A stretch of 64,000 nt of DNA from an uncultured cyanobacterium (lineage in GTDB: Bacteria > Cyanobacteriota > Cyanobacteriia > PCC-9006 > JAAUQQ01), in contig OY970368.1 of NCBI GenBank assembly GCA_963718615.1, forward strand, positions 4,992,001-5,056,000, given 5' to 3'. Made by a program: the position numbers and the translations under genes. A model generated the notes under the pieces. That model made no database searches and was not told the DNA's origin. It was given only the letters and a program-made list of their open reading frames with translations. How positions within the stretch are numbered: the first letter of the stretch is position 1; the number at the start of each line of letters is the position of its first letter. Shown piece by piece: positions 1-64,000 of this stretch.

Positions 1-405
1 ATTAAATCCCGCGAGATCTACGAAACACCAGCCCTGCTCACGCTCATCTTGGCCCACCGCGATCTGGAAAGCCTGACGCTGACGTCCGACGTGAGCCACT
101 ACAAGCGCCATATCGAAGATTCCTACGGCCAGATGATTTACAACGGCCTCTGGTACAGCCCGCTCAAGGCCGCGCTCGACGGCTTTGTCCAAAAGACCCA
201 GGAGCGAGTAACGGGAACGGTCCGGGTGAAGCTGTTCAAGGGCAACGCCATCATGGCAGGGCGCAAGTCTGAAAAATCGTTGTACAGCGAAGAAATGGCA
301 ACCTACGGTGCCGAGGACCAGTTCGACCACAAAGCAGCGGAAGGCTTTATCTATATTTGGGGCATGTCTACCCGGATTTGGTCCAACAAAGTCCGCCAAG
401 GCTAA
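1..405 (+). CDS. argG: argininosuccinate synthase, C-terminal part (5' end outside window)
   Basis: Frame open from position 1 ([10 protein letters not shown]...); [20 protein letters not shown] and [10 protein letters not shown] are ArgG C-terminal motifs. Confidence 0.95.
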
Positions 406-435
406 AGAGCCAGCGACCCACAGCCTGTAATTTGT

Positions 436-459
436 GTAGGGACGAACCGCCGTTCGTCC
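436..459. repeat. GTAG-type REP-like palindrome (partial)
   Basis: GTAGGGACGAA-CCGCCG-TTCGTCC between convergent argG and dedA; fuller copy at 48909-48936. Confidence 0.6.
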
Positions 460-484
460 TTTTCTAGTCTTCCTTATCCTAGTT

Positions 485-1108
485 TTAGGTGCTGGGATTT
501 TGCTTAAGGCGTTGTTCAATCACCCAATACAAACCCAAGCCCCCCACAATCGCCAGTGCCACCAGACCAAACTGCGAAACCCAAGTCAGCAACTGCTCTA
601 GAGGCACCAAGCGCCCGACAAAAAAGGCCAGGGAAACCATGGCGATCGCCCAAACCGCTGCCCCTGCCGCATTAAAAATCAAAAACTTCCCATAGGGCAT
701 CCCCGCGATGCCAGCGAGCGGCCCCGCAAAAATCCGTAGCAGCGTGATAAACCGTCCCAGAAAAACCGCTTGACCGGAATTTTTACTAAATTTGTCCTTG
801 GCTTGGTTGAGCTGCTCTTCAGAAATGTTGAACCAATGGCCCACCCGTCGGAGCAAGGACCATCCCCCCCATTTGCCGAGCCAGTAGCCGAAGTTATCAC
901 CCACAATCGCCCCTGCGATCGCACTGGCCAAAACCCCTCCATAGGTCAACTCACCATTACCAGCCAGAAAGCCTCCGACCAAAGTAATCGTCTCCCCTGG
1001 AATAGGAAGACCTGTGTTTTCTAACAGTACACCTGACAAAACGGCCCAATATCCGTATTGCTCGGCAAGCTGCTGAACAAAATCCAGCGAAATGACCTCT
1101 AGGGACAT
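485..1108 (-). CDS. DedA family membrane protein
   Basis: LENTGLPIPGE, GAIVGDNFGYWLG, FLGRFITLLR motifs; ATG at 1108 preferred over the ORF-track start at 1135. Confidence 0.92.
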   Translation of the reverse strand: MSLEVISLDFVQQLAEQYGYWAVLSGVLLENTGLPIPGETITLVGGFLAGNGELTYGGVLASAIAGAIVGDNFGYWLGKWGGWSLLRRVGHWFNISEEQLNQAKDKFSKNSGQAVFLGRFITLLRIFAGPLAGIAGMPYGKFLIFNAAGAAVWAIAMVSLAFFVGRLVPLEQLLTWVSQFGLVALAIVGGLGLYWVIEQRLKQNPST

Positions 1109-1321
1109 GGGGCTTAATTGTACAAATTGATACAAAGAACATCCTAGCGAGCTTCAGGATTAGTCTCAAGGTCGCTTTTACGGAACTGGAACCCAAGAAA
1201 CCGTCAGCACCTATGGGCACTTACGGGAATATACAAAGCTTTCCCAGCCTAATCCGTTCAACCGGATATTCCTTGTCTTTTAGAAGACCAATCTAGAGTT
1301 TGGGCTTCCAGTTCGGGGGTT

Positions 1322-1867
1322 CTAGATTTGAGGTTGTAGTGCAGCGCCAAATCGAGGGAACGAAGGCAGATCAACCCCACTCGGACTGGCATTACGATTG
1401 CGCACCGCGAGGCGATAGCTCACACTTTGCAGTTCTGCGTGGAGACGGCGATTTTCCTTCTGGAGCTGGCTGACGCGATCGCGCACCGTAGCCAGCCGTT
1501 CCGCAAATTTCTTGCGATAGACATTGGGGAGCTCTTGCACCACCTGTTCTAGCATGCGCGAGCGATCGGTCAACTCATGGACCGACTGACGCAGTTGAAA
1601 AATTTCAGCATCGCGATCGGAAATTTCGCTCTGATAATCCCCCACCTGCTGCTCTAGGCTTTGGAGCTGCTCTCGCAGCTTACGCACCTCGGCCTTATGC
1701 TTCTCGGACATTTCTAGCCCCGGCGCGGCACTCGCGTTGCCTTTCACTAAGCGAAAGAGCTCCTGAGACAATTGCTGCACGAGCTGATCACGCACCTCTA
1801 GCTCACCCTTAAGCCGGGTCACTTCCGTTTTGAGGTTGTGGGTATTGAGCGCTTCCGTCTGAATCAC
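1322..1867 (-). CDS. conserved cyanobacterial coiled-coil protein (Npun_F5560-like)
   Basis: Long heptad pattern with RDQLVQQLSQELFRLVKGN and LHAELQSVSYRLA, recognised from conserved cyanobacterial hypotheticals. Confidence 0.7.
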   Translation of the reverse strand: MIQTEALNTHNLKTEVTRLKGELEVRDQLVQQLSQELFRLVKGNASAAPGLEMSEKHKAEVRKLREQLQSLEQQVGDYQSEISDRDAEIFQLRQSVHELTDRSRMLEQVVQELPNVYRKKFAERLATVRDRVSQLQKENRRLHAELQSVSYRLAVRNRNASPSGVDLPSFPRFGAALQPQI

Positions 1868-2098
1868 GTCTTTCTCTACTCCGAATCAATGGGGCCTGAT
1901 GGGGGATTGATAGGTTGATCTCAAAGCCTAATCTCAAAGCTTGATCAAATAATCTAGGGCAATAGATTTAGGGCAATCGGCAGCGTTTGTCAACTAAAAC
2001 CCCTAGTTGCCGCCCACTGTATCACCTGATCCTGGAATTGGCACCCATCCGAGAAAAGTTTTTGCTCCGGTTCATTCCCCTAGGGGCGTGGGCGGGTC

Positions 2099-4690
2099 TT
2101 AGCCCTCTCCCTTCTCCCTCAGCATCGCCCCTTTCCGCTGACGACCATATAAAGGCACGGGGGTCGGCTCTGGCTCATTACCCGCAGTGACTTCGTCAAC
2201 AGTTACCTCATTAACGGTTACCTCATTAACGGCTACCTCATCAAGGATCGGTGGCTCTAAAGCTGCCGTTGGACTCGCAAGCGGATCAGCCAAAGTCCCT
2301 GCACCAATCACATCATCAATCCCCGCCGGATTCAGCAACGCAATCGGCTCGCCCACGGTATCCCGTGCCGCTAAGTAGCCAAGAGCATAGGACATGGGCA
2401 CCATGGTTTCAAAAATCGTGAACTCCGTCACTGGCGGCAATAAAAACACATCCAAATAGGTTTCTAGGGTGGGCCAGTCATAGACATTCGGGAATATGTC
2501 CTGACTCACCTGCTCCAGAAGGGGATATTGCCCCAAAATAGACAGATCATTGGGTCCATAGAGCGTAATCCCTGGGGGGGGCTCGACCCCTAAATTCCGG
2601 GAATCAAAAATCAACGGGTTTTGAGGGTTGCGCGTCCCTAACCCAGTCGTATAAGTCATGTTGTCCGGATTGGCCCCGACGGCAACCTGAGTCCCCAAAA
2701 TCCCGTAAGTCAAGAAATTCTGGTTCCCCGTCAGATAATGGGCACGGAGCAGGGTTTGCACATTGGGGGACCCTAAGGCTCCGCCCCAGGTAGTTGCTTC
2801 AAAGCCATTATCTTGAGTCCAGTTAAAGCTGCCATATTCGGAGAAGAACGCAGACTCCGTCGCCTCTAGGACCGTTGCATTGATGGCGTTTTGCTTAACA
2901 TTGGCATCCTGCCCCACAAAATCCATACGGGCATAGAGGAAAGCAGCTTCTCGCTGATTATGGCTATCAAACAAATAAAGGCTACTATCGGCCTCTTTGA
3001 AAGCCGTGGTCTCTAGAAAAATGTTATGCCAACGAACATCCTCGGTATCCTGAAACAGGGACAGGGCCGCAAGGTTACGGGCATCCCTGACCTCCGAAAT
3101 CGTCAGATAGGGGGCGGACTCTCGCTCGGCATAGTCCATAGCCCGGAGAGCGCTGTCAAGATAGATCTGGGCGAGAGTAGGATCGTAGCTCCCTAAGGCA
3201 TGGGCCGCCTGGGCGGCGGTGGCGGCGTAGAGATAGCTAGACCAGGGGTCTGGCGCATAGGCAAAAATTTTCTGGGATTCTTGCCAACTGGCTTCGCCTG
3301 CACGGGGATGATTAGCTGACTCAATCCCGCCGGGAATCCCACCGTCGCTCTTCTGCAATCGGCGGAATAAGTCCAGCCCCCACAGGGCTTCGTCGAGGAG
3401 ATCCGGGAGTTGATTATTAGACTCAGGGATATTAAGACCAAACGAGGAATAGTAACTGGGGAAGAGATCCAGCAACTCTAAAAATGAGCGGCTAGAGTCT
3501 AGATGCTGAATTCGGCGGTCCCAATCTCCTGCGTCGTAGTAGCCCCCCCAGGCGTCGGGCAAAACTTCATCGCTGGCCCGAGCCACCAGGGTCTCAAAAA
3601 TGCCATCCGCTGTGATATTGGGGTCGAAGGTGACCTCTAGGAGCGTTGTGTAGGATTGTTGAACCACAACCCCATCGGCGGGATTGAAGGCGCGGGGTCT
3701 GGAGTAGTCGGTGTAGGGTTCTTCTAGGGCGATGCCGCTACGCTGATGATAGAATCCCCGTGCTGAGATGTAGAAGGCTTCATCCCACACCATAAGATCG
3801 GCGACTTCGAAGGGCATGGAGCAGCCAATGCCGTCCACACAAATGCGGTATTCACCGGCCTGCTGAAAATCGGTGAAGTCTAGGAGGTAGGTGTTGGTGA
3901 GGGCATAGTTTTGGCCTTTGGTGGGTTCACTCACATTCGCAGGCTTGCCGAGTTTGCTGAAACCTTCGTAAACCTTCTCCCCGGTGGTGGTGTCTATAAG
4001 CCAGAATGGCAGACCGTCTTGGTAATCTAAGCCTCCCCCATTCCCCATCCAGGTGGATAAATAGGCAATTTTGGCGGGGTCGTCAGGCCGGAAGCCTACT
4101 TGATTGACATGAATGGCTTCGGTCTCGCTGGTATTGGGGTCGAACTGAAAGGTTAGGTCTGGGAGGCGATCGCCATTGATATCAATCTCATAGGTTTGCA
4201 GCGGCGCTAAGACGCTCGGCAAATCAAGATAGATCGTATGAGAAAAGAGATACTCACTCCCTAGGGCCGTGACTTGGGCGCTATCGATGGGCTTACTTTT
4301 GCGAAATACAAATTCAGGATTAGCCCCGACTGTATAGTTGGCGTCGGTGGTAGAAGTCACCTGATAGGAGAGGGGGTTGTCTGCGATCGCCGTATCCAAC
4401 GGTGCGCCCACAAGCTGATCCAACGTTCGCAGGATCGACTGATCGCTCCCAACCAGGTAACCCAGGTCTTCATCATTGCGAACGACCCAGAAGTCTACGC
4501 CATTGGTTTGAACGGTGTCATTGGATTCGGGAACATAGGGAACTTGCGATCCAAACAGGATACTTCCCGCTTGGATTTGAATGGCTAAAATATCAGGCCG
4601 GACTAGATATGTCTGAGTAACAGTGAGGCCACTATCTTGTAGGGTGCTACTGGCTTGAAAGTCCAATGGTTGGAGTTCCGATGAGGTCAC
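2099..4690 (-). CDS. glycoside hydrolase family 9 (endoglucanase-like) with N-terminal Ig-like domain
   Basis: IHVNQVGFRP (CelD-N Ig-like domain), FYHQRSG, GGYYDAGDW, GANPDNMTYTTGLG, terminal EFTI motif. Confidence 0.85.
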   Translation of the reverse strand: MTSSELQPLDFQASSTLQDSGLTVTQTYLVRPDILAIQIQAGSILFGSQVPYVPESNDTVQTNGVDFWVVRNDEDLGYLVGSDQSILRTLDQLVGAPLDTAIADNPLSYQVTSTTDANYTVGANPEFVFRKSKPIDSAQVTALGSEYLFSHTIYLDLPSVLAPLQTYEIDINGDRLPDLTFQFDPNTSETEAIHVNQVGFRPDDPAKIAYLSTWMGNGGGLDYQDGLPFWLIDTTTGEKVYEGFSKLGKPANVSEPTKGQNYALTNTYLLDFTDFQQAGEYRICVDGIGCSMPFEVADLMVWDEAFYISARGFYHQRSGIALEEPYTDYSRPRAFNPADGVVVQQSYTTLLEVTFDPNITADGIFETLVARASDEVLPDAWGGYYDAGDWDRRIQHLDSSRSFLELLDLFPSYYSSFGLNIPESNNQLPDLLDEALWGLDLFRRLQKSDGGIPGGIESANHPRAGEASWQESQKIFAYAPDPWSSYLYAATAAQAAHALGSYDPTLAQIYLDSALRAMDYAERESAPYLTISEVRDARNLAALSLFQDTEDVRWHNIFLETTAFKEADSSLYLFDSHNQREAAFLYARMDFVGQDANVKQNAINATVLEATESAFFSEYGSFNWTQDNGFEATTWGGALGSPNVQTLLRAHYLTGNQNFLTYGILGTQVAVGANPDNMTYTTGLGTRNPQNPLIFDSRNLGVEPPPGITLYGPNDLSILGQYPLLEQVSQDIFPNVYDWPTLETYLDVFLLPPVTEFTIFETMVPMSYALGYLAARDTVGEPIALLNPAGIDDVIGAGTLADPLASPTAALEPPILDEVAVNEVTVNEVTVDEVTAGNEPEPTPVPLYGRQRKGAMLREKGEG

Positions 4691-5482
4691 TGGCGTTGCT
4701 CTCCATCAAACAAAGGCATTAACGGTATTAAAGGCATTCAACAAAGGCTCGTGAGGCCCAGCCTTAAGGTCGGTACATTGACGCCTGACCTAAACTCTGC
4801 ACAAAAAGAAAAATGCAAAATAGCAAAATGCAGCCCACAAGGCTGCATTACAAATCTCGCTATTTGAGGTGGAAAAATCATCCACGAAAAAAGACAAATG
4901 GTGAGAGATAGTAACTCGAAAATGCCTTTCGCTTGGTACATGCAAATGCGGAACGGCTATGAGTCCTAAATCTAGCAAGTCTAAGTTTTTTAGCTTTTAT
5001 CAGGCCCTGACACAATTTCAATTTAGCGATAAAACTCAGGTCTTGTCAAATCATCTTTAAACAGACAAATTCCTGATCTAGAAATGAGTCATTGGTTGGC
5101 CACTAGGGGTAGATTGCTATCATAAGTCCGGTGACAGAAAGCTAATGTTAAGTAGGCTTAAGCTATTTGAGCAAAAGTATAATTTCATCCATAAATAAAG
5201 ACAAAATACTAGTTCTCTTGGCACATTGGTTTAGGTTATAAAGCTATTTTCTTCGAGCAGTTTCTAGCAAGTTGAGAAGTACTTAACTCCGCCGATCTAG
5301 ACCATTCTCTATGTATAAAAAACACCCAAAATCCCAAAAGCACATTTTTTAAGGCATGGGTAAGGCATAAAAAAATTCGGTCGAAGCCGACATTTTCGAC
5401 CTTCGACCGATTGAGAACTGGTACAGATCGAGCCTGGGGACGCATTTCGTCTTTCCGCAGGCTCAGCAACATCCCTCACCCC

Positions 5483-6604
5483 CTAGGAAGTCGTGTCTTC
5501 CCCGCCCCCGCTGGGATTGGGTTCGTAGCAGCGCCCTTGAGTGTCCGTAAATTCGACTTTTATTGTGTGTAGAGCGTCAATCAAATTCCCAGATTCATCT
5601 TTATCATTCCCTGGCTCAAAGGTCTGGGCCTCAATAGCTTTGATAGCCTCTTGATTCAAATACTCATATCCTGTACTTTGCATTGTATCCACAGAGGTTG
5701 GCTGCCCCCCCTCAGAAGAAACGCGAGCAACAAAGATGCCCATACGAGTGCTGGTGGGACATTTTCGATCTGGAAACTGAAGGCTCAAGGCTTCTTGGAG
5801 TGGCATTGGTTTACCCGGTCTGTTTTTTGTTATCTCGGAAATGAAATTCGAGTCGTCACCTTCGTCTAAAGCCTCGCTACCATCGCCTGGGTATCGCGCC
5901 CGTAGTTCTGCCGTACGAGATGCAATCACGTCTTCCGCACTGCTCAACGTCGGCTGAGGCGGAACGGGGGGGGGGGCTGGAGCTGGGGAAGGCTCAGGGT
6001 CGCTCCCGTTAGGCTGAGGCGGCTCGTTTGTCTCATCAGGCAAGGCAGCGATTGGCGGCGGTGAATTGTCAATCATCGAGTTGTCGATGGGCGGTAGCGG
6101 CTGGGTTGGGCTACTCGACACCGAAAAACTACCGCTCAAATCCAATGCCGTTACCGGAGGTGCGGGTGGGAGGCTCACATTGCCATTGGACCCTCCGCCG
6201 TTATCCATGGGAATCGGAAAGAACAAATCCGACGATGGGCTCAAAACCCCTGCGGACAGGGGTTCATCCAGATTGAAGTTATACATTTCCCCGAGGGGAG
6301 GCTGGTCGGGAACCGGCAGCGGCGGCAGATTATTTTGACTCACCAGCGGATTTTGAAAATTTTGGGGATTGAGCTCACCCCCCTGCTGCACCGCATCTGG
6401 GAGACGAGCCATATCCTGGGGAGACAGCTCAACCACACCAACCGACTTGGGCTCTTCGGGGCAATCGCTCCCGAGGGACAACAACGGCACCGCAGCGAAC
6501 AAAACCCCATGCAGCCCAACGGAGAGGGCAGTCGCAATGAAGATGGGCTGACGAACACGCTCGGACCAGCTTTTCGAAGCAGAGTAGAGGGGGACCATGG
6601 CCAT
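5483..6604 (-). CDS. TonB-like energy transducer
   Basis: N-terminal TM with SVGLH (SxxxH), long Pro-rich linker, C-terminal STGYEYLNQEAIKAI TonB-C motif. Confidence 0.75.
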   Translation of the reverse strand: MAMVPLYSASKSWSERVRQPIFIATALSVGLHGVLFAAVPLLSLGSDCPEEPKSVGVVELSPQDMARLPDAVQQGGELNPQNFQNPLVSQNNLPPLPVPDQPPLGEMYNFNLDEPLSAGVLSPSSDLFFPIPMDNGGGSNGNVSLPPAPPVTALDLSGSFSVSSSPTQPLPPIDNSMIDNSPPPIAALPDETNEPPQPNGSDPEPSPAPAPPPVPPQPTLSSAEDVIASRTAELRARYPGDGSEALDEGDDSNFISEITKNRPGKPMPLQEALSLQFPDRKCPTSTRMGIFVARVSSEGGQPTSVDTMQSTGYEYLNQEAIKAIEAQTFEPGNDKDESGNLIDALHTIKVEFTDTQGRCYEPNPSGGGEDTTS

Positions 6605-6728
6605 GGGAATCTAGGAGGGCACACAGGCGAGAGGGTTGGCGGAGGGTTGGGGGCATCCTCTAGAAGCCCCTGCAAAAGCAGCACCCTTCAGCGTAGACAA
6701 GCCGCTAGTACACCTGGGACAGCATCAG

Positions 6729-6750
6729 AAATTGCGATCCTATTCTAATA
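6729..6750. promoter_or_regulatory. possible Fur-box-like operator upstream of tonB-like gene
   Basis: AT-rich imperfect palindrome AATTGCGATCCTATTCTAATAA ~130 bp upstream of the start; context-based only. Confidence 0.25.
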
Positions 6751-7144
6751 ACTGAGCCCACCTTTGGGGTGCAAGGGCGCAGCAGCTCTCATACATTGAC
6801 GGTACTTCCCCCTACCAAGTTGCTATTTCTCAAAAACTTATCCTTTTTCAGGACAAGAAAGATTTTATACAAAAACTAAATTAGACTAAACCTGACTAAA
6901 ATGATTAGCGAAATCCTCTGGATATCTTCTAAATAAAGATTTTTACCATCGTCTATGGGTGCGATCGCCCTCTTTTCATCCCCCGTGTTTCCACTCTGTT
7001 TCAACGGGGTACTCTAGAAATTAAGACTCTAAAAAACCGTGAAACAACCGTGGCATCCCCTCTCTCCCGCCGGGATTGCTGTGACACCTCCACAAACTGG
7101 CACAACTTGAACCGCTCTTTTGACTCAACAACGGATATTATCTA

Positions 7145-7226
7145 GTGGTGTGAGGAGTGAAAGTTCGAGTGAAAAAACCTCTGGAGTCGAAACACGGCCA
7201 GACGCCCAGGGGTTTTTTCTTTTTTC
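7145..7226 (+). ncRNA. Yfr2-family cyanobacterial small RNA (putative)
   Basis: 5' GTGTGAGGAGT (complement of the Yfr1 core ACTCCTCACAC), GAAACACGG inside a long hairpin ending in a U-tract, TATTAT -10-like box at 7136-7141. Confidence 0.6.
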
Positions 7227-7291
7227 AAATTTCCGGCAATGCCGGAAATTTTAGATTTTTAAGCTTCTATCCATCGACAGTCTGAGTTGCT

Positions 7292-8869
7292 TTAAGGCTT
7301 GCGCAATCGGTCAACCAGCCTCTGGCAGCCAGCGACAACCCCTAGACTGAGCCAAAGCAGGCCATCGCCCCAGTGACTGTAAGGGGTTTGCGATCGCCGC
7401 AGTTCAACCCTTTCGGCGTGGCTAACCCAGGTGCTGGGAAGGGCACGCCATTTTTGCTGGCCATGGGGGGTAATAAAGCCGGAATAGCCGGTATTCGCCG
7501 CTCGAATCACCCAACGATCATTCTCGATCGCCCGCATCACATCATGGGCTTCGCTTTGGGCCATCAGCACTTCGCTATAGGGATCGAGATTGGCACTGCT
7601 CAGAATCAGCCTTGCCCCTTGGGCGACCTGACGGCGGGCGATCGCAGCAAAAGCGGGCTCATAGCAGATTTCAACGGCAACGCTGCCCCACGGCGTTCGG
7701 AAGGACTGCTGGGGGAATCCTGGAACCATACTCTCCGGTAAGGGAGAAAGCTGTTCGAGCCAACGACCCAGACTCCGGGCTAAAGGAATGTATTCTCCCA
7801 AGGGAACCAACCGAACCTTGTTATAGCGGCTGCTGGGCTGCTGAGGGGTCTGGGGATTGAGATTAAACAGACTTTGGGTATAGCCCGCACCCAGCCTCTC
7901 AACCGAAGAGTCCGCCCAGCCAAAGGCTCCGACCCAGGCAGTGGTGTTATTCTGGGCGATCGCCCGGTTCAGCGGTTCAGTGCGGTTGTCCTGGGCATCC
8001 CAAACAAAAGGGAACGCCCCCTCCGGCATCAAAACGGCGTCGGCTTGCAGGGCTGCCAGTTGCTCAAAACTTTCGGTATAACGAACTAACGCTTGCTCAA
8101 TCCCCTGAGGCGTGAGTTTGATACGAGTGGGAATATTGCCCTGAATGATGCCGATTTGGAGAGTTTCTCTGGCGGGGTTGAGCCCTGGCGAATCGGCTTG
8201 AGCGGAAGTCATCGCCCAAAGGCTCCCCAGTCCCTGAAGGGTCAGCCAGAGGCAGAGGGCAATGGCACCCCAAGCACGACGGTGGGCGCGGTGGGCAGAG
8301 GAGAGGGCGATCGCCCCATAGCCATTCACCGCCACAATCGCCGCCGTAATCAGCAGGGGTCCACCCCAGCGACCCAAATGTAAGAGGGCAAGATTACCGG
8401 GACTCTGGGTCAAGGCCAAGGGATTCCAAAACAGCGGGCTCCAGCTCCAAAGCGTATCCAACAGCACCCACAGGGCAGCCCCCGCGATCACCCGCCCAGC
8501 AGCAGACCCATTAGATCCAAGGCAATGCAGGATGCGGGTCCAGAGCACGACGGCTAGAGTCCCCCAGGCTGTGACCGCCAGCCAACAGACCAGCGTAATC
8601 CCAACACTGGCCCCCCCAGGAATCCCCATCCAGGTCAGCGGGTGCAGCCCCCAAAGCCAGTGCAGCGTCCAGCCGTGATACACCGCCCCCCAGATCAGCG
8701 CTATCCGCCAATGACCCCGCAAAACCCCCCAATCCCAAAGGGGCACCAACGCCACCCAAGCCAAGGGCCAGAGGCTATAGGGTGGGGCCGCCAAGGCCAT
8801 GGCCAATCCACCAAAGCCTGCCATGGCCCAAGGTTGTCCCGAAAGTTTTCTTAAAGAACCTGTAACCAT
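7292..8869 (-). CDS. lnt: apolipoprotein N-acyltransferase
   Basis: Multi-TM N-terminus; IQGNIP, MPEGA, YNKVRLVPLGEYIP, ICYE (E-K-C triad), RAIENDR, RAANTGYS. Confidence 0.95.
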   Translation of the reverse strand: MVTGSLRKLSGQPWAMAGFGGLAMALAAPPYSLWPLAWVALVPLWDWGVLRGHWRIALIWGAVYHGWTLHWLWGLHPLTWMGIPGGASVGITLVCWLAVTAWGTLAVVLWTRILHCLGSNGSAAGRVIAGAALWVLLDTLWSWSPLFWNPLALTQSPGNLALLHLGRWGGPLLITAAIVAVNGYGAIALSSAHRAHRRAWGAIALCLWLTLQGLGSLWAMTSAQADSPGLNPARETLQIGIIQGNIPTRIKLTPQGIEQALVRYTESFEQLAALQADAVLMPEGAFPFVWDAQDNRTEPLNRAIAQNNTTAWVGAFGWADSSVERLGAGYTQSLFNLNPQTPQQPSSRYNKVRLVPLGEYIPLARSLGRWLEQLSPLPESMVPGFPQQSFRTPWGSVAVEICYEPAFAAIARRQVAQGARLILSSANLDPYSEVLMAQSEAHDVMRAIENDRWVIRAANTGYSGFITPHGQQKWRALPSTWVSHAERVELRRSQTPYSHWGDGLLWLSLGVVAGCQRLVDRLRKP

Positions 8870-8926
8870 GGACTAGAATCACGACGCATGTTATCTAATG
8901 GCTGAATCCCGCACGCTCCTATCGCC

Positions 8927-9619
8927 ATGGCCTCCTTAGAAGTCCTCATTGTCATTATCTACGTCACCTTTGCGGTCTACGTTCTCTATCGAGCGAGAAA
9001 GTCCTATTTGGCAGATAAGGCAGCAAGGCGCGCTAAGGCCAAAGCGGGCTTGATTTATATCACACCGGACCAAGAGGGGCTCAACAAAGCGCTCGACGAG
9101 CAACTGGCTCCGCTAGCCCTTAAGGACTACCTGGACATTACCCTAAGCAGCGGTATCACCGCCGATGACAAGGTCAATTTGCTCTCCCTCAAAATCGACA
9201 ATCGCTCAACCACCTATGCGGTTTATCTCAATTGGAAGGAAAGCTGGCTGACCAATGCGCGGAATCAGAGTCGGTCGATCGCCCGGATCACCCCCAGCGA
9301 TGGCAGTTTTTCCCAGGATGCCAGCATGGTGCCGCCGGGGCGATCGCTCCAAGAATTCTTTAGCGTCCTCACCGCTGAGGGACCTCAGCCCCTACCCGAG
9401 GCACTTGCACTCCACATCCTGCGGCAGGAAGGCAAAGCCGACAATCCTTCAGCCAAGGTACTCCTCTCGCTATCCATTCAGCTCAAATCCGTCAGCCAAT
9501 TTAGCCGCAATCATCTGATCGCCGTGAGCTGCCCGATTACGCTGCGACTCCCCAGTGATGACGAAGTGCAGAAATACAGAGAAGAACTCGAAAAGCGCTT
9601 TGCCAAGATGTTTGGCTAA
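8927..9619 (+). CDS. hypothetical protein with N-terminal TM helix
   Basis: 230-aa ORF filling the gap between lnt and the PBP gene; hydrophobic N-terminus. Confidence 0.7.
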   Translation: MASLEVLIVIIYVTFAVYVLYRARKSYLADKAARRAKAKAGLIYITPDQEGLNKALDEQLAPLALKDYLDITLSSGITADDKVNLLSLKIDNRSTTYAVYLNWKESWLTNARNQSRSIARITPSDGSFSQDASMVPPGRSLQEFFSVLTAEGPQPLPEALALHILRQEGKADNPSAKVLLSLSIQLKSVSQFSRNHLIAVSCPITLRLPSDDEVQKYREELEKRFAKMFG

Positions 9620-9652
9620 GAACGCCAGATCAAAAACGCTTCGTACAGGGGA

Positions 9653-11566
9653 TTAAGGCTGCGGGAAGTTTTCCACTGGGCTATCCTTCAGTGCGCGACT
9701 CATATAGTCAGCCCAAATGGGAGCCACACTCGTCCCCCCCGAGGCACCCCGATAGAGGGGCGTAAAGTCATCGTTACCAATCCAAATGGCGGTTGCCATC
9801 TGCGGAACATAGCCCACAAACCAAACGTCCCGCTCGGAGCTTGTAGTTCCGGTTTTACCTGCCGCTGGACGACCGATCGCCGCCCGAGTCGCGGTTCCGC
9901 CGTTAATCACCCCTTGGAGCATGGTGGTGAGATGGCTTGTCGCCTTTGGATCTAAAACCAACTGAGGACGGGGCGTATTATCCAAAATCACGCGGCCTCG
10001 GCTATCGGTCACCTGGGCAATAAAGGTCGTGGGCGATTGCCAGCCGCCACTGGCGAAGGTTGCGTAGGCTCCTGCCATTTCAATGGGCGTAATTCCCATG
10101 GCCCCCAGAGGGAGTGAAACCACCGGATCCATAGGACTTTCAATCCCCATGATGCGACAAATTTCAATCACCTTATCTAGTCCCACGTCTTGGCCCAACC
10201 GAATGGCAGGAATATTGCGGGAATAGGCCAAGGCGGTGCTCAAACTGATGGATCCCATAAACGAACCATCGTAGTTTTGGGGCGTGTAATAGCCACTGCC
10301 ATCGCGATAGCTCACCGGACTGTCAGAAATCGGGGTACCCGGCGTATATTTTTTGGTCGCGAGTGCCGCGTAGTAGACAAAGGGTTTAAAGGCGGAACCT
10401 GGTTGCCGATAGGCATTGACCGCTCGGTTAAACTGGTTTTTCTCATAGTCTGAGCCCCCTACCATGGCTTTGACATAGTGGGTGCGGGGGTCTACTGAGA
10501 CTAGTGCCATTTGGTCGGCTCCAATGCTGTACCAGTTGCGATCGCTCCAATATTTCACTGTTTCCTCAGCCAACCGTTGCAGCTTCGAATCGATCGTCGT
10601 TTGAACCCGCATTCCCCCCTTCAGAACCGCATCTCGTCCAAAGCGATCGTTCAGTTCTTGCACCACCGCTTCGGTGACGTAGGGCATCTTGCTCACCTGA
10701 AACGACGTCACCCGACCCAGCTTAATCGGCTGATCCTGGGCAACTTTCTTTTCCTGGGGGGTAATCCAGCCTAACTCCACCATCCGCTGCAGCACCAACG
10801 CCTGACGCTCCTTGGCAATTTTCATACCTTCTTTGGAGGGATTGTAATTGCCATCAAACGGGCTGTAGGACTCCGGTGCTTGGATAAACCCCGCCATCAT
10901 AGACGCTTCCGCCAGATTCAAATCCGCAGCGGATTTATTGAAATAGCTCTGGGCTGCGGTTTCTGCCCCGTAGGTATTGTGTCCCCAGTAAACCTGGTTG
11001 AGATAGAGCTCAAAAATTTCATTTTTCTTCAGGACCTGCTCCAAGCGAATCGCCAAGACCGCCTCAGCGATTTTGCGGCTCATGGACCGCTCTGGACTGA
11101 GAAACAGGTTCTTAATCAACTGCATCGTAATGGTAGAGCCCCCTTCGACCACACCGCCACTGGTGTAGTTGGCAAGGGTTGCCCGTGCAATGCCCGTCGG
11201 ATTGATACCGCTGTGGCCGTAAAAGTGACTGTCCTCCATGGCAATCACGGCCCGCTTGAGGTGGGGCGAGATCTTCGCCAACGGCATCACCTTGCGGTTC
11301 GCTTCATCGTGAAGGCTAGAGAGCAACGACCCTTTCATGTCGTAGATGTAGGTCGTCTCGGTGGGCGAATATCCCTTCATGCCCCGCACATCCGGCAGGT
11401 TACGGAATGTCGTGGCCAAACCGACCAAGGTCCCAGCCACAAGGGAACTGGTAATCACCACTGCACCCAGTAACGTACCGCCGGTCAGTTTTCCGGCAGT
11501 ATCCAGGAAGCTGACGGTCTTGGAGGAGCGCTGGGGAGGACGACCGGAAAGGGTGTTGGAGGACAC
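9653..11566 (-). CDS. class A penicillin-binding protein (transglycosylase/transpeptidase, PBP1A family)
   Basis: EDSHFYGH, GGSTITMQLIKN, RKIAE; SAFK (SxxK), SRN (SxN), KTGT. Confidence 0.95.
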   Translation of the reverse strand: MSSNTLSGRPPQRSSKTVSFLDTAGKLTGGTLLGAVVITSSLVAGTLVGLATTFRNLPDVRGMKGYSPTETTYIYDMKGSLLSSLHDEANRKVMPLAKISPHLKRAVIAMEDSHFYGHSGINPTGIARATLANYTSGGVVEGGSTITMQLIKNLFLSPERSMSRKIAEAVLAIRLEQVLKKNEIFELYLNQVYWGHNTYGAETAAQSYFNKSAADLNLAEASMMAGFIQAPESYSPFDGNYNPSKEGMKIAKERQALVLQRMVELGWITPQEKKVAQDQPIKLGRVTSFQVSKMPYVTEAVVQELNDRFGRDAVLKGGMRVQTTIDSKLQRLAEETVKYWSDRNWYSIGADQMALVSVDPRTHYVKAMVGGSDYEKNQFNRAVNAYRQPGSAFKPFVYYAALATKKYTPGTPISDSPVSYRDGSGYYTPQNYDGSFMGSISLSTALAYSRNIPAIRLGQDVGLDKVIEICRIMGIESPMDPVVSLPLGAMGITPIEMAGAYATFASGGWQSPTTFIAQVTDSRGRVILDNTPRPQLVLDPKATSHLTTMLQGVINGGTATRAAIGRPAAGKTGTTSSERDVWFVGYVPQMATAIWIGNDDFTPLYRGASGGTSVAPIWADYMSRALKDSPVENFPQP

Positions 11567-11679
11567 GATAACTCCTCTACGATAAGAAATTGAGGTGAGT
11601 CTACAAGAAGAAGCCTACTAAGCCTGCAAGTATAATGGGCAAGCTTCAGATTGGCGACTTTTCATAGCGTTAACTTTCG

Positions 11680-12939
11680 ATGACGACGTTCTCGGTCAAA
11701 ACGGCTTCCGCACAGGCCCAGTCTCTCGATTGGCTCACTCGTGGCACCAGCGAAATTTTCCCGAATCAGCCCGATTCTCGAGATCCCCATGAAAACCTGG
11801 TGGCACGCCTTCAAGCGACGGATCGCCCCCTGCGGATCAAACTGGGGATTGACCCCACAGGGGCGGATATCCATCTGGGTCACAGCATTGCGATGCGCAA
11901 GCTACGGGCCTTTCAGGATGCAGGTCATCAGGCCGTACTGATTATTGGTGATTTTACAGCGCGGATTGGGGATCCGACGGGAAAATCCGAGGTGCGTCGC
12001 CAGTTGACCGAGGCGGAGGTAAAGCAAAATGCGGCGACCTATTTGGAACAAATCAAGCCCATTCTGGACTTTAGTCCCGATCGCCTAGAAATTCGCTACA
12101 ACTCCGAGTGGCTCTCGGACCTGGACCTTAACCAAATCCTGGGACTGCTGGCCACGATGACCGTGGGACAGATGTTGGCAAAGGAAGGCTTTGATAAGCG
12201 CTATCGAGAGGAGACGCCGATTTTCCTCCATGAGTTTCTTTACCCGCTGATGCAGGGCTATGACTCCGTGGCGGTGGAAGCGGATGTGGAACTGGGCGGT
12301 ACGGATCAGAAATTTAATATCGCGGTCGGTCGGGATCTGCAACGCCATTTTGGTCGGAAAGACGGCAGCCCACCGCAGTTTGGTTTGCTGCTGCCGATTT
12401 TGCTGGGGACCGATGGCCAGCAGAAAATGTCCAAATCCTTAGGGAATTACGTGGGTTTGGGCGAAGACCCATTGAGTATGTATTCCAAGCTAGAAAAAGT
12501 CCCCGATGGGCTGATTGAGGATTACTTTACGCTGCTGACGAATCTGTCGCTGACGGATTTGCCGGAGAACCCGCGCGATCGCCAAAAACGCCTAGCGCTC
12601 GATGTGGTCAACCAATACCACGGGAAAGCCGCTGCCCAGGATGCCCAAAAAGCTTCGTTGGAGCTGGTCCAGGGGGATGCGAAGCAGGCGGAGGCAGTAC
12701 CGGAATGTTCGATCGCCCAGACGATGGCAGATTTGGAATTTCCGGCCAAGCTGTTTGTGATTCTCGGGCGGACGGGGCTTTGTGCCACGAGTTCTGATGC
12801 CAAACGGCAAATCAAAGGGGGGGCCGTCAAGCTAGATGGCGAAAAGGTCTCCGATCCGGACCAGCGCTTTGAGGCCAATGCCTTGGTGGGGAAGGTTTTG
12901 CAGGTGGGCAAAAAGCGGTTTGCTCGGCTGACGGAATAA
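11680..12939 (+). CDS. tyrS: tyrosine--tRNA ligase
   Basis: [13 protein letters not shown] (HIGH), [19 protein letters not shown]-terminal S4-like domain. Confidence 0.98.
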
Positions 12940-12964
12940 TTCTAATCACGTTCTAATTTTGCCT

Positions 12965-13675
12965 ATGTCTCCTGAAGCTCAAATCATTGTCCCGCTGGAT
13001 GTTGCGGGGGGAGAGGAGGCGATCGCCCTGCTCGATCGCATTCCCGAGGTCCAGTTTTGGAAAGTGGGTCTCGAACTTTTTGTGAGCGCCGGACCCAGCA
13101 TTTTGCAGGAACTCAAGGCACGCAACAAAAAAATCTTCCTGGATCTGAAATTCCACGACATCCCCAACACTATGGCCGGAGCCTGTCGAGCGACGGCAGG
13201 TTATGGCGTGGATTTGCTCACGGTCCATGCCCCAGCGGCGAAGGCGGCGTTGGTCGCCTCTCAACAGGCCGCAGCACAAGGCGCAGCGGCAGCCGACGTT
13301 GCGCCGCCGATACTCTTAGCCGTAACGGTATTAACCAGCATCAGCACAAGAGCCTTGGCCTTTGAGCTCAAGGTACCGCTGGAAATGCTCGACTACGTGC
13401 AGCAAATGGCGTTGCTAGCCCAGGAAAGCGGCATTGGCGGCTGTGTCTGTTCCCCCCAGGAAATTACAGGCATTCGCCAGGTTTGCGGTGACGAGCTGGT
13501 CCTGGTTTGTCCCGGTGTCCGACCGACCTGGGCGGCGTCCGGCGATCAGCAGCGGGTCATGACGCCAAGGGCGGCGATGCAAGCTGGAGCTAATTATTTA
13601 GTGATTGGCCGACCCATTACCCAAGCCGACGATCCGGCAGCGGCCTTTGCGCGGATTTGCGAGGAAATTAGATGA
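12965..13675 (+). CDS. pyrF: orotidine-5'-phosphate decarboxylase
   Basis: [34 protein letters not shown]. Confidence 0.97.
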
Positions 13676-14193
13676 CTAGGGCGATCGCGATCGGCGTGGC
13701 GATCGCCCAAACCGCCCTGGCCCAAACCAACCCAGCCTGTCCCGCAGACCCCAACACCTGGATCCCCCAACTTCTCAACGCCCTGCCCGCCTACGCCAAC
13801 CGGACCATTCAACGCGATCGCCTCACCCCCCGCGCCCCCCAAACCTACATCCTCCTCACCAGCACCCCCGAAATCGACCCCATCCCCCCATCCCCCACGC
13901 CCCCTACCCCACCTAACCCCACCCAACTCCACCAAATCTTCTTCACCACCCTCGAACGCCAATACGTCGGTCCTAGCGACGGCACCGCCACACCCCAATT
14001 AATCCAGCAATTCCACTGGCTTGTGCTGTCGCAGAGCAGCCAAGGGCGACGGCTGATTCGATTGCGATCGCAATTTGCCCCCTATCCCGCAGAAGGCCAA
14101 CTCCTCAGCCCGCCTCGCAGCGCCGAAAGCGGTCCCATCGCTGAAGCCATTCGGCTCTGGCTGCGCGATTGTGACGCAAAACCTGTACCCTAA
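13672..14193 (+). CDS. conserved cyanobacterial hypothetical protein, probably exported
   Basis: ATGA overlap with the pyrF stop; [24 protein letters not shown] motifs. Confidence 0.7.
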
Positions 14194-14310
14194 GAGATAT
14201 AAAGACCCTGTAAAGATTTGGCACTATACAGCCAGAAAACAGCCAGAAACGCCCCATGCTCGTAAATTCGCCTAAGTAGGGGCTGTCCATTTTGAGTTTC
14301 TAATATTACA

Positions 14311-16623
14311 TTGTTAGGTGGGTTCAGGCAGCGTTCGGCACTCAAGTCTGTTTCTGGCCTTGAGGCGCGGTGGGCTCCGCCAAGTTCCGAAGGACCGCCC
14401 TATCACTTACAATCCCGGAAGCTTGTGTCTTTTGTGAAGTCATCTTCTGTGCATGCGCCTCTACTCATGAGTGCAGAAACAGCCCTCGAACAACTGGGTG
14501 AGGGATTGCTTTTCTTGAATGCGGACTGGCAAATTTGCTACTTCAATGCTCAGGCTGCGGAGTACCTGGGGGGAGCCCGTCCTGACCTTGTGGGTCAGTG
14601 CATCTGGGACTGCTGGCCTCAGCTGCGGGGCGAACAACTCAATTTTTATACGGCCTGTCAGCGTTCCCTAACGGAACAGGTACCGTTGGAACTGGAAGAA
14701 ACGCAGCTCGCCCAAGAGCCCCTGTGGATTCGGTTGGTGCCCAGTCCGAATGGATTGGTGATTTATCTGCGGGGACTGTCGAGCGATCGCCGCATCAGCC
14801 AGCAGCAGCAACAATACGAAGCGCGGGAAGCGTTGCTGTCGTCCATCGCCCATTGGGTCCAACAGTATCAGCCCCTTGAAACCATCTTTCGTGAGGCCGT
14901 AGCGCGATTGCGGCTTTTGCTTCGGGTTGATCGCATTTTGCTCTACCGCATTCAAAACTGGGAAGAGGTTCAACTCCTCGCCCAAGCAACGTCACCGGAT
15001 TGGATTCTGGATGGCCAGGATGACCGTTGTGGTACCTGGGTGATGAATAGTCTCCAGGATTGGGAAGAAGATTCCTATTATCCGGTCGAGAATGTTGACC
15101 AAGATGACCTGACCGCAGCGGAACAGCGGATCCTACGTCAGCTCAAGGTCAAGGCCCAGTTGGTCATGCCGATTTTCCTGGACCAAGAGCTGTGGGGCCT
15201 GCTGGCAATTCACCAATGCACGGTGCCGCGCACCTGGCACAGCCGGGACATTGACCTCCTCAAAAAAGTCATTATTCAAATGACCGTGGCCCTCCAGCAG
15301 GCGGAACTGCGCGGTCAAGTCGAGCATCTGAATGTGGACCTCGACAAACAAGTACAAGAGCGCACCACCCAGTTGCAAAAGGCCCTGGACTGGGAGGCAA
15401 TGCTCAAGCGGATTACGGACAAAGTCCGCGACAGTCTCGACGAAAACCAGATTTTGCAGAAGGCCGTTCAGGAACTGGCACTGGTGATGGGCATGGGAGC
15501 CTGCAACGCCGCGCTCTACGACCTAGAGCGGCAAACCTCGACGATTTACTACGAATACGTCACGACGCTACCCACCTCCCAGGGCCGCGTGGCCAAGATG
15601 GCCAATTATCCCGAAATCTATAACCAACTGCTCCAGGCCCAGCATTTTCAGTTCTGTTCGATTACGCCTAACCCGGTCCGGGGGCGGGTGGCCATGTTGG
15701 CCTGTCCGATTTTTGACAATGAGGGGGTGCTGGGCGACCTCTGGTTGGTCAATCATGAAGATTATTCCTTCGGTGAGCGGGAAATTCGGCTGGTCCAGCA
15801 GGCGGCGAACCAATGTGCGATCGCCCTCCGTCAAGCCCGTCTCTACCAAGCGGCCCAAGCCCAAGTCGCAGAACTGGAAAAAATTAACCGGCTCAAGGAC
15901 GAGTTTCTAAGCACCGTCTCCCACGAGCTGCGCACGCCCATGACCAATATGAAAATGGGCATTTTAATGCTGGATGTGGCGTTGAAGCGGCGGCAGGCTC
16001 AGATTCAGTCGGAATTGCCCGACCTGATGCTCCTAGACGATAAGGTCACCCATTACCTAGAAATCCTTCGTAAGGAATGCGAGCGGGAAAGCCAGCTCAT
16101 CAACGACCTGCTCGATCTGCAACGACTCGACGCGGATACCCAACCCCTCGATCTCAAGCCGATCTTGCTCCAGGAATGGTTGCCGCCCTTGGTCAATATT
16201 TTCACGGAGCGCGCCCATGAGCGTCAGCAGGAGCTCATCCTGGATGTACCAGGGGACTTGTCCACGCTAATCACCCATATTCCTGGCCTTGAGCGCATTG
16301 TCGCGGAGCTGCTCAACAATGCCTGTAAATACACCCCCTCCCACTGCCAAATCTTTGTGCGGGCTTGGCGGGCGGGAGATCATCTGGCCCTGGAAGTGGC
16401 CAATACCGGCGTCGAGATTCCCCCCCCTGAACTAGAGCGAGTCTTTGACAAATTTTATCGAGTGCCGAGCAACGATCCCTGGAAACAAGGCGGCACGGGC
16501 CTCGGACTGGCCCTCGTCAAGAAACTCAGCCAGCATTTGGGAGGCGATGTCGCCATTCACAGCGGTGAGGGACGCACCAGTTTTACGGTGGAGTTGCCCT
16601 GGGTTCTGGAACTCAAGCGGTAA
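14311..16623 (+). CDS. PAS/GAF/GAF sensor histidine kinase (true start may be ~14467)
   Basis: PAS-like N-terminus, two GAF domains (LWGLLAIHQC), SHELRTP H-box, NACKYT, FDKFYR, GTGLGL. Confidence 0.92.
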   Translation: MLGGFRQRSALKSVSGLEARWAPPSSEGPPYHLQSRKLVSFVKSSSVHAPLLMSAETALEQLGEGLLFLNADWQICYFNAQAAEYLGGARPDLVGQCIWDCWPQLRGEQLNFYTACQRSLTEQVPLELEETQLAQEPLWIRLVPSPNGLVIYLRGLSSDRRISQQQQQYEAREALLSSIAHWVQQYQPLETIFREAVARLRLLLRVDRILLYRIQNWEEVQLLAQATSPDWILDGQDDRCGTWVMNSLQDWEEDSYYPVENVDQDDLTAAEQRILRQLKVKAQLVMPIFLDQELWGLLAIHQCTVPRTWHSRDIDLLKKVIIQMTVALQQAELRGQVEHLNVDLDKQVQERTTQLQKALDWEAMLKRITDKVRDSLDENQILQKAVQELALVMGMGACNAALYDLERQTSTIYYEYVTTLPTSQGRVAKMANYPEIYNQLLQAQHFQFCSITPNPVRGRVAMLACPIFDNEGVLGDLWLVNHEDYSFGEREIRLVQQAANQCAIALRQARLYQAAQAQVAELEKINRLKDEFLSTVSHELRTPMTNMKMGILMLDVALKRRQAQIQSELPDLMLLDDKVTHYLEILRKECERESQLINDLLDLQRLDADTQPLDLKPILLQEWLPPLVNIFTERAHERQQELILDVPGDLSTLITHIPGLERIVAELLNNACKYTPSHCQIFVRAWRAGDHLALEVANTGVEIPPPELERVFDKFYRVPSNDPWKQGGTGLGLALVKKLSQHLGGDVAIHSGEGRTSFTVELPWVLELKR

Positions 16624-16716
16624 TGTTTTGTCCCTACAGGACGAAGCAAATTATCGGGCCGAGCCAGAAAGCTCGTATGATCGAAAAACGGCGACGCGTA
16701 CGCAATTACAGGGCCT

Positions 16717-19700
16717 ATGGCGATTCTGCACGGCAGTTGGACTGCGATTGGACAATTTTTGCTTTGGGGAGAAGCATGGCGAACCGTAGAGCCGGTCAGC
16801 TTGCCCGATCTGCGAGAGCCTGAGACTAAGGCGACGATTCCCAAGCAGCCCCTGGCCCTTTCCTTAAAAGACCTAGAGCCAGTCCTAGCGGAGTTATTGC
16901 CCCAGCTTGACCGTAAAACCTGGACTGCTGCCGATTGGGCGATCGCCCTCCCCACCCCCGCTGCCCCCACCAAAGGCCGAGGCCGCAAAAAAACCGAAGC
17001 CCCCCCCAGCGCCCTTTTACCCCAACATTCCGCCAGTGACTTAGAAGATCCGCTGCCGCCCCTCTATCCCTGGCGCGTGTCTGGCTATTGCCTCTCCCCG
17101 GCGGAGGCGATCGCCCTACTCGAATGCCTCCCCCTTGGCCTCCCCCAAACGGAAAACGCCTGGGTCGGCGGTGATCTACGGTTTTGGTCCCACATCGCCC
17201 GCTGGTCCATGGATCTGATGGCCCGCTCCAAATTTTTTCCTGGCCTCGACGCCTTACCCAGCGACCCCCAACACCCCAACACCCCAACACCCCAACACCC
17301 CAACACCCCCAGCCATCACAAAGATAAAGATAAAGACACAGACACAGACACAGACGAACCCGAGGCCCCCGAAGCCGAAGAAGACCTCGATACCCCTCCC
17401 CCTACCCGCTGGCTCACCCGCTGGCTGCCGCTGCTGGATAGCCGGATTGATCGCGATCGCTTCGTCCGTTTCACCCAGCAGATGCCCAGCAGTTGTCGGT
17501 GCTACTGGCCGGAGAGCGAAGGCTATGGTGTTCCCCTTTTAGGCAATTCCAGCGATTTGCTGCGGGATTTCTTGGGCCGGATGCTGGACGTGCAGATTAA
17601 ACCTGCGATTCATGGTGCATTGCCCAAAATTGAACCCGAGGTGCAATCCTGGCTCAAGGCCCTGGGCTCGGACCAAGCAGAATTGGATTCGGCAGTGGGC
17701 GATCGCCTCCAGGAGGTTCTCCAACGCTGGTCCTTACCGTTGCAGACTCAACTACAACAATATCGAACCTGCCTAACGCTCACACCACCAAGCTCAAAGC
17801 AGACCCCTTGGCATTTGAGCTATAGTCTTCAAGCGGAAGACCGGGCCGATTTCCAAGTGGATGCGGCGACGATTTGGCATCATCCGGTCGAACAGCTCAG
17901 CTACCAGGGACGGTTAATTCCCAATCCCCAGGAAACATTGCTAGAGGGACTGGGTCGAGCCCTGCGGTTGTACCCCAAACTAGAGCCCAGCCTTGAAGGT
18001 GCAGCCCCCACGGGGTGTGAGTTGACGCCGCCGGAAGCCTATGAGTTTATTAAGGCGATCGCCTGGAGGCTCCAGGACAATGGCCTGAGCGTGGTTTTGC
18101 CGGAAAGTTTAGCCAATCCGGAGGCGATCGCCAATCGACTGGGCCTAAAAATTAGCGCAGAATTGCCGAAGCGCACCACCTCTGGGGTTGGGCTGAATAG
18201 TTTGCTACGGTTCAAATGGGAACTTTCCATTGGAGGGCAGACCCTGACCAAGGCAGAATTCGAGCAGTTGGCGAAGCAAGAAATTCCCTTAGTTGAAATT
18301 AACGGCGAATGGGTCGAATTGCGCTCCAGCGACATCAAGGCCGCCCGCGAGTTCTTTGCCAGCCGTCAGGACCAGCCCAATCTTTCCCTCGAAGATGCCC
18401 TGCGGATCAGCACGGGGGATGCCCAAACTATCAGCAAACTGCCGGTGGTCAACTTTGAGTCTTCGGGGGCATTGCAGGAGCTGGTAACGACGCTGACGGG
18501 GAATCAGCCGGTGGAGGCGATCGCCGCCCCAGCCAGTTTCAAAGGCCAACTACGGCCCTACCAAGAACGCGGGGTTGGCTGGCTGTCGTTCCTACAACAG
18601 TGGGGACTGGGGGCCTGTTTGGCTGACGATATGGGCTTGGGCAAAACCGTGCAGATGATTGCATTGCTCCTGCATCTGAAAGAACAACAAACCCTGACTG
18701 CTCCGATTTTACTCATCTGCCCCACCTCCGTCCTTGGCAACTGGGAGCGGGAAGTTCATCGCTTTGGCCCGAGCCTCAAGGTCCGGGTCCATCACGGTCC
18801 CGATCGGCCCCAGGGTACTGCCTTAGCCAAATTGATGGAAAAAACCGATTTGCTAGTCACCAGCTATGCCCTCGTGCAGCGGGATTTGAAGTCGCTTAAA
18901 GCCATTGAATGGCTGGGGCTAGTTTTGGATGAAGCCCAGAATATCAAAAATGCCGACGCCAAGCAGTCGAAGGCCGTGCGCGAACTAGAAGCGGATTTTC
19001 GCATTGCGCTGACGGGGACACCGGTCGAAAACCGTCTGAGTGAGCTTTGGTCAATCATGGATTTTCTCAACCCTGGTTACCTGGGTCCGCAAAACTTTTT
19101 CCGACGACGGTTTGCCATGCCCATCGAGCGCTATGGGGATACGGATTCGCTGAAGACTTTGCGATCGCTCGTCCAACCCTTCATCCTCCGCCGTCTCAAA
19201 ACCGATCGTTCAATCATTCAAGATCTGCCTGAAAAGCAGGAAATGGCAGTGTTCTGTGGCCTAACCCAAGAGCAAGCTGACTTGTATCAACATCTCGTTG
19301 ATTCAACGCTCGAAACCATCGAATCTGCTACGGGGATTCAGCGACGGGGATTGATTTTGGCGTTGCTGACGAAGCTTAAGCAGGTGTGCAATCACCCTGC
19401 TTTGTTTGATGGTAAGCAAACTACAAAAAGCAGTTTTGCGGCGCGATCGGCGAAGGTGCAGCGGCTGGATGCGATGTTGGAGGAGGCGTTGGTGGAGGGC
19501 GATCGCGTCTTGATCTTCACTCAGTTTGCAGAATGGGGCAAGCTGTTGCAAAACCATCTGGAGCGTCAGTTTGGTGAGGTGTTGTTTTTGTATGGCAGTA
19601 CAACGAAGGCGAAACGGGAGGAAATGGTCGATCGCTTCCAGAAGGATCCTCAAGGTCCGCGTATTTTGCTGCTGTCGCTGAAGGCAGGGGGAGTTGGCTT

Positions 19701-19992
19701 GAACTTAACGCGGGCTAATCATGTGTTTCATTTCGATCGCTGGTGGAATCCGGCGGTGGAAAACCAGGCCACGGACCGAGCGTTTCGCATTGGCCAAACC
19801 CGTAATGTGCAGGTGCATAAGTTTGTCTGTAGCGGCACGTTGGAGGAGCGAATTCACGACATGATTGAAAGCAAAAAGGCACTGGCGGAGCAGGTGGTCG
19901 GAACGGGTGAGGATTGGCTGACGGAGATGGATACGGATGCGCTGCGGAATTTGCTTTTGCTCGATCGAAATAGCGTCATTGAGGATGCCTAA
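16717..19992 (+). CDS. SNF2-family helicase/ATPase
   Basis: LADDMGLGKT, LDEAQNIKN, LTGTPVEN, GGVGLNL, QATDRAFRIGQ. Confidence 0.95.
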   Translation: MAILHGSWTAIGQFLLWGEAWRTVEPVSLPDLREPETKATIPKQPLALSLKDLEPVLAELLPQLDRKTWTAADWAIALPTPAAPTKGRGRKKTEAPPSALLPQHSASDLEDPLPPLYPWRVSGYCLSPAEAIALLECLPLGLPQTENAWVGGDLRFWSHIARWSMDLMARSKFFPGLDALPSDPQHPNTPTPQHPNTPSHHKDKDKDTDTDTDEPEAPEAEEDLDTPPPTRWLTRWLPLLDSRIDRDRFVRFTQQMPSSCRCYWPESEGYGVPLLGNSSDLLRDFLGRMLDVQIKPAIHGALPKIEPEVQSWLKALGSDQAELDSAVGDRLQEVLQRWSLPLQTQLQQYRTCLTLTPPSSKQTPWHLSYSLQAEDRADFQVDAATIWHHPVEQLSYQGRLIPNPQETLLEGLGRALRLYPKLEPSLEGAAPTGCELTPPEAYEFIKAIAWRLQDNGLSVVLPESLANPEAIANRLGLKISAELPKRTTSGVGLNSLLRFKWELSIGGQTLTKAEFEQLAKQEIPLVEINGEWVELRSSDIKAAREFFASRQDQPNLSLEDALRISTGDAQTISKLPVVNFESSGALQELVTTLTGNQPVEAIAAPASFKGQLRPYQERGVGWLSFLQQWGLGACLADDMGLGKTVQMIALLLHLKEQQTLTAPILLICPTSVLGNWEREVHRFGPSLKVRVHHGPDRPQGTALAKLMEKTDLLVTSYALVQRDLKSLKAIEWLGLVLDEAQNIKNADAKQSKAVRELEADFRIALTGTPVENRLSELWSIMDFLNPGYLGPQNFFRRRFAMPIERYGDTDSLKTLRSLVQPFILRRLKTDRSIIQDLPEKQEMAVFCGLTQEQADLYQHLVDSTLETIESATGIQRRGLILALLTKLKQVCNHPALFDGKQTTKSSFAARSAKVQRLDAMLEEALVEGDRVLIFTQFAEWGKLLQNHLERQFGEVLFLYGSTTKAKREEMVDRFQKDPQGPRILLLSLKAGGVGLNLTRANHVFHFDRWWNPAVENQATDRAFRIGQTRNVQVHKFVCSGTLEERIHDMIESKKALAEQVVGTGEDWLTEMDTDALRNLLLLDRNSVIEDA
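17266..17355 (+). repeat. short tandem repeats inside the SNF2 gene
   Basis: 5x CCCCAACA (17266-17305) followed by AAAGAT/ACAGAC hexamer runs. Confidence 0.9.
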
Positions 19993-20029
19993 ACTTCTTG
20001 CCTAGGAGCATCGGCCTGTGAAGATGCGA

Positions 20030-20656
20030 TCATCCACCCGCCCTCAACACTTGTTCAGCCGTCAATTTCAGTCCTGAGAAGGTTGGAGAGACGATAGTTT
20101 GGTTGCCTCGAAATTGCTGAATTTCATACTCTCCACCCTCTAATGTACAAATAGAAAGCGTAGGTTGTTTGGGTTTTCCAATATGTCGAATTCCTCCCAA
20201 TCCTGCGTAGTCTGCAATCCAGTATTCGGGAATACCTAAAGCTGCATAGTCTTCGACTTTGCGAGCATAATCGTTTTGCCAGTTGCGACTCACGACTTCT
20301 GCAACCCATTTAATCGAACGACCCAGCGTCAAGATCGACTGATCAGACCAAAGCAGTTCTTGGGTCAGTTCATCTCGATTGATAACGGCGACGTCAGGAC
20401 GAAATGCTGTCATCGTGCTGTTAGAAGGGCGTAAGAGTCCTCGCTGAAGAACAAACCAAGGTAGGCCAGCACAGTCGATTTGTACACAGATCTTTGTGGT
20501 GATGAAGGCTACGACTTCTTCATGAAAACCGGTTGGTTCCAAGTCGAATACTTCTCCATCAATGAGTTCATAGCGGTTATTATCACCATAACGGGTGATA
20601 AACTCGTCGAAGCTGAGTGGCCTCTGTTGCAGGGGTTGGTCGATCGCAAGGGTCAT
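20030..20656 (-). CDS. Uma2 family (PD-(D/E)xK) putative endonuclease
   Basis: RYELIDGE, RPDVAV, VAEVVS, KVEDYAALGIPEYWIAD. Confidence 0.92.
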   Translation of the reverse strand: MTLAIDQPLQQRPLSFDEFITRYGDNNRYELIDGEVFDLEPTGFHEEVVAFITTKICVQIDCAGLPWFVLQRGLLRPSNSTMTAFRPDVAVINRDELTQELLWSDQSILTLGRSIKWVAEVVSRNWQNDYARKVEDYAALGIPEYWIADYAGLGGIRHIGKPKQPTLSICTLEGGEYEIQQFRGNQTIVSPTFSGLKLTAEQVLRAGG

Positions 20657-20780
20657 AGGTCAACTTAGCCCAATCGATACCTTCAGTTTAACAGAGAGTA
20701 GATGTGTGAGGTGGACCCAATCGACTGAACAGATTTAACAGGAGACTAAGCTCTGAATTCTCCCCGGATTGGACCTCTAT

Positions 20781-21644
20781 TCAGCGACTGCTCTCAGCTG
20801 CACCGTCAAAGTAAATCTCATCCGGTGTTTTGTAATCCAACGACTGATGCAATCTCAACTGATTATACCAGCTAAACCATTTCTTCACCTCCTGATTTAA
20901 GTGATTCCCATCCTCAAAACTCTTCAGATAAATCAGCTCGTACTTCAGCGATCGCCACAGCCTTTCAATGAAGATGTTGTCATGACACCTTCCCCGTCCA
21001 TCCATGCTCACCTGGGCTCCGGCTGTTCTCAACCTCTCGGTAAACACCTTCGCCGTGAACTGAGACCCCTGATCTGAATTGAAGATATCAGGACATCCAT
21101 ATTCCTCCAACGCTTCCTCCAATGCATCCAAACAGAACTGCACATCCATCGTGTTCGAGATTCGCCAGCTCAGCACCTTACGGCTGTACCAGTCCATAAT
21201 CGCCACCAGATAGAAATGCCCCTTCAGCACCGGCAGATAGGTGATGTCCGTGCTCCAGACCTGGTTTACCTTATCAATCGCCACACCCCTCAGCAGATAG
21301 GGATATATCTTGTGCTCCGGGTTTGCCACAGTCAGCTTCGGCTTCGGATACAGCGTTTGTAGACCCAGCTTTCGCATCAACCGCTGCACTCGCTTGCGAT
21401 TCACATCATGACCCTCTCTCTTCAACTGAGCCGTCATCCGACGAGAGCCATAGAACGGCATCTCCAGATACAGCTCATCCAAGCGACGCAGCAGTTCTAG
21501 CTCAGAGTCACTCACTGCTTTGGCACGGTAGTACAAGCTCGAACGGCTGATGCCCAGTAGCTGACATTGACGCACCAGGCTCAACTCCTCGTGCTCTCGC
21601 TCTACCAGGGCTTTTCGCTGCTCAACCCCAGTTTGGCTGAGCAC
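20781..21644 (-). CDS. IS3 OrfB (DDE transposase), probably expressed as an OrfAB fusion
   Basis: WSTDITY, NSDQGSQF, DNIFIERLWRSLKYE. Confidence 0.95.
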   Translation of the reverse strand: MLSQTGVEQRKALVEREHEELSLVRQCQLLGISRSSLYYRAKAVSDSELELLRRLDELYLEMPFYGSRRMTAQLKREGHDVNRKRVQRLMRKLGLQTLYPKPKLTVANPEHKIYPYLLRGVAIDKVNQVWSTDITYLPVLKGHFYLVAIMDWYSRKVLSWRISNTMDVQFCLDALEEALEEYGCPDIFNSDQGSQFTAKVFTERLRTAGAQVSMDGRGRCHDNIFIERLWRSLKYELIYLKSFEDGNHLNQEVKKWFSWYNQLRLHQSLDYKTPDEIYFDGAAESSR

Positions 21645-21925
21645 TCCGCTAAAAAATCCCGTTCCACCTTCAGCTTGCCGATTTGCCGATACAGCTCGTT
21701 GATTTCTGCCTGTTTATTCGCTTCCTCCTTTCCTCTATCAGATGTCTGGCCTGAATCAAAGACGCTGCTTGCCCCTTCCAAGAGCTGCCTCTTCCACTGA
21801 TGGATCAGCGTTGGATGCACATTGTGTTGGCTCGCCAGTTCCGGCACCGTCTTTGCCCCTTGCAAGGCTTCCAAGGCGATTCTCGATTTGAACTGGGCGC
21901 TGTACTGTCGGCGTTTCTTGCTCAT
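21602..21925 (-). CDS. IS3 OrfA (HTH)
   Basis: RRQYSAQFK...HPTLIHQWK...LKVERDFL; overlaps orfB in the -1 frame. Confidence 0.93.
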   Translation of the reverse strand: MSKKRRQYSAQFKSRIALEALQGAKTVPELASQHNVHPTLIHQWKRQLLEGASSVFDSGQTSDRGKEEANKQAEINELYRQIGKLKVERDFLAECSAKLGLSSEKPW

Positions 21926-22240
21926 CTTCTACTCCTATCATTTTTCGTGGAGTTTCAGAGCTTAACCCCCTGTCCAGTTTTTGGGGTCCACTATAGTGGC
22001 AGGTTATGGGTTTCAAATCGTCAACGGCTATAAAGCTTAATTAATAAAGTGGGTGAGCCATATTTAAGCTCCGAGATAGATGATTTCTGTGTAGTCACAT
22101 CTCTTCGCTAAAATCCTTGCCTATGAGTCATCATTCACTTTTTTTCTGCAACCCAGCAGCTTTATCGTCCATTTTTTTACACGTGCAAACTGAAGCTTAC
22201 AATCAACAACCTTAAGGCACTCTCTAGCGAGAATTGAGCG

Positions 22241-22329
22241 ACATAACGTTGCCCATCACCCGCCGTAAATAACCTTCGAACTACAATAGATGACTTCTTT
22301 GCGGTCGGTGTGCATGGTCGTTGTTAGAC
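22241..22329 (-). other. integron attC site (locus A, distal)
   Basis: On minus strand: R'' GTCTAAC, left arm CCATgCACaCCGaCCG pairing with right arm CGGCGGGTGATGG, R' GTTATGT; 89 bp. Confidence 0.8.
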
Positions 22330-22387
22330 GGCTTGCAGATGAGGTCTCTCAAGCGGCGAGTTGATGGTTGGACGAGTAATCTGCAAT

Positions 22388-24013
22388 TCATGGCAATAGC
22401 GACAGTCCCAGCTCTTTCAGGAACTCATTGTGCTGTGCCGTTGCCGTTTGAATCGTGCCCTCGATTTCCATCAGCTCGGCATGAATTGCCGTCAAATCAA
22501 TCTCCTCTTCGGGGAGCGCAGTGCTGATATAGCGGGAAATGTTCAGGTTGAAGTCGTTTTTTTCAATCTCCTTCATCTCGACGCGGCGGGAGTAGCGCGG
22601 CTCTTCTTTGCGAAATTGGTAGGTTTCGATGATTTGGGTGATGTGTTCGGGCTTGAGCTGGTTTTGGCGTTTGCCTTTCTCGAACTGTTCGGCGGCGTTG
22701 ATGAAGAGCAGGTCGTCTGGCTTCTTGCAGCGTTTGAGCACGAGAATGCAGACGGGGATGCCGGTGGAGTAGAACAGGTTGGCGGGCAGGCCGATGATGG
22801 TGTCGATGTGGCCGTCTTTGAGCAGTTTGGTGCGGATGCGTTCTTCGGCACCGCCTCGGAAGAGTACGCCGTGGGGCAGGATGATGGCCATGACGCCTTC
22901 GTCTTTGAGGAAGTGGAAGCCGTGTAGGAGGAAGGCGAAGTCGGCGGCGGATTTGGGGGCGAGGCCGTGGTTTTTGAAGCGCACGTCGTCGCCCAGGGCT
23001 GGGGTGGGGGTCCAGCGGTAGCTGAAGGGTGGGTTGGCGACGATCGCATCGAAGGCGGGCTGCTTGGCGGGGTTGAGTTCGCGCAGAATCTCCCAGTCGT
23101 TGGTCAGAGTGTCGCCGTGGTAGATCTCGAACTCGCTGTCTTTGACGCCATGCAGCAGCATGTTCATGCGGGCGAGGTTGTAGGTGGTGATGTTTTTTTC
23201 TTGGCCGTAGATTTTGCCGATGGTGCCGCCTGCGTGCTTGAGGCGTTTGCGCACGTTGAGCAGCAGGGAGCCGGAGCCGCAGGCGAAGTCTAGTACGCTT
23301 TCGAGGCGTTGCTTTGATCCGGTTTTGGGTTCTTGGCTGTCGAGGGTGACGATCGCGGAGAGGATGTCGGAAATCTGTTGTGGGGTGTAGAATTCGCCTG
23401 CTTTTTTGCCGGAACCGGCGGCGAACTGGCCGATCAGGTATTCGTAGGCATTGCCCAGGGCATCAATGTCGGTGGAGAATTCGTTTAGTCCTTCGGCGAT
23501 TTTTTGGATGATGGTGCAGAGTTTGGCGTTGCGATCGGCGTAGGTTTTACCCAGTTTGTCTGAGGCGAGATTGATTTCGGAGAAGAGTCCCTGGAAGGTG
23601 CTTTCAAAGGATTCTTCTTCGATGTATTTGAATCCCGTCTGCAAGGTGTTGAGCAGTTCGTCGTTTTGGGTGCGGGCCAGGTTGGCGATGCTGTTCCAGA
23701 GGTGCGACGGCTGGATGACGTAGTGCGTTTTGCGGCGCATTTGTTTTTCAAATGCGGCGATGTCGTCTGGGTTATTGGCATACCAGAGGGCTAGCGGGAC
23801 TGGGTGGGTGTCGTCGTTGGGGTCGGGATAATCGCGTCCTAGTTCTTTTTTTGCGGCTGTCTCGTAGTTGTCGGAGAGGTAGCGGAGGAAAAGGAAGGAG
23901 AGCATGTAGTCGCGGAAGTCGTCCGCGTTCATGGCTCCGCGCAGTTGATCAGCGATGCCCCAGAGAATACTGCCCAGTTGTTTTTGCTTGGTGTCGTTCA
24001 TGGGGTTGCTCAT
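22388..24013 (-). CDS. hsdM: type I restriction-modification methyltransferase subunit
   Basis: LWGIADQLRG, GEFYTP, DFACGSGSLL, NPPF, PHGVLFRG. Confidence 0.97.
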   Translation of the reverse strand: MSNPMNDTKQKQLGSILWGIADQLRGAMNADDFRDYMLSFLFLRYLSDNYETAAKKELGRDYPDPNDDTHPVPLALWYANNPDDIAAFEKQMRRKTHYVIQPSHLWNSIANLARTQNDELLNTLQTGFKYIEEESFESTFQGLFSEINLASDKLGKTYADRNAKLCTIIQKIAEGLNEFSTDIDALGNAYEYLIGQFAAGSGKKAGEFYTPQQISDILSAIVTLDSQEPKTGSKQRLESVLDFACGSGSLLLNVRKRLKHAGGTIGKIYGQEKNITTYNLARMNMLLHGVKDSEFEIYHGDTLTNDWEILRELNPAKQPAFDAIVANPPFSYRWTPTPALGDDVRFKNHGLAPKSAADFAFLLHGFHFLKDEGVMAIILPHGVLFRGGAEERIRTKLLKDGHIDTIIGLPANLFYSTGIPVCILVLKRCKKPDDLLFINAAEQFEKGKRQNQLKPEHITQIIETYQFRKEEPRYSRRVEMKEIEKNDFNLNISRYISTALPEEEIDLTAIHAELMEIEGTIQTATAQHNEFLKELGLSLLP

Positions 24014-25212
24014 GGGGTTGGGGCGGGTGCTGCGGAAGGCGATGCAGCGGGTGCAGGCGCGGGTGTGGCAGCTGGTGGATTTTCGACTATCTCCGGCAGG
24101 GCGAATTGGAATGTCGTTACAAAGTCTGTAAGTAGGCGTCGGAACAGGTCTTTGTTGTCGTCGCCCATTTCGGTGGGTTCGTGGATGGCGTATTTGCCGT
24201 GGCTCAGGAGGTTGAGCGCGCGGTTGTAGAGCGCTCGATCGTCCTCATTATTTAGGGATTTGAGGCAAAAAGAGATGTCTGGGTGGCCAAAAAAGGCGGC
24301 GGTTTTTTCCATGATGCTCCGCAGGGCGTTGAAATGGAATGTGTAGAGCGTGCCGCTGGTGGCGGCCAGTTGCAGTTCGGCAAGGCTGGCGACGTGATGA
24401 AAGAACGGTGTGTCGTCGGTGGCGCGTAGAGTATAGGCACCGTCGCCATTCGGACGGTGGAGGAAGTAGCGTTTGTGAGTGACCTTTGGCTCCCCTGCTT
24501 TGGGTCTGCCAATCTCGTTGCACATCACGTTGAAGAAAAGGGCGTGGTGTGAGGAGAAGACGATTTTGATGGGTGCGGGATCGCCATTTGGGTCTTGGCG
24601 GCTGGCGGCGCGGCGCAGCAGTTGGGCGAGGTCGCAGGCGACAGCGATCGCGTTGTTGTCATCGAGGGAGGAGATGGGGTCGTCGATGTAGAGGAATTTG
24701 TTCGATTGGTAGGAGATGTGGCCGTCGAGCATGCGCTCGCAGATGGCCATGAAGAGGCACCAGATGAAGATGTTCTGCTCGCCACGGGAGATTTTGATGT
24801 TTTCTGCTTCTCCTTTGCGGAAGGAGACTTTCCATTCGGTGTAGTCGATGTCGAAGTCAAAATCTGCGTAGCGATCGAGGTAACCCGCGATTGTCTCGTC
24901 GAGGGCGAGGTCTTTCAGGCCGTTGAAGAAGGTGGAGTCGGGATTGAGCTGGAGATGGCGGGCAGCGTCTCCATCGAGATCGTTTTCCCAGGTGAACAGG
25001 TCTTCGGTGAAAGCGTTGAAGTAGAGGGTGTCGGCGGTGCCGTTGTTTCGGCGTTTGCCTGCGTCTTTGAACTCCATGGAGAGGCGCGTTTTGCCTGTGC
25101 GGTTGTAGGCGTAGAGGAGGATGAGCTGCGTCGGCTTTGTAGGATTGTTCAAGTCGTCGCGCAGGCGGGTGACTAAGGTGCGCAAGCTCTGATAGGTGCG
25201 AATGTTGCTCAT
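24010..25212 (-). CDS. prrC: PrrC-like anticodon nuclease (ABC ATPase + HEPN-type RNase)
   Basis: YAYNRTGKT Walker A variant, ISRGEQN signature, YIDDPISSLD Walker B/D-loop, SSHH, C-terminal FNALRSIMEK and RALNLLSH; ~400 aa, embedded in an hsd operon. Confidence 0.82.
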   Translation of the reverse strand: MSNIRTYQSLRTLVTRLRDDLNNPTKPTQLILLYAYNRTGKTRLSMEFKDAGKRRNNGTADTLYFNAFTEDLFTWENDLDGDAARHLQLNPDSTFFNGLKDLALDETIAGYLDRYADFDFDIDYTEWKVSFRKGEAENIKISRGEQNIFIWCLFMAICERMLDGHISYQSNKFLYIDDPISSLDDNNAIAVACDLAQLLRRAASRQDPNGDPAPIKIVFSSHHALFFNVMCNEIGRPKAGEPKVTHKRYFLHRPNGDGAYTLRATDDTPFFHHVASLAELQLAATSGTLYTFHFNALRSIMEKTAAFFGHPDISFCLKSLNNEDDRALYNRALNLLSHGKYAIHEPTEMGDDNKDLFRRLLTDFVTTFQFALPEIVENPPAATPAPAPAASPSAAPAPTP

Positions 25213-26603
25213 GCTTTAACCTCCTCTGGGGATGGGAAAAGCTGCTGCATCAGGCCGCGCTTGTGGGTTTTGAGGGCTTCGAGCTTTTGGGTGGCGGCGG
25301 CGATCAGGTCGTCTAGGGTGGTGAGGCAGGTGGCGATGCGTTGTTGTTCGATGACATCTTTTGGCAACTGCACCCTCAACTTCGCTTGCTCAGTAATCCC
25401 AATGTAGGCTCTGGTTCCTCCTCCCGATACTTCCAGAAGGTTTGACTGAAAAGTCTCGGAGACGAATAGCTGAGCCAGGAACTCACTCGAAAGCTTCTTC
25501 GGGTTTTTCACGCGGTAATAAGTTACTTGGGGAGTCAGCATCAGATAGGGCGTATTGATTTTCCTCACGACGGCCACTTCGCCAACGGTTCCTTTGTGCG
25601 AAAGAAGGACGTCACCTTCCCTTGCGAATCCTTTTTGCAATGTGTCAGCTAGCTCTCTGCTAATGAAATGGCAATGGTCGATGTCGATCAGCCCTCCATT
25701 AAGGTCACTCGCCATAATGAACGGAATCCCTTTGGGGACGTAATCCGACGACTTTGGATGAATATTTCCATGATTTCCATCTTTCGGCGGGAACAAGCAG
25801 TTTGCTTCGACTAGTCCCCCGACGGAACTGAGAACCCACTCCCCCTTCCCACGAAACTCTGGAAACCGCAGGCGGGGTTGGGTTTCGCCTTCGCGGGGGA
25901 AAAGCTGCTGCATCAGCCCTTTTTTATGGGTCTTGAGCGCGTCCAGTTTGCGGGCTTGGGCGGCGATCGCCTCATCCACCGAACTCAGGCACTCCGCGAT
26001 TTTTTGTTGTTCGGGGAAGATTGCTGGAAGGGGAATGATGAACGACCTGATTTGCTCAAAATTTAGCCCTTGCCGATTGCCGCCAGCTTGAAAACTGTCA
26101 ATCTGTTTCTGCCCATCGTGGGAAATGAGATATTGATTCAGGAAATAGGGGCTCAGTTCGTCAGGTTTGGCGCGAATAATGCAAACGTGCTGATTGACAT
26201 TGCCTCCCTCAATTTTTAAATTAGCCACCGCGCTTCTTCCAATTGAAGCGCCAGTAATATTGAGAAGAACATCAAAAGCTTCGATTTGAGTTGATCGAAA
26301 TGAGTTGTGCGTTTCTTCGTCGATGAAGGCCACATCGTCCAAAAGCAATTCTCCCCAACCAATATTCTGACTGCGAACGAAAGGGCGACCCGAAGATTTG
26401 TAATTCTTTTCGCCGCCTGTTGGAGTGATTCCGCTTCCAACCTTTATGGTTTTTGAACCAAGCTTTTCCCCTGCCCACCCCTCCGCTTCCCGAAACTCCG
26501 GAAACCGCAGGCGGGGAATCAAGCATTGAGAATTTTGAACAGAGAAAGACTCATCCTGCCTCCCTTTCTCACTGCTCACTTCCAACTTCTCCCTTTTTTT
26601 CAT
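25209..26603 (-). CDS. hsdS: type I R-M specificity subunit
   Basis: Two TRDs each preceded by PRLRFPEFR and followed by EQQ(K/R)IA...LKTHK(K/R)GLMQQLFP. Confidence 0.96.
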   Translation of the reverse strand: MKKREKLEVSSEKGRQDESFSVQNSQCLIPRLRFPEFREAEGWAGEKLGSKTIKVGSGITPTGGEKNYKSSGRPFVRSQNIGWGELLLDDVAFIDEETHNSFRSTQIEAFDVLLNITGASIGRSAVANLKIEGGNVNQHVCIIRAKPDELSPYFLNQYLISHDGQKQIDSFQAGGNRQGLNFEQIRSFIIPLPAIFPEQQKIAECLSSVDEAIAAQARKLDALKTHKKGLMQQLFPREGETQPRLRFPEFRGKGEWVLSSVGGLVEANCLFPPKDGNHGNIHPKSSDYVPKGIPFIMASDLNGGLIDIDHCHFISRELADTLQKGFAREGDVLLSHKGTVGEVAVVRKINTPYLMLTPQVTYYRVKNPKKLSSEFLAQLFVSETFQSNLLEVSGGGTRAYIGITEQAKLRVQLPKDVIEQQRIATCLTTLDDLIAAATQKLEALKTHKRGLMQQLFPSPEEVKA

Positions 26604-27694
26604 GGTTCCCCCTCCGTTTCGTCAGCAAAGTCACCGGACAATTCAGCCTCAATTTCCTCAATGGTAGGGAGGACAGTTTGGAGGCGATCGGGAAGGGACT
26701 GCACCAGTTGGTATTCAGCCACACCGATCGGTTTGTTGCTATTCCGGAGTGCATACTCCGCTACCACAGAATTTTTACTTTTGCACAAGAGGATGCCGAT
26801 CGTCGGCTGATCGTCGGGATGTTTCACCTGGGCATCCACCGCACTGAGGTAAAAGCCTAGTTGTCCCGTGTGCTCTGGCTTGAAGGAGCCAGCCTTAAGC
26901 TCGACCACGACATAGCAGCGCAGCTTGAGGTGATAAAAGAGGAGATCCATGAAAAACTCGTCACCGCCAACATCCAGCAGCACTTGTCGTCCGACGAAGG
27001 CAAATCCCGCCCCCAGTTCCAGCAAAAACTGAGTAACATGCTTGATTAGAGCGTTTTCGATTTCCCGTTCGTTGGCCTCCTTTCCCAGCACGAGGAAATC
27101 GAAGCGATACGGATCTTTCAGGGATTCACGGGCTAGATCAGACTGGGGAGTGGGCAAAGTCCGACTAAAATTGGTGACGGCTGCACCGCTACGATCGCGC
27201 AGGCGGGACTCGATGTGCATAACGAGAACGTTCCGCGACCAGCCATGCTCCACGGACTGTGCCGCATACCACAGCCGCTCCTGAGGCGTTTTGAGCTTAT
27301 CCAGCAAAGCGATGTGGTGATACCACGGCAATTGTGCAAGACCCACTTGCACAATTTGGCCCGTTGCGATTTGGTCAGTAACCTGCTGACCCATCATTTG
27401 CCCATCTGGCCAAGCCCTGGCAAAGGCACGCATATATTTGAGATTGCGAGGAGAAAAGCCCTTCATTTCAGGGAACGCCGTGCGGAGATCGTGGGAGAGC
27501 CGATCGATCACCTTCGCGCCCCAGCCCTGTGCTGCCTGCCGATCGAGGATATCCTTACCGATTTCCCAGTAAAGCATCACGAGTTCGTGATTTACTGCCA
27601 TCGTGGCCCGCTGCTGCGCTGCATGGATACGCAGTTTCAAGTCAGCGAGCCATGCTTGGTAATCGGGGGGAATGATGTCGGATTTACGATTCAT
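26600..27694 (-). CDS. DUF1016/YhcG family PD-(D/E)xK protein
   Basis: LYWEIG, GFSPRNLKYMR, KDPYRFDFL, FLLELGAGFAFVGRQ, DLLFYHLKLRCYVVVELK. Confidence 0.92.
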   Translation of the reverse strand: MNRKSDIIPPDYQAWLADLKLRIHAAQQRATMAVNHELVMLYWEIGKDILDRQAAQGWGAKVIDRLSHDLRTAFPEMKGFSPRNLKYMRAFARAWPDGQMMGQQVTDQIATGQIVQVGLAQLPWYHHIALLDKLKTPQERLWYAAQSVEHGWSRNVLVMHIESRLRDRSGAAVTNFSRTLPTPQSDLARESLKDPYRFDFLVLGKEANEREIENALIKHVTQFLLELGAGFAFVGRQVLLDVGGDEFFMDLLFYHLKLRCYVVVELKAGSFKPEHTGQLGFYLSAVDAQVKHPDDQPTIGILLCKSKNSVVAEYALRNSNKPIGVAEYQLVQSLPDRLQTVLPTIEEIEAELSGDFADETEGEP

Positions 27695-30600
27695 ATGCGC
27701 TGAGTCCTGAAATATCGCGGCCAGCGGCCCGTTTAGTCAGCAGCGGCACCAAGTCATCCATCAGCGCCAGCTCAGCCTGAGTGCGTGCCTTCCAGCCCAG
27801 ATCCAGCGGAGCCATCAAGTCGCCAAGCTGCTCGCCATCAAAAATCATCCGCTCCAAAATGCCATCCACAAAAGCTTGCAGCGCCGCCGCAGCAAGGCCG
27901 TGCTTACCCGCGATCGCCGCCAACTCCCGCCCATCCTTCTCCGCCTTAAAACGGGCATAGCCCTCACGGATCGCCGTTTCGCTCAACCCCTCCCCCGCCT
28001 TCAGCGTGGCAATGTAAGCCGCAATATCCTCCCGCTCATCCATAAACTTAGCATCGGCACCGATCAAGCCGATCAGCGCCTCCCGGCTCATCTTCGCCTT
28101 GCCCGAACCTGGAGCCGAGAACTTAGCAATCAGCCCCATGATGTAGTCGTAATCAATCACCGCCGAGGCAAACAGCACAAACTCAAAATCGAGCTGATCC
28201 ACATTGTCTGGCACCGGCTGATCGGCACCCTTGCCCTTACCCTGCTGCGCCTTGAGCCGCTGAGCCGTCTCCAAATACGCCCCCTTAAAGCCCCGATGCC
28301 GCTCCTCTGGCAGCACCTGCTCGATCGCGGCTTTATTGTCCTCGGTGAGGTCGGTGTATTGGTCAAGCTGCGTCTTCAGCCGCTGAACTTCCTTGTATTG
28401 GGCGCAGAAAGCAGCGCGGGCCGCATCACCCTTCAGGTTCGGCACAGCCTCCGGTGCGGTGGTCAGCCCCTGGGATTTCATAAAGCTGTCGAGCTGCTGC
28501 ACAGCCTCCTCCAGTTTTTGGATGACGATGGGAGCCTTATCCACTAGCCAAATTTCCCGCGCCTGCTCACTGGTCTTTTCCCCAGAGAAGAGGGCGATCG
28601 CCGCATCCACAGCCTCCTGCTGCTGGCGAAAGTCGAGGATATTGCCGTAGGGCTTGGTGCCATTGAGCACGCGATTCGTGCGGGAAAACGCCTGGATCAA
28701 ACCGTGGTACTTGAGATTCTTATCCACATAGAGCGTATTCAGGTACTTGGAATCAAAACCCGTGAGCAGCATATCCACCACGATCGTGATGTCGATCTTC
28801 TGCGCCGCAGGGAAGTCGGCATTGGGCCACTGCTGATCCTTGATGCGCTTCTGCACATCCTGATAGTAAAGGTCAAACTCGCTGAGCTTGTGATTGCTAC
28901 CGTAGCGGCTGTTGTAGTCCGCCAGGATGGCCTTGAGCGCGGCTTTTTTACCCTCAGGGTCTTCTTCGTTATCGGCCTTCTCCTGGGGCAGATCTTCCTG
29001 GATCTGGCGCACGTCCTGGTTACCCTCGGCGGGCGGCGAAAACACACAGGCGATATTCAGCGGCCTGAACTCGGTGCCGTCGGCCTGCTTCTCGGCCTGC
29101 TTCTCGGCCTGCATCGTCTTAAACAGGCCGTAGTACTCGATCGCGTCATTAATCGAGGCAGTGGCCAGGATGGCATTGAACCGACGGCCAGCGGTGGCCG
29201 CATCGTGCTTGGCGAGAATGGCCTCGATCACGGCGCGCTTGGCGATCGCTTCACCGGGCTTCGGCAGCTTCTTGCCCTTTTCTTCCTTGGGCTTGAAGTA
29301 GTCCACATGGAAGCGGAGCACGTTCCCGTCTTCGATCGCGTGGGTGATGGTGTAAGCATGGAGCGGCTTCTGGAAGAGATCTTCCGTGGTGCGCATCGAT
29401 GCCTGGGTGCCCTCGATCTGTTTCAGGGTGGCATTGGCCTCAAAGATCGGCGTACCCGTGAACCCAAAGAGCTGAGCCTTGGGAAAAAATGCTTTGATGG
29501 CCTTGTGATTCTCGCCGAACTGCGATCGGTGGCATTCATCAAAGATCAAGACAATGCGTTTGTCCTTCAGCGCCTCAAGCTGATCCTTATAGGTGGCTTG
29601 GCCGCTTTTGCGGCGCTGCTTGTTACGCTTGCTGTTTTCATCCAGCGCCAGGCCCAGCTTCTGGATGGTGGTGACGATCACCTTGTCCGCATAGTCCTCC
29701 GAGAGCAGTCGGCGCACGAGGGCGGCGGTGTTGGTGTTTTCCTCCACGCAGCCCGCTTGGAACTTGTTAAATTCCTCGCGGGTCTGGCGATCGAGATCCT
29801 TTCGATCCACCACGAACAGGCATTTGTGGATATGGTCATTGAGCTTGAGCAGGGTAGAGGCTTTGAAGGACGTCAGCGTCTTACCGCTGCCGGTGGTGTG
29901 CCAGATATAGCCGTTCCCCGCATCGTCCTCAATACACTGCACGATCCGCTGCACAGCATAGACCTGGTAGGGCCGCATGATCATCAGCTTTTGCTCGCTC
30001 TGGATCAGGACCATGTAGCGGCTGAGGGTCTTGCCCAGGGCGCACTTTTGCAAGAAGCGATCGGCGAAGTCGTTCAGGTGGGTGATCTTCTGGTTCGCCT
30101 CGTCCGCGAACTCATAGATGGGCAGGAACCGCTCCTCGGCATTGAAGGCGAAGTGGCGGGTGTTGTTGTTGGCAAAGTAATAGGTGCGATCGCGATTGCT
30201 GACAATAAAAAGCTGGAGAAAACAAAGCAGGGTCTTGGTGTAACCGTTGCCCGCGTCGTTTTTATATTCGACAATCTGCTCCATCGCCCGACGAGGGCTG
30301 ATGCCGAGGGTCTTCAGCTCGATCTGCACAGCGGGCACACCATTGATCAAAATCAGCACATCGTAGCGGTGGTGGCTGTTGTCGGTATTGATGCGCAGTT
30401 GGTTAACGACCTCAAAGGTGTTTTTGCACCAGTCTTTGAGGTTTACTAGGGTGTAGTTGAGTGGGGTGCCATCGTCACGGGTGAAGGCATTGATTTCGCG
30501 CAGGGTCTTAGCAGCGGTGAAAACGTCTGGGCTGACGATTTCGTCGAGCAGGCGGGCAAACTCGGAATCAGTGAGACGGCAACGGTTGAGCGCCTCGAAT

Positions 30601-30767
30601 TTCTCGCGGAAGTTCTTTTCTAGGGAGGCGCGATCGGTGATGTCTTGGCGGTATTCGTATTTGAGTTTTTGGAGCGTGCCGATAAAGCCGTATTCGATGT
30701 CGTCCTCTCGGAGAACCGAGGGCGCGGCCTGGTGTGACGGGTAGTTGATCTCAGAGTCAGTGGGCAT
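27684..30767 (-). CDS. hsdR: type I R-M restriction subunit
   Basis: DVLILINGVPAVQIELK, HTTGSGKT, DECHRS, FTGTP, MLLTGFD, QAFSRTNR; ATG at 30767 preferred over the ORF-track start. Confidence 0.96.
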   Translation of the reverse strand: MPTDSEINYPSHQAAPSVLREDDIEYGFIGTLQKLKYEYRQDITDRASLEKNFREKFEALNRCRLTDSEFARLLDEIVSPDVFTAAKTLREINAFTRDDGTPLNYTLVNLKDWCKNTFEVVNQLRINTDNSHHRYDVLILINGVPAVQIELKTLGISPRRAMEQIVEYKNDAGNGYTKTLLCFLQLFIVSNRDRTYYFANNNTRHFAFNAEERFLPIYEFADEANQKITHLNDFADRFLQKCALGKTLSRYMVLIQSEQKLMIMRPYQVYAVQRIVQCIEDDAGNGYIWHTTGSGKTLTSFKASTLLKLNDHIHKCLFVVDRKDLDRQTREEFNKFQAGCVEENTNTAALVRRLLSEDYADKVIVTTIQKLGLALDENSKRNKQRRKSGQATYKDQLEALKDKRIVLIFDECHRSQFGENHKAIKAFFPKAQLFGFTGTPIFEANATLKQIEGTQASMRTTEDLFQKPLHAYTITHAIEDGNVLRFHVDYFKPKEEKGKKLPKPGEAIAKRAVIEAILAKHDAATAGRRFNAILATASINDAIEYYGLFKTMQAEKQAEKQADGTEFRPLNIACVFSPPAEGNQDVRQIQEDLPQEKADNEEDPEGKKAALKAILADYNSRYGSNHKLSEFDLYYQDVQKRIKDQQWPNADFPAAQKIDITIVVDMLLTGFDSKYLNTLYVDKNLKYHGLIQAFSRTNRVLNGTKPYGNILDFRQQQEAVDAAIALFSGEKTSEQAREIWLVDKAPIVIQKLEEAVQQLDSFMKSQGLTTAPEAVPNLKGDAARAAFCAQYKEVQRLKTQLDQYTDLTEDNKAAIEQVLPEERHRGFKGAYLETAQRLKAQQGKGKGADQPVPDNVDQLDFEFVLFASAVIDYDYIMGLIAKFSAPGSGKAKMSREALIGLIGADAKFMDEREDIAAYIATLKAGEGLSETAIREGYARFKAEKDGRELAAIAGKHGLAAAALQAFVDGILERMIFDGEQLGDLMAPLDLGWKARTQAELALMDDLVPLLTKRAAGRDISGLSAYES

Positions 30768-30802
30768 AGTGGTCAGTTGCGAAAAAGAGCCTTGAACGGG
30801 AT

Positions 30803-30885
30803 GCGGAATTGAGCGATCGCATCCCACAGTCGCTTTTCGAGCGAAGCGGTGTCGGCATTGTTTTCGGTGGGGGCGTCCAGTCCAT
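30803..30885 (-). pseudogene. frameshifted 5' fragment of a second, different hsdM-like gene
   Basis: ATG at 30885 gives MDW, then after a 1-nt shift APTENNADTASLEKRLWDAIAQFR, resembling the HsdM N-terminal LEKRLWDAADQ(F/L)R motif. Confidence 0.6.
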
Positions 30886-30913
30886 TAGTTCTCAGCTCGT
30901 TCTCTGTATATCG

Positions 30914-31000
30914 GTCTAACGGTTGCGGTCAGCGGTTGCCGATACTTTTGCATCCTACCCAAGCAGCTTTGGTCAATCCGCTGCACCGCAATTGTTATAC
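30914..31000 (-). other. integron attC site (locus A, proximal)
   Basis: On minus strand: R'' GTATAAC, left arm TTGCGGTgCAGCGGaTTG pairing with CAACCGCTGACCGCAA, R' GTTAGAC; 87 bp, 24 bp after the stop of the 552-aa gene. Confidence 0.88.
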
Positions 31001-31024
31001 AGCGTATCTATTTGGTTCGTTATG

Positions 31025-32683
31025 CTACCTTTTTCTTTTAGATTGTTGAAAGAGTAAGCCAACTGGGGATGCTTTCATCGTTTTTGCCTCTTTTTGAATC
31101 TCCTGAAACTTATTAGGTAATTCCTTCAATTTAGGTACATCAAGCAATTGATCAGCAGCAAATGCTAATAGACCAAAGGTTGGTGCACCGCTAAGAGCCG
31201 CTGCAACCTCAATAGTTCCAATTGCAATCCAACTTCCCACATCAACACCCGCAAACTTCCAAGTTTTATTACGAAGCTTTGTCATATTTTGCTGGTGTTG
31301 CTCAAAAGCACCACGAATGTTATCAACCACCTGATCAGTAGTCTGAAAGAAATTGGTTGGCTCAGATGCTGCAATATCAGATACTCCTCTGCCCAAAATT
31401 TCTCGGAGTTCTTCAGTAGCACCCTGTTGTCTCATTTCAACTAAAGCTTCTGGTGGGATATTGCCAAGCCATTGCATCTCACCTCTAGCAGCAGACTGAA
31501 GCCCTCGCACAACGTGTAGAGGAGTTAAGTCAGTGTTTGATACACGATCTGCATCGTATTCAAGTTTCCAATTAAGATATCTCCAAGATGTTTCAGCATC
31601 TATGAGTGGGGTTCCCCTAAGTTCTAGGCTCCGCCTCAATAAATCGTTGGCTTGCGACATTCGACCAATGAAATTTGGAAGAATAATATCACCCGCACGT
31701 TGTGGATTAAAGACTCTACCTTCTCCTCGCATATACTCGCGAATTTGTTCATCTAGAGTTTGTGTAGCTTCGGTATCAAAAAGAAGAAGATCAGGATTGG
31801 CAAGTGCAGCAACAAGATCACTAGGTTGCTCAAACTGTTTTGCATAATCTTGTAGCTCGTCAATTGACTCAAAGTTTCTTCCAAACATTGTAGAAACGTG
31901 CTTCAAACAATCACCCTCTGCCATAGAGTGAATAAACTCTGAATAACCTTCCTCTAAATCAAGCTTGTCAGGAACGATCGCAATGATTGGTGTATCAACT
32001 TCTGCAAGTGCTAAAGAGCGGTAACGTAATATTTGTAAACCAAACCGAAGCACTTCATATACTAATCTTTTAGGTTCCCAGTGAGGTACTAACCGTGATA
32101 TTCGCAGTAGAGGATCAGGAAGAATAATTGTATCAACATATAGACCGCAGCTAGAGGCAATGCTATGCCCTCCAGCAGGAAAGAGGGAGCCTCCATAAAC
32201 TGCTTTAATTCTATTTTGATCCTCGCTATGAATCCAAGCAGGATCTGCTATGTTTTTCCAAAACTCCTGAATTTGTTCAAGAAACTCAGGGAGATGTTGA
32301 GCAGCTTCCTGTACCTGATTAGCATCTTGTATATAGGCTCCAGCAATTTGATGAGGTTCAGCATTACGCTCTTGCATAACCTGAAATAGATCACCAAATT
32401 GGTGATCTATTGCTCTGAAAAAGGCTTCTTGTACTTGTTGTGGCGAAATAGCCTCTTTCCACTCTTCCCGATCTTGAAAGTGAGCCATCATAAGAGCCAT
32501 AGACCGCACTGTCCCATCTACAGTATCCGGATCTACTAGCCCATCTGGTGCAAGGCGTACCCTTTCTAAACTTTCCAAAACATCATCGGCAAGGTGTTCT
32601 GCAAGATGAATTTTGCCTACCTGAGCCTTCTCTCGAAGAATCATAATTCGCCGATGAAGCTCTTCTCTGTCAGTATCAGACAT
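31025..32683 (-). CDS. hypothetical cassette protein, 552 aa, candidate defence effector
   Basis: AT-richer than flanks, no exact HIP1 site noticed, bounded by GTTATAC (32837) and attC; hydrophobic pair near the C-terminus. Confidence 0.8.
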   Translation of the reverse strand: MSDTDREELHRRIMILREKAQVGKIHLAEHLADDVLESLERVRLAPDGLVDPDTVDGTVRSMALMMAHFQDREEWKEAISPQQVQEAFFRAIDHQFGDLFQVMQERNAEPHQIAGAYIQDANQVQEAAQHLPEFLEQIQEFWKNIADPAWIHSEDQNRIKAVYGGSLFPAGGHSIASSCGLYVDTIILPDPLLRISRLVPHWEPKRLVYEVLRFGLQILRYRSLALAEVDTPIIAIVPDKLDLEEGYSEFIHSMAEGDCLKHVSTMFGRNFESIDELQDYAKQFEQPSDLVAALANPDLLLFDTEATQTLDEQIREYMRGEGRVFNPQRAGDIILPNFIGRMSQANDLLRRSLELRGTPLIDAETSWRYLNWKLEYDADRVSNTDLTPLHVVRGLQSAARGEMQWLGNIPPEALVEMRQQGATEELREILGRGVSDIAASEPTNFFQTTDQVVDNIRGAFEQHQQNMTKLRNKTWKFAGVDVGSWIAIGTIEVAAALSGAPTFGLLAFAADQLLDVPKLKELPNKFQEIQKEAKTMKASPVGLLFQQSKRKR

Positions 32684-32830
32684 AGTTGAGGGTACCCCTA
32701 ACTCTACATATAGTCAATTCTAATCAATTCACTTGTGATTTGACCTAAATGTAGCGGGACTTCGTTGAAGCCTGAACATTATGCCCTAGCAGGAAATCTT
32801 CACAGGCTGTCTTCAGCAGAGAACGAAGCT

Positions 32831-32870
32831 GTATAACAATCTGATTAGACTGAATGACCTCCACCTAATC
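32831..32870 (-). other. attI-like recombination site (locus A)
   Basis: Minus strand GATTAGGTGGAGGTCATTCAGTCTAATCAGATTG|TTATAC; GTTATAC is the exact complement of the next attC's R''; 29/40 identical to 52918-52957. Confidence 0.7.
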
Positions 32871-32891
32871 CCCAGACTACAGGGTCTTATA

Positions 32892-34721
32892 CCCGGATTT
32901 CTCACCAGGGCGGATAGAGAGTATCAGGCTTGCCCGAAATGAGATGAGCAGTCTGTTGACTCGAGCAATAGAGGATGCCTGAGGCATCTTTCAGGCTGTC
33001 TATGCTGTAAAGGTAGTCATTGTGCTCTAGATATGGGGCTTCAGGCAGATTTTGAGCAGGTCAAAGCAAGGGTGTGTAATCTCACCCTTGGAGAGTCGTT
33101 GAATTAAAGTCGGAGCGAAAGGCTAGAGTTCTACTCATCGGTCTATCCTGGCCTAGGGAGTCGTCTGCGCAACTGTTGTGCTGCCGCTTCAAAGAGGGTT
33201 TGTATGGGCGAAGCGAAAGTGAATGCGACGAGAATGCGCCTGACAGAGATGCGAACCTGTGCGCCAAGCTTGAGCAGCTTGCGTCGAATGGTGCCCAGAG
33301 TCGCATCAGCGAGTTCAGTTTTGGCGAGTGCCTTGAGGCGCAGGGCCTGCATCAAGACATAGGCGAAGGATGAAAACCAGAGTCTGAGCTGATTGCTTTC
33401 AAAGTCATGGGTGGAGGTGCGGTCGCTGAAGAGGTCAAGCTGATGCTCCTTGATGCGATTTTCCATCTCTCCTCGCGGACAGTAATAATCGCGGTGAAGG
33501 TGAGCGGGATGGGCCTGCTGTGCTGTCAAAGAGGTGACAACGAAATGGCGACGTGGGCCATTGCCATCGTAGGTGAGCTTGCAAATGACGCGACGCTCAC
33601 AGCTCCAGGATTTAAGCGTGGCATAGCTCAAGGACTGATGCCAAACCTGGGGCGGAACCAAGCGGTTGAGTTCAGCCTCTAGTTCACTTGCACTCTGCTC
33701 TAACAGAGGTTCTAAGGTGGCAGCAACCGTTTGGCGCTGGGCCTCATAAACGGCTTTGGCTCGCTGTTCTAACCCCCAAGTCAATTGGCGCAAGCGCTCA
33801 TTGCTGCTGTGGGCAAAAACAAAGTCCACCTGGGCTTCACCTTCACACCACAGCATGATGTCATCTCGGCTGTAAGCACTATCGCCGCGCACCAGAATCT
33901 TCACCTTCGGCCAATGACCTCGAATCTGAGCCACGATGCGTTGGAGTTCTTCTAACGCTCCCGCTGCGGGGTCCACATTGGCCGGTCGCAGTTTTGCACT
34001 CAACAAATGGCGACCACTGAAGATGAGCAACGGGGTGTAGCAGTCATGGCGGTAATACCCATTGAACGCTGAACCTTCCTGGGTGCCATGGGTGGGGTCA
34101 TCGGTGACATCCATGTCCAGGATGATTTGTTTCGGTTCACCTTCGAGTTGTTCGATGAATAGCTCCACCAAGAGCGCCTCGATGGCAGCCGGGTCCAGGC
34201 TCAGTTTCACGTAGCGCGAATCTGACAAGTCGCGGGGGACATGCATCGCTTGCTCCAATCGGTTGAGGGTGCTCTTGCCCGCTAACGGTGCACAGCGCGG
34301 ATGCTGGCTTTCTAACTGACCCAGAACTACCCCAAATAATCGCTCATGCCGAAGGTCGTCATGGTCATTCACGTCCTCGTAGCCTTGCACCAATCCATAA
34401 AGCCGTTGCCCGAGCAGCGTTTTCAATTCATGTTGCACCCGGCTGCCATCGCGGTGATCCGTAAAGCACTCGGACAGCCGCTCACTGATTCGATATAGCT
34501 GGTCGATTTCTCGAATTAGCAGCAGCCCTCCATCACTGCTGAGCTCACCACCGCTAAAGTTCGCTACTATCTTGCGTTGATTCAGGCGTCCAAACTCGTA
34601 GCTTGGCAAGTTACACTCTGTTTGGGTCGGGGCCATCTTTGCAAACCGCTGAATGTCTTGTGGTTATTACATTCTCGCTGGTTGGTGACCCCGATCCCTC
34701 GGCACTGGTGAGATATCCGGG
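32892..34721 (-). mobile_element. IS1380-family insertion sequence, 1830 bp
   Basis: Terminal IRs CCCGGATTTCTCACCAG / CCCGGATATCTCACCAG (16/17), 5-bp target duplication TTATA. Confidence 0.93.
33143..34636 (-). CDS. IS1380 DDE transposase
   Basis: FSGGELSSDGGLLL, GYEDVNDHDDLR, LDMDVTDDPTHG, VRGDSAY, RGEMENRIKE. Confidence 0.95.
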   Translation of the reverse strand: MAPTQTECNLPSYEFGRLNQRKIVANFSGGELSSDGGLLLIREIDQLYRISERLSECFTDHRDGSRVQHELKTLLGQRLYGLVQGYEDVNDHDDLRHERLFGVVLGQLESQHPRCAPLAGKSTLNRLEQAMHVPRDLSDSRYVKLSLDPAAIEALLVELFIEQLEGEPKQIILDMDVTDDPTHGTQEGSAFNGYYRHDCYTPLLIFSGRHLLSAKLRPANVDPAAGALEELQRIVAQIRGHWPKVKILVRGDSAYSRDDIMLWCEGEAQVDFVFAHSSNERLRQLTWGLEQRAKAVYEAQRQTVAATLEPLLEQSASELEAELNRLVPPQVWHQSLSYATLKSWSCERRVICKLTYDGNGPRRHFVVTSLTAQQAHPAHLHRDYYCPRGEMENRIKEHQLDLFSDRTSTHDFESNQLRLWFSSFAYVLMQALRLKALAKTELADATLGTIRRKLLKLGAQVRISVRRILVAFTFASPIQTLFEAAAQQLRRRLPRPG

Positions 34722-35190
34722 TTATACAGAGCTGCTTCAGTCTATTCCCCAAATTAGGAATATTAGACCGAACCAGAGTCGGTATAATCCCCAAAAACGA
34801 ACAATTAGGCGGAATGTCATTCCGCCTAATCCCGGATTTAGCGTCTTAGCCCGAATCTCATTCCTCATAATATCCACAATCCCCCGGATAAGACGATCAC
34901 CAGGCTTTTCCTGTCAAAAATCTTTGCATAGCATTTCGCCTAATCCCCCAAATCCCGCCTTAGACCGAAGCACCGAACATCCGCCCCCTTCAACAACACC
35001 TCCAGTTCAACCATGAAACCGACCAATTAGAGGCATGCAGTTCGGGGTCTGGGCGTTTGGCAAAGAAACAATCAGAGAACCGAAGCAGCCTGATTGCCCT
35101 GGTACCCAGCAGCAGCGATCGCAACCTTCCCACCTTCCCTGGGAAAACTAGAATCATCCGCTCAGGCTCATCCCGGTACCTGCTAGTCCC

Positions 35191-36372
35191 ATGCCTACCG
35201 CCGCATCTGCTCTCAAAAAAGGAATTCGTGCCATCCAAGCCGGTCGCTACACCGACGCGATCGCCCTCCTCCAATCCTGGTGCGACCAAGCCGGTCCCGA
35301 GGCCGAAGCCTATCCCGAAGCGGTGAAAGTCCTCGTGCGGGCCTATCGGGAAGCCGAACGCTGGGAAGATGCGATCGCCCTCTGCGAAGACCTAGCCGAA
35401 CACAGCGACCCCGCCCTCAAACATTGGGCTTGGCAAATGCTGCCAGTCCTGAGCAAAGCGCAGCCCGTCGATGGTCCCACCACGGAATTTGTCACCCTAC
35501 CCCACGCAGAAGCCGACCACACCGCCTTACAGATCGCCAAAAAATCAGTTCCCCTCGGAGATACCGCCGAACAACGTCAACTGCTCGCCGGGGCCAGGGA
35601 AGCCCTGGAAGCGCAACGCTATGGCACAGCCGTAGAACAGTTTGAAGCCTATCTGCGCCAAAAAAAGCAATTCGACCCGGCCAAGGCCCAAACCCACATT
35701 GCCCTAGCCCGCGCCTATCAAGGCAATCAACAGCGCCAGGAAGCCATTAACCTCTGCCAGCATTTGCTCAAAATTGGCGATCAGGGCACCAAACGCTGGG
35801 CACACCAATTTCTAGAAGCCATCAAACGCTATCCCAAAGCCCGCGATCCCTTGGCAGAACAACGCCAAGCCCGCAAACCCCCCACCCATTTGCAGTGGGA
35901 CATTTCGGAATCGGCCTTGGTGATTGCGATCCATACTTCGGTTTATGCCGGATTAGTCCTCTCTCCCCTGGTACCGGGAACCTTGTGGCGCGATTTGGGC
36001 TTAGCGCTGATTCAAGCAGGCACGATTACGCCGGAGTTGATCTTGCCCTTGGCGATCGCCCTGCTCCCCCTCAGCTTTCCCGCCGCATTACTCTACAGCT
36101 CCAAGGAACAAGCGATTCGGGGCCATGCTCGGGAAGTGGTGAACTATTGGATTACCTTGTTTGCGATCGCCCTCGCCGTCAGTCTCCTCGGCCCCTTGTG
36201 GACCATGCTGATGGAATGGGTTGCCAAGCTACCGCTGTTGTTTAATCTCACCAAACTTGTCCTTTCTCTGGCCGGATTCGGCTATGGTGCCGCTCCGCTC
36301 TTGGCGATTTTATGGCACTTTAAGAAACCCGAGCGCCGCTTCCGCTATCCTTTTATCCTACGCTTCATTTAA
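35191..36372 (+). CDS. TPR-repeat membrane protein with C-terminal DUF4870-like segment
   Basis: Two TPR-like modules (EAINLCQHL...WA), TM helices, HAREVVNYWIT and FRYPFILRFI terminus. Confidence 0.7.
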   Translation: MPTAASALKKGIRAIQAGRYTDAIALLQSWCDQAGPEAEAYPEAVKVLVRAYREAERWEDAIALCEDLAEHSDPALKHWAWQMLPVLSKAQPVDGPTTEFVTLPHAEADHTALQIAKKSVPLGDTAEQRQLLAGAREALEAQRYGTAVEQFEAYLRQKKQFDPAKAQTHIALARAYQGNQQRQEAINLCQHLLKIGDQGTKRWAHQFLEAIKRYPKARDPLAEQRQARKPPTHLQWDISESALVIAIHTSVYAGLVLSPLVPGTLWRDLGLALIQAGTITPELILPLAIALLPLSFPAALLYSSKEQAIRGHAREVVNYWITLFAIALAVSLLGPLWTMLMEWVAKLPLLFNLTKLVLSLAGFGYGAAPLLAILWHFKKPERRFRYPFILRFI

Positions 36373-36398
36373 GCGGATTCGCTGCAAGCGTTGCATCC

Positions 36399-36433
36399 GG
36401 TCAAAACTCAGGTCAAACTCAGGTCAAATCAGG
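36399..36433 (+). repeat. three ~11-bp tandem repeats upstream of the GIY-YIG gene
   Basis: GGTCAAAACTCA GGTCAAACTCA GGTCAAATCA GG. Confidence 0.7.
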
Positions 36434-36742
36434 GTGAAAAGCTGGTTTCTTTATCTCATTCGGTGTCGTGATCATTCGCTCTATGTTGGTATCACAACCG
36501 ATATTAAGCGACGGTTTGCAGAACATTCGGCCCAAGGCCCCCGCTGTGCCAAGTATTTGCGAGGCCGCGCACCGCTCACGCTGGTGTACCAAACAGAAGT
36601 CGGCACAAAATCAGCAGCCTCTCGCCTAGAACTGCGACTGAAGCGCTGGCCCAAGGCCAAGAAAGAAGCGCTGGTGCTCGGACAAATCCCCTTAGACCCT
36701 AGTTTGCCTTCGACCGCAACGTCCCCGACCGCCGAGGCTTGA
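36434..36742 (+). CDS. small GIY-YIG nuclease family protein (UPF0213-like)
   Basis: WFLYLIRC..SLYVGITTDIKRRFAEH..AKYLRGR..LELRLK; GTG start at 36434. Confidence 0.88.
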   Translation: MKSWFLYLIRCRDHSLYVGITTDIKRRFAEHSAQGPRCAKYLRGRAPLTLVYQTEVGTKSAASRLELRLKRWPKAKKEALVLGQIPLDPSLPSTATSPTAEA

Positions 36743-37565
36743 GATTCAACGGAATGAGGCGGGGTTGTAGACTATGCAACAAAGCTTCTCGAACGGCGGG
36801 TTCCGTTTCCTGATGCAGCAAGAGCTGAAAGGCTTGCTCCGCCAACCGCTGCTGATCCGATTCCAGCAGATGCTGATCGATCAAACGCTGGAGCTGACGG
36901 ACAGCCAATAAACGCTTGAGGGGTTCTGGATGGGCCAGTTTATCCAGGACCTGTTCAAAATCGACCTCGAAGCGATCGCCCTCGCGCCCCATCACCAGCG
37001 TCGTCAACACCAACAGCAGCGCCAGCATCCCGCCGCCCAGCAAAATCAAACTCGACGCCAACCAAAGGCTATGGGCATCTTCCCAAATGCTCACGGTCAT
37101 GTAGGTGCCGAGCATCGCCAACCCCCCACTGGCCACCGACAACAACAGCAACCGCTGGGGTCCCGCGCACCAGCGTCGCAGGTGATCGATCCAAGCTTGC
37201 CAATTTTGTTTTTGGAGGAGATAAACCAACCCCATCACCCCAGTTCCGACTCCGAGGGCCAGCATTAACTTACAATTCCAGGCCACAAGACCGCCCAAGG
37301 CCACAACGGCAAAGAGCTTGGTTGCCCAGCCGCGATGTTTGTACAGAAAACGCTGGAGCGATCGCGCCTGCTGTCGATTCGTTCGCGGTCGGGTCCCCCC
37401 AGCGGCTTGGCGGGAGAACTGGCCCAGGGCGCGGCAGACATCCTGGAAGGCAACAAGGAGAGTACGGCGGGGGGCAGGGTGAACCACGGTATTTTCTAGG
37501 AACTTCCTGGGCAAAGAAAAAGCAGGGAACAGGACTAGGAGCAATGTTTCCAAGCCCGCCCCCAT
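36699..37565 (-). CDS. conserved cyanobacterial membrane protein with C-terminal HEAT/ARM-like region (start uncertain)
   Basis: Several TM helices then PLKRLLAVRQL and ETEPAVREALL. Confidence 0.65.
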   Translation of the reverse strand: MGAGLETLLLVLFPAFSLPRKFLENTVVHPAPRRTLLVAFQDVCRALGQFSRQAAGGTRPRTNRQQARSLQRFLYKHRGWATKLFAVVALGGLVAWNCKLMLALGVGTGVMGLVYLLQKQNWQAWIDHLRRWCAGPQRLLLLSVASGGLAMLGTYMTVSIWEDAHSLWLASSLILLGGGMLALLLVLTTLVMGREGDRFEVDFEQVLDKLAHPEPLKRLLAVRQLQRLIDQHLLESDQQRLAEQAFQLLLHQETEPAVREALLHSLQPRLIPLNLKPRRSGTLRSKAN

Positions 37566-37610
37566 TCTATACCGAGCGGTCTTGAATGGCCCGTCTTTTT
37601 GAACTGACCT

Positions 37611-40600
37611 CTAGGGATCACCCTGGAGGGGAAGCCGGGGACAATCGGCAGCGCTGAGCTGGAGATAATCCAGACATTCCTGCGGGGTGAGCTGACGGAA
37701 GCTGCGATCGCGCGCCAGTTTGCGCAAACTCTTGGCCGTCGCGGCCCAAAAGGCAACGGTGCCCTCGGTATTCACCGCTGCGATAAATTGCCCATCGGGG
37801 CTATAGGTCACCTGGACAATGCCTTCCGTTACGTCCTGGGGGGTCTCTAGCGGGGTCTCTAGCAAGGTAATCTGACCCGTTTTGATCGACCAAAGGCGCA
37901 CAGTGCCATCGCGGTGGCCCGTGGCAAGCTGCTGCCCCTCGGGGGAAAATGCCAGGTCGCGGATGGGGCTCATTTTTGCTCCCGGTTCTGGCCCCTGCCC
38001 CAGGGATTGGGTTTGGCCCGTTTTCAGGTCGATCAGGGTGAGCGCACCGTCGGAGAACGTGGCTGCCAGGGTTTTGCCACTGGGATCGAGATGGGCGATC
38101 GCGATCCCCGGTAATTCAAACCGATGCAATTGTTTGCCGGTTTTGACGGCCCAGAGAGTGACAGTACCCGTCGGACTCACGGTTAAGAGGCGTCTGCCAT
38201 CGTGGCTAAACTGGGCGCTGGCGATCGCCCCCAAGGCTTGGGGCCAGAGGGCCTGTTGCCCACTATCTGTATCCCAAAGATGCAGCTGCTGGTGACGATC
38301 GATGGCCAAAAGGCTGCGACCTTCAGGGCTGAGCTCAAGGGTTTGCAGCGCCGGGGAGGACGGCGCGGAGTCGGTAGTCCCTTGGGATTCCAGATCCGGG
38401 TCTAGATTCGGGTTCACAGTGGCGTCTAGCGGATCCAGATCCGTCACTAAAATCTCGGCCCGGCGCAGATCCCAAACCTGAATATCCCCATTGGCATGGG
38501 CCGTGGCAACGGTCTGAAAATCGCCAGTCCAGTCGGCTAACTGAATCGGGGAGTGGGGCTCAATGTCGAGGACAGCGGTTTCCTGCTGAAAGCCTTGGGG
38601 AATGTTCCAGCGGTTGAGCTGACCGGCTGAGTCCAAGAGCAAAAACTCCAGGCCCGTGGGTCGGGTCGATCGCACCTGGAAGGGTTGGCGCGGTTGCAGT
38701 CCTAGCCAGCGCAGCGGGGCCAGGAGGCGATCGGGCACGGGCGCAGGTTGAGCCTCGGATTGAGAACTGGCAGCAGCCATCGGCTCCAGGATCGGCTCTA
38801 CCGATGCCCTAGGGAAGACTTGCGCAAAGCCCTGACGAATTCCCTCGGTGTGCAGGGGCGGCAGCTCATACCCTGGCTGGGCATCCCAAAATTGCAGATG
38901 GCGCGCATTGACGGTCACAAGGGTGTTGCCATCGGGGCTAAAGCGAGCATCCAGCAGGTCGGAAGCCTCGTCGGCCTCGCGCAGCACCGCCTGTCTGTGG
39001 CCCGTTTTGAGGTCCCAAAGCTGGGCAGCGTGGGGCTGAATTGCCAGGAGTTGGGTGCGATCGCCCTTCAACCGCACCAGGGGCACATCCGCGCCCTCGG
39101 TCAATTGCAACAGATTTTGTAGTTCTCCCGTTGCGGCATCCCACAACCAGGCCCGATTGCCCTGCACCGAGATCACTTGCGATCCGTCCGTCGAAAAGTC
39201 AAGCTGCTGGGGCTGCCCGGTTTGGATTTGCAACGACGCGGTGACCCGCAGTTGGTGACGCAATTCACCAGTGGCACGATCCCAGAGGTAGAGCGTACCG
39301 TTATGGCCGACAGCGGCGATCGCCCCCGTCTGCGGACCCAATTTTGGACTCAGACGAATCTGGGTAATGGGCGTGGAGGCACTCAGTTCTAGCTCCTGAA
39401 TGCCGGTTTCCAGATCCCAGAGACGCAAACGGCGATCGCCCCCGCTGGTCAAGAGATAGCGACCATCCTCACTAAACTGCATCTGTTCCACTGGGGTGTC
39501 ATGGTCGAGGGTTCCGAGGAATCGCGGCTTGGTGCCTTCGGTATCCCACAGGTAAACCAAACGACCGGCGATCGCCGCCAACCGGGGCTGGGTCGGACTA
39601 TATAAAATCTGCTCCGGCGGTATCGGCAAGTCTGTGAGCACCTGCTTCACCTGGCCCGAAGGCAAGGACCAAATGGCAATTTCTGGGCGATCGGGGGTCA
39701 TGGCCGCCAGTTGATCGCCCGTGGGACTGAGACTCAGCCCCGTAATCCGCACCTCAGCCACCGGACGGGAAGAGGTATCCACAAACGCGAAGCGCTGGAG
39801 GTCAGGCCCAACTCCGACATTGCGGGTGGTCTGGAGCGAACCAGCGCTCGCCATCGCCGGTTGAGCCAACAACGACTGCATCAGCCGAGAGGCGCGAGTG
39901 GCAGCGGGTTCCTGGGGCCAGACTAATTTTTGCTGAATGCGGGCGGATTGTTGCTGATCTAAGATAGGACCCACTTTCCAAAAATAGGCTTGTCCCATAG
40001 GGTCAATTCCGGCAATCAGAGGCTGTTGGCTAGACCACTGGAGCGATCGCGGTGCCGTCCGGGTTTTGTACTCTGCCCGCAGCTGCATACTGCGCAGCGC
40101 CTCTCGCAGAAGCTGATCCGAAGCGGGATCAAGGACTTGTTCCGGCGACGGAGGCATGGTCCAGCGGCTGAGCAGCAGCGCTGGGGTCGGGTCGGCCTCG
40201 TCATTGGCCAAAATCTTTTGGGCCGCTTGGCGACTGGGCAAGGTTTGAGCAGCGGGGGGATGAGACCCGGACCAATATTGATGCACCACGGCAAAGAGCG
40301 TTGCCGTCAGTGCCGAGGGCAGTCCGACCTGCAACAATCGTGAACTGTGTCGCAGCTTCTGGTTTTCCTTTTGACTCAAGTGGATGTAGTGCTGCGCAAT
40401 CGACGACAAATCCTCAGGATGATTGCGCAAATAGGCTTCTGCTGCCCGGAGCTTGGTTCCCTGGAGCCAGCCTTCACCACTGAACAACTCGTTGCGATCG
40501 CACCATTCCTTTGCCGCTGCTTCAATCCAGCGCTGTTGGGTGAGGCGATCGCGATCGGTTTTAAGCCACTGTCGCAGATCGGGCCAGTCCCGGATCAGGG

Positions 40601-42635
40601 CTTCGTGGGAGGCTTGGACCCAGTCCTTTTGCGATCGCGTCGCCAGAAATGTCACCTCGGGCTCCAAATCCGGGGGCAGCGGCATAACGACCCCCCCACT
40701 GGCCACCAACCGAGATTCGATCAAGGTTTCGAGCATTGCCGCCAGTTCTTCTCCCCGTGGCGTTGGACCAATGCCCAGGTCCAACTTCGAGACCATGCGT
40801 AGGGAATCCGGTGCCCCATCACCGAGCTGCGTCAGTGCCAGAAAAATCCGCTGGACAAGGCTTTGCTCGGAAGGGGAAAGATCGCTCAGAAGCTGAGTTG
40901 CCTGGTGAACTAACAGCCCTCGAATACCGCCCAGCTCCGCATAGGTCTTCAGGCGAAAAATGCGATCGGGCGTCGAGCCCGCTTGGGCCTCCCAGATGGA
41001 GTGCAGGACCAACTGCACCAAGGCCATCCGCGCTGGCGAAGTGGCGATATCGGCGAGGACCACCGCTGGTAATAGTGCTTCACACTGCCATCCCACCCGT
41101 TGGAGGGGTTTGACAATGGCAGCCTCTAGGGCGGGGCCACTGAGGGGATCGACGGTAATCAGTTGGGAGGGACCTTGGTGGAGCAGTTCGGTGATGGGAT
41201 AACAGGCCTCCCAATAATCGGACCGCACGGCGATCGCCACCCGCACCCAGTCCGACTCCTCCTGTAACAGCGTCACCAAATTTGCCACCACATGTTGACG
41301 GATCATCTCCATATCCCGATCCGTGGAAGGCTGGAGCAGCGCTTCAAAGGGATCGAGAACCAGCAATAGCTTTACCCGACTAGCCATCCAACCGCTGGGC
41401 CGTAGCGTCCGCACCAGTTGCAACAGCCCCCGCGTATCCGAGGCCAGCAACAAACTATTGCGACGCATTTGTTCGCCCCGCTCCCACTCAGTGGTCTGGG
41501 CATCGACGAAGGCCGCAGCCAGATCGAGCAGGGGTTGATTGTGTTGACCCAGATGCACGGACTTGAGTAACCAAGGGGTCTGGGTTTGTCGCTGGAGTGC
41601 AGGTAGTAGACCCGCTTGAATCAGCGACGTTTTGCCGCTACTGGCTCCCCCCACAATGGAGACCAAACTGTGATTAAACAAGGCTTCCAGCAGCGTTTGC
41701 ACCAGCTCATCCCGCCCCGTAAAGGCATAGGCTTGTTCTAGGCTAAAGGCATGCAGCCCAGGAAACGGACAAGGGGGAAAAGCCGGTGACGGAGGCGGAG
41801 CGGATGGCGGAACTGATTGGGACGCGGCTGGGGACACGGCTGGGGACGCGGCTTGCGCTGAGTCCGGAAAAGCCGAGTCAGGAATCGTTTTCGCACCGGA
41901 TGGAGCAGCCAAAACCCGAGCACGGGTCAAAACGATTTCGCCGCCTGAATTTTCAAAGAGCGGCTGCTGCAACTCGCCCTTCAGTTGTGTGCTAACCCAG
42001 TCTGTCAAGGCATAATTGGTAACACAACCCGCCATCAGTCGCTGGGGCACAAGACCTTCCAACAGGGCTTCCGTCAGCACACTATACTCACTTTGCAAAG
42101 ACTCATAGGCCGCTTCATACTCCCGCGAAGCCGCCATCAAAAAGCGCGAAGTGCCGGGTTGAGCCCCCGGATCCACCTCGGAAAAATTCAGCAATGCCCC
42201 ACTGTGACAACAATCCAGCCAAATCACCCGCTGCCGCACCGGGCTCTCCTGCAACAGTCGCCGCAGCCAAAACAGCGACAGACCATAGAGGCTCTGCTCG
42301 GGATTGACATCGCTCGTGGCCAGATAGCCCTCATGGATGCCCTGTTCCTTCTGCAACCCATGACCCGAAAAATAGAACAACGCCGTGTCCGGGACCGTCG
42401 GCCCCTTGGGCTTAAACAGTTTGACCAGCGCGGTTTCCAATTGCTGGACGGTGAGCGGGGTTCGTTGGCCGATTTTGGGCTGGCCCGCTTGAATGATTTC
42501 CGGCAGCCGTTGCACCCGAAAATCGCCGTCTTGACTCAGTCGTTGGGCGATCGCCTCTGCATCCCGAGCCGGTGCGCCCAAGCTGGGCAAGACCTGATAG
42601 TGGTTCAAACCGACCACCAGGGCATCTCTTGACAT
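37611..42635 (-). CDS. caspase-like peptidase C14 + STAND-like NTPase + WD40 repeat protein
   Basis: RDALVVG, YFSGHG, LDCCHSG; CPFPGLHAF, GGASSGKTS, HEALIRDWPDLRQWL; many WD repeats; ATG at 42635. Confidence 0.88.
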   Translation of the reverse strand: MSRDALVVGLNHYQVLPSLGAPARDAEAIAQRLSQDGDFRVQRLPEIIQAGQPKIGQRTPLTVQQLETALVKLFKPKGPTVPDTALFYFSGHGLQKEQGIHEGYLATSDVNPEQSLYGLSLFWLRRLLQESPVRQRVIWLDCCHSGALLNFSEVDPGAQPGTSRFLMAASREYEAAYESLQSEYSVLTEALLEGLVPQRLMAGCVTNYALTDWVSTQLKGELQQPLFENSGGEIVLTRARVLAAPSGAKTIPDSAFPDSAQAASPAVSPAASQSVPPSAPPPSPAFPPCPFPGLHAFSLEQAYAFTGRDELVQTLLEALFNHSLVSIVGGASSGKTSLIQAGLLPALQRQTQTPWLLKSVHLGQHNQPLLDLAAAFVDAQTTEWERGEQMRRNSLLLASDTRGLLQLVRTLRPSGWMASRVKLLLVLDPFEALLQPSTDRDMEMIRQHVVANLVTLLQEESDWVRVAIAVRSDYWEACYPITELLHQGPSQLITVDPLSGPALEAAIVKPLQRVGWQCEALLPAVVLADIATSPARMALVQLVLHSIWEAQAGSTPDRIFRLKTYAELGGIRGLLVHQATQLLSDLSPSEQSLVQRIFLALTQLGDGAPDSLRMVSKLDLGIGPTPRGEELAAMLETLIESRLVASGGVVMPLPPDLEPEVTFLATRSQKDWVQASHEALIRDWPDLRQWLKTDRDRLTQQRWIEAAAKEWCDRNELFSGEGWLQGTKLRAAEAYLRNHPEDLSSIAQHYIHLSQKENQKLRHSSRLLQVGLPSALTATLFAVVHQYWSGSHPPAAQTLPSRQAAQKILANDEADPTPALLLSRWTMPPSPEQVLDPASDQLLREALRSMQLRAEYKTRTAPRSLQWSSQQPLIAGIDPMGQAYFWKVGPILDQQQSARIQQKLVWPQEPAATRASRLMQSLLAQPAMASAGSLQTTRNVGVGPDLQRFAFVDTSSRPVAEVRITGLSLSPTGDQLAAMTPDRPEIAIWSLPSGQVKQVLTDLPIPPEQILYSPTQPRLAAIAGRLVYLWDTEGTKPRFLGTLDHDTPVEQMQFSEDGRYLLTSGGDRRLRLWDLETGIQELELSASTPITQIRLSPKLGPQTGAIAAVGHNGTLYLWDRATGELRHQLRVTASLQIQTGQPQQLDFSTDGSQVISVQGNRAWLWDAATGELQNLLQLTEGADVPLVRLKGDRTQLLAIQPHAAQLWDLKTGHRQAVLREADEASDLLDARFSPDGNTLVTVNARHLQFWDAQPGYELPPLHTEGIRQGFAQVFPRASVEPILEPMAAASSQSEAQPAPVPDRLLAPLRWLGLQPRQPFQVRSTRPTGLEFLLLDSAGQLNRWNIPQGFQQETAVLDIEPHSPIQLADWTGDFQTVATAHANGDIQVWDLRRAEILVTDLDPLDATVNPNLDPDLESQGTTDSAPSSPALQTLELSPEGRSLLAIDRHQQLHLWDTDSGQQALWPQALGAIASAQFSHDGRRLLTVSPTGTVTLWAVKTGKQLHRFELPGIAIAHLDPSGKTLAATFSDGALTLIDLKTGQTQSLGQGPEPGAKMSPIRDLAFSPEGQQLATGHRDGTVRLWSIKTGQITLLETPLETPQDVTEGIVQVTYSPDGQFIAAVNTEGTVAFWAATAKSLRKLARDRSFRQLTPQECLDYLQLSAADCPRLPLQGDP

Positions 42636-43027
42636 AGCACAATGCTTGAATGAATTGGACTGAATCCGGTCGCCTGGGGTATTGGGACAAAAGGGGATGG
42701 ACAAGTTGCCCATCCCACTTGATCAACACCTCGACGATGCACCCTAAGCTGGCCCCAAAACTGGAGCCTGCACCCTGAATTGGCGATGCAACCTTGGACG
42801 AAGAAAGCTGGCTAGGAATTATGCATCGCCGGAATCGCCCTCTAGAGACGCTTCTCTTGCTTTCTTCGCTGGCCGCAGATGCGTTTTCTTGCAGCCTTGT
42901 GGTTGTTAAAGTAACCAAGGAAAGGGGGAGTGTAAAAAGGGTGTCGCTCCTCGCGTAAGGCCACGGAAGCCCCATCCTCTCTTGCTTTTCAGCCCTCAAA
43001 ACTTCCGTGGATTCACCCTCGTCGACG

Positions 43028-44614
43028 TTATTTCTGTAGGGGGATTTGGGATGCGATCACCCGCTGCTGCCTCCACGCCCCAATCCACCGCCGCCAGCCC
43101 CAGCCAAGGCACCAACCCAAGCCCACCACCCCCAGGGAAAAGAGCCAAATCCTCAAACGAAAGCCTTGACCGAATTGCATGATGGCTTCGAGCAGCAGGG
43201 TGGGCACGATCGCCCCCAACAGCCCCAGGGCGATCGCCCAGGACGTGGAAATGTTGCGGTTCAAATCGCGGTTTTGCGATCCATAGCCCTGGATTAATTG
43301 TAGCCAGTAATTCAAACCCCAGCCCCAGGGAATGAGCCAGATGAAGTAATACATCCCTCGCAAGCCCAAGCCTCCAGGGGTCACGCGCAGGCGGCTGAGG
43401 CGATGGGGTAAAACATATTCAAACAGGGTTAGATCTGGAGTTAAGCGGAGGCTTCGAGACAGTTTTTGGCCATCACAAAAGATATCGAGGACATGGCCTT
43501 GATAGCGAATCACAAGATGATGAAAAGCCAAATCTTGGAAAACATTGGGAACTCGCAGCACCGGCCATAAATCTCCCTGTTGTCGGGTCACAGGCGTGCG
43601 CAATCGCAGGATCAAATCTCGATTCAATTGGCCCACCCAGAAATTAGAATTCCAGGCATTCTCGGCCATAGAAAAAATCACCGCAGGACCCTCTTGCTCT
43701 AGGGATTGAGTGGCGATGACCGCACTCCAGGTAAATTCTGAATGGGTTCGGAGCGATCGCACAATCCGTCGTGATTCCCCTAAGGTCGTCAACGGCGGCA
43801 GATCCTGCCCCCCTTGGAGCGGCACAGGGGGCTGGAGTTGCAGAAGCACCTCGGGCAGATGGGATTGTATCTGGTCTAACTGGGTGGGATTGGGATCGGT
43901 TAAATGTTTTAGCTGGGCATCAGAGAGGGCGCGATCGCTCCAGACAAGCGCTGCCACTTCCCCCGCCCAAGGGCGATCGCCCCGACCCGCATGGCCCACC
44001 TGGACCGGAAAATCTTCGTTCCAATTAATCAAGCGAGCCAGACGATGGAGCTTGGCCGTCGTGCCCAAACAGAGCAACAGCCAAATGCACAGAACGATGG
44101 CCCATACCCGAGGGGTTTGGAGCCGCTGCTGCAACCGCCAGAGCCAGCGGGGGCGGGTCTCTCGACTCAAGGCATTCCAGAGGAATCCTCCCAGTAAGCC
44201 TCCGAAGCCATTGAATCTCACATCGCTAAAACTGCTGGTTCGGCTGGGCATCAAGGCTTGAAGCCCCTCGACCCCCAACGACAACAACACACTCAACCCC
44301 AGACTGAGTCCCAGGCGTTGCAGGCGATCGCGGCGGGAGGCGACCACAGTGCGGGAACGATCGCGCCCTCCCAATCCAGCCAAGGCCCAACCCCAGGGGA
44401 TAAACAGCAAGATATTGCTAATGCGATCGCCCGTATAGCTGGCGGAGGTGAAGAATTCCTGTAAGGCCAAGGGCAACGGCTTGAGGGCAGCCCCCTGAAA
44501 ATTAAAGGGATAGAGGGTTGCCACCCCAATCACGACCAAACTCACCCCTAAACAAATCCGAGCGGCTCGGTGGGCCAGCGAGCGATGGAATCGCGATTGA
44601 TTGAAGGGCGACAT
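43028..44614 (-). CDS. VanZ-family membrane protein with LamG/ConA-like domain
   Basis: TLYPFNF, NILLFIPWG, EGLQALMPSRTSSFSDV; soluble middle with QEGPAVIFS, LILRLRTP, HHLVIRY. Confidence 0.75.
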   Translation of the reverse strand: MSPFNQSRFHRSLAHRAARICLGVSLVVIGVATLYPFNFQGAALKPLPLALQEFFTSASYTGDRISNILLFIPWGWALAGLGGRDRSRTVVASRRDRLQRLGLSLGLSVLLSLGVEGLQALMPSRTSSFSDVRFNGFGGLLGGFLWNALSRETRPRWLWRLQQRLQTPRVWAIVLCIWLLLCLGTTAKLHRLARLINWNEDFPVQVGHAGRGDRPWAGEVAALVWSDRALSDAQLKHLTDPNPTQLDQIQSHLPEVLLQLQPPVPLQGGQDLPPLTTLGESRRIVRSLRTHSEFTWSAVIATQSLEQEGPAVIFSMAENAWNSNFWVGQLNRDLILRLRTPVTRQQGDLWPVLRVPNVFQDLAFHHLVIRYQGHVLDIFCDGQKLSRSLRLTPDLTLFEYVLPHRLSRLRVTPGGLGLRGMYYFIWLIPWGWGLNYWLQLIQGYGSQNRDLNRNISTSWAIALGLLGAIVPTLLLEAIMQFGQGFRLRIWLFSLGVVGLGWCLGWGWRRWIGAWRQQRVIASQIPLQK

Positions 44615-44829
44615 GGGTGTGTCTTGATAATCCCAAGGAAAGTGATAATCCCAAGGAAGGTGATGAAGGAATAGTGATTAAAGTAACATCTTCCTCGGCA
44701 AAACTATAGGTCGCCCGCGTGCCCGCCCGATCCCCTGCCGGATCCTTCATTCGAATCCCTCCCCCCAAAAGAACGACCCAGGCCCTAACCACCCATAATG
44801 GAAAGGGTGTTATTTGACCTCCTGCTTTC

Positions 44830-45585
44830 ATGTTTGGTTCGATGCTTGATTTGATATTTGGCTCGATGGATGTCCAGCGTTTTGTCCAGCGTTTTGTAAG
44901 GCATTTTGCACGGTATTTAGTACGGTATTGGGTGAAGCCGGTTGTGGCGATCGCCCTCTGTGGGGCGATCGCGTCCTGCAGCAACTCCGGACCCGCCCTA
45001 GGGGAGCCGACTCAATCCCCTCCTCAAATCCGCACTCAATCTTCCGCCCCAGGATCTGCCAAGGCCACCTTTGCCGGGGGCTGTTTCTGGTGCATGGAGC
45101 AACCGTTTGATCAGTTACCGGGGGTAATCTCCACCACCTCGGGCTACACGGGGGGAACACAGCCCAATCCGACGTACAAACAAGTGTCCTCCGGCACCAC
45201 CGGCCATACGGAATCGGTCCGGGTGGAGTACAACCCGGCTCAAGTCAGTTATGAGACCCTGCTCCAGACCTATTGGCACAATATCGATCCGCTGGATGCC
45301 AAGGGACAGTTCTGCGACAAGGGCAATCAGTATCGATCGGCGATTTTCTACGAAACCCCTAAGCAAAAAAAGTTAGCGCAAACCTCCAAACAAGCCCTGG
45401 AAAAATCCGGTCAATTCCAGCAACCCATTGCCACAGAAATTGTCGCGGCCAGCACATTTTATCCAGCGGAGGATTACCACCAGAATTTCTATCAAACCCA
45501 TACGGCTAAATATAAGTTCTATCGGTTGGGTTGCGGTCGCGATCGCCGTCTTCAGCAGGTTTGGGGAGACGCTGCGGGTCACTAA
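44830..45585 (+). CDS. msrA: peptide-methionine (S)-S-oxide reductase, probably an exported lipoprotein (start uncertain)
   Basis: FAGGCFWCME, GYTGG, GHTESV, FYPAEDYHQ; IAS-C lipobox-like signal. Confidence 0.95.
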   Translation: MFGSMLDLIFGSMDVQRFVQRFVRHFARYLVRYWVKPVVAIALCGAIASCSNSGPALGEPTQSPPQIRTQSSAPGSAKATFAGGCFWCMEQPFDQLPGVISTTSGYTGGTQPNPTYKQVSSGTTGHTESVRVEYNPAQVSYETLLQTYWHNIDPLDAKGQFCDKGNQYRSAIFYETPKQKKLAQTSKQALEKSGQFQQPIATEIVAASTFYPAEDYHQNFYQTHTAKYKFYRLGCGRDRRLQQVWGDAAGH

Positions 45586-45599
45586 GACCGTCAATTTCT

Positions 45600-46067
45600 A
45601 TGAAGAAACAGGACTCTTCCCTGCCCTTGATTGGCTGGCGTGAATGGGTGGCACTGCCGCAGTTGGGCATCTCCCGTATCAAAGTCAAAGTGGACACAGG
45701 GGCTCGATCTTCGGCGCTCCATGCCTATGAGATTAAAAGCTTTAAGCGCAGCGGCAAAGCGATGGTTCGATTTAAGGTCCATCCGCTGCAAAACAACAGT
45801 AGTAAACTCGTTACCGTCGAAGCTGAGCTGATTGACGAGCGTTCCGTGCGCAGTTCCATTGGCAAAGCCCAACTCCGTCCGGTCATCCGCACACCGATTA
45901 TTTTGGCGGGCAAGCTTTGGCCGATTGAACTCACCCTCACCAACCGCGATGCCATGGGGTTTCGGATGCTCCTAGGCCGTCAAGCGGTCCGCAAACGGTT
46001 TCTGATTGATCCCGGTCATTCCTTCGTCCAAGGCACCAAGCCGATCGCGCCCTGCGCCGAATCCTAG
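45600..46067 (+). CDS. RimK-associated retropepsin-like protease (RimB-like)
   Basis: IGWREWV, KVDTGARSSALHA, LTNRDAMGFRMLLGR; directly upstream of rimK. Confidence 0.9.
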   Translation: MKKQDSSLPLIGWREWVALPQLGISRIKVKVDTGARSSALHAYEIKSFKRSGKAMVRFKVHPLQNNSSKLVTVEAELIDERSVRSSIGKAQLRPVIRTPIILAGKLWPIELTLTNRDAMGFRMLLGRQAVRKRFLIDPGHSFVQGTKPIAPCAES

Positions 46068-46088
46068 CCCCCTCCGCTTGACCTCGCC

Positions 46089-46991
46089 ATGAAAATTGCC
46101 ATTCTCTCCCGCGATGCTACGCTCTACTCCACCCTGCGCCTCAAGGAAGCCGGGGAACAACGGGGCCATGAAGTCCGCATCATCGACCACATGCGCTGCT
46201 ACATGGACATCACCTCCCAATCGCCCAAACTGCTGTATCAAGGCAAACCACTCGATCAAATTGAGGCAGTGATCCCTCGGATTGGGGCATCGAAGACCTT
46301 TTACGGCACGGCGGTGGTGCGACAGTTTGAGGTGATGGGGGTGTTTGTGGCCAATGACTCCCAGGCGATCGCCCGCTCCCGCGACAAACTGCGCTGTCTA
46401 CAGATTCTCTCGAAGCAGGGTCTAGGGCTACCGGTGACGGGATTTGCCCACTCCACCAAGGATATTGACGGTTTGATTGACCTGGTGGGCGGAGCACCGC
46501 TGGTGATTAAGCTCCTAGAGGGCACCCAGGGGATCGGCGTAGTCCTGGCAGAAACGCGCCAGGCGGCCAAGTCTGTGATCGAAGCCTTTCGGGGATTGGA
46601 TGCCAATATTTTGGTGCAAGAATTTATTAAGGAAGCGGGGGGGGCCGATATTCGCTGTCTGGTGATTGGGGACAAAGTGGTCACCGCCATGCAGCGCCAG
46701 GGGGCACCGGGAGAATTTCGCTCCAATGTCCATCGGGGGGGATCCACCAGCCAGGTGCGGCTGTCCCCGGAGGAACGCAGCACAGCGATTCAGGCCGCCA
46801 AGGCCATGGGGCTGAAGGTAGCCGGGGTGGATATTCTGCGCTCCCATCGCGGCCCTTTGATTATGGAGGTCAACTCCTCACCAGGACTAGAAGGCATCGA
46901 GAAGGCCACGGGCGTTGATGTGGCGGGCCGAATTATTGAGTTTGTCGAGCGGAACACAGGCCGTCGAAAGCGCAGCCTGTCGAAGCATTAG
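46089..46991 (+). CDS. rimK: alpha-L-glutamate ligase RimK
   Basis: [46 protein letters not shown]. Confidence 0.96.
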
Positions 46992-46999
46992 GAAGCATT

Positions 47000-47398
47000 T
47001 CAAGGGGCAGCCCGCCGTTTGGTCACCGTTTCAAAAAAGATTTTGCGGGCCGGTGCCATCATCTCATCGGGCATTGCTTCTAGAAAGCCTTTGATGGCTT
47101 CCGGATCCCGCAGATCGACCTCGGCGGAGGCCGTCAGCAAAAACAGCCAGATAATATGCCGTCCCCAGAGGTCTTCGATCGGATCCTGCAAAAACTGCTC
47201 ATCCAATTCTTCGGCGTACTTGGCCGCAACCCAAGCCAACAGCGGAGCTAATTGTTGCTGATTCAAACTGATTCTCCTAAGGGTGTTCTCTAAAATTATA
47301 TTTTCTAGGTTCAACACCCATGAGCTTTGAAGGCCTGCTGGTTCAAATTGTCCTCTTTTCCTGTTTGGCGATGCTGATTCAGGCTCGGCAGATTGCAC
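47000..47398 (-). CDS. hypothetical protein (true start probably downstream of 47398)
   Basis: ORF fills the gap between rimK and the rhomboid gene; its 5' part overlaps the rhomboid gene. Confidence 0.45.
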   Translation of the reverse strand: MQSAEPESASPNRKRGQFEPAGLQSSWVLNLENIILENTLRRISLNQQQLAPLLAWVAAKYAEELDEQFLQDPIEDLWGRHIIWLFLLTASAEVDLRDPEAIKGFLEAMPDEMMAPARKIFFETVTKRRAAP

Positions 47399-48912
47399 GG
47401 GGGTATGGGATCGCGGCGGTGTTCAATCTAGCCCTACTCCTAGCCCTACTTTGGCAGTTTCCCCACTGGGCCGGTTGGTTGAGTGGCACGGTGTGGGCTA
47501 TGACGTTTTTGTTGCCGCTGCTGGTCTCGGCTCGACTGCGGTTCTTGATGCTGCGAGAAGAGTATCAAGGGGCGGCTCGGCTGGTGCGCCGTTGGCCTTG
47601 GCTGGGGCCGTGGGGCGGGTATTTTGCTCAACCGGCGCTGGTGGAGGGATTGGCCATTGCCCAAGCCGGTGATCTCGAAACTGCATTGCAACACTTAGGG
47701 CGCGATCGCAATCAACCCGGATCCCCAGGCCAGATCGCCAACACGATTTTCTATCAGCTCTCGGCCCAGTGGCCAGAATTGCTGGCTTGGATGCAGATTA
47801 ACTTTACGGAATCTCAGTGGACACAGGTGCCTATCCTCGTAGCGATCGCCCATGTCCGTGCCCTAGGAGAAACCCACCACCGGGAAGCCATGGTCCGGGC
47901 CTTTGCCAAGCTCAATCAAACGGAGGCGTTCCAGCGCGATCGCGATTCCCTCAACCATCTGCGGATGATCGTTGCCGCGTTCTGTGGCAAAACAATTTTG
48001 GTTCAGCAACTGCTCTCGACGACCCTGAAACTTTCGGAACCCTCACAGCAGTTTTGGCGGGCAACGGCGTTGCTGGCCCAGAAGCATCAGGCGGAGAGAA
48101 GACAGGGGAGCCAGCAGTTGGAGACGCTACAACAATCCGGGAGCGGGATTTGGCAGGGGGCGATCGCCTACCGACTCCAGCATCCTCCTCCGGCCACCAC
48201 CGCGTCCCTCTCCCCCTCAGCTGCTCAAATCCTGCAACAGCTTGAAACTGAGGTCCAAAACGACCTCAAGGCCGGTCCTCTGCCCTTTGCTCGGCAACAG
48301 CAGCGAGCTTGGCTGACCTATGGGCTGATCGGTTTGAATTGCGCTGTTTTTCTCGCTGAAATTGGGGCCGAAATTGGGGCCAAAATTGGGGCCGAATGGG
48401 TCAGTCCATTCCTAGGCTCCTCCTACACCACAACATTGTTTTTATCGGGTGCATTGGTCCCGAGTCGAGTCCTGGCGGGGGAGTGGTGGCGGCTGGGCAG
48501 CGCTATCTTTTTACATGCCAACTTTGTGCATTTATTTTCTAATATGCTAGGGCTGTTTTTCTATGGTTCTTTTGTAGAGTCGCGATTGGGGGGGCTAAAA
48601 CTGGGGTTCGTTTATGGGATCGCAGGCATCGGCTCCATGGTCGGCATGATGGCAGTCGCGCTCATCCAGGGGGAACCGGAGTTGTATGGCATCGGAGCGT
48701 CGGGAGCGGTGATGGGCTTGTTAGGGGTGATGGTGGCGATCGGTCTCAAGGGATGGCAAGCCTCGAAGTCGGTGTTGGCGGGGCGAAATTTGCGATTACT
48801 GGTAATTTTGATTGTGCTACAAACCCTGTCAGATTTCGCAATTCCCCAGGTCAGCGCGTCGGCGCATTTATCGGGGTTGGCGATCGGTTTTTTACTGGGA
48901 TTGAGTTTGTAG
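47320..48912 (+). CDS. rhomboid family intramembrane serine protease with long N-terminal region
   Basis: EWWRL, FLHANFVHLFSNM, GASGAV, AHLSGL. Confidence 0.92.
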   Translation: MSFEGLLVQIVLFSCLAMLIQARQIARGYGIAAVFNLALLLALLWQFPHWAGWLSGTVWAMTFLLPLLVSARLRFLMLREEYQGAARLVRRWPWLGPWGGYFAQPALVEGLAIAQAGDLETALQHLGRDRNQPGSPGQIANTIFYQLSAQWPELLAWMQINFTESQWTQVPILVAIAHVRALGETHHREAMVRAFAKLNQTEAFQRDRDSLNHLRMIVAAFCGKTILVQQLLSTTLKLSEPSQQFWRATALLAQKHQAERRQGSQQLETLQQSGSGIWQGAIAYRLQHPPPATTASLSPSAAQILQQLETEVQNDLKAGPLPFARQQQRAWLTYGLIGLNCAVFLAEIGAEIGAKIGAEWVSPFLGSSYTTTLFLSGALVPSRVLAGEWWRLGSAIFLHANFVHLFSNMLGLFFYGSFVESRLGGLKLGFVYGIAGIGSMVGMMAVALIQGEPELYGIGASGAVMGLLGVMVAIGLKGWQASKSVLAGRNLRLLVILIVLQTLSDFAIPQVSASAHLSGLAIGFLLGLSL

Positions 48913-48936
48913 GGACGAACCGCAATTCGTCCCTAC
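48909..48936. repeat. GTAG-type REP-like palindrome
   Basis: GTAGGGACGAA-CCGCAA-TTCGTCCCTAC overlapping the rhomboid stop codon, between convergent genes. Confidence 0.7.
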
Positions 48937-48957
48937 AGCGCGATGGCCCATCGCAAC

Positions 48958-49422
48958 TTAACCGAGGGCTTGTTCGATGGTGGCGTTTAGATCCGCATCA
49001 TCGGGTGTAGTTTGGGGCTCAAAGCGAGCGACAACCTGGCCATCACGTCCCACAACAAATTTGCCAAAGTTCCAAGCAATATCGGGACCCTCACCCACCA
49101 AAAACTGATACAGCGGGCTGCGATCGGGGCCGTTAACATCCTGCTTTTCGAGCAGCGTGAACTCGACATCGTACTTGGTTTTGGTGAAGTCTTTGATCTC
49201 TTCTGGGGTACCGGGTTCCTGTCCCCCAAACTGGTTGCAGGGGACGCCAACGATGACGAGACCGCGATCGCTATATTTCTGGTCTAGCTCCACGAGGCCA
49301 TCGTATTGCTTGGTGAGACCGCACTTACTCGCAACGTTGACAAAGAGAACAACTTTATTTTCCAGGGTTTCGGGAGACAGCGGTGCACCGTCGAGGGTTG
49401 AGAGGTTAGTGGGTAGGGACAT
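48958..49422 (-). CDS. glutathione peroxidase family protein (Cys-type)
   Basis: VNVASKCGLT, PCNQFGGQEPG, WNFGKF. Confidence 0.95.
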   Translation of the reverse strand: MSLPTNLSTLDGAPLSPETLENKVVLFVNVASKCGLTKQYDGLVELDQKYSDRGLVIVGVPCNQFGGQEPGTPEEIKDFTKTKYDVEFTLLEKQDVNGPDRSPLYQFLVGEGPDIAWNFGKFVVGRDGQVVARFEPQTTPDDADLNATIEQALG

Positions 49423-49607
49423 GGTGATCTATGTTCAGTCTTTACAACGACTCCATTATCAGTCATTCATCCAAGTGTTTCAAACCCATTAAAAACAATC
49501 CTTAAAAACAATCCTACAGATAGAAGCGAATCCCTCGGCTCTTTCTATAGGCTGAATTGGAAAACTGTGGCGACAAAGCGAAAGCGCAAGATTAGCCATC
49601 AGAATTA

Positions 49608-50126
49608 ATGAGGACAATAGAAATGTTTAATGGTTGGTCTTCTCTCGCCCATACCGTCTGGGTTGGTAGTCTGGCATATGTCATTATCATCTTCTTATTG
49701 CGAATCTCCGGGAAACGAACGCTCTCAAAGTGGAACTCGTTTGATTTCGTGGTTACGATCGCCTTTGGGTCAATTCTAGCTTCGTTGTTATTATCAAAAG
49801 AAACCTCCTTATTTCAAGGAGTCTTGGGATTTGGCCTGCTGATTCTCTACCAGTTTGTGTTGACTTGGAGTGCCGCGCGATCGCCATGGATCCAGAACCT
49901 CATCAAAGCAAAGCCAACGCTACTTTTATACAAGGGACAGTTTTGCCAAAAGGCGCTAAAGAATCAACGGGTGACTGAGGGAGAAGTTCTAGCGGCCATT
50001 CGTGGACAAGGCGTTGATGATGAGCATCAGATTGGAGCTGTGGTTTTAGAAACGGATGGCAGTTTCAGCATCATCAAAACGCTTACCCCTACTTCTTCTG
50101 CGCTGAGAGATGTAGAGGGATTTTGA
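49608..50126 (+). CDS. DUF421/YetF family membrane protein
   Basis: RISGKRTLSKWNSFDFVVTIAFGS, AVVLETDGSFSII. Confidence 0.9.
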   Translation: MRTIEMFNGWSSLAHTVWVGSLAYVIIIFLLRISGKRTLSKWNSFDFVVTIAFGSILASLLLSKETSLFQGVLGFGLLILYQFVLTWSAARSPWIQNLIKAKPTLLLYKGQFCQKALKNQRVTEGEVLAAIRGQGVDDEHQIGAVVLETDGSFSIIKTLTPTSSALRDVEGF

Positions 50127-50225
50127 GAACTGTATCTAAACCTGTATCTAAACACTGTATCTCAATTGCATTTAGACAGCGTCTATAAGACCAATCAATG
50201 TGAATCTCTTTCTCAGGATTCTAGG

Positions 50226-52157
50226 CTATACAGTCGCCGCCTCGCGTTTTTTTGCAGACTGTACTTCGAGATAAATCAACAGGGCATTCACATCCGCCGG
50301 ATTAACCCCCCCAATGCGCGAGGCTTGGCCAATGGTTAGCGGACGGACTTGGGTGAGCTTTTCGCGAGCTTCCATGGAGAGGGTTTCGATCGCCATATAG
50401 TCCAAATTATCGGCTAACTTACGGTGTTCTTGACGGGCGATCGCATCAATTTGCTTCTGTTGCCGCTGCAAATACCCTGAATATTTAATCTCAATCTCCG
50501 CTCCTTCCTTTTCTTCCCGAGCCAGCGACGCCGTACCGAGGCCATAATGGTCCAAATCGCCATAGTGAAATCCAGGCCGACGCAGCAGATCTGCCAAGGT
50601 AATGGCATCTTTAATTTTTTGCTCGGTGTCTGCCATGATCTGCTGACCAACGGCTTCGTGGGCTTTGATGCGGGTGCTGTGGAGGCGTGCTTTTTCGGCG
50701 GTGATCTGGGCTTGCTTTTGCTGGAACAACTGCCAACGGCGATCGTCAATCAGGCCAATTTCTCGACCCACAGGCGTCAAGCGCTGATCGGCATTATCCG
50801 ATCGCAACAGCAACCGATATTCCGACCGACTGGTCAGCATCCGATAGGGCTCACGCAACTCTTTCGTACACAAATCATCTAGTAGCGTTCCCAAATAGCT
50901 CTGTTCCCGAGGGAAGATTACCGGGTCTTGGCCGCGCACCAACCGCACGGCATTAATCCCGGCCACGATGCCCTGGGCAGCGGCTTCTTCATAACCCGTG
51001 GTGCCATTGATTTGCCCTGCACAAAATAGCCCTTCGACGCGTTTGGTCATCATCGAGGGAAAGCATTGGGTCGCAGGCAAATAGTCATATTCGACGGCGT
51101 AGGCCGGTCGCAGCATGGTACAGTTTTCGAGGCCCGGTAGCGTACGCAACAGTACCAGTTGCAAATTCTCAGGCAGTCCAGTAGAAAATCCTTGAATATA
51201 CAACTCCGGGATGTCGCGCCCCTCCGGTTCAATAAAAATTTGGTGCGAGTCCTTATCGGCAAACCGCACGATCTTATCTTCGATGCTGGGGCAATAGCGC
51301 GGGCCTTTGGCATCGACGTAGCCGCCATAAATCGGCGTTAAGTGCAGGTTCTCCCGAATCATTTGGTGGGTGGCGGCGGTGGTGCGGGTGAGGTAGCAGG
51401 GCATTTGCTCTCGCTCCACCCAGGCGTCCGGGTCAAAGCTAAACCAACGCACATCTTCGTCGCCCGGTTGGGGTTCGAGAACACTGTAATTGACTGAGCG
51501 TTTATCAACGCGGGCGGGGGTGCCGGTTTTGAGGCGATCGGTTTCAAATCCCAAGCGGTTCAGGGTTTCCGTTAGCCCAACCGCCGCAAATTCCCCGGCC
51601 CGACCCGCTGGCATGGATTTGTTGCCCACCCAAATCTTGCCCCCCAGGAACGTACCGGTTGTTAAAACAACTGCTTTTGCCTTAAATGCTGCACCAAAGT
51701 AGGTCTCAACGCCCTGGACTTCTTCGTTTGGCCCCAGGATCAGATCGGTGACCATGCCCTCGCGCACCAGCAAATTTTCCTGGTTATCGACGATCTGTTT
51801 CATGATCGCGGCATATTCCCGCTTATCGGTTTGCGCTCGTAGCGCCCAGACGGCGGGGCCTCGGGAGGCGTTGAGAATGCGTTTTTGCAAGTAGGTGCGA
51901 TCGGCCAGTTTGCCAATTTCACCGCCCAGGGCATCGACTTCGTGGGTGAGCTGGGATTTGGCAGGGCCACCGACGGCGGGGTTGCAGGGTTGCCAGGCGA
52001 TGCGATCGAGATTCAGCGTTAGCAGCATGGTTTTGCAGCCCAACCGTGCCGCCGCCAGGGCTGCTTCACACCCGGCATGACCGGCCCCGACGACGATGAC
52101 GTCGAATTCGTCTTGGAAGTCGCGTGGGAAATTATGGGTAGCGATCGCAGTGGGCAT
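50226..52157 (-). CDS. mnmG: tRNA U34 carboxymethylaminomethyl modification enzyme MnmG/GidA
   Basis: [46 protein letters not shown]; ATG at 52157 preferred. Confidence 0.98.
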
Positions 52158-52356
52158 GAGAACAGGTATGGCTCTGTCAGGGACTAGAGCCTTTATTTTA
52201 TCGGATTCTACGAATTCCCTGTTAGCTGGCTCCGTATACAGATCTTGCACTTATCCTTTGCGGCAATCGATCATTCTGAATTCCTCAGCAAAGATCGTCT
52301 GTGGCCAGGGTTGATAGATAATTGATTGGCAGGAATCAAATGCTCCACAGTCAATT

Positions 52357-52473
52357 ATGAAGTTGCTGACTCGCGACGCTACTGACTATATCAATGACCA
52401 TCTAGACCAGGGGTTGAGTTTAGACAAATTAGCGACGATCGCCCACCTCAGCCCTTATCACTATGCATATTAG
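52357..52473 (+). pseudogene. AraC-family HTH fragment
   Basis: MKLLTRDATDYINDHLDQGLSLDKLATIAHLSPYHYAY* is the first AraC HTH, truncated. Confidence 0.7.
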
Positions 52474-52661
52474 GGTTTCTAGGGATTTCGATTGCAAGCC
52501 ATATCCCGAAAGGGCTTCGGGAAATTTTAGTGCTTAATATCGCAAGTTTTGTCCTGTACAGAGCGAAATAGTAGGTCCTCTGGGCCATCTCATCAACAGA
52601 TACTTACCCTTTTCCACAGGGTAGAAATCGATAAAATCGTTGCTGATACAGAGTTTCAGCT

Positions 52662-52684
52662 ATCCTTACCTTTAGAGTACTACC
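52662..52684. mobile_element. possible IS1-family terminal repeat remnant
   Basis: TCCTTACCTTTAGAGTACTACC (GGTAGT... on the minus strand) abuts the point where the intI-like frame stops; recognised from memory of IS1 ends. Confidence 0.3.
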
Positions 52685-52718
52685 CCTGGTCAAGCAATTT
52701 TTTGGGTCTGGGTTCCAT
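52680..52718 (-). pseudogene. 5' stub of an integron integrase-like gene
   Basis: MEPRPKKLLDQG* matches the typical IntI N-terminus (..PKKLLDQVR..); divergent from the attI-like site as in canonical integrons. Confidence 0.65.
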
Positions 52719-52797
52719 GGCGGTTTCATAGAGAAAAGTTACGAAACCCTAACTTGCATAATATTTTATAAAGGACGCCGTGCTATCTGGCAGGGTA

Positions 52798-52944
52798 GCT
52801 ATACTGAAATGAGTCCACCTAATCTACTAATGAAGGTGTTATGCAGACATATGGCTACCTAATCTCCTTTAGGGAATTGTTAGATGGACAGATTTCCATC
52901 TAACGCGTCCAAAGCGTGACTAGATGGACTAGATTCAGTCCAAT
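52798..52944. repeat. phased array of four 26-bp imperfect palindromes (40-41 bp period)
   Basis: Units start at 52798, 52838, 52879 (perfect GTTAGATGGA-N6-TCCATCTAAC) and 52919. Confidence 0.8.
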
Positions 52945-52957
52945 AATATTGTTAAAT
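52918..52957 (+). other. attI-like recombination site (locus B)
   Basis: GACTAGATGGACTAGATTCAGTCCAATAATATTG|TTAAAT; 29/40 identical to the locus A site; lies between the intI stub and the first attC. Confidence 0.7.
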
Positions 52958-53041
52958 CGCAGCGGCAATATGAATCACTGAGGAGGCTTGCCTATAGATT
53001 TAATGTTAGCGCTTGGGAACACTACAAACAACTCCGCTACG

Positions 53042-53157
53042 AATTAACATATCGCTGCAACCGACGCAACAAAAAAAGGATTGATGAGCCAGCCGCGCTA
53101 TCAACATGCGTTGATAATAGCTAGATTTCTTGGCGTGGCTGAGCTAAATCGTTAGAC
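53042..53157 (+). other. integron attC site (locus B, proximal)
   Basis: AATTAAC-ATATCGCTGCAACCGACGC ... GCGTGGCTGAGCTAAATC-GTTAGAC; 116 bp. Confidence 0.75.
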
Positions 53158-53199
53158 AGAAAACCTATAATTTATAAATATGATTCATAGACTAACTTT

Positions 53200-54621
53200 A
53201 TGGAATGTAAAGCGAAGAAGTATTTCTCAGTTGAAGTTGACTTTGAGCTAGACTTTTGCACGCATGAAGCGAAAATTTACACAACAGACAGGTTTTATGA
53301 GCTGAAGACAGTATCTGGTGAGTTAGGCGCAGAATCTAGTTCTGATAAAAAAGCCTTTTTAGTGATAGAGGTATGGACTCAATTGAATGACACTGAGTCT
53401 TCCATAAATGTTCTTTTAAATACTCGGACTCCTATTCTAATTCTTCTTAGTATAATTAGCTATCTCTTAGATTATCCATTGACTATTTATGAAGCAGCAT
53501 CAGGCGAAACTGGGATTGCCTCAGATGAAAAACCTAATAAAATCAAAGTTTCAAAGTTTGTTCACAGTAAGATTGACAAATCAGATGACCTCCTCAAAAT
53601 TTTAGAAGCTATTTATGAGAGTGGAGAAAGCGTCAATGAATTTTTGGTTTCTGTCTTAAGTCGTTGGCATAAAGCTCGTTATTTAGAAGAACAAGATGAT
53701 GCTAGCTTATATTACGAGGAGAGCTTTCTGGTTTATTTCCATGTTATAGAATTATGCTCTAATCATTACAGCAACCAACAAAGCAAGGAAGCGCAAGACC
53801 AAATAGAAAGATTTACAAGAGAACTTCTTTCAAATACGTTAAAACTGCGGGACAATCAATTAGAACAAGCTAGTCAAGAGAAATACAAGGCAGTTCGCTC
53901 GATTTTGCTGGCTGATGGGCAAATATCAATAACATCAAAAACATGTTATTTTCTAGATCGAGTAAAGTTATTAGACCTCAAAACACAGTATTTTGTAGAG
54001 CAACTGGTTAAAATACGTAATACGATTGCACATGGTCGTCCTGTAAATCACAAAACACTAAGCTGGCCTCTGCCACCATTTTTCTCGATCAATGGTGATG
54101 TAGGAAATTTTATCTTTGAAATCAGGGCATTTACAGGTCGAGTTATTGGCGCGTATCTATCAATTGAAGCTTGGATGGATAAGTGGTCGGATGTCCATGA
54201 TTGTTTACATGTGCCGCCAGAATATATCAAAAAATTCATAAATGAGAACTCCTTTAAATCTATTTCACCAACTGATTTCCTAAAAGGTACGATAGAGGGC
54301 GTAAGACCAAGCTCTTTGGTGAAGCAATTTTTATTAAATAGGATGAAATTTCATGAGCTTGAAATAGGATTGAAGTCATTTTTGCTTGATGTAAAAGTTG
54401 ATGAAGATAGCGCTTTTGAAATTTTTGAGGCATCAATAGTGTTGGCAGACTCATCAGACAAGCAATTATCTGATAGATGCAGAAATATAGTATTTGATAT
54501 ACATAAAAACGAATTAGCGTGGTATTCAAATATAAAAGATGTTCTTAGAGAAATAGAGCAGCAAGGAGTTAAGTTGGTCTGGTTTCGTGAATGGATCGAA
54601 ACTGGTGGTCATAGGAGCTAA
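53200..54621 (+). CDS. HEPN-motif (ApeA-like) cassette protein, candidate antiphage RNase
   Basis: AT-rich; SFLVYFHVIEL followed by RNTIAH (RxxxxH); flanked by GTTAGAC and attC. Confidence 0.7.
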   Translation: MECKAKKYFSVEVDFELDFCTHEAKIYTTDRFYELKTVSGELGAESSSDKKAFLVIEVWTQLNDTESSINVLLNTRTPILILLSIISYLLDYPLTIYEAASGETGIASDEKPNKIKVSKFVHSKIDKSDDLLKILEAIYESGESVNEFLVSVLSRWHKARYLEEQDDASLYYEESFLVYFHVIELCSNHYSNQQSKEAQDQIERFTRELLSNTLKLRDNQLEQASQEKYKAVRSILLADGQISITSKTCYFLDRVKLLDLKTQYFVEQLVKIRNTIAHGRPVNHKTLSWPLPPFFSINGDVGNFIFEIRAFTGRVIGAYLSIEAWMDKWSDVHDCLHVPPEYIKKFINENSFKSISPTDFLKGTIEGVRPSSLVKQFLLNRMKFHELEIGLKSFLLDVKVDEDSAFEIFEASIVLADSSDKQLSDRCRNIVFDIHKNELAWYSNIKDVLREIEQQGVKLVWFREWIETGGHRS

Positions 54622-54651
54622 GCTGTGAACCAATTGCTATGAAAGAAATCT

Positions 54652-54739
54652 GTCTAACAATCCCGTTGCACACCGACCGTATAAAGTTGGTTGGTCAAGC
54701 CCAAGAGGTAATGGCGGCAGGTGAACGGGGTCGTTAGAT
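54652..54739 (+). other. integron attC site (locus B, distal)
   Basis: GTCTAAC-AATCCCGTTgCACaCCGaCCG ... CGGCAGGTGAACGGGGTC-GTTAGAT; TCTGTCTAAC is the exact complement of the cassette start GTTAGACAGA. Confidence 0.88.
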
Positions 54740-55474
54740 GGAATCCGGGTCCACCCCAATTGACCTCAAATAGTCCGCCAAGCGATCAGCCCGCTGGCGC
54801 TCTTCCCTGAGCTGTCGCCGCTCTGCGCTGAGCTGTTCTTGCAAATCTCCAATCACCTGCTCCGAGAAAGGATACGGCTGACCCTGGGCATCGTGCCACA
54901 GCAACACCTCCTGCTCAATACCGCCCACCACCTGTCGCCCGCGCCCCAAACCTAAACCGATCTCTGCCATCCAAAAGGGTTCACCGATTTGGAGCTGATA
55001 GACCCCGTTTTCTAAGCGATACAGCTCGAAGGGTTGATGCTGATCGCGCCGCCAATACTCAGGGTTGTAGATGACGGAGTAACGCACGCCAAGACGAGCA
55101 TAGAGGTCGAGTTTTTCCTCATATTCTCCGTTGTAACGATGGGAGACCATTTCGAGGGTGAGGATGGGTACGATTTCGTTCTCTTCCCAGACGGCGTAGC
55201 TTTTGCGGGACTTGCCATCCTTTTTGCGTTCTACGCCCAGGCTCAAAAATGCATCCGGCACCACGGGCACTCGGGGATTCAGTCCAGTGGTGTGGTAGAC
55301 CGCCATATCAACGGCAAAAAACCAATCCATCCGTTCGGACCAAAGATTGGCCAGGGCCAAGAGGAGGAGATTGGGCAGGAGGTTTTGATCTTCGTTGTCC
55401 ACGGGGGTATCGTCCGAGCAGGGCAACTCGTCAGTTGTCGGTAATGCTGTAACATCCAGCGGCTGGGAAACCAT
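54734..55474 (-). CDS. Uma2 family putative endonuclease
   Basis: LPCSDDTPVDNEDQ, VPDAFLSLGV, LEMVS, EKLDLYARLGV, C-terminal coiled coil. Confidence 0.92.
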   Translation of the reverse strand: MVSQPLDVTALPTTDELPCSDDTPVDNEDQNLLPNLLLLALANLWSERMDWFFAVDMAVYHTTGLNPRVPVVPDAFLSLGVERKKDGKSRKSYAVWEENEIVPILTLEMVSHRYNGEYEEKLDLYARLGVRYSVIYNPEYWRRDQHQPFELYRLENGVYQLQIGEPFWMAEIGLGLGRGRQVVGGIEQEVLLWHDAQGQPYPFSEQVIGDLQEQLSAERRQLREERQRADRLADYLRSIGVDPDSI

Positions 55475-55576
55475 GGCAACCTAGAACAAATCTACTTCTC
55501 ATTCTAACCAATCTAGCCTAAGCGCAGCATTGCCATCCTGTCATCCAGATATGGCAGATATGGGCAGGTATAGGGA

Positions 55577-56185
55577 TTAGAGTTGCTCTAGCCACTGGGG
55601 CCATTGTTCAGATTGAAGGATGATTTTGGCGAGGGCTTGGTAGCCTTTGGCGTTGGGGTGGGCTCCGTCGTTGGCGATCGCCTCTTCCATCCAAGCCGAA
55701 TTTTTCAACAGGGCTTGGCAGGTTGAAACATAGGGAATCTGGAGGGATTGGCAAAGGTCGGCCAGTTTGCGATTGAGGGGGGCCAGTCTGCGGTTGGCTT
55801 CGGGGTCGTCGGCGATCGGTGGGGATTCAATCATCAAGACGGTGCCTAGTTTTTGGGCTTGGCTCAAGATGGCTTGGGCGTAGGCGAGGCTATCGGCGGG
55901 GCTGACTCTGGGTTGGCCGGTGTCGTCGTCGAGATCAACATCGTTGGCCCCAAAGCAAAACACGAAGCCGGTGCCAGCGGTTTCGGCGAGGCGGCAGTGG
56001 ACTTCTCGTTGCCAGCGTTGGTGGATGAGTTGGCTAGTGTCGCCCCGGATGCCGAGGTTGTAGCAGGTGATGGCGGTGCCTTGGGCAAGAGTTGCTGCAC
56101 AAATGCGACTGACCCAGCCAAGGCAGGTGGGGTCGCCGGTGCCGTTGGTGAAGGAGTCGCCGATGAAGAAGATGCGGGGGCTCAT
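55577..56185 (-). CDS. GDSL/SGNH hydrolase
   Basis: FIGDSFT, NLGIRGDT, FGANDV, DGAHPN. Confidence 0.92.
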   Translation of the reverse strand: MSPRIFFIGDSFTNGTGDPTCLGWVSRICAATLAQGTAITCYNLGIRGDTSQLIHQRWQREVHCRLAETAGTGFVFCFGANDVDLDDDTGQPRVSPADSLAYAQAILSQAQKLGTVLMIESPPIADDPEANRRLAPLNRKLADLCQSLQIPYVSTCQALLKNSAWMEEAIANDGAHPNAKGYQALAKIILQSEQWPQWLEQL

Positions 56186-56300
56186 GAAGAGACTTCTATT
56201 GCCTGTGGGGTATGGTGTCTGAGGTTTTTACCTATGAATCATATGCGATCGCTTTTTGTAATTATAATGTAGTTATTCAGTGGTGTGCGATATCAACGGT

Positions 56301-56588
56301 ATGGATAAAATCAGGTTCGAATGGGATCCGCACAAGGCAGAGGCCAATTATCGCAAGCACGGTATTTCTTTCGAGGAAGCTCAGACAGCTTTTTACGATG
56401 ACAAGGCTAGGTTAATCCATGATCCTGAACATTCTCTAAACGAAGACCGCTACATTTTGCTTGGCTTCAGTCAGGTATTGCGGTTGTTAATTGTGTGCCA
56501 TGTGTACCGGGAGAATGATGAGGTCATTCGAATTATTTCGGCACGTCTTGCGGCGAAGTCGGAACGCAGGCAGTACGAGGGCTTTTAA
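56301..56588 (+). CDS. BrnT family toxin
   Basis: FEWDPHKAEANYRKHGISFEEA, EDRY, IRIISARLA. Confidence 0.92.
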   Translation: MDKIRFEWDPHKAEANYRKHGISFEEAQTAFYDDKARLIHDPEHSLNEDRYILLGFSQVLRLLIVCHVYRENDEVIRIISARLAAKSERRQYEGF

Positions 56589-56589
56589 T

Positions 56590-56817
56590 ATGCAACAGGA
56601 ATACGATTTTTCTCATTCGGTTCAAAATCCTTATATCAAGAAGCTGAAGAAGCAAATTACGATTCGGCTGGAAGAGGAGGTAGTAGATTATTTTAAACAG
56701 TTAGCTGAGGAGACTGATATTCCTTATCAGAGTTTGATTAATCTGTATCTTAAGGACTGTGTGCGATCGCAACGCAAAATCGCGATCGCGTGGAAGGATT
56801 CGGCTTTGGCTGAATAG
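56590..56817 (+). CDS. BrnA family antitoxin (RHH)
   Basis: EYDFS, ITIRLEEEVVDYFK, IPYQSLINLYL; starts 1 nt after the toxin stop. Confidence 0.9.
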   Translation: MQQEYDFSHSVQNPYIKKLKKQITIRLEEEVVDYFKQLAEETDIPYQSLINLYLKDCVRSQRKIAIAWKDSALAE

Positions 56818-56854
56818 GAGAAAACAAATCGAGGTTCCACAGAAAAAGACGAAG

Positions 56855-56944
56855 CGTACAAACACGACTGAGCTAGCCGAGGCAGGTGCGATCGCCCGTG
56901 CCGTTGGTGAAGGAATCGCCGATGAAGAAGATGCGGGGGCTCAT
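56855..56944 (-). pseudogene. duplicated 5' fragment of the GDSL hydrolase gene
   Basis: MSPRIFFIGDSFTNGTGDRTCLG* nearly identical to the start of 56185..55577, with W changed to TAG. Confidence 0.85.
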
Positions 56945-57306
56945 TGTAGGGACAGTGGCCTGATGCTGCGTTCGACGGCAATTTTGAGCGCTTTGGCTTT
57001 GCGGACGAGCCCTCGGCGATATAGCTTCATGAGAAATTGGAGTTCTTGGCGTTCTGCTGAGGTGAGTTGATTTTCGCGTTGACGACTGAGCAGGGTGTTG
57101 AGGGTGTCTTGTTGCTGGTCGTCGAGTTGCATGTTGCAGAGAGCGAGCACTTGACTGTCAGGCAGTGTTTCAATGGGGTGTTCGGTGAAGCTATGGGTAA
57201 GCCATTCGAGCAGGATGTCTTCGATGCCCTGCTGGCTTTGATTCGCGAGTTGTTGCGCCTGTTGGAGTATGCCGTCGGGGATGCTGAGGCTGATGGTTTG
57301 GGCCAT
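56941..57306 (-). CDS. small conserved hypothetical protein (antitoxin-like)
   Basis: 121 aa; RHH-like N-terminus, LTSAERQEL...KAKAL motif; ATGA overlap with the GDSL fragment. Confidence 0.7.
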   Translation of the reverse strand: MAQTISLSIPDGILQQAQQLANQSQQGIEDILLEWLTHSFTEHPIETLPDSQVLALCNMQLDDQQQDTLNTLLSRQRENQLTSAERQELQFLMKLYRRGLVRKAKALKIAVERSIRPLSLQ

Positions 57307-57350
57307 GGGTGGTGGGTTGGGAGTGCTTGTGTTCTAGTTTAGCGTGAGAG

Positions 57351-57536
57351 TATTGCCTGTGATTGACTTAACTGCGATCGCCATCTGTAATTACATTCTG
57401 TAATCATGATGTAGTTATTCACTGTATTTTGATGATGCAACAGGCATACGACTTTTCTCATTTGATGCAGAATCCTTAACGTAAAATCGCGATCGCATGG
57501 AATGATTCGGTTCTGGCTGAATTGCCAAGAAACAAG
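57351..57536 (+). pseudogene. internally deleted copy of the brnTA promoter and brnA ends
   Basis: TATTGCCTGTG, ATGTAGTTATTCA, ATGCAACAGG.ATACGA and AAAATCGCGATCGC.TGGAA.GATTCGG..TGGCTGAAT all match 56197-56827 in the same order. Confidence 0.8.
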
Positions 57537-57896
57537 GATTAAATAACAAGAAATTTGTAGGTTATTAAATTCACTACAATCGGCAATATTTTGAAGGATT
57601 GCCTGAATGCCGCGAAAACCAAGGGAGCTAAAGCCTCAATTTTGCCACCACATTACTGTGCTGACGAAATCCACGGAGTTACCAGGAAATCTCGGGGTGT
57701 TTCATGATCTGGTTATCTAGATACCTGCGGTAGGCTTCACGCTCTTCTACCAGCTTCTCGTAGTTCACTCCTTCCTCTATCGGCAGGCAGATGGTTTTGT
57801 CTCCTGCCTTCCCTCTCCTCTTGCGTTTGGCCATTACTCCAGGCCTCCTATTACGCTTTCTACGATCTTACTACCCTCACACAAACTCATATGGAA

Positions 57897-59819
57897 CTAG
57901 GGGCAATTCTTGTCTTTTGGGAAAAATATCAGTCTTGAGTTGCTAGTGATGTTGGCACATATATCTATGCGCAACAGAAGAGTATAAAAGAGATTGTACC
58001 CACGCATAAATTCTGGAGAAGGTATCACCTCATTAGGTATCCAAGGAGGCAACCCTGACAAACGGTACTCATGAGGGGTCACTAGCAGGTGACCTGGGAG
58101 ATGTCCCGTCGGCGCTGTGATGTCAAAACTCAATTTTTGATATAACTTCCAGCTTTTCCCTATGCCGAAAATGCCTTTATTGCACCAACCTACGTGGACA
58201 CCAAACTTTTCCCAGTTGCTATCGTATGTAGTCGGATAGCCGTAGTTAGACCAGATTTTGCATTGCACACTAAAGCCGAACTTGTTTTTGCTGTACTTTA
58301 CCCACAGACGATCGATGTTCTGTAAATCCAGGCATGGGAAATGCCTAATATCTTTAACTCGCAGCCAGCATTCTTTTTGCCGGTTCATCACTTTGCACAT
58401 GCGGTCAGCAGTTTCCGTGTCAGCAGCTTTCCAATCTTGAGCCGCAAGCAAATCGCGTAGTTTGGCATAGTAGTTCTCCCCAAATTGCTCTGAGCTTACA
58501 TCGTCTTTATCAAGCTGCTTTGATTTGACAGCCGCTTGGTTCTTTCGTTCTGCTTTGGCATGTTTCTGTCTTTCTGCCTCCCGTTGCCGTTGATCTACCG
58601 CTTGGGCGGCGGCTTGTCGTTGGCGCTCGGCTTCCGCTTCTCGTTGTTTTCGTGCGGCTTCCGCCTGTTCCTGGCGTTTGCGTTCAGCTTCTGCCTGCTG
58701 CTGGGCTTGGGCTTGCCGTTGGCGCTCCAGCTCAGCCACATATCCCGCTAAATCATAACCACCCAACGCCGCCCGCTCGATCGCGGCCACATCCTCCGGC
58801 TTCAGCCGTAGGTGGGCGCGATAGTCTTTCAAATCAGCAATGATGCGCGACCCCAAGGGTGATTCCTGCGCCAAGCACTGCCGCAGCGTCTCCTCGTAGT
58901 CCTGCCGCTTGCGCTGATACTCCCGATAGGGCTTCAGCACCTCCGCCTCAATCGCCTCCGCCTCCGCCCCAGCAATCTGTAGCTCCACCCGCAAGTTTAG
59001 GAGCAATCGCCGCGCCGGAATCGTAAATGCTCCCGATATCGCTCGACGCTCGACCTCCTTGCGATACTTCAGCTTCGGGTCATCCTGGGGAGACCGCGCC
59101 AGCCGAATCTGATACCCCTCCCCCTTGAGATGAATAATGTCAGGACTCATTACAGGCGAAGTCTCCCGAACCTTGCGCCCCGCATAGCGGTGCAGCTCAT
59201 CCACCGTGATCACCCCATCCCCATCGGCATCAGCGGCTCCACTGGCAATCCCCTCCACCAGGTAGCGGGTGTAGATCGACAACTCCTCGCCCTTTTCCTC
59301 AAAGGAATAATCCACCGCACTGGTCGAAGTCAGCACCACCCGACCCTCGGCCCCGAGCTGCTCCTTCAGATCAACTTCGCCATCATCCCGCGCCACCAGC
59401 TCCCCAAAGGCCCCGCTAAAGCAGCAGTCGAGAATCAGCACCTGATACTTGGCCTTACAACCGCGAATGCACTCATGGAGAAACCGTGCAGGGGTGGCCG
59501 TGGCGCGAATTAACTTATCACGCTGTTTTTCCGTATTCGCAGCGGCAAAGTAGAGATCGCGGCGATCGTCCTTCACCCCATGCCCCGAGAAGAACAACAG
59601 CACCAAATCCTCCGGCTGCCGATCCTGAAACCACAGCTCAATCTCCCGCGCCATCTCCGGCTGGGTGGGGTTAACCACAGATTTCGCTTCATCGAACCTA
59701 CCCATTTCCGGATTCAGCAACACCCGCCGCAACGCCGCCACATCCTGAGACGCAGCCGGTAACGGTTGCAACCCCTCGCCATAAGTATCAACGCCGATTA
59801 AGAGTGCATACTTTCCCAT
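57897..59819 (-). CDS. caspase-like peptidase C14 + coiled coil + GUN4-like domain protein
   Basis: KYALLIG, FFSGHG, LDCCFSG; YAKLRDLLAAQDWKAADTET, IDRLWVKYS..KFGFSVQ, APTGHLP. Confidence 0.9.
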   Translation of the reverse strand: MGKYALLIGVDTYGEGLQPLPAASQDVAALRRVLLNPEMGRFDEAKSVVNPTQPEMAREIELWFQDRQPEDLVLLFFSGHGVKDDRRDLYFAAANTEKQRDKLIRATATPARFLHECIRGCKAKYQVLILDCCFSGAFGELVARDDGEVDLKEQLGAEGRVVLTSTSAVDYSFEEKGEELSIYTRYLVEGIASGAADADGDGVITVDELHRYAGRKVRETSPVMSPDIIHLKGEGYQIRLARSPQDDPKLKYRKEVERRAISGAFTIPARRLLLNLRVELQIAGAEAEAIEAEVLKPYREYQRKRQDYEETLRQCLAQESPLGSRIIADLKDYRAHLRLKPEDVAAIERAALGGYDLAGYVAELERQRQAQAQQQAEAERKRQEQAEAARKQREAEAERQRQAAAQAVDQRQREAERQKHAKAERKNQAAVKSKQLDKDDVSSEQFGENYYAKLRDLLAAQDWKAADTETADRMCKVMNRQKECWLRVKDIRHFPCLDLQNIDRLWVKYSKNKFGFSVQCKIWSNYGYPTTYDSNWEKFGVHVGWCNKGIFGIGKSWKLYQKLSFDITAPTGHLPGHLLVTPHEYRLSGLPPWIPNEVIPSPEFMRGYNLFYTLLLRIDICANITSNSRLIFFPKDKNCP

Positions 59820-59875
59820 GGAACTGGTTTCAAAGGCTACGGCTGCGGGTCAGGATGAGTTTGCTCAGACCAAGC

Positions 59876-60307
59876 CTACTCAGGCTTGTTTGGTCCAGAC
59901 GGGTTTTGCTGCTCCCGTATCTTAACCCGCAAGTTTGCCAACCGCTCAATCGTATCCGCCGCCTGATCCAACTCCTGTTTGTTGCGATACTCAATGTTGT
60001 AAGTCATATCGTCAATTTCGCCCGATAGCGTCAGGGTCTTGCCATAGCGCAAGTTTCCCAGGTAATCCATCAGCTTCCCTAGGTTCTCGCGGTTGATCTC
60101 GGTAGTCAGCACCCCCATCAGAAATGCTGCCGCCCCAGATTTAGCCGATTCTGGGATATCTTCCTCACGAGCTAGACGGGCGGATTGCACCAAGTCGCCA
60201 GACTCCAGTTCGTCGGCGATGGTCACTAAAAAGTTCTCTAACTCAGCGCGATCAAGGTCAAAACCGGCTTCGCTAAAATCGATTAAAAAAGAACGTGATT
60301 CGGACAT
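59876..60307 (-). CDS. EACC1-like small protein upstream of the caspase gene
   Basis: 143 aa acidic protein with PESAKSG followed by a hydrophobic stretch, co-oriented directly upstream of a C14 caspase. Confidence 0.6.
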   Translation of the reverse strand: MSESRSFLIDFSEAGFDLDRAELENFLVTIADELESGDLVQSARLAREEDIPESAKSGAAAFLMGVLTTEINRENLGKLMDYLGNLRYGKTLTLSGEIDDMTYNIEYRNKQELDQAADTIERLANLRVKIREQQNPSGPNKPE

Positions 60308-60418
60308 GGCGGCTGATCCGTAGGCTAACGCTCAGCCCATCATAATGGAAGTTCATGCTGGGAATATGCGCAGTGGTGCATGGCAATCAACAGATCAATT
60401 GTGCCGATCTCGTCGAAC

Positions 60419-60655
60419 TCACGCTAGGTAGGCTTCCAGCCGATCGCCCTGCAAATCCGCCAACGAAACCCAAATCACCAACGAATCTGGAAAATTCTGA
60501 ATCAGCCACTGCCCCACCTGTTGCAGCAGCGTCGTTTTCCCCGCCCCCGGTTCACCAATAATCGCAATTCGCCTACCCTGGCTCTTCGGACTTTCCCCTC
60601 GGCCCAAAACCTCCGTCAGAAATTCATCATGCTCACACTGCTTCGTAACCTCCAC
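60419..60655 (-). pseudogene. NACHT NTPase fragment
   Basis: RRIAIIGEPGAGKTTLL...VIWVSLADL then stop; only the Walker A region is present. Confidence 0.75.
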
Positions 60656-60812
60656 CAGTTCCCGTTCTGTCTTCTGAGCATCTCGCCCTGGACCTTCTCG
60701 ATAAAGCCGCGATCCTAAAACTGAAGAGGTTCATCCTTGGCCGCGATAATAGATGCAATTAGCTCCTGCCTTAAAGCAGCGATCGAGTCCTTGAGCGCAA
60801 TGCGATTGGGTC

Positions 60813-61236
60813 CACCTCAAACAAAGTTGTACTACGGACCATTGATGCGTTAGGTCAGGTGCAAGGTAGGATTCCCGATATCAGCGTCATTGCTAAGGAA
60901 CAATGGGATGCCAACCCTTCATCCTATGCTGCATTCATCGATCCAATTCAGCTTGCCGTCGAGGTCGTTTCGACCCATTGGGAGGATGACTATGTGGATA
61001 AACTCGATGAATATCAACGTCTTCAAATCCAGGAATATTGGATTGTGGATTATTTGACCCATGGATCACGGGCCTATTTGGGTAACCCCAAGATTCCAAC
61101 CGTTTTTGTTCATCTTCTGAACGCTGAGGGAAAGTACGAAATGAAGCGCTATCAGAGGGACGAGGTGATTCAATCCGCAACCTTTCCGAATTTACAGTTG
61201 ACAGCCCATCAGGTCTTGTCGGGAGAGTTGGGCTAA
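60813..61236 (+). pseudogene. Uma2 family gene, N-terminally truncated or frameshifted
   Basis: GRIPDISV, AVEVVS, KLDEYQRLQIQEYWIVD; lacks the ELIDG N-terminus seen in the 20030 paralogue. Confidence 0.7.
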
Positions 61237-61286
61237 AAAGACCGTTTTCCAAGTCAAATTTGATTGCGATCGCTCCCATCAAAAAT

Positions 61287-61577
61287 CTACTTTCTGCCTC
61301 GTGTCTTCCAGGCAAACACCGCAATACCCAACACACAAAGCCCCTTCCAGACCAACAGCCACCAAGGCTTCCACCAGCCTCCGGTTTCAATCTCAACCCA
61401 ATCCGAGATTCCGAAAACTAGAAACGTAAGACTCCCAAATCCCAGCCAGCGCGCTAAGCCAGCATTCGCTTGCTTGATTTTCCAGGCATAGCGCGCCGCA
61501 AAGAGAAACCAAACCAACGCCTCAGCTTGGTTGCCATAACGAAATAATTTTTCAAAGGTGTCTGGGGTGATTGCCAT
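61287..61577 (-). CDS. small membrane protein
   Basis: Three hydrophobic segments, FGISDWVE...WWKPWWLL. Confidence 0.7.
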   Translation of the reverse strand: MAITPDTFEKLFRYGNQAEALVWFLFAARYAWKIKQANAGLARWLGFGSLTFLVFGISDWVEIETGGWWKPWWLLVWKGLCVLGIAVFAWKTRGRK

Positions 61578-61675
61578 TCTCTATGCCTCTCGCCAAAAGT
61601 GGATCGATTGCGAGGCGATCGCCCAAACAAGCTAGGCTCAAAGAGCTCACCTCACCCATTGTCATCACGTTTCCT

Positions 61676-62914
61676 ATGGTTTCTCCTCGGGTCATCGTTA
61701 TTGGCGGCGGGGCAGCGGGGTTCTTTGGGGCGATCGCCTGCGCCGAAACCAACCCCAGCGCCCGCATCACACTGCTTGAAGCCGGTCGTCAGCCCCTCGC
61801 CAAGGTGCGAATCTCTGGCGGAGGTCGCTGCAATGTCACCCATGCCTGTTTTGATCCGGCAGAGCTCGTCACCCATTATCCCCGAGGCGGTCGTGCCCTG
61901 CGGGGGCCATTTAGCCGGTTTCAGCCGGGGGATACGGTGGCTTGGTTTGAGAACCGGGGAATCGCGCTCAAAACGGAGGCGGATGGGCGCATGTTTCCCA
62001 CCACCGATGATTCAGAAACCATCGTAGATTGTCTCCAGCAGGCGGTGCGACGCCATGGCATTGAATTGCTGACGGGAACGCCCGTGGTGGCGGTAGAGTC
62101 CTTAGGTTCCGCAGAAGCTCCCGCCTTTCGGGTCCAGGTGAAGGGGGGCGGGGAATTTCGGGGCGATCGCCTCCTCCTCGCCACCGGCAGCAGCCCCCAA
62201 GGACACCGCATGGCCCAGCACCTAGGACACAGCATTACGCCCCTAGCCCCTTCGTTATTTACGTTTAATCTTGCCGATTCTGCCATCCATCAGCTCGCCG
62301 GGGTTTCTCTGCCGCAAGCCCAGCTCAAACTCCTAGCGGAAGGAAAAGGATTTGAACAGACTGGCCCATTGTTAATCACCCATTGGGGATTGAGCGGACC
62401 AGCGGTTTTGAAGCTTTCGGCTTGGGCAGCGCGGGAACTTCAAAGCAGTCGATATCGGGCACAGGTTTGGATCAATTGGCTACCGGGGCTGAAGCCTGAG
62501 GGGGTGCGGGCGCGGTTGGAGGAAGGTCGATCCCAAGCCCCCCGCAAACAGCTTTCTAACTATCGTCCCGTGGAATTACCCCAACGGCTGTGGGACTACC
62601 TCTTACAGCGAGCAGACCTTGATCCCACGATTCGCTGGGCCGATCTCTCAAAAAAAGCAGTCAACCGGCTGATCACAGAACTGAACCAGGGAGAATACGC
62701 TATCAGCGGCAAAGGAGTGTTCAAGGACGAATTTGTCACCTGCGGCGGAATCAGCCTCAAGGAGGTCAATTTCAAGACCCTAGAAAGCCGCCTCTGTCCC
62801 GGACTCCATTTTGCCGGCGAAGTTTTGGACATCGATGGCGTCACGGGTGGATTTAATTTTCAAAACGCTTGGACCACAGCGTATCTAGCTGGGCAATCTA
62901 TGGCTATAGCTTAG
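61676..62914 (+). CDS. HI0933/BaiN-family flavoprotein (NAD(P)/FAD oxidoreductase)
   Basis: IGGGAAG, KVRISGGGRCNVT, THWGLSGP, VTCGG, GEVLDIDGVTGGFNFQ. Confidence 0.93.
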   Translation: MVSPRVIVIGGGAAGFFGAIACAETNPSARITLLEAGRQPLAKVRISGGGRCNVTHACFDPAELVTHYPRGGRALRGPFSRFQPGDTVAWFENRGIALKTEADGRMFPTTDDSETIVDCLQQAVRRHGIELLTGTPVVAVESLGSAEAPAFRVQVKGGGEFRGDRLLLATGSSPQGHRMAQHLGHSITPLAPSLFTFNLADSAIHQLAGVSLPQAQLKLLAEGKGFEQTGPLLITHWGLSGPAVLKLSAWAARELQSSRYRAQVWINWLPGLKPEGVRARLEEGRSQAPRKQLSNYRPVELPQRLWDYLLQRADLDPTIRWADLSKKAVNRLITELNQGEYAISGKGVFKDEFVTCGGISLKEVNFKTLESRLCPGLHFAGEVLDIDGVTGGFNFQNAWTTAYLAGQSMAIA

Positions 62915-63024
62915 TGCCTGACCCCGCAGCTTGCTGAGGACATTACCCCCCTAGCGACCTTACGGAGGTGAGGTAAAAATGCTACACATCCACACGGACA
63001 ATCGCCCTCCTCTTTCCTCCTGCC

Positions 63025-64000
63025 ATGGCTACTTCGACAGCAGCTCGCCTCGCACCCGGCATGCGCTTGCGTCAGCGATATCTGATCCAAGAAGTGCAGC
63101 GCCAGACCCGTTTGTCTTGCACTTACTTGGCCTTGGACCAAGAGCGCAGCAACCGACCCTGTTTGCTGACGGAGTTTCCCATTCAAACCCGTGAGGCATC
63201 GGTTCAAGAGGCATTGCTTCAAGCCTTTCGGCAAGCCGCAACCCCCCTGTTTCAGCTCCAGCATCCGCAACTTCCCCATTTCTCAGCTGCATTTCGCTAC
63301 AAACGCAGTTTGTTTTTGGTCCAGAGCCACACGGAAGGCGTCTCCTATCGGGCGTTACTACAGGCCCGACAAAAACGGGGCAAAGCCCTCACCGAACCGG
63401 AAGTTTTGCATTGTTTAACCCAGATCATTCCGGTCTTGAGCGAATTACATCGACGGGGAATTTTTCATTGCAAACTCTCACCGGATACGATTTTGTTGCC
63501 GATCGAACCTCCCCGTTCCCTCGACGAGGTCCATCGCGTCCTCAAACATGAAGCACCTTTGATGGTGGGCTTGGGCGCAATTGAGCAATTGGCGCAGCAA
63601 CTCTTGCAACTGCAACATCCAGAACGCAGCTTAGACTTTCCCCCCATTGGTCAAGCGGGTTACGCGCCCCCAGAACAGCTCCATACCGGTCGCCTGTTTC
63701 CCCATAGCGATCTTTACGCCTTGGGCGTGACGGCGTTGGTGTTGCTGACAGGTCGGGATCCTCAGGATTTGCTCGATAGCCAAACCCTATCCTGGTGCTG
63801 GCAACCATACGTAACCCTCAGTCCCGAATTTGAAGCGGTGCTGCTGCGTCTGCTGGCCTGGAAGCCGGGCGATCGCTACCCCCACGCAGACGCGGCCCTC
63901 AAAGAGATCCAAAAAGCTGCCCACCACGCCAATCTGCAAACCCTCCTGATGTTTAAAAAACCCTCCCAGCGCCGCTCTCGATTACCCATCCCCCTCCAGC
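63025..64000 (+). CDS. Ser/Thr protein-kinase-fold protein with degenerate catalytic motifs (3' end outside window)
   Basis: Hand translation from ATG 63025, open to the window end: LRQRYLI, TYLALD, LQHPQLP, GYAPPEQ, SDLYALG, DRY. Confidence 0.85.
   Translation, partial: MATSTAARLAPGMRLRQRYLIQEVQRQTRLSCTYLALDQERSNRPCLLTEFPIQTREASVQEALLQAFRQAATPLFQLQHPQLPHFSAAFRYKRSLFLVQSHTEGVSYRALLQARQKRGKALTEPEVLHCLTQIIPVLSELHRRGIFHCKLSPDTILLPIEPPRSLDEVHRVLKHEAPLMVGLGAIEQLAQQLLQLQHPERSLDFPPIGQAGYAPPEQLHTGRLFPHSDLYALGVTALVLLTGRDPQDLLDSQTLSWCWQPYVTLSPEFEAVLLRLLAWKPGDRYPHADAALKEIQKAAHHANLQTLLMFKKPSQRRSRLPIPLQ

Follow-up and report, generated by a model that had tools for sequence, protein, structure and literature searches.

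A probable 8.7-kb integron gene cassette carrying a complete type I restriction-modification operon with prrC in a cyanobacterium

Introduction

Integron gene cassettes are viewed as small units, most of them with one gene, and their insertion at secondary or non-classical genomic sites leaves isolated attC sites. Among defence operons, the Escherichia coli prr locus (the EcoprrI type I restriction-modification, R-M, system) has prrC embedded in its hsd operon beside hsdS and hsdM; PrrC stays latent on the R-M complex and, once a phage has disabled R-M, cleaves the anticodon of the host's tRNA(Lys).

The cassettes of sedentary chromosomal integrons and the attC clusters without an integrase (CALINs) are defined in the passages of Cury et al. 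2016 (PMC4889954) drawn on here, according to which the standard detection tool links attC sites within 4 kb, double the length of the largest cassette known (about 2 kb). In the parts of a preprint by Darracq et al. 2024 (10.1101/2024.07.02.601686) used here, integron-borne defence systems have at most two components, small type II and IV restriction systems are favoured, CRISPR-Cas and BREX are absent, and long loci are held to be excluded by recombination constraints. The portion of Loot 2017 relied on here reports that excision declines as cassette length grows, over a tested range of only 60 to 3,060 bp. Our search of mostly open literature turned up neither a type I R-M cassette nor an unusually large one, and the supplementary tables of Darracq and Cury may list larger cassettes.

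Here, we describe an 8,673-bp block in a cyanobacterial genome (G000) that, judged from its sequence, is probably one genuine integron gene cassette. The window analysed is the whole 64-kb stretch of DNA containing the block. Like the cassettes of chromosomal integrons and CALINs, the block ends in an attC with R'', L'', L' and R' boxes, an unpaired spacer and extrahelical bases on the '' arm, placed directly 3' of the coding region and in the same orientation; it has G/TT limits (the slash marking the boundary), an R'' that complements its first bases and no detected promoter, and it occurs in different arrays. Unlike them, it is 8,673 bp long with five genes, and its array has an attI-type site and no intI. 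It shares with Vibrio chromosomal-integron defence cassettes a defence system as integron cargo, but here a three-subunit type I R-M and two accessory defence genes fill one cassette in a cyanobacterium. As in the E. coli prr locus, prrC is embedded in a type I hsd operon with hsdS and hsdM as its neighbours, whereas the order is R-YhcG-S-PrrC-M, a DUF1016 nuclease is added, the unit is bounded by attC and PrrC is known here from sequence.

Results and discussion

The flanking attC sites

Since Rfam at gathering thresholds gave no attC-type family in the window, returning Cyano-1 RNA only, we built our own covariance model (R1) from 12 other attC sites of the same genome, with neither flanking site included. 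Run with filters off, R1 produced 13 matches at E<=10 across the 64-kb window, among them both sites flanking the block (E 8.7e-20 downstream, E 2.9e-15 upstream; bit scores in Table 1). Compensatory changes occur at 7 of the 15 predicted stem pairs across 13 attC sites of the family. The covariance-model check suggested by a first-pass annotation of this DNA thus identifies both sites as real attC, and the co-orientation proposed there, with the bulged arm on the minus strand like the genes, is borne out in both by alignment and fold: each has extra bulged bases in the R''-L'' arm of the minus (gene-sense) strand and retains its R'', R' and unpaired spacer. The positions given there also hold throughout, namely GTTAGAC at 30920-30914(-), GTCTAAC at 22329-22323, R' GTTATGT at 22247-22241, and 58 nt between the hsdM stop TGA (22390-22388) and the attC.

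As DNA, the upstream attC folds at -18.8 kcal/mol (z -4.22), a value reached by 0 of 200 shuffles. The downstream hairpin is weak: its bottom strand folds at -9.4 kcal/mol (z -0.46), and 63 of 200 shuffles equal or better this value. Its alignment has the R''-L''...L'-R' organization of a cassette's 3' attC, with R'' GTCTAAC, a 3x3 unpaired spacer, three extrahelical bases bulged from the '' arm and R' GTTATGT. This R' is one position off GTTRRRY, a departure that is expected because a hybrid R' takes its last six bases from the next segment.

No strong attC was detected inside the block (22330-30913), where the best R1 match (24504-24589(+), 17.4 bits, E 0.015) lies on the strand opposite to the genes and is missing from a copy of the block in another genus. 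A structure-only scan likewise lists no candidate there; since it demands at least 5/7 R''/R' complementarity and missed the downstream attC, it serves as a secondary check for internal sites only. The whole genome holds 22 sites of the downstream attC's family, most of them isolated and scattered.

Table 1. Features of the array and its surroundings, in window coordinates
Feature	Position	Strand	Evidence and remarks
attI-type site, distal part, multi-repeat	34705-34959	(-)	nhmmer 5026959-5026705(-), E 2.2e-72
Transposase gene (DDE_Tnp_1_4) of IS splitting the attI-type site	33143-34636	(-)	PF13701 E 6.9e-138
attI-type simple site, proximal	32831-32892	(-)	...ATTAGGTGGAGGTCATTCAGTCTAATCAGATT/GTTATAC; R box GTTATAC 32837-32831
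Cassette 1	30920-32836	(-)	1,917 bp; ORF552 at 31025-32683; GC 42.5%; no HIP1 site
Upstream attC	30914-31000	(-)	belongs to cassette 1; R'' GTATAAC, R' GTTAGAC; R1 59.6 bits
Cassette 2 (probable giant cassette)	22247-30919	(-)	8,673 bp; TT of GTTAGAC to G of GTTATGT
hsdR, type I restriction subunit	27684-30827	(-)	TIGR00348 380 bits (cut-off 284.55); PADLOC REase_I 1114 bits; Pfam
DUF1016/YhcG PD-(D/E)XK nuclease	26600-27694	(-)	PF06250 E 7.1e-64; PF17761 E 1.9e-41; PDC-S02 E 3.1e-163
hsdS, specificity subunit	25209-26603	(-)	PF01420 (Methylase_S) in two stretches; PADLOC Specificity_I E 4.1e-97
prrC-type anticodon nuclease gene, 400 aa	24010-25212	(-)	PADLOC PrrC E 1.7e-131, 436.7 bits; PF13166 AAA_13
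hsdM, methyltransferase subunit	22388-24013	(-)	TIGR00497 392.6 bits (cut-off 242.75); PF02384 E 2.8e-103
Downstream attC	22241-22329	(-)	belongs to cassette 2; R'' GTCTAAC, R' GTTATGT; R1 74.5 bits
IS3-family orfA/orfB	20781-21925	(-)	PF01527, PF00665, PF13276; past last attC of array, outside cassette

Cassette boundaries

The limits of cassette 2 were set by the G/TT rule. It starts G/TTAGAC and its own attC starts GTCTAAC, a 7/7 complement counting the G; cassette 1 pairs in the same way (G/TTATAC with GTATAAC, 7/7), as does a third cassette in the window, that of ORF473 (G/TTAGAC with GTCTAAC), and the 7/7 match recurs in two further pairs in other parts of the genome. When sites of this genome are paired at random, 20 of 462 pairs reach 7/7. 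The complementarity between the start of the block and R'' in the first-pass annotation is confirmed and extends to the neighbouring cassette; such pairing is the mark expected if a unit passes through a circular intermediate. The 5' boundary lies at the G/TT of the preceding site, whose R' GTTAGAC belongs to an independent 59.6-bit attC. With 8,673 bp and five genes, the block exceeds the usual cassette size of one gene and up to about 2 kb; size is a usual, not a defining, cassette property, and it is here that the block departs from known cassettes. No sigma-70-like promoters were found between the boundary and hsdR, which weakly fits a promoterless cassette. Cassette 2 has a GC content of 55.1% and 7 HIP1 sites. 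HIP1 sites in the hsd genes had been read as a sign of long residence, but the block's close relatives come from cyanobacteria too and have the HIP1 site at its 5' end in common with it, so that HIP1 tells little about residence time here.

A five-gene defence operon

Profiles from Pfam, TIGRFAM and PADLOC agree with the proposed five-gene content of type I R-M plus PrrC (Table 1). HsdR, HsdS and HsdM are all present, making the type I R-M complete, with two target-recognition stretches in HsdS; the hsdR start is listed as GTG at 30827, with an in-frame ATG at 30821. The YhcG gene corresponds to the PADLOC candidate defence family PDC-S02. PrrC anticodon nucleases combine an ABC-type NTPase N-domain with a C-terminal nuclease domain. 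The PADLOC PrrC model spans residues 7-374 of a product that has a Walker A-like AYNRTGKT, and the gene sits between hsdS and hsdM. Start and stop codons overlap by 4-11 nt at all four gene junctions, and by sequence hsdR, yhcG, hsdS, prrC and hsdM form a single translationally coupled operon filling cassette 2. A Pfam search of the window's ORFs detected no IS inside the block. From the named families, the R-M enzyme would restrict unmodified phage DNA, and PrrC would cut the host tRNA(Lys) anticodon once a phage disables R-M, a two-layer defence that would travel as a unit.

Array context and integrase genes

In its array of two cassettes the block comes second; at the head stands a multi-repeat attI-type site, split by an IS, and no integrase gene is nearby. 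An nhmmer profile of three other copies in the genome plus the present one found at least 6 copies or part-copies of this attI-type module, whose units are palindromic (TTAGGCnGAA...TTCnGCCTAAT). In the array, attI-type homology is broken between 34705 and 32892 by the IS, which spans roughly 32893-34704; the proximal part (nhmmer match 5024892-5024835(-)) aligns with the copies at 2250k, 4665k and 4667k. ORF552 of cassette 1 matches no Pfam family, and its N-terminus is weakly Avs1c-like at 27.6-29.3 bits, below the cut-off of 70. One end of the IS3-family element is repeated elsewhere in the genome. The array locus is flanked by SNF2/Uma2 genes and a TPR gene.

A complete integron has intI adjoining attI and the array; here, TIGR02249 has no match within the 64-kb window, and the array is CALIN-like yet retains an attI-type site. 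In the genome, TIGR02249 matches lie at 948656 (intact), 1907122, 3859666, 4646232 and 4712672/4713688. Four of the five intI loci are broken, and the only intact one scores 443.8 bits against a cut-off of 265; its translation carries what we take to be the tyrosine-recombinase catalytic motifs. The nearest intI remnants are about 278 kb from the array and the intact gene about 4 Mb away, from where its integrase could act in trans. By analogy, secondary-site insertion could explain small intI-less arrays scattered over the chromosome, but the arrays here start with a long multi-repeat attI-type module and not with a bare GTT in a gene. Other attC-to-attC intervals of 5-12 kb in this genome were considered as further clean giant cassettes and rejected because they hold IS elements (IS110, DDE_5, IS21-type) or core-like genes; the attC pair at 427140 and 415660, 11.5 kb apart, encloses core-like genes and fails the R''/R' test.

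Copies in other genomes and metagenomes

The first-pass annotation had proposed looking in relatives for the same block with identical GTT boundaries, and such a copy was found in another genus (G003, contig C200, a low-coverage assembly of about 4x). There the block shows 91-95% identity, against no more than 67-78% for the other genes and the flanking core genes. The homologous stretch opens exactly at GTTAGAC (window 30920) and stops at window 22244, inside the GTTA of the attC, and both flanks differ from those in the window. The left flank in G003 is an attI-type simple site (...GTCTAATAGATA/GTTAGAC), with no tblastn match to the start of intI in the 249 nt upstream of the block; its downstream attC scores 68.5 bits with R1 and is conserved along with the block at about 91%. 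This copy is without the YhcG gene, with other ORFs instead, and has an additional 156-aa ORF between prrC and hsdM. In a species-representative genome collection, the first 24 bases of the cassette match exactly one contig outside this genome, at the coordinates of the G003 copy.

A third left flank comes from the metagenome contig L047, which matches window 30943-27683 at 91.7% identity: a different attC-like site lies exactly upstream (L047:50-138, 14.6 bits, E 0.015) and ends in GTTAGGC, so that the junction again falls at G/TTAGGC. The same unit with identical boundaries is thus preceded by an attC in G000, an attI-type site in G003 and an attC-like site in L047; the right-hand boundary is seen in two contexts only, G000 and G003. 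The same block in G003, the third left flank in L047 and the rare 7/7 pairing together argue for one giant cassette, favouring it over independent bracketing, the other option of the first-pass annotation.

In a third genus (G004), the operon is 93-94% identical and lacks attC on both sides; it lies between two genes whose orthologues are neighbours in G000. An attC-less operon at this very locus in relatives had been named as the finding that would count against a cassette. The G004 copy goes part of the way, being attC-less but at a different locus, and its 5' edge keeps a vestigial R'-like box, GCTAGGC; an 11-nt direct repeat is also kept in this copy. G004 indicates that the operon can exist and spread outside cassette form.

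R1, run with default filters over 160 related PrrC loci taken from other genomes and from metagenomes, detected a strong attC in only one, L128 (same contig as L032); as the model is biased to this cyanobacterial attC family, attC sites of other types may be present. The order hsdR ... hsdS-prrC-hsdM recurs in many of 26 related loci (L047-L069, L127, L132, L156); contigs titled Verrucomicrobiota and Cyanobacteria are among these loci. Four metagenome runs yielded only short contigs from related organisms (88-99% likeness), with no contig joining a boundary with the operon; the absence of an excision joint among them has no bearing either way. Loose contig ends fall at 22244 (four contigs of X3 that continue differently) and, in X1, at 30916 and 30950; they fit G/TT junctions and are not tied to the R-M block, and contigs of run X2 carry G004-type flanks.

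Alternative explanations

A resident R-M locus, or one that arrived by another route, might have been bracketed by chance by unrelated cassettes or single attC sites. Single, scattered attC sites abound in this genome (22, most of them isolated), the 11.5-kb pair encloses core-like genes, and G004 has the operon without attC. Chance would, however, have to place both limits of G003 homology exactly at the G/TT points between different flanks, put a third left flank at the same point in L047, produce a 7/7 R''/first-bases match seen in only 20 of 462 background pairs, and leave an attC 58 nt past hsdM that is conserved with the block at about 91%, the block itself being 91-95% identical across genera whose core genes stand at 67-78%; we consider this very unlikely. 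Extremely unlikely, in our judgement, is a fusion of several ordinary cassettes (e.g. hsdR, yhcG, hsdS, prrC and hsdM) through loss of internal attC sites. The overlaps at all four junctions leave no space for attC remnants, the same gene order recurs in many of the 26 related loci, including Verrucomicrobiota and Cyanobacteria contigs, just 1 of 160 related loci scanned with R1 has a strong attC, and G004 holds a collinear, nearly identical non-cassette operon. The differing content of the copies (G003 without YhcG and with the extra 156-aa ORF) would suit a fusion, as would the 17.4-bit internal match, but the latter is on the wrong strand and missing from G003.

A different matter is whether the block was integrated by IntI in the past and has since lost excision, persisting as a fixed defence island. 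This concerns present activity alone, is compatible with the cassette identity of the block, and strikes us as possible, if doubtful. The downstream hairpin is no better than shuffled sequence (z -0.46), the attI-type site is split by an IS, four of five intI loci are broken with no integrase near the array, and longer cassettes excise less in the experiments covered by the consulted part of Loot 2017. Yet the score of one intI (443.8 bits) marks it as intact, R'', R', bulges and unpaired spacer are preserved in both attC sites, and the 91-95% identity with copies in other genera implies recent movement.

Under the preferred reading of a single cassette, an integron integrase would have inserted the block by site-specific recombination at G/TT, and the block would be a recent arrival from another cyanobacterium. 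Excision as a circle, integration by IntI, present-day mobility and defence activity are what we infer: the predicted products of excision are an 8,673-bp circle and a deletion junction reading ...CGCAACCG/TTATGT.... Excision of 8.7 kb may be very rare, because excision drops with cassette length in the data of Loot 2017 used here. Alternatively, the layouts of G000 and G003 could reflect transfer of a shared attI plus R-M array followed by later insertion of the ORF552 cassette at attI, in which case no transfer of the R-M block between the two as a separate circle would be required.

Implications

The block is some four times as large as cassettes were believed to become (8.7 kb versus about 2 kb), and a well-bounded five-gene cassette of 8.7 kb in three contexts means that the size limit can be passed. 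This points to a possible blind spot of integron surveys: as attC sites lying over 4 kb from each other are never linked, standard surveys would overlook such cassettes. The block also offers a concrete substrate for asking how excision depends on length above 3 kb, the upper end of the tests to date, going by the part of Loot 2017 used here. The three forms look like successive states, namely a full cassette (G000, G003), one behind another attC (L047) and an attC-less operon (G004); if that is right, the series could reveal how cassettes are formed or dismantled, and the attC-less sister copy in G004 provides a rare comparison for the question of cassette origin. Taken jointly, and only tentatively, these observations would depict cyanobacterial integrons without a practical cassette-size limit, mobilising whole multi-gene defence operons between genera from dispersed, integrase-less attI-plus-cassette modules that are served in trans by a single integrase gene and missed by standard surveys. 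With this cassette, integrons would be added to the means by which complete modules of type I R-M plus abortive infection pass from one bacterium to another.

Gene content of the block between the two attC sites

The block bounded by attC_up and attC_down in G000, the genome holding the window (6.10 Mb, single contig), encodes a type I restriction–modification (R-M) operon with prrC and a DUF1016/YhcG nuclease gene, and Pfam assignments are consistent with the families of all five genes (table). All four gene junctions overlap, with ATGA-type overlaps except for 11 nt at hsdR/yhcG, so the genes form a single translationally coupled operon. The boundary motifs lie where the first-pass annotation had placed them, with GTTAGAC at 30920-30914 and GTCTAAC at 22329-22323, the latter 58 nt past the hsdM stop as described; the downstream R' box, GTTATGT, occupies 22247-22241. 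Between the block boundary and hsdR, no sigma-70-like promoter was found (0, versus 0.4 expected).

The block has a GC content of 55.1%, versus 52.4% for the genome, and seven HIP1 sites (0.81 per kb versus 1.44 per kb genome-wide). These sites had previously been taken to imply long residence, which does not necessarily follow: because the close relatives of the block are cyanobacterial and share a HIP1 site near its 5' end, the sites reflect an origin among cyanobacteria and need not indicate a long stay in G000. HIP1 sites and a Cyano-1 RNA match are consistent with a cyanobacterial host. The surroundings (16717-20656 and 37611-42713) resemble a defence island, encoding an SNF2 helicase with DUF3670, a Uma2 nuclease (PADLOC PDC-S03, E 2.4e-84) and a 1,700-aa caspase-STAND NTPase-WD40 protein.

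Coordinates of the features in the window and elsewhere in the G000 chromosome (array parts in gene sense; a slash marks the crossover point)
Feature	Position	Strand	Details
Cyano-1 RNA	window 7144-7224	+	46 bits vs gathering score 41
Array part 1: putative attI-type site	window 34959-34705 and 32892-32831	-	IS-split
IS transposase	window 33143-34636		PF13701
Array part 2: cassette 1			G/TTATAC, ORF552, attC_up; 1,917 bp
ORF552	window 31025-32683	-	
attC_up	window 30914-31000	-	
Array part 3: cassette 2 (R-M block)	window 22247-30919	-	G/TTAGAC, R-M block, attC_down; 8,673 bp
hsdR	window 30827-27684	-	TIGR00348, 380 bits
yhcG (DUF1016/YhcG PD-(D/E)XK nuclease)	window 27694-26600	-	PADLOC PDC-S02, E 3.1e-163
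hsdS	window 26603-25209	-	Pfam
prrC	window 25212-24010	-	PADLOC PrrC, E 1.7e-131
hsdM	window 24013-22388	-	TIGR00497, 392.6 bits
attC_down	window 22241-22329	-	
Array part 4			G/TTATGT, then ~240 nt and an IS3 element
Second mini-array	window 52810-54739	+	
Putative attI-type part-module	window 52810-52953	+	
ORF-less element	window 52932-53155	+	
ORF473	window 53200-54621	+	
attC of the ORF473 cassette	window 54652-54739	+	R1, 86.7 bits
Full module copies	genome 2250415-2250661; 3538453-3538720; 4665500-4665789; 4667054-4667339		
Further module part-copies	genome 3132427; 785284; 5738218; 6017357		
R''-replaced attC sites	genome 2245121-2245207; 3852927-3853014; 3845696-3845782; 1919945-1920031; 1920967-1921052		

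Both flanking sites match an independent attC model

BLAST and nhmmer searches place attC_down in a dispersed repeat family of G000, whose alignment shows the layout of attC: an R'' box ending in AAC, a 3x3 unpaired spacer, a stem with three extra bases in its 5' arm enclosing a variable loop, and a terminal R' box (GTTRRRY) beyond which similarity stops. Compensatory changes were found at 7 of 15 predicted stem pairs (RNAalifold, 13 sites). A covariance model (R1) was trained on 12 G000 sites, with both attC_up and attC_down left out, and run over the whole window with filters off. It recovered the two co-oriented sites of the first-pass annotation full-length on the minus strand, attC_down at 74.5 bits (E 8.7e-20) and attC_up at 59.6 bits (E 2.9e-15), scores from a model biased toward G000's own attC family. 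The attC_up score is largely structural in origin, since this site has little primary sequence in common with the family. A third site belongs to the ORF473 cassette, and the best match within the block, which lies on the other strand, reaches 17.4 bits (E 0.015) and lacks a counterpart in the block of G003, a relative from another genus.

As single-stranded DNA, attC_up folds better than any of 200 shuffles (z -4.2). The expected bulged stem also forms in attC_down, with a stability no better than that of shuffled sequences (z -0.46; 63 of 200 fold as well), and this weak predicted hairpin would be a genuine handicap for recombination today.

Five of the 22 attC sites carry CCCCCAT or CCCCATA in place of R'', with CTCCCCCGTCCCC just before it. 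IS110-family transposase genes (PF01548/PF02371) adjoin two of these five (L207:636-1901 and L210:9842-11197), a pattern that suggests an IS with attC as its specific target, comparable to the IS1111-attC group. In the G003 copy of the R-M cassette attC, CCCCAT stands at the corresponding position although no IS is present.

Circle signature of the cassettes

When a cassette is circular, the R' box of its attC is completed by the bases with which the cassette starts, so the first six of these should complement its own R''. This complementarity is seen in cassette 2 (TTAGAC versus GTCTAAC), in cassette 1 (TTATAC versus GTATAAC) and in the ORF473 cassette (TTAGAC versus GTCTAAC), and complementarity at 7/7 positions also links the genome pairs 4667339 to 4668886 and 1908715 to 1916858. 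Two consecutive pairs mismatch: 427140 to 415660, an 11.5-kb interval holding core-like genes, and 3237114 to 3236178, whose second site is only a weak 31-bit match; the test leaves out five pairs with a displaced R'' box. Among ordered pairs of different G000 sites, 20 of 462 (4.3%) are complementary at 7/7 positions. The earlier caveat that GTTAGAC is common was fair (4 of the 22 sites have it as R'); a chance 7/7 match in two adjacent cassettes is nevertheless unlikely. The other long attC intervals of G000 either are lengthened by IS elements or do not represent cassettes.

The same block in other genomes

We searched 60 relatives together with G000 at the DNA level, and 41 of the 61 genomes, G000 included, matched some part of the query. 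Many of these matched attC parts only, so the attC family is widespread in the class. The block itself recurs on a 25-kb contig of G003 (G003:C200; same family, another genus) at 91-95% identity (hsdR 94.9%, prrC 91.1%, hsdM with attC 91.4%); all other genes on this contig are 67-78% identical to G000 counterparts at scattered positions. Homology starts exactly at GTTAGAC (L032:250, the locus on this contig, equivalent to window 30920) and ends at window 22244, within the GTTA of attC_down, so that the identical GTT boundaries sought by the first-pass annotation are present. The G003 attC scores 68.5 bits with R1; the left flank is not attC but GTTAGGCAGAATCAATTCCGTCTAATAGATA followed by GTTAGAC, matching the terminal unit of the putative attI-type modules of G000, and the right flank diverges from G000 immediately past GTTA. 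Internally, the G003 copy (L032 3487-8356) has two short ORFs (94 and 210 aa) where yhcG stands in G000, hsdS split into three, and, separating prrC from hsdM, an additional 156-aa ORF shared with G004, a relative from a third genus. The cargo of the cassette thus changes although the ends stay fixed.

A metagenome contig, L047, is 91.7% identical over window 30943-27683 and stops short of the 3' boundary of the block; upstream, directly against the block, lies a different attC-like hairpin ending in GTTAGGC (L047:50-138; R1 with filters off, 14.6 bits, E 0.015). The right boundary is seen in two contexts only; G003 and G004 are MAG assemblies, with coverage of about 4x for the G003 contig. 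Similarity to the window also breaks off at 22244 in four X3 metagenome contigs, which continue in different ways beyond this point, and X1 contigs show such breaks at 30916 and 30950. These breakpoints, from sources that include a stromatolite metagenome, are crossover points of attC or positions inside it, which fits the idea that these attC types join many different neighbours in nature.

In G004, hsdR and hsdM are 93-94% identical and lie on two contigs, and R1 found no attC at either end of the operon. The first-pass annotation had held that relatives carrying the operon at this locus without attC sites would speak against a cassette; G004 does carry a copy without detected attC, but at a locus other than that of the window. 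The genes on either side of it have their orthologues in G000 from 3689490 onward and from 3688916 downward. With 573 nt between these two groups and the site uninterrupted (3688916-3689490), G000 is an empty site for the G004 insertion. The 5' edge of the G004 copy, GCTAGGCTGGCACAGGAAGAACGAG, aligns with GTTAGGCTGACACACGAAGAACGAG of L047 and resembles a vestigial R' box. The operon is flanked by an 11-nt direct repeat, ACAGCTAGGCT, with an R'-like core (GCTAGGC) inside, at ~3105-3115 of L034 (G004:C296) and 2634-2644 of L033 (G004:C144); the left copy overlaps the stop codon of the core gene lying upstream, and the second copy is 192 nt past the hsdM stop. The G004 copy may be a cassette that has decayed at a secondary site, or a pre-cassette state. 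R1 found no attC flanking more distant operons with the same gene order in other cyanobacteria (69-78% identity), and among 160 PrrC loci drawn from metagenomes and from species-representative genomes, the one with a strong attC by this model sits on the G003 contig.

Cassette array and putative attI-type modules

Upstream of ORF552, the minus strand reads ATTAGGTGGAGGTCATTCAGTCTAATCAGATT followed by GTTATAC, the end of a ~290-nt module of palindromic units (TTAGGCnGAA...TTCnGCCTAAT). In every full copy of this module elsewhere in the genome, similarity stops at a GTT, beyond which the sequences differ. Similar palindromic-unit arrays fill the interval from the intact intI's start codon to a GTT, and others lie beside an intI remnant at 4713.8 kb. 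From this architecture and position, we infer that the modules are attI-type sites; the copy in the window is split by an IS. No intI was detected with TIGR02249 within the 64-kb window; one genomic copy exceeds the cut-off of this profile (443.8 versus 265 bits; 948656-949594 within ORF 948608-949606), and broken copies occur at four other loci.

Cassette 1 has a GC content of 42.5% (genome 52.4%) and no HIP1 site. Its ORF552 matched no Pfam family; a weak resemblance to Avs1c (27.6-29.3 bits, under the cut-off) is confined to the first 60-70 residues, and the ORF may represent a new kind of defence gene. The second mini-array in the window, also without intI, carries ORF473, for which no Pfam family was found, and an ORF-less element of ~210 nt with its own attC-like hairpin, which recurs at 90-92% identity after the putative attI of the intact intI (948 kb) and after the module at 4665790. 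At least six multi-repeat modules of this putative attI type are dispersed around the chromosome without an adjoining integrase gene, several followed by a same-orientation attC within the next 1-5 kb; to our knowledge, dispersed attI-plus-cassette modules are not a textbook arrangement.

Proposed recombination at the ends of the block

In different surroundings, among core genes far more diverged than itself, the block is found again as a unit that keeps both of its G/TT ends. Chance bracketing of an R-M locus, which the first-pass annotation had set beside a giant cassette, leaves these shared boundaries unexplained, and a fusion of several small cassettes does not fit: the gene overlaps speak against it, as does the wide occurrence of the same operon outside integrons. 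The left-hand difference between G000 and G003 could have arisen when the ORF552 cassette entered attI at a later time, with the R-M block itself unmoved. Even then, the right junction, which falls at the attC G/TT in two unrelated chromosomal places, and L047, which adds a third left context, would require IntI-type recombination at the ends of cassette 2 itself.

The giant-cassette option has fared better. Given that both ends pass an independent attC model, that nothing interrupts the block, that the circle signature is kept and that the block recurs as a unit, it appears, at the level of sequence, to be an integron cassette in the operational sense. Excision would be predicted to release a circle of 8,673 bp in which attC_down is followed by TTAGAC, leaving the chromosome with GACCGCAACCG joined to TTATGTCGCTC.

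Comparison with published integrons

According to Cury et al. 2016 (PMC4889954), IntegronFinder groups attC sites when less than 4 kb separates them, so attC_up and attC_down, 8.6 kb apart, would not be joined by default. The preprint by Darracq et al. 2024 (10.1101/2024.07.02.601686) reports 783 defence systems in cassettes, which tend to be compact, with a size that 'never exceeds 2 components' and long loci absent, and ascribes this compactness to limits of cassette genesis and recombination. For some attC pairs, Loot et al. 2017 (PMC5371416) report that excision frequency falls with cassette length between 60 and 3,060 bp. Unlike the systems of at most two components in the Darracq et al. 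2024 survey, the G000 cassette holds five genes. No type I R-M cassette or unusually large cassette was found in the part of the literature searched.

Proposed function

Judging from the gene families, HsdM2S would methylate host DNA and HsdR would restrict unmodified DNA, with PrrC, kept inactive by the R-M complex as in the EcoprrI/PrrC system, cutting tRNA(Lys) once a phage anti-restriction factor attacks the complex. Hsd operons frequently carry the DUF1016 nuclease as an uncharacterised passenger, and it is a PADLOC candidate (PDC-S02). With all five genes sharing a cassette, the restriction activity would be transferred jointly with its cognate methylase and its back-up, and such joint transfer would avoid post-segregational killing or self-restriction.

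Follow-up and report, generated by a model that had tools for sequence, protein, structure and literature searches.

The analysed window, 64,000 nt of DNA from an uncultured cyanobacterium, contains two arrays of short quasi-palindromic units, here named loci A and B, each of which leads up to the GTT of a first gene cassette (Table 1). Locus A is split by an insertion sequence (IS). When the IS is removed, the locus is a 300-nt run of six 26-27-nt units and a lone box, which repeat with a period of approximately 41-42 nt and stop 6 nt short of the junction sequence GTTATAC. A sequence-only reading of the same DNA had proposed that removal of the element restores a tandem run; both the 1830-nt element and its TTATA target duplication (32887-32891 and 34722-34726) were located, and the starts listed there for units 1 to 5 were reproduced. 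Unit 6 and the lone box are additions that make the array longer than first described. In homologous arrays this end is the side that faces intI (the gene for the integron integrase), and none is left at A. Unit 1, at the other end, is conserved in eight of the nine homologous arrays that cover it (alignment A2). A TPR gene starts at 35191, beyond the array.

The transposase ORF of the IS matches Pfam DDE_Tnp_1_4 (6.9e-138). The element had been labelled IS1380 in the sequence-only reading, a putative assignment that was checked here through this Pfam match. The genome contains eight copies of the IS that are identical across all 1830 nt, and the insertion at locus A is therefore considered recent.

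Locus B had been placed at 52798-52957 with successive periods of 40, 41 and 40 nt, and its unit positions were likewise reproduced. Taken by itself the array is marginal (autocorrelation lag 40, p ~0.04; box geometry 24/45, p 0.17); it is held to be real because homologous copies exist, at G000 785261 (90% identical), G003:C252 (83%) and G245:C142 (74%). The 6-nt gap between the end of the run and the GTT of the first cassette, noted before at A, is present at both loci. The last arm and the GTT box on either side of this gap form an inverted pair, as in the simple site of an integron (L box, short spacer, R box); this layout is found at A and at B. The junction GTTAAAT of locus B matches the crossover core GTTRRRY exactly, and GTTATAC of locus A departs from it at the second R only. 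Crossover at A would take place between G (32837) and TT (32836). The 40 nt around the two crossover points, formerly given as 29/40 identical, agree at 24/40 positions when anchored on the G of GTT.

The attC sites of the window, read by eye, have the form RYYYAAC ... GTTRRRY with inner inverted repeats. The first cassette of locus A is closed by such a site, whose first box, GTATAAC (31000-30994), is the exact complement of the junction GTTATAC. The 552-aa ORF of this cassette matches no Pfam family, and its N-terminus resembles Avs1c weakly, below the cut-off. At locus B, cassette X and the 473-aa cassette behind it have an attC each. The proteins that adjoin the two loci are unrelated to each other.

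Table 1. Features at loci A and B (window coordinates)
Feature	Position	Strand	Description
Locus A first cassette	30914..32836	-	552-aa ORF 32683-31025; closed by 87-nt attC
Locus A cassette attC	31000-30914	-	87 nt; GTATAAC ... GTTAGAC; read by eye
Locus A junction (R box)	32831..32837	-	GTTATAC; first cassette runs leftward from R box
Locus A spacer	32838-32843	-	6 nt
Locus A unit 1	32844-32869	-	Junction-proximal; spacer-side arm is L box of simple site
Locus A unit 2	32886-32891 joined to 34727-34746	-	Split by IS; homologous to unit e of other A-type arrays
IS	32892-34721	-	1830 nt, inside unit 2; imperfect terminal inverted repeats
Transposase ORF of IS	33143-34636	-	
Locus A unit 3	34762-34788	-	
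Locus A unit 4	34804-34830	-	Perfect 13+13 palindrome
Locus A unit 5	34845-34871	-	
Locus A unit 6	34886-34946	-	Arms parted by conserved ~38-nt insert
Locus A lone terminal box	34959-34965	-	
Locus B array, four units	52798-52824, 52838-52864, 52879-52904, 52919-52944	+	Periods 40, 41, 40
Locus B spacer	52945-52950	+	6 nt
Locus B junction (R box)	52951..52957	+	GTTAAAT
Locus B first cassette (X)	52952..53151	+	200 nt, no ORF
Locus B second cassette	53152..54739	+	473-aa ORF 53200-54621; closed by 88-nt attC
Locus B second cassette attC	54652-54739	+	88 nt; GTCTAAC ... GTTAGAT; read by eye

Palindromy, box motif and statistics of the arrays

The units had been described as imperfect palindromes whose arms are GTTRRRY-like boxes. 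They lie where they had been placed, but palindromy is uneven, and only four of the nine are good palindromes. The numbers of self-complementary positions out of 13, with a chance expectation of about 3, are 7, 10, 13 and 7 for units 1, 3, 4 and 5 of locus A, and 11 and 7 for units 2 and 1 of locus B. After re-registration by hand to 26 nt, unit 2 of locus A and units 3 and 4 of locus B have 6/12, 9/13 and 4/13 such positions, respectively. The likeness of the arms to integron boxes holds for the looser pattern DTTAKRY / RYMTAAH, the only one that the arms of both arrays match. Strict boxes are rare: the locus A array has no GTTRRRY or RYYYAAC, and locus B has a single RYYYAAC and two GTTRRRY, of which one is the junction.

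The periodicity of locus A is well separated from chance. Its best autocorrelation lag is 42 nt, with 48% identity over 150 nt compared to 37±1% in shuffled sequences (reached by none of 200 shuffles), and its box-geometry score is 35/45 against 23.2±1.7 (none of 100 shuffles). The array beside the intact intI of the same genome misses both statistics (p 0.6 and 0.08). Units resemble one another at 62-81% of positions, facing boxes of neighbouring units in the window are 13-16 nt apart, and Tandem Repeats Finder reported nothing at either array. A CRISPR array, which would have near-identical 28-37-nt repeats and unique spacers of about that length, was rejected on these three observations. 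A dispersed short repeat was also rejected: the motifs show no genome-wide enrichment, as with CCTAATCC, for which 81 and 84 occurrences per strand compare to 93 expected. A scan for chains of any palindromes with 38-43-nt spacing did not discriminate; chains of at least three numbered 26 in the genome and 7, 16 and 22 in three genomes simulated with a Markov-3 model. Stringent automatic calling of units detected arrays in 17 of 108 regions, at times in the opposite phase, and was used for display only.

Arrays and integrases in this and other genomes

The window has no match to PF00589, and tblastn with the IntI protein of the genome found no match in it at E<=10. Neither locus has an adjacent integron integrase gene, and A and B are accordingly classed as orphan attI sites and not as complete integrons. 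Elsewhere in the genome, a single integron integrase is intact (at 948 kb; TIGR02249, 444 bits; cut-off 265), and four intI remnants are present. At all five of these loci a phased unit array lies between the start codon and the GTT junction, the co-occurrence with intI that the sequence-only reading had named as a check. These intI-adjacent arrays are of two kinds, with either four units or six units whose starts are 38, 42, 40, 42 and 40 nt apart.

A blastn census revealed 23 array loci in the genome, which belong to four sequence types (A, 7 loci; B, 2; C, 3; D, 11). Only 5 of the 23 adjoin intI or a remnant, and most arrays are solitary. The four types, differing in arm sequence, coexist in one host, and the integrases beside C- and D-type arrays, the two types that retain one in this genome, are 64% identical to each other. 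Within a single array the arm sequences are too mixed for a clean comparison with integrase residues. Copies of the 200-nt cassette X are found after three of the array types: in the window (B-type), at 948 kb beside the intact intI (C-type) and at 4.666 Mb (A-type). The three copies align from GTTAAAT onward and are preceded by arrays that are not homologous. This suggests that the array sites were used in trans not long ago. Defence-type genes are among the cassettes at array sites.

Homologues of both window arrays were found between the intI start codon and the first cassette in other, related genomes. In one of them (G004:C83) the distance from an intI stub (66% identity, residues 5-78) to the start of an A-type array is about 40 nt, and in another (G245:C142) a B-type array lies between an intact intI (449 bits) and the GTT junction.

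The ~41-nt period upstream of intI is general in Cyanobacteria. In the class survey, the best autocorrelation lag was 39-43 nt in 16 of 25 usable loci and fell outside this range in the other 9; a lag of 40-42 nt with p<=0.01 was seen in 11 of the 25, and at least one locus, L034, had no clear array by eye. In the collection-wide set the period was present in 12/12 cyanobacterial loci compared to 13/62 in other phyla, the clear examples among the latter being three from Chloroflexota and one from Acidobacteriota. We also applied a test, anchored on GTT, for recurrence of the L box with alternating orientation at the positions where it is expected. It gave p<=0.01 for 5/8 arrays of this genome, for 9/25 and 8/12 cyanobacterial loci, and for 8/63 others. 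The modal spacer of the simple site is 5 nt (16 of 30 significant arrays), which equals the box spacing in the attC sites of the window.

Proposed function and alternative explanations

We consider it likely that both arrays are orphan integron attI sites and that their phased, alternating half-sites are accessory binding sites of the integrase. The assignment as attI, in agreement with the sequence-only reading, follows from the position of homologous A- and B-type arrays between intI and the first cassette elsewhere and from the cassettes with canonical attC sites, which start exactly at the terminal GTT at both junctions. An integrase loading platform, also proposed in that reading, appears to be the best explanation for the array, with integrase binding as its prediction.

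The last arm and the junction GTT have the layout of the two boxes of the simple site; according to this proposal, the other arms would repeat the L-box sequence in alternating orientation approximately every 20.5 nt. A unit of 41 nt corresponds to about four helical turns, which would place all boxes on one face of the helix. The row of boxes could hold several integrase monomers beside the crossover site and would act like DR1/DR2 of the class 1 attI, with 9 (B) or 14 (A) boxes instead of 4; binding along the array would probably bend or wrap the DNA. In complete integrons the array reaches to about 10-90 nt from the intI start codon. Because of this closeness, we propose that integrase, when bound, may also cover the promoter region of intI and restrict its own production. 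The promoter search gave this autoregulation step no direct support: promoter-like sites were not above chance (1 with 0.6 expected, 0 with 0.7, and 1 with 0.3, the last outside the array), and these counts speak neither for nor against promoters inside the arrays. In the window both integrase genes would have been lost, and locus A further broken by the recent IS.

The units could instead be operators for another DNA-binding protein, such as a host regulator or a nucleoid protein, with integrase binding only the terminal simple site; the other protein would then control expression of intI and the cassettes or shape the site. Dimeric regulators typically bind imperfect palindromes of 26-27 nt, cooperative repressors typically occupy sites phased by whole helical turns, and the arrays do reach the region of the intI start codon. 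We nevertheless find this explanation unlikely. A single factor would not fit four types of arm sequence in one host, and this coexistence, together with only 64% identity between the C- and D-associated integrases, favours recognition by cognate integrases. Moreover, intI and cassettes are the only conserved neighbours of the arrays, and the last arm doubles as the L box, to which the integrase has to bind and which the other arms repeat. Still less probable is a run of alternative crossover sites, the other option raised in the sequence-only reading, in which every pair of facing boxes between units would be a usable simple site. The inter-unit gaps are indeed flanked by boxes oriented like L and R, and some arrays of the genome are shorter or truncated, but facing boxes in the window are separated by 13-16 nt, compared to 5-6 nt in the actual simple site, X occupies the terminal junction of each of its three arrays, and none of six partial arrays inspected by eye has an internal GTT end with a recognisable cassette.

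A structural role of the units as single-stranded hairpins or cruciforms, or as stem-loops of an RNA leader (attC-like partners or attenuators), appears slightly more doubtful again. It is consistent with the folding of unit 4 of A and unit 2 of B (-12.1 and -8.2 kcal/mol; z -6.3 and -4.9), with a terminator-like score of one unit followed by a T-run, and with the recognition of folded attC DNA by integrases of this family (PMC8946536). However, one terminator-like site compares to 0.5 expected, most units are poor palindromes, Rfam has no matches within 30000-56000, and each arm carries its GTT on the outside, opposite to a folded attC. Compensatory covariation between arms is absent from ten homologous A-type arrays: there are 6 doubly changed pairs compared to 4.8±1.4 after shuffling (156 of 500 shuffles reach this number), 78.9% of cells are paired compared to 77.9% in shuffles, and mismatches recur at fixed positions, with seven pairs that fail to match in 9 or 10 of the ten arrays. 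Protein half-sites are therefore favoured over hairpins. The absent covariation, the size of only 26-27 nt and the outermost GTT-like ends on both arms also led us to reject the units as attC sites, each of which would be a single imperfect palindrome of about 55-140 nt, recognised as a folded strand, that begins 5' with RYYYAAC and closes 3' with GTTRRRY. Finally, A and B face each other over 20 kb, each starting from a conserved terminal sequence, as would the two ends, each with several transposase-binding sites, of a 20-kb Tn7-like or Mu-like transposon. This explanation is highly improbable and was dropped once the flank outside B proved to be a 200-nt cassette that is also found beside an integron integrase. 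In addition, most arrays in the genome are solitary, homologous arrays adjoin intI, mnmG and other ordinary genes occupy the 20 kb between the two loci, and a Pfam comparison of 12 ORFs within this interval and around it revealed no transposase other than that of the IS.

Relation to known recombination sites

The predicted integrase platform has its closest counterpart in attI1 of class 1 integrons (65 bp). According to PMC8946536 and PMC3146285, attI is a double-stranded sequence recognised by its cognate integrase, and DR1/DR2 of attI1 are additional sites for the integrase, favouring recombination of attI with attC. Similarly to the window arrays, attI1 ends in a simple site whose two inverted boxes flank the G|TT crossover, with further box copies on the intI side that are thought to keep integrase near the site. 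An organisation of the attI1 type, with two direct-repeat accessory boxes within ~65 bp, was rejected for the window arrays. In contrast to the 4 boxes and direct repeats of attI1, the arrays have 9 (B) and 14 (A) boxes over 160 and 300 nt, alternating as 26-27-nt quasi-palindromes with a strict ~41-nt period that reach the intI start codon, and binding of integrase to them is a prediction. The analogy with DR1/DR2 may fail on this point, because alternating orientation is unlike the direct repeats of attI1.

The attIA site of Vibrio cholerae and most environmental attI sites share with the window loci a sedentary chromosomal integron, a GTT crossover and a simple site. They differ in that they are reported to be without accessory repeats (PMC8946536), which dominate the site here; PMC3146285 states that most of 30 attI families lack such repeats. 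Both window loci fit the description of CALIN/SALIN clusters or 'pseudo-integrons', namely attC cassettes with no integrase gene nearby (PMC4889954). Unlike those clusters, the attI itself is recognisable here and can be counted, with 23 in one genome.

Extra recombinase sites beside the core are also present in lambda attP (arm sites) and in the Tn4430 TnpI site (core plus DR1/DR2), where they give a higher-order complex its shape and dictate direction or topology. Lambda relies for this on a distinct arm-binding domain together with bending proteins of the host. The arrays resemble these systems in having predicted recombinase-type sites next to the core, and differ from them in the number of extra sites, which is far larger, and in the likeness of these sites to the core box itself. 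We speculate, and regard as possible though not the likelier outcome, that integrons of Cyanobacteria and related Chloroflexota have a distinct class of attI, in which as many as 14 core-type boxes stand in a phased row and the integrase assembles on them into a wrapped lambda-like complex without an arm-binding domain or a host factor. Such a site, carrying a loading platform of its own, could work without a neighbouring intI, so that one integrase would service two dozen dispersed sites, with X at three array types as the footprint of action in trans.

Our literature searches found no description of a phased multi-box attI layout, and within their limits they agree with the sequence-only reading, which knew of none. 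The layout is common to cyanobacterial integrons and is several times larger than the textbook attI. The attI site is the least understood part of the integron and has been characterised for a handful of classes; according to the paper on the standard detection program (PMC4889954), attI sites are unknown for most integrons and hence not searchable. A recognisable attI layout in a large clade makes it possible to find and count orphan docking sites, 23 of which exist in this genome, with any trace of an integrase gene at only 5. Because their cassettes include defence-type genes, array sites can serve as landmarks for cyanobacterial defence islands. The natural series of arrays with 3 to 7 units offers a test of the role of accessory integrase sites. 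The service of many dispersed sites in trans by one integrase is a testable possibility that would change the reading of cassette clusters without an integrase.

Phased units at the two window arrays

The two arrays were examined within window positions 32400-35400 and 52400-53400. At locus A, one of the two arrays of units with a period of about 41 nt, an insertion sequence interrupts what is otherwise a 300-nt run of units, read from the junction. The five units named in the sequence-only reading lie where it had placed them once this element is removed. The best autocorrelation lag of the run is 42 (48% identity versus 37 ± 1% in shuffles; equalled by 0 of 200), its geometry score of 35/45 compares with 23.2 ± 1.7 and is attained by 0 of 100 shuffles, and the array is far beyond chance. 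For locus B, the second array, statistical support on its own is marginal (p 0.04 for autocorrelation, p 0.17 for the geometry score). The description of the units as imperfect palindromes holds unevenly. Self-complementary positions number 7, 10, 13 and 7 of 13 in units 1, 3, 4 and 5 of locus A, and 7 and 11 of 13 in units 1 and 2 of locus B; after hand registration to 26 nt, unit 2 of locus A has 6/12, and units 3 and 4 of locus B have 9/13 and 4/13. The proposed 29/40 identity around the two crossover points falls to 24/40 in our register.

Features of the two arrays and their cassettes (window positions unless another locus is named)
Feature	Position	Strand	Details
Locus A junction GTTATAC	32831-32837	minus	6-nt spacer next
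Insertion sequence	32892-34721		1830 nt; TTATA duplication on both flanks
Transposase ORF of the insertion sequence	33143-34636	minus	Pfam DDE_Tnp_1_4, 6.9e-138
Locus A sixth unit	34886-34946		arms separated by conserved insert of about 38 nt
Locus A lone box	34959-34965		beyond sixth unit
552-aa ORF	31025-32683	minus	first cassette of locus A; no Pfam family
attC closing 552-aa ORF cassette	31000-30914		first box GTATAAC, complement of locus A junction
Locus B units	starts 52798, 52838, 52879, 52919		four units, 6-nt spacer next
Locus B junction GTTAAAT	52951-52957		after 6-nt spacer
Cassette X copies	52952-53151; L001:8286-8485 (minus strand); L003:15794-15990		without ORF
attC closing 473-aa ORF cassette	54652-54739

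The GTT box and the final arm, 5-6 nt away from it, make an inverted pair with the spacing of the window attC box pairs; this pair is a normal simple site (L box, short spacer, R box). All other arms repeat the L-box sequence class, roughly TTCYGYMTAAY toward the outer end, and arm orientation switches about every 20.5 nt; palindrome centres in relatives are often 20-21 nt apart. Back-to-back boxes within a unit are separated by 12-13 nt, and window boxes facing across a gap by 13-16 nt, about one helical turn above the simple site. These spacings therefore put every box on one helix face, with crossover spacing only at the terminal pair.

The insertion sequence, which splits unit 2 of locus A, has eight genomic copies identical across the whole 1830 nt; the insertion is therefore recent, and the element is currently or very recently active. 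The block of about 38 nt within the split sixth unit (34897-34934) is kept in 8 of 10 aligned A-type arrays (A to D denote the sequence types of arrays in this genome) and divergent in two, the window copy (winA) and G004:C431. The window copy has TTGACA directed toward the cassettes, and the block may serve as a promoter or bind a bending protein; a consensus promoter scan did not call it. Locus B is adjoined by a 282-nt insert (52471-52752) bounded by 10-nt terminal inverted repeats, TTAGGGTTTC / GAAACCCTAA; megablast finds one copy of it in the genome. A short ORF beside the insert (52096-52314) looks by eye like an AraC-type helix-turn-helix fragment and has no Pfam match.

Integrases and cassettes beside the arrays

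No tyrosine recombinase was found in the window. The ORFs flanking the arrays encode, by Pfam, a family-less 552-aa protein, HsdR, a TPR protein, MnmG and a family-less 473-aa protein. The N-terminus of the 552-aa protein has a weak Avs1c-like match (E 7e-7, 29 bits versus a cut-off of 70), and its ORF may be a defence gene borne as a cassette. Between both putative attI relics lies a 1700-aa protein (37611-42713, minus strand) that has a caspase-like domain at its N-terminus and beta-propeller repeats at its C-terminus.

A blastn search of the genome with both arrays found the 200 nt directly outside locus B again at 948 kb, abutting an integron integrase encoded by a 323-aa ORF (TIGR02249, 444 bits versus a cut-off of 265); four similar units stand there between its start codon and a GTTAAAT junction. 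Because of this recurrence, the idea was rejected that the two arrays, turned toward each other, bound a 20-kb transposon whose ends would carry multiple transposase sites. Four further intI remnants were detected by tblastn, with an array at each, and one array type among them has six 27-nt units with starts 38, 42, 40, 42 and 40 nt apart. Altogether, blastn with all types gives 23 array loci (A 7, B 2, C 3, D 11); intI or a remnant adjoins five, none of them A- or B-type in this genome. Co-occurrence with intI was found for these types in other genomes: roughly 40 nt separate the start of an A-type array from an intI stub in G004:C83, and a four-unit B-type array spans the gap from an intact intI (449 bits) to the GTT junction in G245:C142.

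Genuine cassettes start at both window junctions, and both lead into attC-closed cassettes. At locus B, the 200-nt cassette X precedes the 473-aa ORF. In this one genome X opens the cassette series at three attI sites, of types B, C and A, and its copies are 93-97% identical. They align from GTTAAAT on, behind mutually non-homologous arrays, and part again beyond their final G; hence X was inserted on three separate occasions, each time at the terminal junction of a different attI type.

Two A-type arrays stand in tandem, oriented alike and separated by about 1.3 kb, at L003:15480-17343 (genome 4665480-4667343). The second lies at the point where a cassette would be closed by an attC, so capture or duplication of an attI array as part of a cassette-like unit may have taken place. 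Arrays at 2.25 and 4.667 Mb have 134 nt in common (95.5%; 2250671-2250804 and 4666909-4667042), a flank on the expected intI side, and differ in their cassettes. They are copies of a platform already without integrase that gained cassettes independently afterwards.

Array layout at other integron loci

TIGR02249 is above cut-off in 124 of the 401 genomes of the class. Thirty loci were fetched, of which 25 were usable, five upstream regions being too short. With lags of 25-60 permitted, the best lag was 39-43 in 16/25, and 40-42 with p<=0.01 in 11/25. A search with an integrase alignment gave 80 loci from the whole collection; the best lag among them was 39-43 in all 12 usable cyanobacterial loci (nine at p<=0.01) and in 13/62 of other phyla (five at p<=0.01), with none among eight usable gammaproteobacterial loci. 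By eye, the layout is also present at three Chloroflexota loci (L072, L077, L078) and one Acidobacteriota locus (L085), beside integrases that share 56-64% identity with the query alignment A1, and absent at L122.

A stricter test, anchored at GTT, required the L box to recur with alternating orientation at the expected places, with a period of 39-43 imposed. It was significant for 5/8 arrays of this genome and for 9/25 and 8/12 cyanobacterial loci versus 8/63 others; four of these eight others resemble composition noise in the arm listing. Within the imposed range the modal period was 41 (22/60), and the modal spacer was 5 nt (16/30). In several relatives (L043, L065, L031, L061) a short palindrome that includes GTAC separates the first unit from the intI start codon; it resembles cyanobacterial LexA boxes, as would be expected if intI were under SOS control.

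The arrays as putative attI platforms

In published descriptions, attI1 has four integrase sites within 65 bp, of which DR1 and DR2 are bound by integrase (PMC8946536, PMC3146285), attIA is described without attI1-type repeats (PMC8946536), as are most of 30 environmental attI families (PMC3146285), and the attI of most integrons is given as unknown (PMC4889954). A full-text search of the literature outside subscription journals returned no paper that describes palindromes in a phased array at attI and no account of cyanobacterial attI sites.

The window arrays are best read as attI sites whose accessory array is phased and greatly enlarged, and as two putative integrase-less relics, one broken by the insertion sequence. 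That the units are sites of a host regulator is unlikely, since a single cell holds arms of four types. A role as hairpins or RNA is disfavoured by ten homologous A-type arrays, in which six pairs are doubly changed versus 4.8 ± 1.4 in shuffles (attained by 156/500), paired cells amount to 78.9% versus 77.9%, and mismatches at seven pairs recur in almost every sequence. The suggestion that the units are alternative attI sites, each open to crossover, is likewise disfavoured: facing boxes in the window are 13-16 nt apart versus 5-6 nt in the simple site, and X is located at terminal junctions.

In an attI with an expanded accessory array, the integrase would bind every box, by analogy with DR1 and DR2 of attI1, and the array would gather and position it beside the crossover site. 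In complete integrons, where the array comes to about 10-90 nt from the start codon, bound integrase might also cover the intI promoter region; we only infer this, because promoter scans of the arrays were at chance level. The presence of X at three attI types suggests recent insertions at orphan sites, with integrase supplied in trans.

Follow-up and report, generated by a model that had tools for sequence, protein, structure and literature searches.

The locus described here, part of a 64-kb stretch of DNA from an uncultured cyanobacterium (hereafter the window), is best read as a cyanobacterial-type chromosomal integron platform, one or two cassettes long, that lost its integrase, and we put the probability of this reading at about 85 %. 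It comprises, in order, a truncated AraC-type gene, a truncated MITE-like element, an intI stub, an attI site, an element without an open reading frame (ORF) and a protein-coding cassette. Stub and attI array are both homologous to those of real platforms, and the original prediction of a decayed integron with intI stub, attI and cassettes gains support from this homology to real cyanobacterial integrons, namely those of Halotia wernerae (L063) and of a Cyanobacteriota metagenome bin (L070). With these complete integrons the locus has in common the attC family, the multi-palindrome attI, the N-terminal IntI sequence and the divergent layout. It differs from them in that both encode an intact IntI (TIGR02249 scores of 438 and 463 against a cut-off of 265) and carry five attC sites each, which belong to the attC family of the window. 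Their palindrome arrays are similar in style, but the half-site differs by lineage, with TCCACCTAATC at the present locus as compared to TTCCGTATAAT in L063 and L070.

The integrase itself has been reduced to its extreme 5′ end. On the minus strand, an ORF that runs from an ATG at 52718 to a TAG at 52680 reads MEPRPKKLLDQG followed by a stop, as had been claimed for a 12-codon frame; 11 of these codons (MEPRPKKLLDQ, 52686–52718) precede the abutting element and constitute the intI remnant, and the open frame then continues to GGG TAG, with the stop (52680–52682) inside that element. Comparison with IntI N-termini, on which the prediction depended, returned matches to true cyanobacterial integron integrases, both with an N-terminal profile and in alignments to L028 (MEPRPKKLLDH), L052 (MEQRPKKLLDQVRD), L063 (MEQRPKKLLEQ) and L007 (MESRPRKLLDQVRD). 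The first 10 residues of the stub are identical to the intI remnant of Leptothoe, and the intact Halotia IntI shares 9 of the 12 residues of the full frame. With a profile of 11 IntI N-termini, the stub scored 14.5 bits and was the sole match in the window below E 0.1; its E value is 0.0037 when the 3,060 six-frame peptides of the window are searched and 0.081 when all 66,830 are. At the DNA level it shares 84 % identity over 38 nt with the 5′ end of intI in Nodosilinea (L007; E 1e-4). Taken alone, a stub only 11 codons long would carry modest significance. A tblastn search with two intact cyanobacterial IntI proteins (E≤10) detected no further IntI-like sequence in the window, and where a complete integron has intI, the gene of a tyrosine recombinase with an IntI-specific extra domain, beside its array, codons 1–11 alone are left here. 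The stub is too short to scan with TIGR02249, a model that begins at about residue 8 of an intact IntI; its likeness to IntI is shown at the extreme N-terminus only.

Divergent from the stub, as had been predicted, lies the attI region. It is preceded by the intI-attI spacer (52719–52799), presumably the promoter region, which contains GAAACCCTAA at 52743–52752, a motif also seen by eye in the corresponding spacer of Leptolyngbya PCC 6406 (L054). A complete integron has its cassette promoter (Pc) within or close to the 5′ end of intI. No sigma-70 consensus match was found in 52686–52960, spacer included, a scan that cyanobacterial promoters may not fit. The accessory array (52800–52950, plus strand) is recognised by half-site motifs, fold and homology and consists of four imperfect palindromic units (52800–52824, 52837–52864, 52878–52904 and 52919–52944) that are spaced by approximately 40 bp and composed of RTTAGRYGG-type half-sites, five of which fall within about 110 bp of the array as compared to 20 in the whole window. 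The array DNA folds better than expected (z = −3.5) and is homologous to the arrays of L054 (75 % identity over 107 nt, E 2e-8) and of L002 (E 0.002); a matching architecture beside intI or intI remnants is found in L063, L070, L036, L007, L015, L028, L042, L052 and L029. The four repeats are presumed to be integrase-binding sites. The last half-site, CAGTCCAAT, acts as L box; next come the spacer AATATT and the R box GTTAAAT (52951–52957, plus strand), where the 17-mer GTCCAATAATATTGTTA is identical in L080. Similarity to L080 ends directly after GTTA, and crossover would take place between G 52951 and T 52952. The crossover region of the window's other platform, ATTCAGTCTAATCAGATTGTTATAC, is identical at 19 of 22 positions. 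Given this homology (L054, L080) and a layout in which it adjoins intI and points in the opposite direction, the attI-like site of the prediction very probably is an attI.

An attC site has R″ (RYYYAAC) and R′ (GTTRRRY) ends that pair, forms an imperfect hairpin of 57–141 nt and bears unpaired bases on the R″/L″ arm. The prediction had named two such sites, and one of them stood up well: the 88-nt attC at 54652–54739 (plus strand; R″ GTCTAAC, R′ GTTAGAT) forms a hairpin whose 5′ arm, on the top strand, has an unpaired G or GCA, belongs to a set of 82 sequences with compensatory changes at four stem pairs, and reaches 87.9 bits (E 2e-21) under a covariance model trained on 80 cyanobacterial sites together with the two window sites, so that matches to window sites are partly by construction. 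Sites of other genomes score 28–103 bits. The minus strand of 54652–54739 scores 25.7 bits, a strand asymmetry that is as expected for attC. This site terminates cassette 2 (53152–54733, plus strand; 1,582 bp), which is bounded by GTTAGAC at 53151–53157 and GTTAGAT at 54733–54739, and lies downstream of, and in the same orientation as, the plus-strand ORF of the cassette. The GC content of cassette 2 is 35–37 % as compared to approximately 55 % around it (35–41 % for the island overall).

The cargo gene of cassette 2 (53200–54621, plus strand) is intact and encodes a 473-aa protein, full length when compared with its homologues of 470–484 aa. All 46 of these homologues are unnamed or annotated as "hypothetical", the closest being that of Kovacikia minuta (89 % identity). 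HEPN nucleases are characterised by an Rx4–6H motif within a four-helix HEPN fold. The cargo protein contains an RNxxxH motif (R273-N-x3-H278), the residues R273, N274 and H278 of which are invariant in 26 sequences, and matches Pfam HEPN_RiboL-PSP at E 0.001 with 19.5 bits, below the cut-off of 28.4. Its AlphaFold2 model (pLDDT 87) had no match at E≤0.001 in a fold search against the PDB, and the protein had no match in PADLOC. Its probable role is that of an RNase of HEPN type in stress response or phage defence, which fits the defence genes in cassettes of the window's other platform.

Cassette 1 (52952–53151, plus strand) is a 200-bp element devoid of any ORF with a start codon, and a 63-codon open frame within it gave no significant match in Pfam, NCBIfam or tblastn. 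It contains a conserved core, GTTAGCGCTTGGGAACAC, at 53004–53021 and aligns over its length with elements located directly after attI (L035, L018) or after attC (L004, L017, L005). No Rfam match was obtained, and RNAalifold gave no consensus pairs for a shared hairpin around the core across six copies. The 116-nt site that would close this cassette (53042–53157, plus strand; R″ AATTAAC, R′ GTTAGAC) is the part of the predicted pair that did not stand: the covariance model gave no match there, even when a 551-nt stretch was searched at E≤10, and neither did half-site HMMs. Its R″ departs from the consensus, and its fold, which leaves R″ and R′ unpaired, is no better than that of shuffled sequences (z −1.5 and −0.9). 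It is homologous to the well-formed 86-nt attC of L035 (ACCTAAC...GTTAGGC, −24.8 kcal/mol) and can be recognised only through this homology, as a worn version of the site that ends elements of this ORF-less family. As the first attC thus fails all objective tests, the count of two cassettes depends only on homology to an element family.

The intI frame ends exactly where an element end, GGGTAGTACTCTAAAGGTAAGGATAG (the reverse complement of 52660–52685), begins, which bears out the claim that the frame stops at such a junction. This terminal repeat, which abuts the intI break, belongs to a fragment of a MITE-like element (52564–52685) whose other terminal repeat is missing. The fragment shares 77 % identity over 123 nt (E 9e-20) with positions 9727–9849 of L001, where a copy of approximately 257 bp, the size of a MITE, is flanked by inverted terminal repeats (9727–9752 and 9958–9983) and sits just upstream of an attC. 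The designation of the element end as IS1-like found no support: IS1 membership is defined by an IS1-type transposase together with IS1-type terminal repeats, and no transposase ORF or Pfam match is present in 52250–52760. Separately, an unexplained 18-nt inverted repeat (52462–52479 and 52743–52760; 16 of 18 positions complementary, 263 nt apart) brackets the stub. A 13-nt inverted repeat between the stub and the AraC fragment was also considered as microhomology and was dropped as not significant.

To the left, the island is flanked by the N-terminal 38 codons of a truncated AraC/Rob-type regulator (52357–52473, plus strand) with weak HTH_AraC and RobA/SoxS matches (E 0.004–0.02). This fragment faces away from a minus-strand gene at 50226–52250 that we take, from its translation, to be mnmG. 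To the right lies a Uma2-family gene at host GC (54734–55474, minus strand; Pfam Uma2, E 3e-12), the stop codon of which falls inside the attC R′ box. By self-BLAST, 52200–54900 has no repeats elsewhere in the window, and BLASTN of 52250–53200 gave no match among PLSDB plasmids. No orthologous locus was found among 119 loci by tblastn with MnmG, the AraC fragment, Uma2, the GDSL protein, YetF, the 473-aa protein and ORF552; the only matches were unrelated Uma2 and BrnT sequences. The second integrase-less platform that had been predicted some 20 kb away is indeed present, at 22.2–35.0 kb of the window, and there an IS4-like element (approximately 32892–34722, with GTATAA on both sides) is inserted into the attI array. 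Motifs of the CCACCTAATC type, one of them near this element, were first read as IS-end remnants, an interpretation that was rejected because they are half-sites of the attI array. Taken over the window, the cassettes carry defence-type cargo, comprising a type I restriction-modification operon, a protein with an Avs1c-like N-terminus and the HEPN-like protein.

The 88–89-nt attC family of the window is present at at least 119 genome loci, and the fetched flanks of 80 attC loci, which define the scope of the count, contained an intact IntI in two cases, a broken IntI in three and clear N-terminal remnants only in six. Matches in L025 and L073 and a second match in L060 were left out of this count (24–37 % identical to IntI) and are taken to be other tyrosine recombinases. 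N-terminal intI remnants beside such arrays are found in L028, L042, L015, L052, L029 and L002, the last of which, a metagenome-assembled genome, combines an internally deleted intI at the platform with P0164, an integron integrase that is closely related, intact and encoded on a second contig.

Two explanations would dispense with an integron ancestry of the whole locus. Stub and palindromes could belong to the interior of a MITE or IS whose ends are the 18-nt inverted repeat, which encloses the stub and has MITE-like sequence between its two arms. Yet GAAACCCTAA, contained in the right arm, also occurs between intI and attI in L054, the left arm falls in a stretch with weak alignment to the inner part of the L001 element, and the enclosed segment is repeated neither in the window nor among PLSDB plasmids nor, with the exception of L001, among the 119 loci. 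The palindrome array, moreover, falls outside the repeat, and we consider this explanation highly improbable; the related idea that the stub is a chance ORF inside a MITE delimited in this way was rejected on the N-terminal and attI homologies. Equally improbable is the direct entry of one or more cassettes at a genomic site other than attI (the attG route to isolated cassettes), with stub and palindromes as coincidental neighbours. A preprint (Loot et al., 10.1101/2022.09.11.507474) describes isolated cassettes and small clusters without integrase as common and as possible products of this route, and only one attC is well supported here, but stub, spacer motif, four-unit array and crossover box all correspond to those of real platforms, in order and orientation alike.

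A different matter is whether the platform is still in use, as one of several integrase-less docking sites that are served in trans by an intact IntI elsewhere and at which cassettes still turn over. In quality, the attI array and the distal attC equal their counterparts beside intact intI (87.9 bits, with sites of other genomes at 28–103), a second platform lies 20 kb away and the low GC content of the cassette points to a recent arrival. Furthermore, the L002 platform with its deleted intI coexists with the intact integrase P0164 on another contig, and only 2 of 80 attC loci have an intact IntI within their fetched flanks. Against this, the 64-kb window contains no intact IntI, the attC between the cassettes is degenerate, and L002 is a metagenome bin, the two contigs of which may come from different cells. 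In two protein searches, each covering the best 120 of more than 8,000 IntI relatives, none lay on a contig of 6,095,823 nt, the length of the contig that holds the window, a point that is weak and not decisive. We regard continued use as conceivable but somewhat unlikely.

For the integrase-less platform that we favour, a conceivable history is that the element was inserted into intI and that a later deletion removed the far end of the element together with the remainder of intI and some of the adjoining gene; this order of events is a guess because only one end of the MITE-like element is present. The locus would be unable to recombine by itself. If another locus in the cell supplied a compatible IntI, the two cassettes could leave together through recombination of attI with the intact attC, and 52951/52952 could go on accepting new cassettes. 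The worn site on the left of cassette 2 probably keeps that cassette from moving on its own.

The locus resembles the CALIN and SALIN classes (Cury et al. 2016, PMC4889954; Loot et al., 10.1101/2022.09.11.507474) in having attC cassettes in a short array with no working integrase nearby, and short arrays are frequent, as 1,362 of 2,961 CALINs have only two cassettes according to the latter preprint. Unlike in these classes, a recognisable attI and an intI 5′ stub survive here, and the origin from a complete integron is thus directly readable. A CALIN requires at least two clustered attC sites without intI, and of the two sites here one passes and one fails a covariance model that was built for this analysis and is not IntegronFinder's own; with one attC counted, the locus would be filed as SALIN. 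Cury et al. 2016 (PMC4889954) sought intI pseudogenes by a C-terminal profile and PF00589 only, finding them near 15 of 279 CALINs, and a stub of the present kind would escape such a search. Chromosomal integrons with decayed intI were described by Nemergut et al. 2008 (PMC2426708), who counted as pseudogenes those genes that had frameshifts or stop codons or whose size departed by at least 20 % from that of intI1; all of those pseudogenes keep the IntI-specific domain, whereas only 11 codons remain here. Cyanobacteria are among 11 taxa with a working specific attC covariance model in Ghaly et al. 2021 (PMC8352920), a result with which the 88–89-nt attC family would agree. Sedentary chromosomal integrons have been presented as anti-phage stores in another preprint (bioRxiv 10.1101/2024.07.02.601686), to which the apparent defence-type cargo in the window cassettes would correspond, although the arrays here are tiny and integrase-less in comparison.

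The literature already covers integrase decay, integrase-less attC clusters and attC models specific to Cyanobacteria; the locus is a real but familiar kind of integron decay and represents expected variation. It nevertheless gives a direct view of how a complete integron can leave behind a small cassette cluster without an integrase, an origin that published surveys mostly could not trace because only C-terminal integrase remnants were searched. In addition, it provides a concrete cyanobacterial attI, consisting of four palindromic units and a crossover box, with a matching attC, usable for in-trans recombination assays, and the two platforms add a HEPN-like protein, a type I restriction-modification operon and an Avs1c-like protein to the defence-type cassette cargo. 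More speculatively, filamentous cyanobacteria might maintain a distributed integron, in which scattered integrase-less attI platforms with four-palindrome arrays and intI stubs are under selection and one or a few intact integrases serve them all, the stub perhaps being kept because its region carries the cassette promoter. We consider this doubtful; if it were true, many published integrase-less attC clusters would be such platforms, missed by pseudogene searches confined to the C-terminus.

The locus at 52680-54739 is a real and neatly readable decayed chromosomal integron. It is housed in a low-GC island (35-41 % GC, 52.5-54.5 kb) of a cyanobacterial window that otherwise has a GC content of about 55 % and encodes a Cyano-1 RNA (7144-7224). 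To the left of the island lies mnmG (50226-52250, minus strand) and, between mnmG and the integrase stub, the first 38 codons only of a gene for an AraC/Rob/SoxS-type regulator (52357-52473, plus strand), the rest of which was not found on the far side of the island; to the right follows a Uma2-family gene (54734-55474, minus strand). For comparison, a genome collection was scanned with a pattern based on the well-formed attC at 54652-54739 and on another attC of the window, which yielded at least 119 loci (L numbers below), nearly all from cyanobacteria of many orders as judged by record title, 80 of them with flanking DNA and none of those listed from the window's own genome. A BrnT/BrnA-type toxin-antitoxin pair is located 1.5 kb downstream of the island (56280-56817), and BrnT also has relatives in L047 and L053 as well as within the integron of L070.

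On the minus strand, an ORF running from an ATG at 52718 to a TAG at 52680 translates into MEPRPKKLLDQG, and the original prediction that this is an intI stub was borne out by its match to cyanobacterial IntI N-termini, namely MEQRPKKLLEQVQD in L063 (Halotia wernerae), MEPRPKKLLDH in the intI remnant of L028 (Leptothoe), MEQRPKKLLDQVRD in L052, and MESRPRKLLDQVRD in L007 (Nodosilinea). With a profile of 11 IntI N-termini, the stub was the top peptide of the window (14.5 bits), with an E value of 0.0037 for the 3,060 window peptides and of 0.081 for the full set of 66,830. The stub DNA is 84 % identical to L007 (38 nt, E 1e-4), whose intI runs into the contig end; the similarity stops past GACCAG(G), and therefore 11 intI codons survive (52686-52718). 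The stub is bracketed by an 18-nt inverted repeat (52462-52479/52743-52760, 16/18 complementary, 263 nt apart), the right arm of which contains GAAACCCTAA, also found in the intI-attI spacer of L054 (Leptolyngbya PCC 6406).

Facing away from the stub is an array of four imperfect palindromic units with a spacing of about 40 bp (52800-52944), whose half-sites include GATTAGGTGG and GTTAGATGGA; after it come the spacer AATATT and then GTTAAAT (52951-52957). Folding of this stretch beats 200 of 200 shuffles on the plus strand (z -3.5), and the array aligns with those of L054 (75 % identity, 107 nt, E 2e-8) and the metagenome bin L002 (73 %, 93 nt, E 0.002). The loci share a common design of several palindromes, an L-type half-site, 4-6 bases, and GTTA, with half-site sequences that vary by lineage, and this arrangement is seen upstream of intI whether the gene is intact (L063 and L070), broken (L036), or reduced to an N-terminal remnant (L015, L028, L042, L052, and L029). 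Moreover, the 17-mer GTCCAATAATATTGTTA is identical in L080 and the window, and the similarity stops directly past GTTA, as predicted by a crossover at G/TT. Homology and position thus support 52800-52957 as a putative attI, in line with the site originally proposed. The cassettes could alternatively have arrived by insertion at a non-att genomic site, a process described in the available part of the preprint in which SALIN are defined (Loot et al., 10.1101/2022.09.11.507474); the presence of both attI and stub argues against this route here.

The frame of the stub had been suggested to stop at an IS1-like end. An element end does begin at the break, but nothing links the element to IS1, and no transposase was found around the break. 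The bases directly past it, on the intI strand, are GGGTAGTACTCTAAAGGTAAGGATAG, and window positions 52564-52685 are 77 % identical to 9727-9849 of L001 (123 nt, E 9e-20), i. e., to one half of an element of ~257 bp (9727-9983) whose ends are inverted repeats and that sits inside a cassette, just upstream of an attC. The size of the element fits a MITE, and its ends belong to a MITE-like family (GGGTAGTRC..TAAAGGTAAGGAT). In the window copy, one end only is present and the similarity fades leftward; further left, the AraC-type gene breaks off after codon 38. These data are compatible with an order of events in which the element would have inserted into intI, and a subsequent deletion would have taken its far end together with the remainder of intI and a portion of the AraC-type gene. 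The intI remnant of L028 (about 57 codons) is directly abutted by GGGTAGTGC (L028 5601), matching the window element end; this 9-mer is found overall at chance frequency (19 vs about 18 expected), and the coincidence is suggestive only. The MITE-like family of L001, the window, and L028 may tend to land in integrons.

As for the two attC sites that had been proposed, the one of cassette 2 (54652-54739, GTCTAAC...GTTAGAT, 88 nt) is one member of a family whose sites measure 88-89 nt; among the 120 pattern matches listed, 97 fold with closed ends by our own criterion. An alignment of 80 distinct sites of 84-95 nt and the two window sites showed numerous compensatory changes at four stem pairs, and the resulting covariance model scored 54652-54739 at 87.9 bits on the plus strand vs 25.7 on the minus strand, a score that is in part by construction because the window sites belong to the training set. 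Across the 80 flanked loci, the model gave 131 matches, representing 129 distinct sites by hand count, with at least two sites in 29 loci, one in 50, and none in 1; five sites each make up the arrays next to the intact intI genes of L063 and L070. The candidate at 53042-53157, in contrast, matched neither the covariance model nor the half-site HMM, and its fold was no better than that of shuffles, with unpaired ends. Nevertheless, the 200 bp from the attI crossover to GTTAGAC (53151-53157) align over their length with ORF-less elements elsewhere; members of this family lie directly past attI in the window (52952-53151), L035 (6803-6990), and L018 (571-740) and past attC in L004 (11108-11300), L017 (3895-4085), and L005 (9588-9653). 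Since the L035 element terminates in a well-formed 86-nt attC, the notion of two cassettes is defensible by homology, with the first attC worn. The six copies of this ~200-bp family share the conserved core GTTAGnGCTTGGGAAC, had no Rfam match, and gave no consensus hairpin; a promoter or regulatory RNA is possible. The cassette promoter of class 1 integrons is located inside intI1.

Cassette 2 (53152-54733) carries a 473-aa ORF, for whose product 46 relatives were found; none carries a name beyond "hypothetical", and the nearest is from Kovacikia minuta (89 % identity). R273, N274, and H278 are invariant in 26 sequences. The protein gave a sub-threshold match to HEPN_RiboL-PSP and a confident AlphaFold2 model (pLDDT 87), for which no fold neighbor was found in the PDB at E<=0.001; PADLOC returned no match.

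The existence of another integrase-less platform within about 20 kb was likewise confirmed. It spans 22241-35020 in the opposite orientation with its own attI and contains minus-strand attC sites at 30914-31000 (37.7 bits with the covariance model) and 22241-22329 (88.5 bits). Between them lies a single cassette of about 8.6 kb that terminates at 22241-22329; its genes (22388-30827) are an entire type I restriction-modification operon together with one YhcG/DUF1016 nuclease gene and one for AAA_13. In the first cassette, upstream, a 552-aa ORF (31025-32683) encodes a product with an Avs1c-like N-terminus, and the cassette terminates at 30914-31000. The attI-type crossover box ATTCAGTCTAATCAGATTGTTATAC (GTTATAC at 32832-32838) is identical to the first locus at 19 of 22 positions (z about 4; among 300 shuffles, the best one equaled its score). 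Beyond it lie further palindromes, interrupted by an IS4-like element (about 32892-34722) that encodes a transposase (33143-34636) and has GTATAA on both flanks. No intI stub was recognized at this platform. Uma2-family (putative restriction endonuclease-like) genes lie just past the last attC in both platforms (20030-20656 and 54734-55474), one pointing along its array and the other towards it; at the platform of 22241-35020, gene and attC are separated by an IS3-family element (20781-21925).

Among the 80 flanked loci, IntI is uninterrupted in two, L063 and L070 (TIGR02249 scores of 438 and 463, cut-off 265). Frameshifted or fragmented genes keeping C-terminal parts occur in three (L036, L037, and L060), and N-terminal remnants only (E<=1e-8) in six (L028, L042, L015, L052, L029, and L002); L036 has an additional N-terminal copy at E<=1e-8, and weaker candidates were found in L016, L034, and L080. 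In the remaining loci, the flanking DNA, often truncated at a contig end, gave no IntI trace. Such N-terminal-only remnants of about 24-57 codons recur beside palindrome arrays in unrelated cyanobacteria, and in L002 about 26 N-terminal codons are fused directly to the last ~15. The same bin encodes an intact integron integrase with a near-identical N-terminus (P0164) on a 180,078-nt contig. Beyond the stub, no IntI trace was detected in the 64-kb window, and the best 120 of >8,000 relatives retrieved with two queries included none from its contig.

In the available portion of the study in which CALIN are defined, intI pseudogenes were reported near only 15 of 279 CALIN using a C-terminal IntI profile and PF00589, a search to which N-terminal stubs would be invisible (Cury et al. 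2016, PMC4889954). The accessible parts of other reports put the share of pseudogenes among intI genes at about one third (Nemergut et al. 2008, PMC2426708), present a Cyanobacteria-specific attC model (Ghaly et al. 2021, PMC8352920), and describe chromosomal integron cassettes with defense systems (2024 preprint, bioRxiv 10.1101/2024.07.02.601686). None of the papers listed in literature searches had cyanobacterial integrons or the attI of such integrons as its main subject.

In the Spirulina metagenome-assembled genome L064, an attC (1995-2083) is separated by about 115 bp from the equivalent of the window genes at 58740-60345 (79-81 % DNA identity), where the window has none, which suggests that cassettes are gained and lost at different places in the chromosome from one species to another. 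Given the census of 80 loci and the example of L002 with P0164, integrase-less platforms that keep a stub are common in cyanobacteria and can coexist with an intact integrase. For the two platforms of the window, service in trans by an integrase that would be encoded elsewhere is a plausible proposal.
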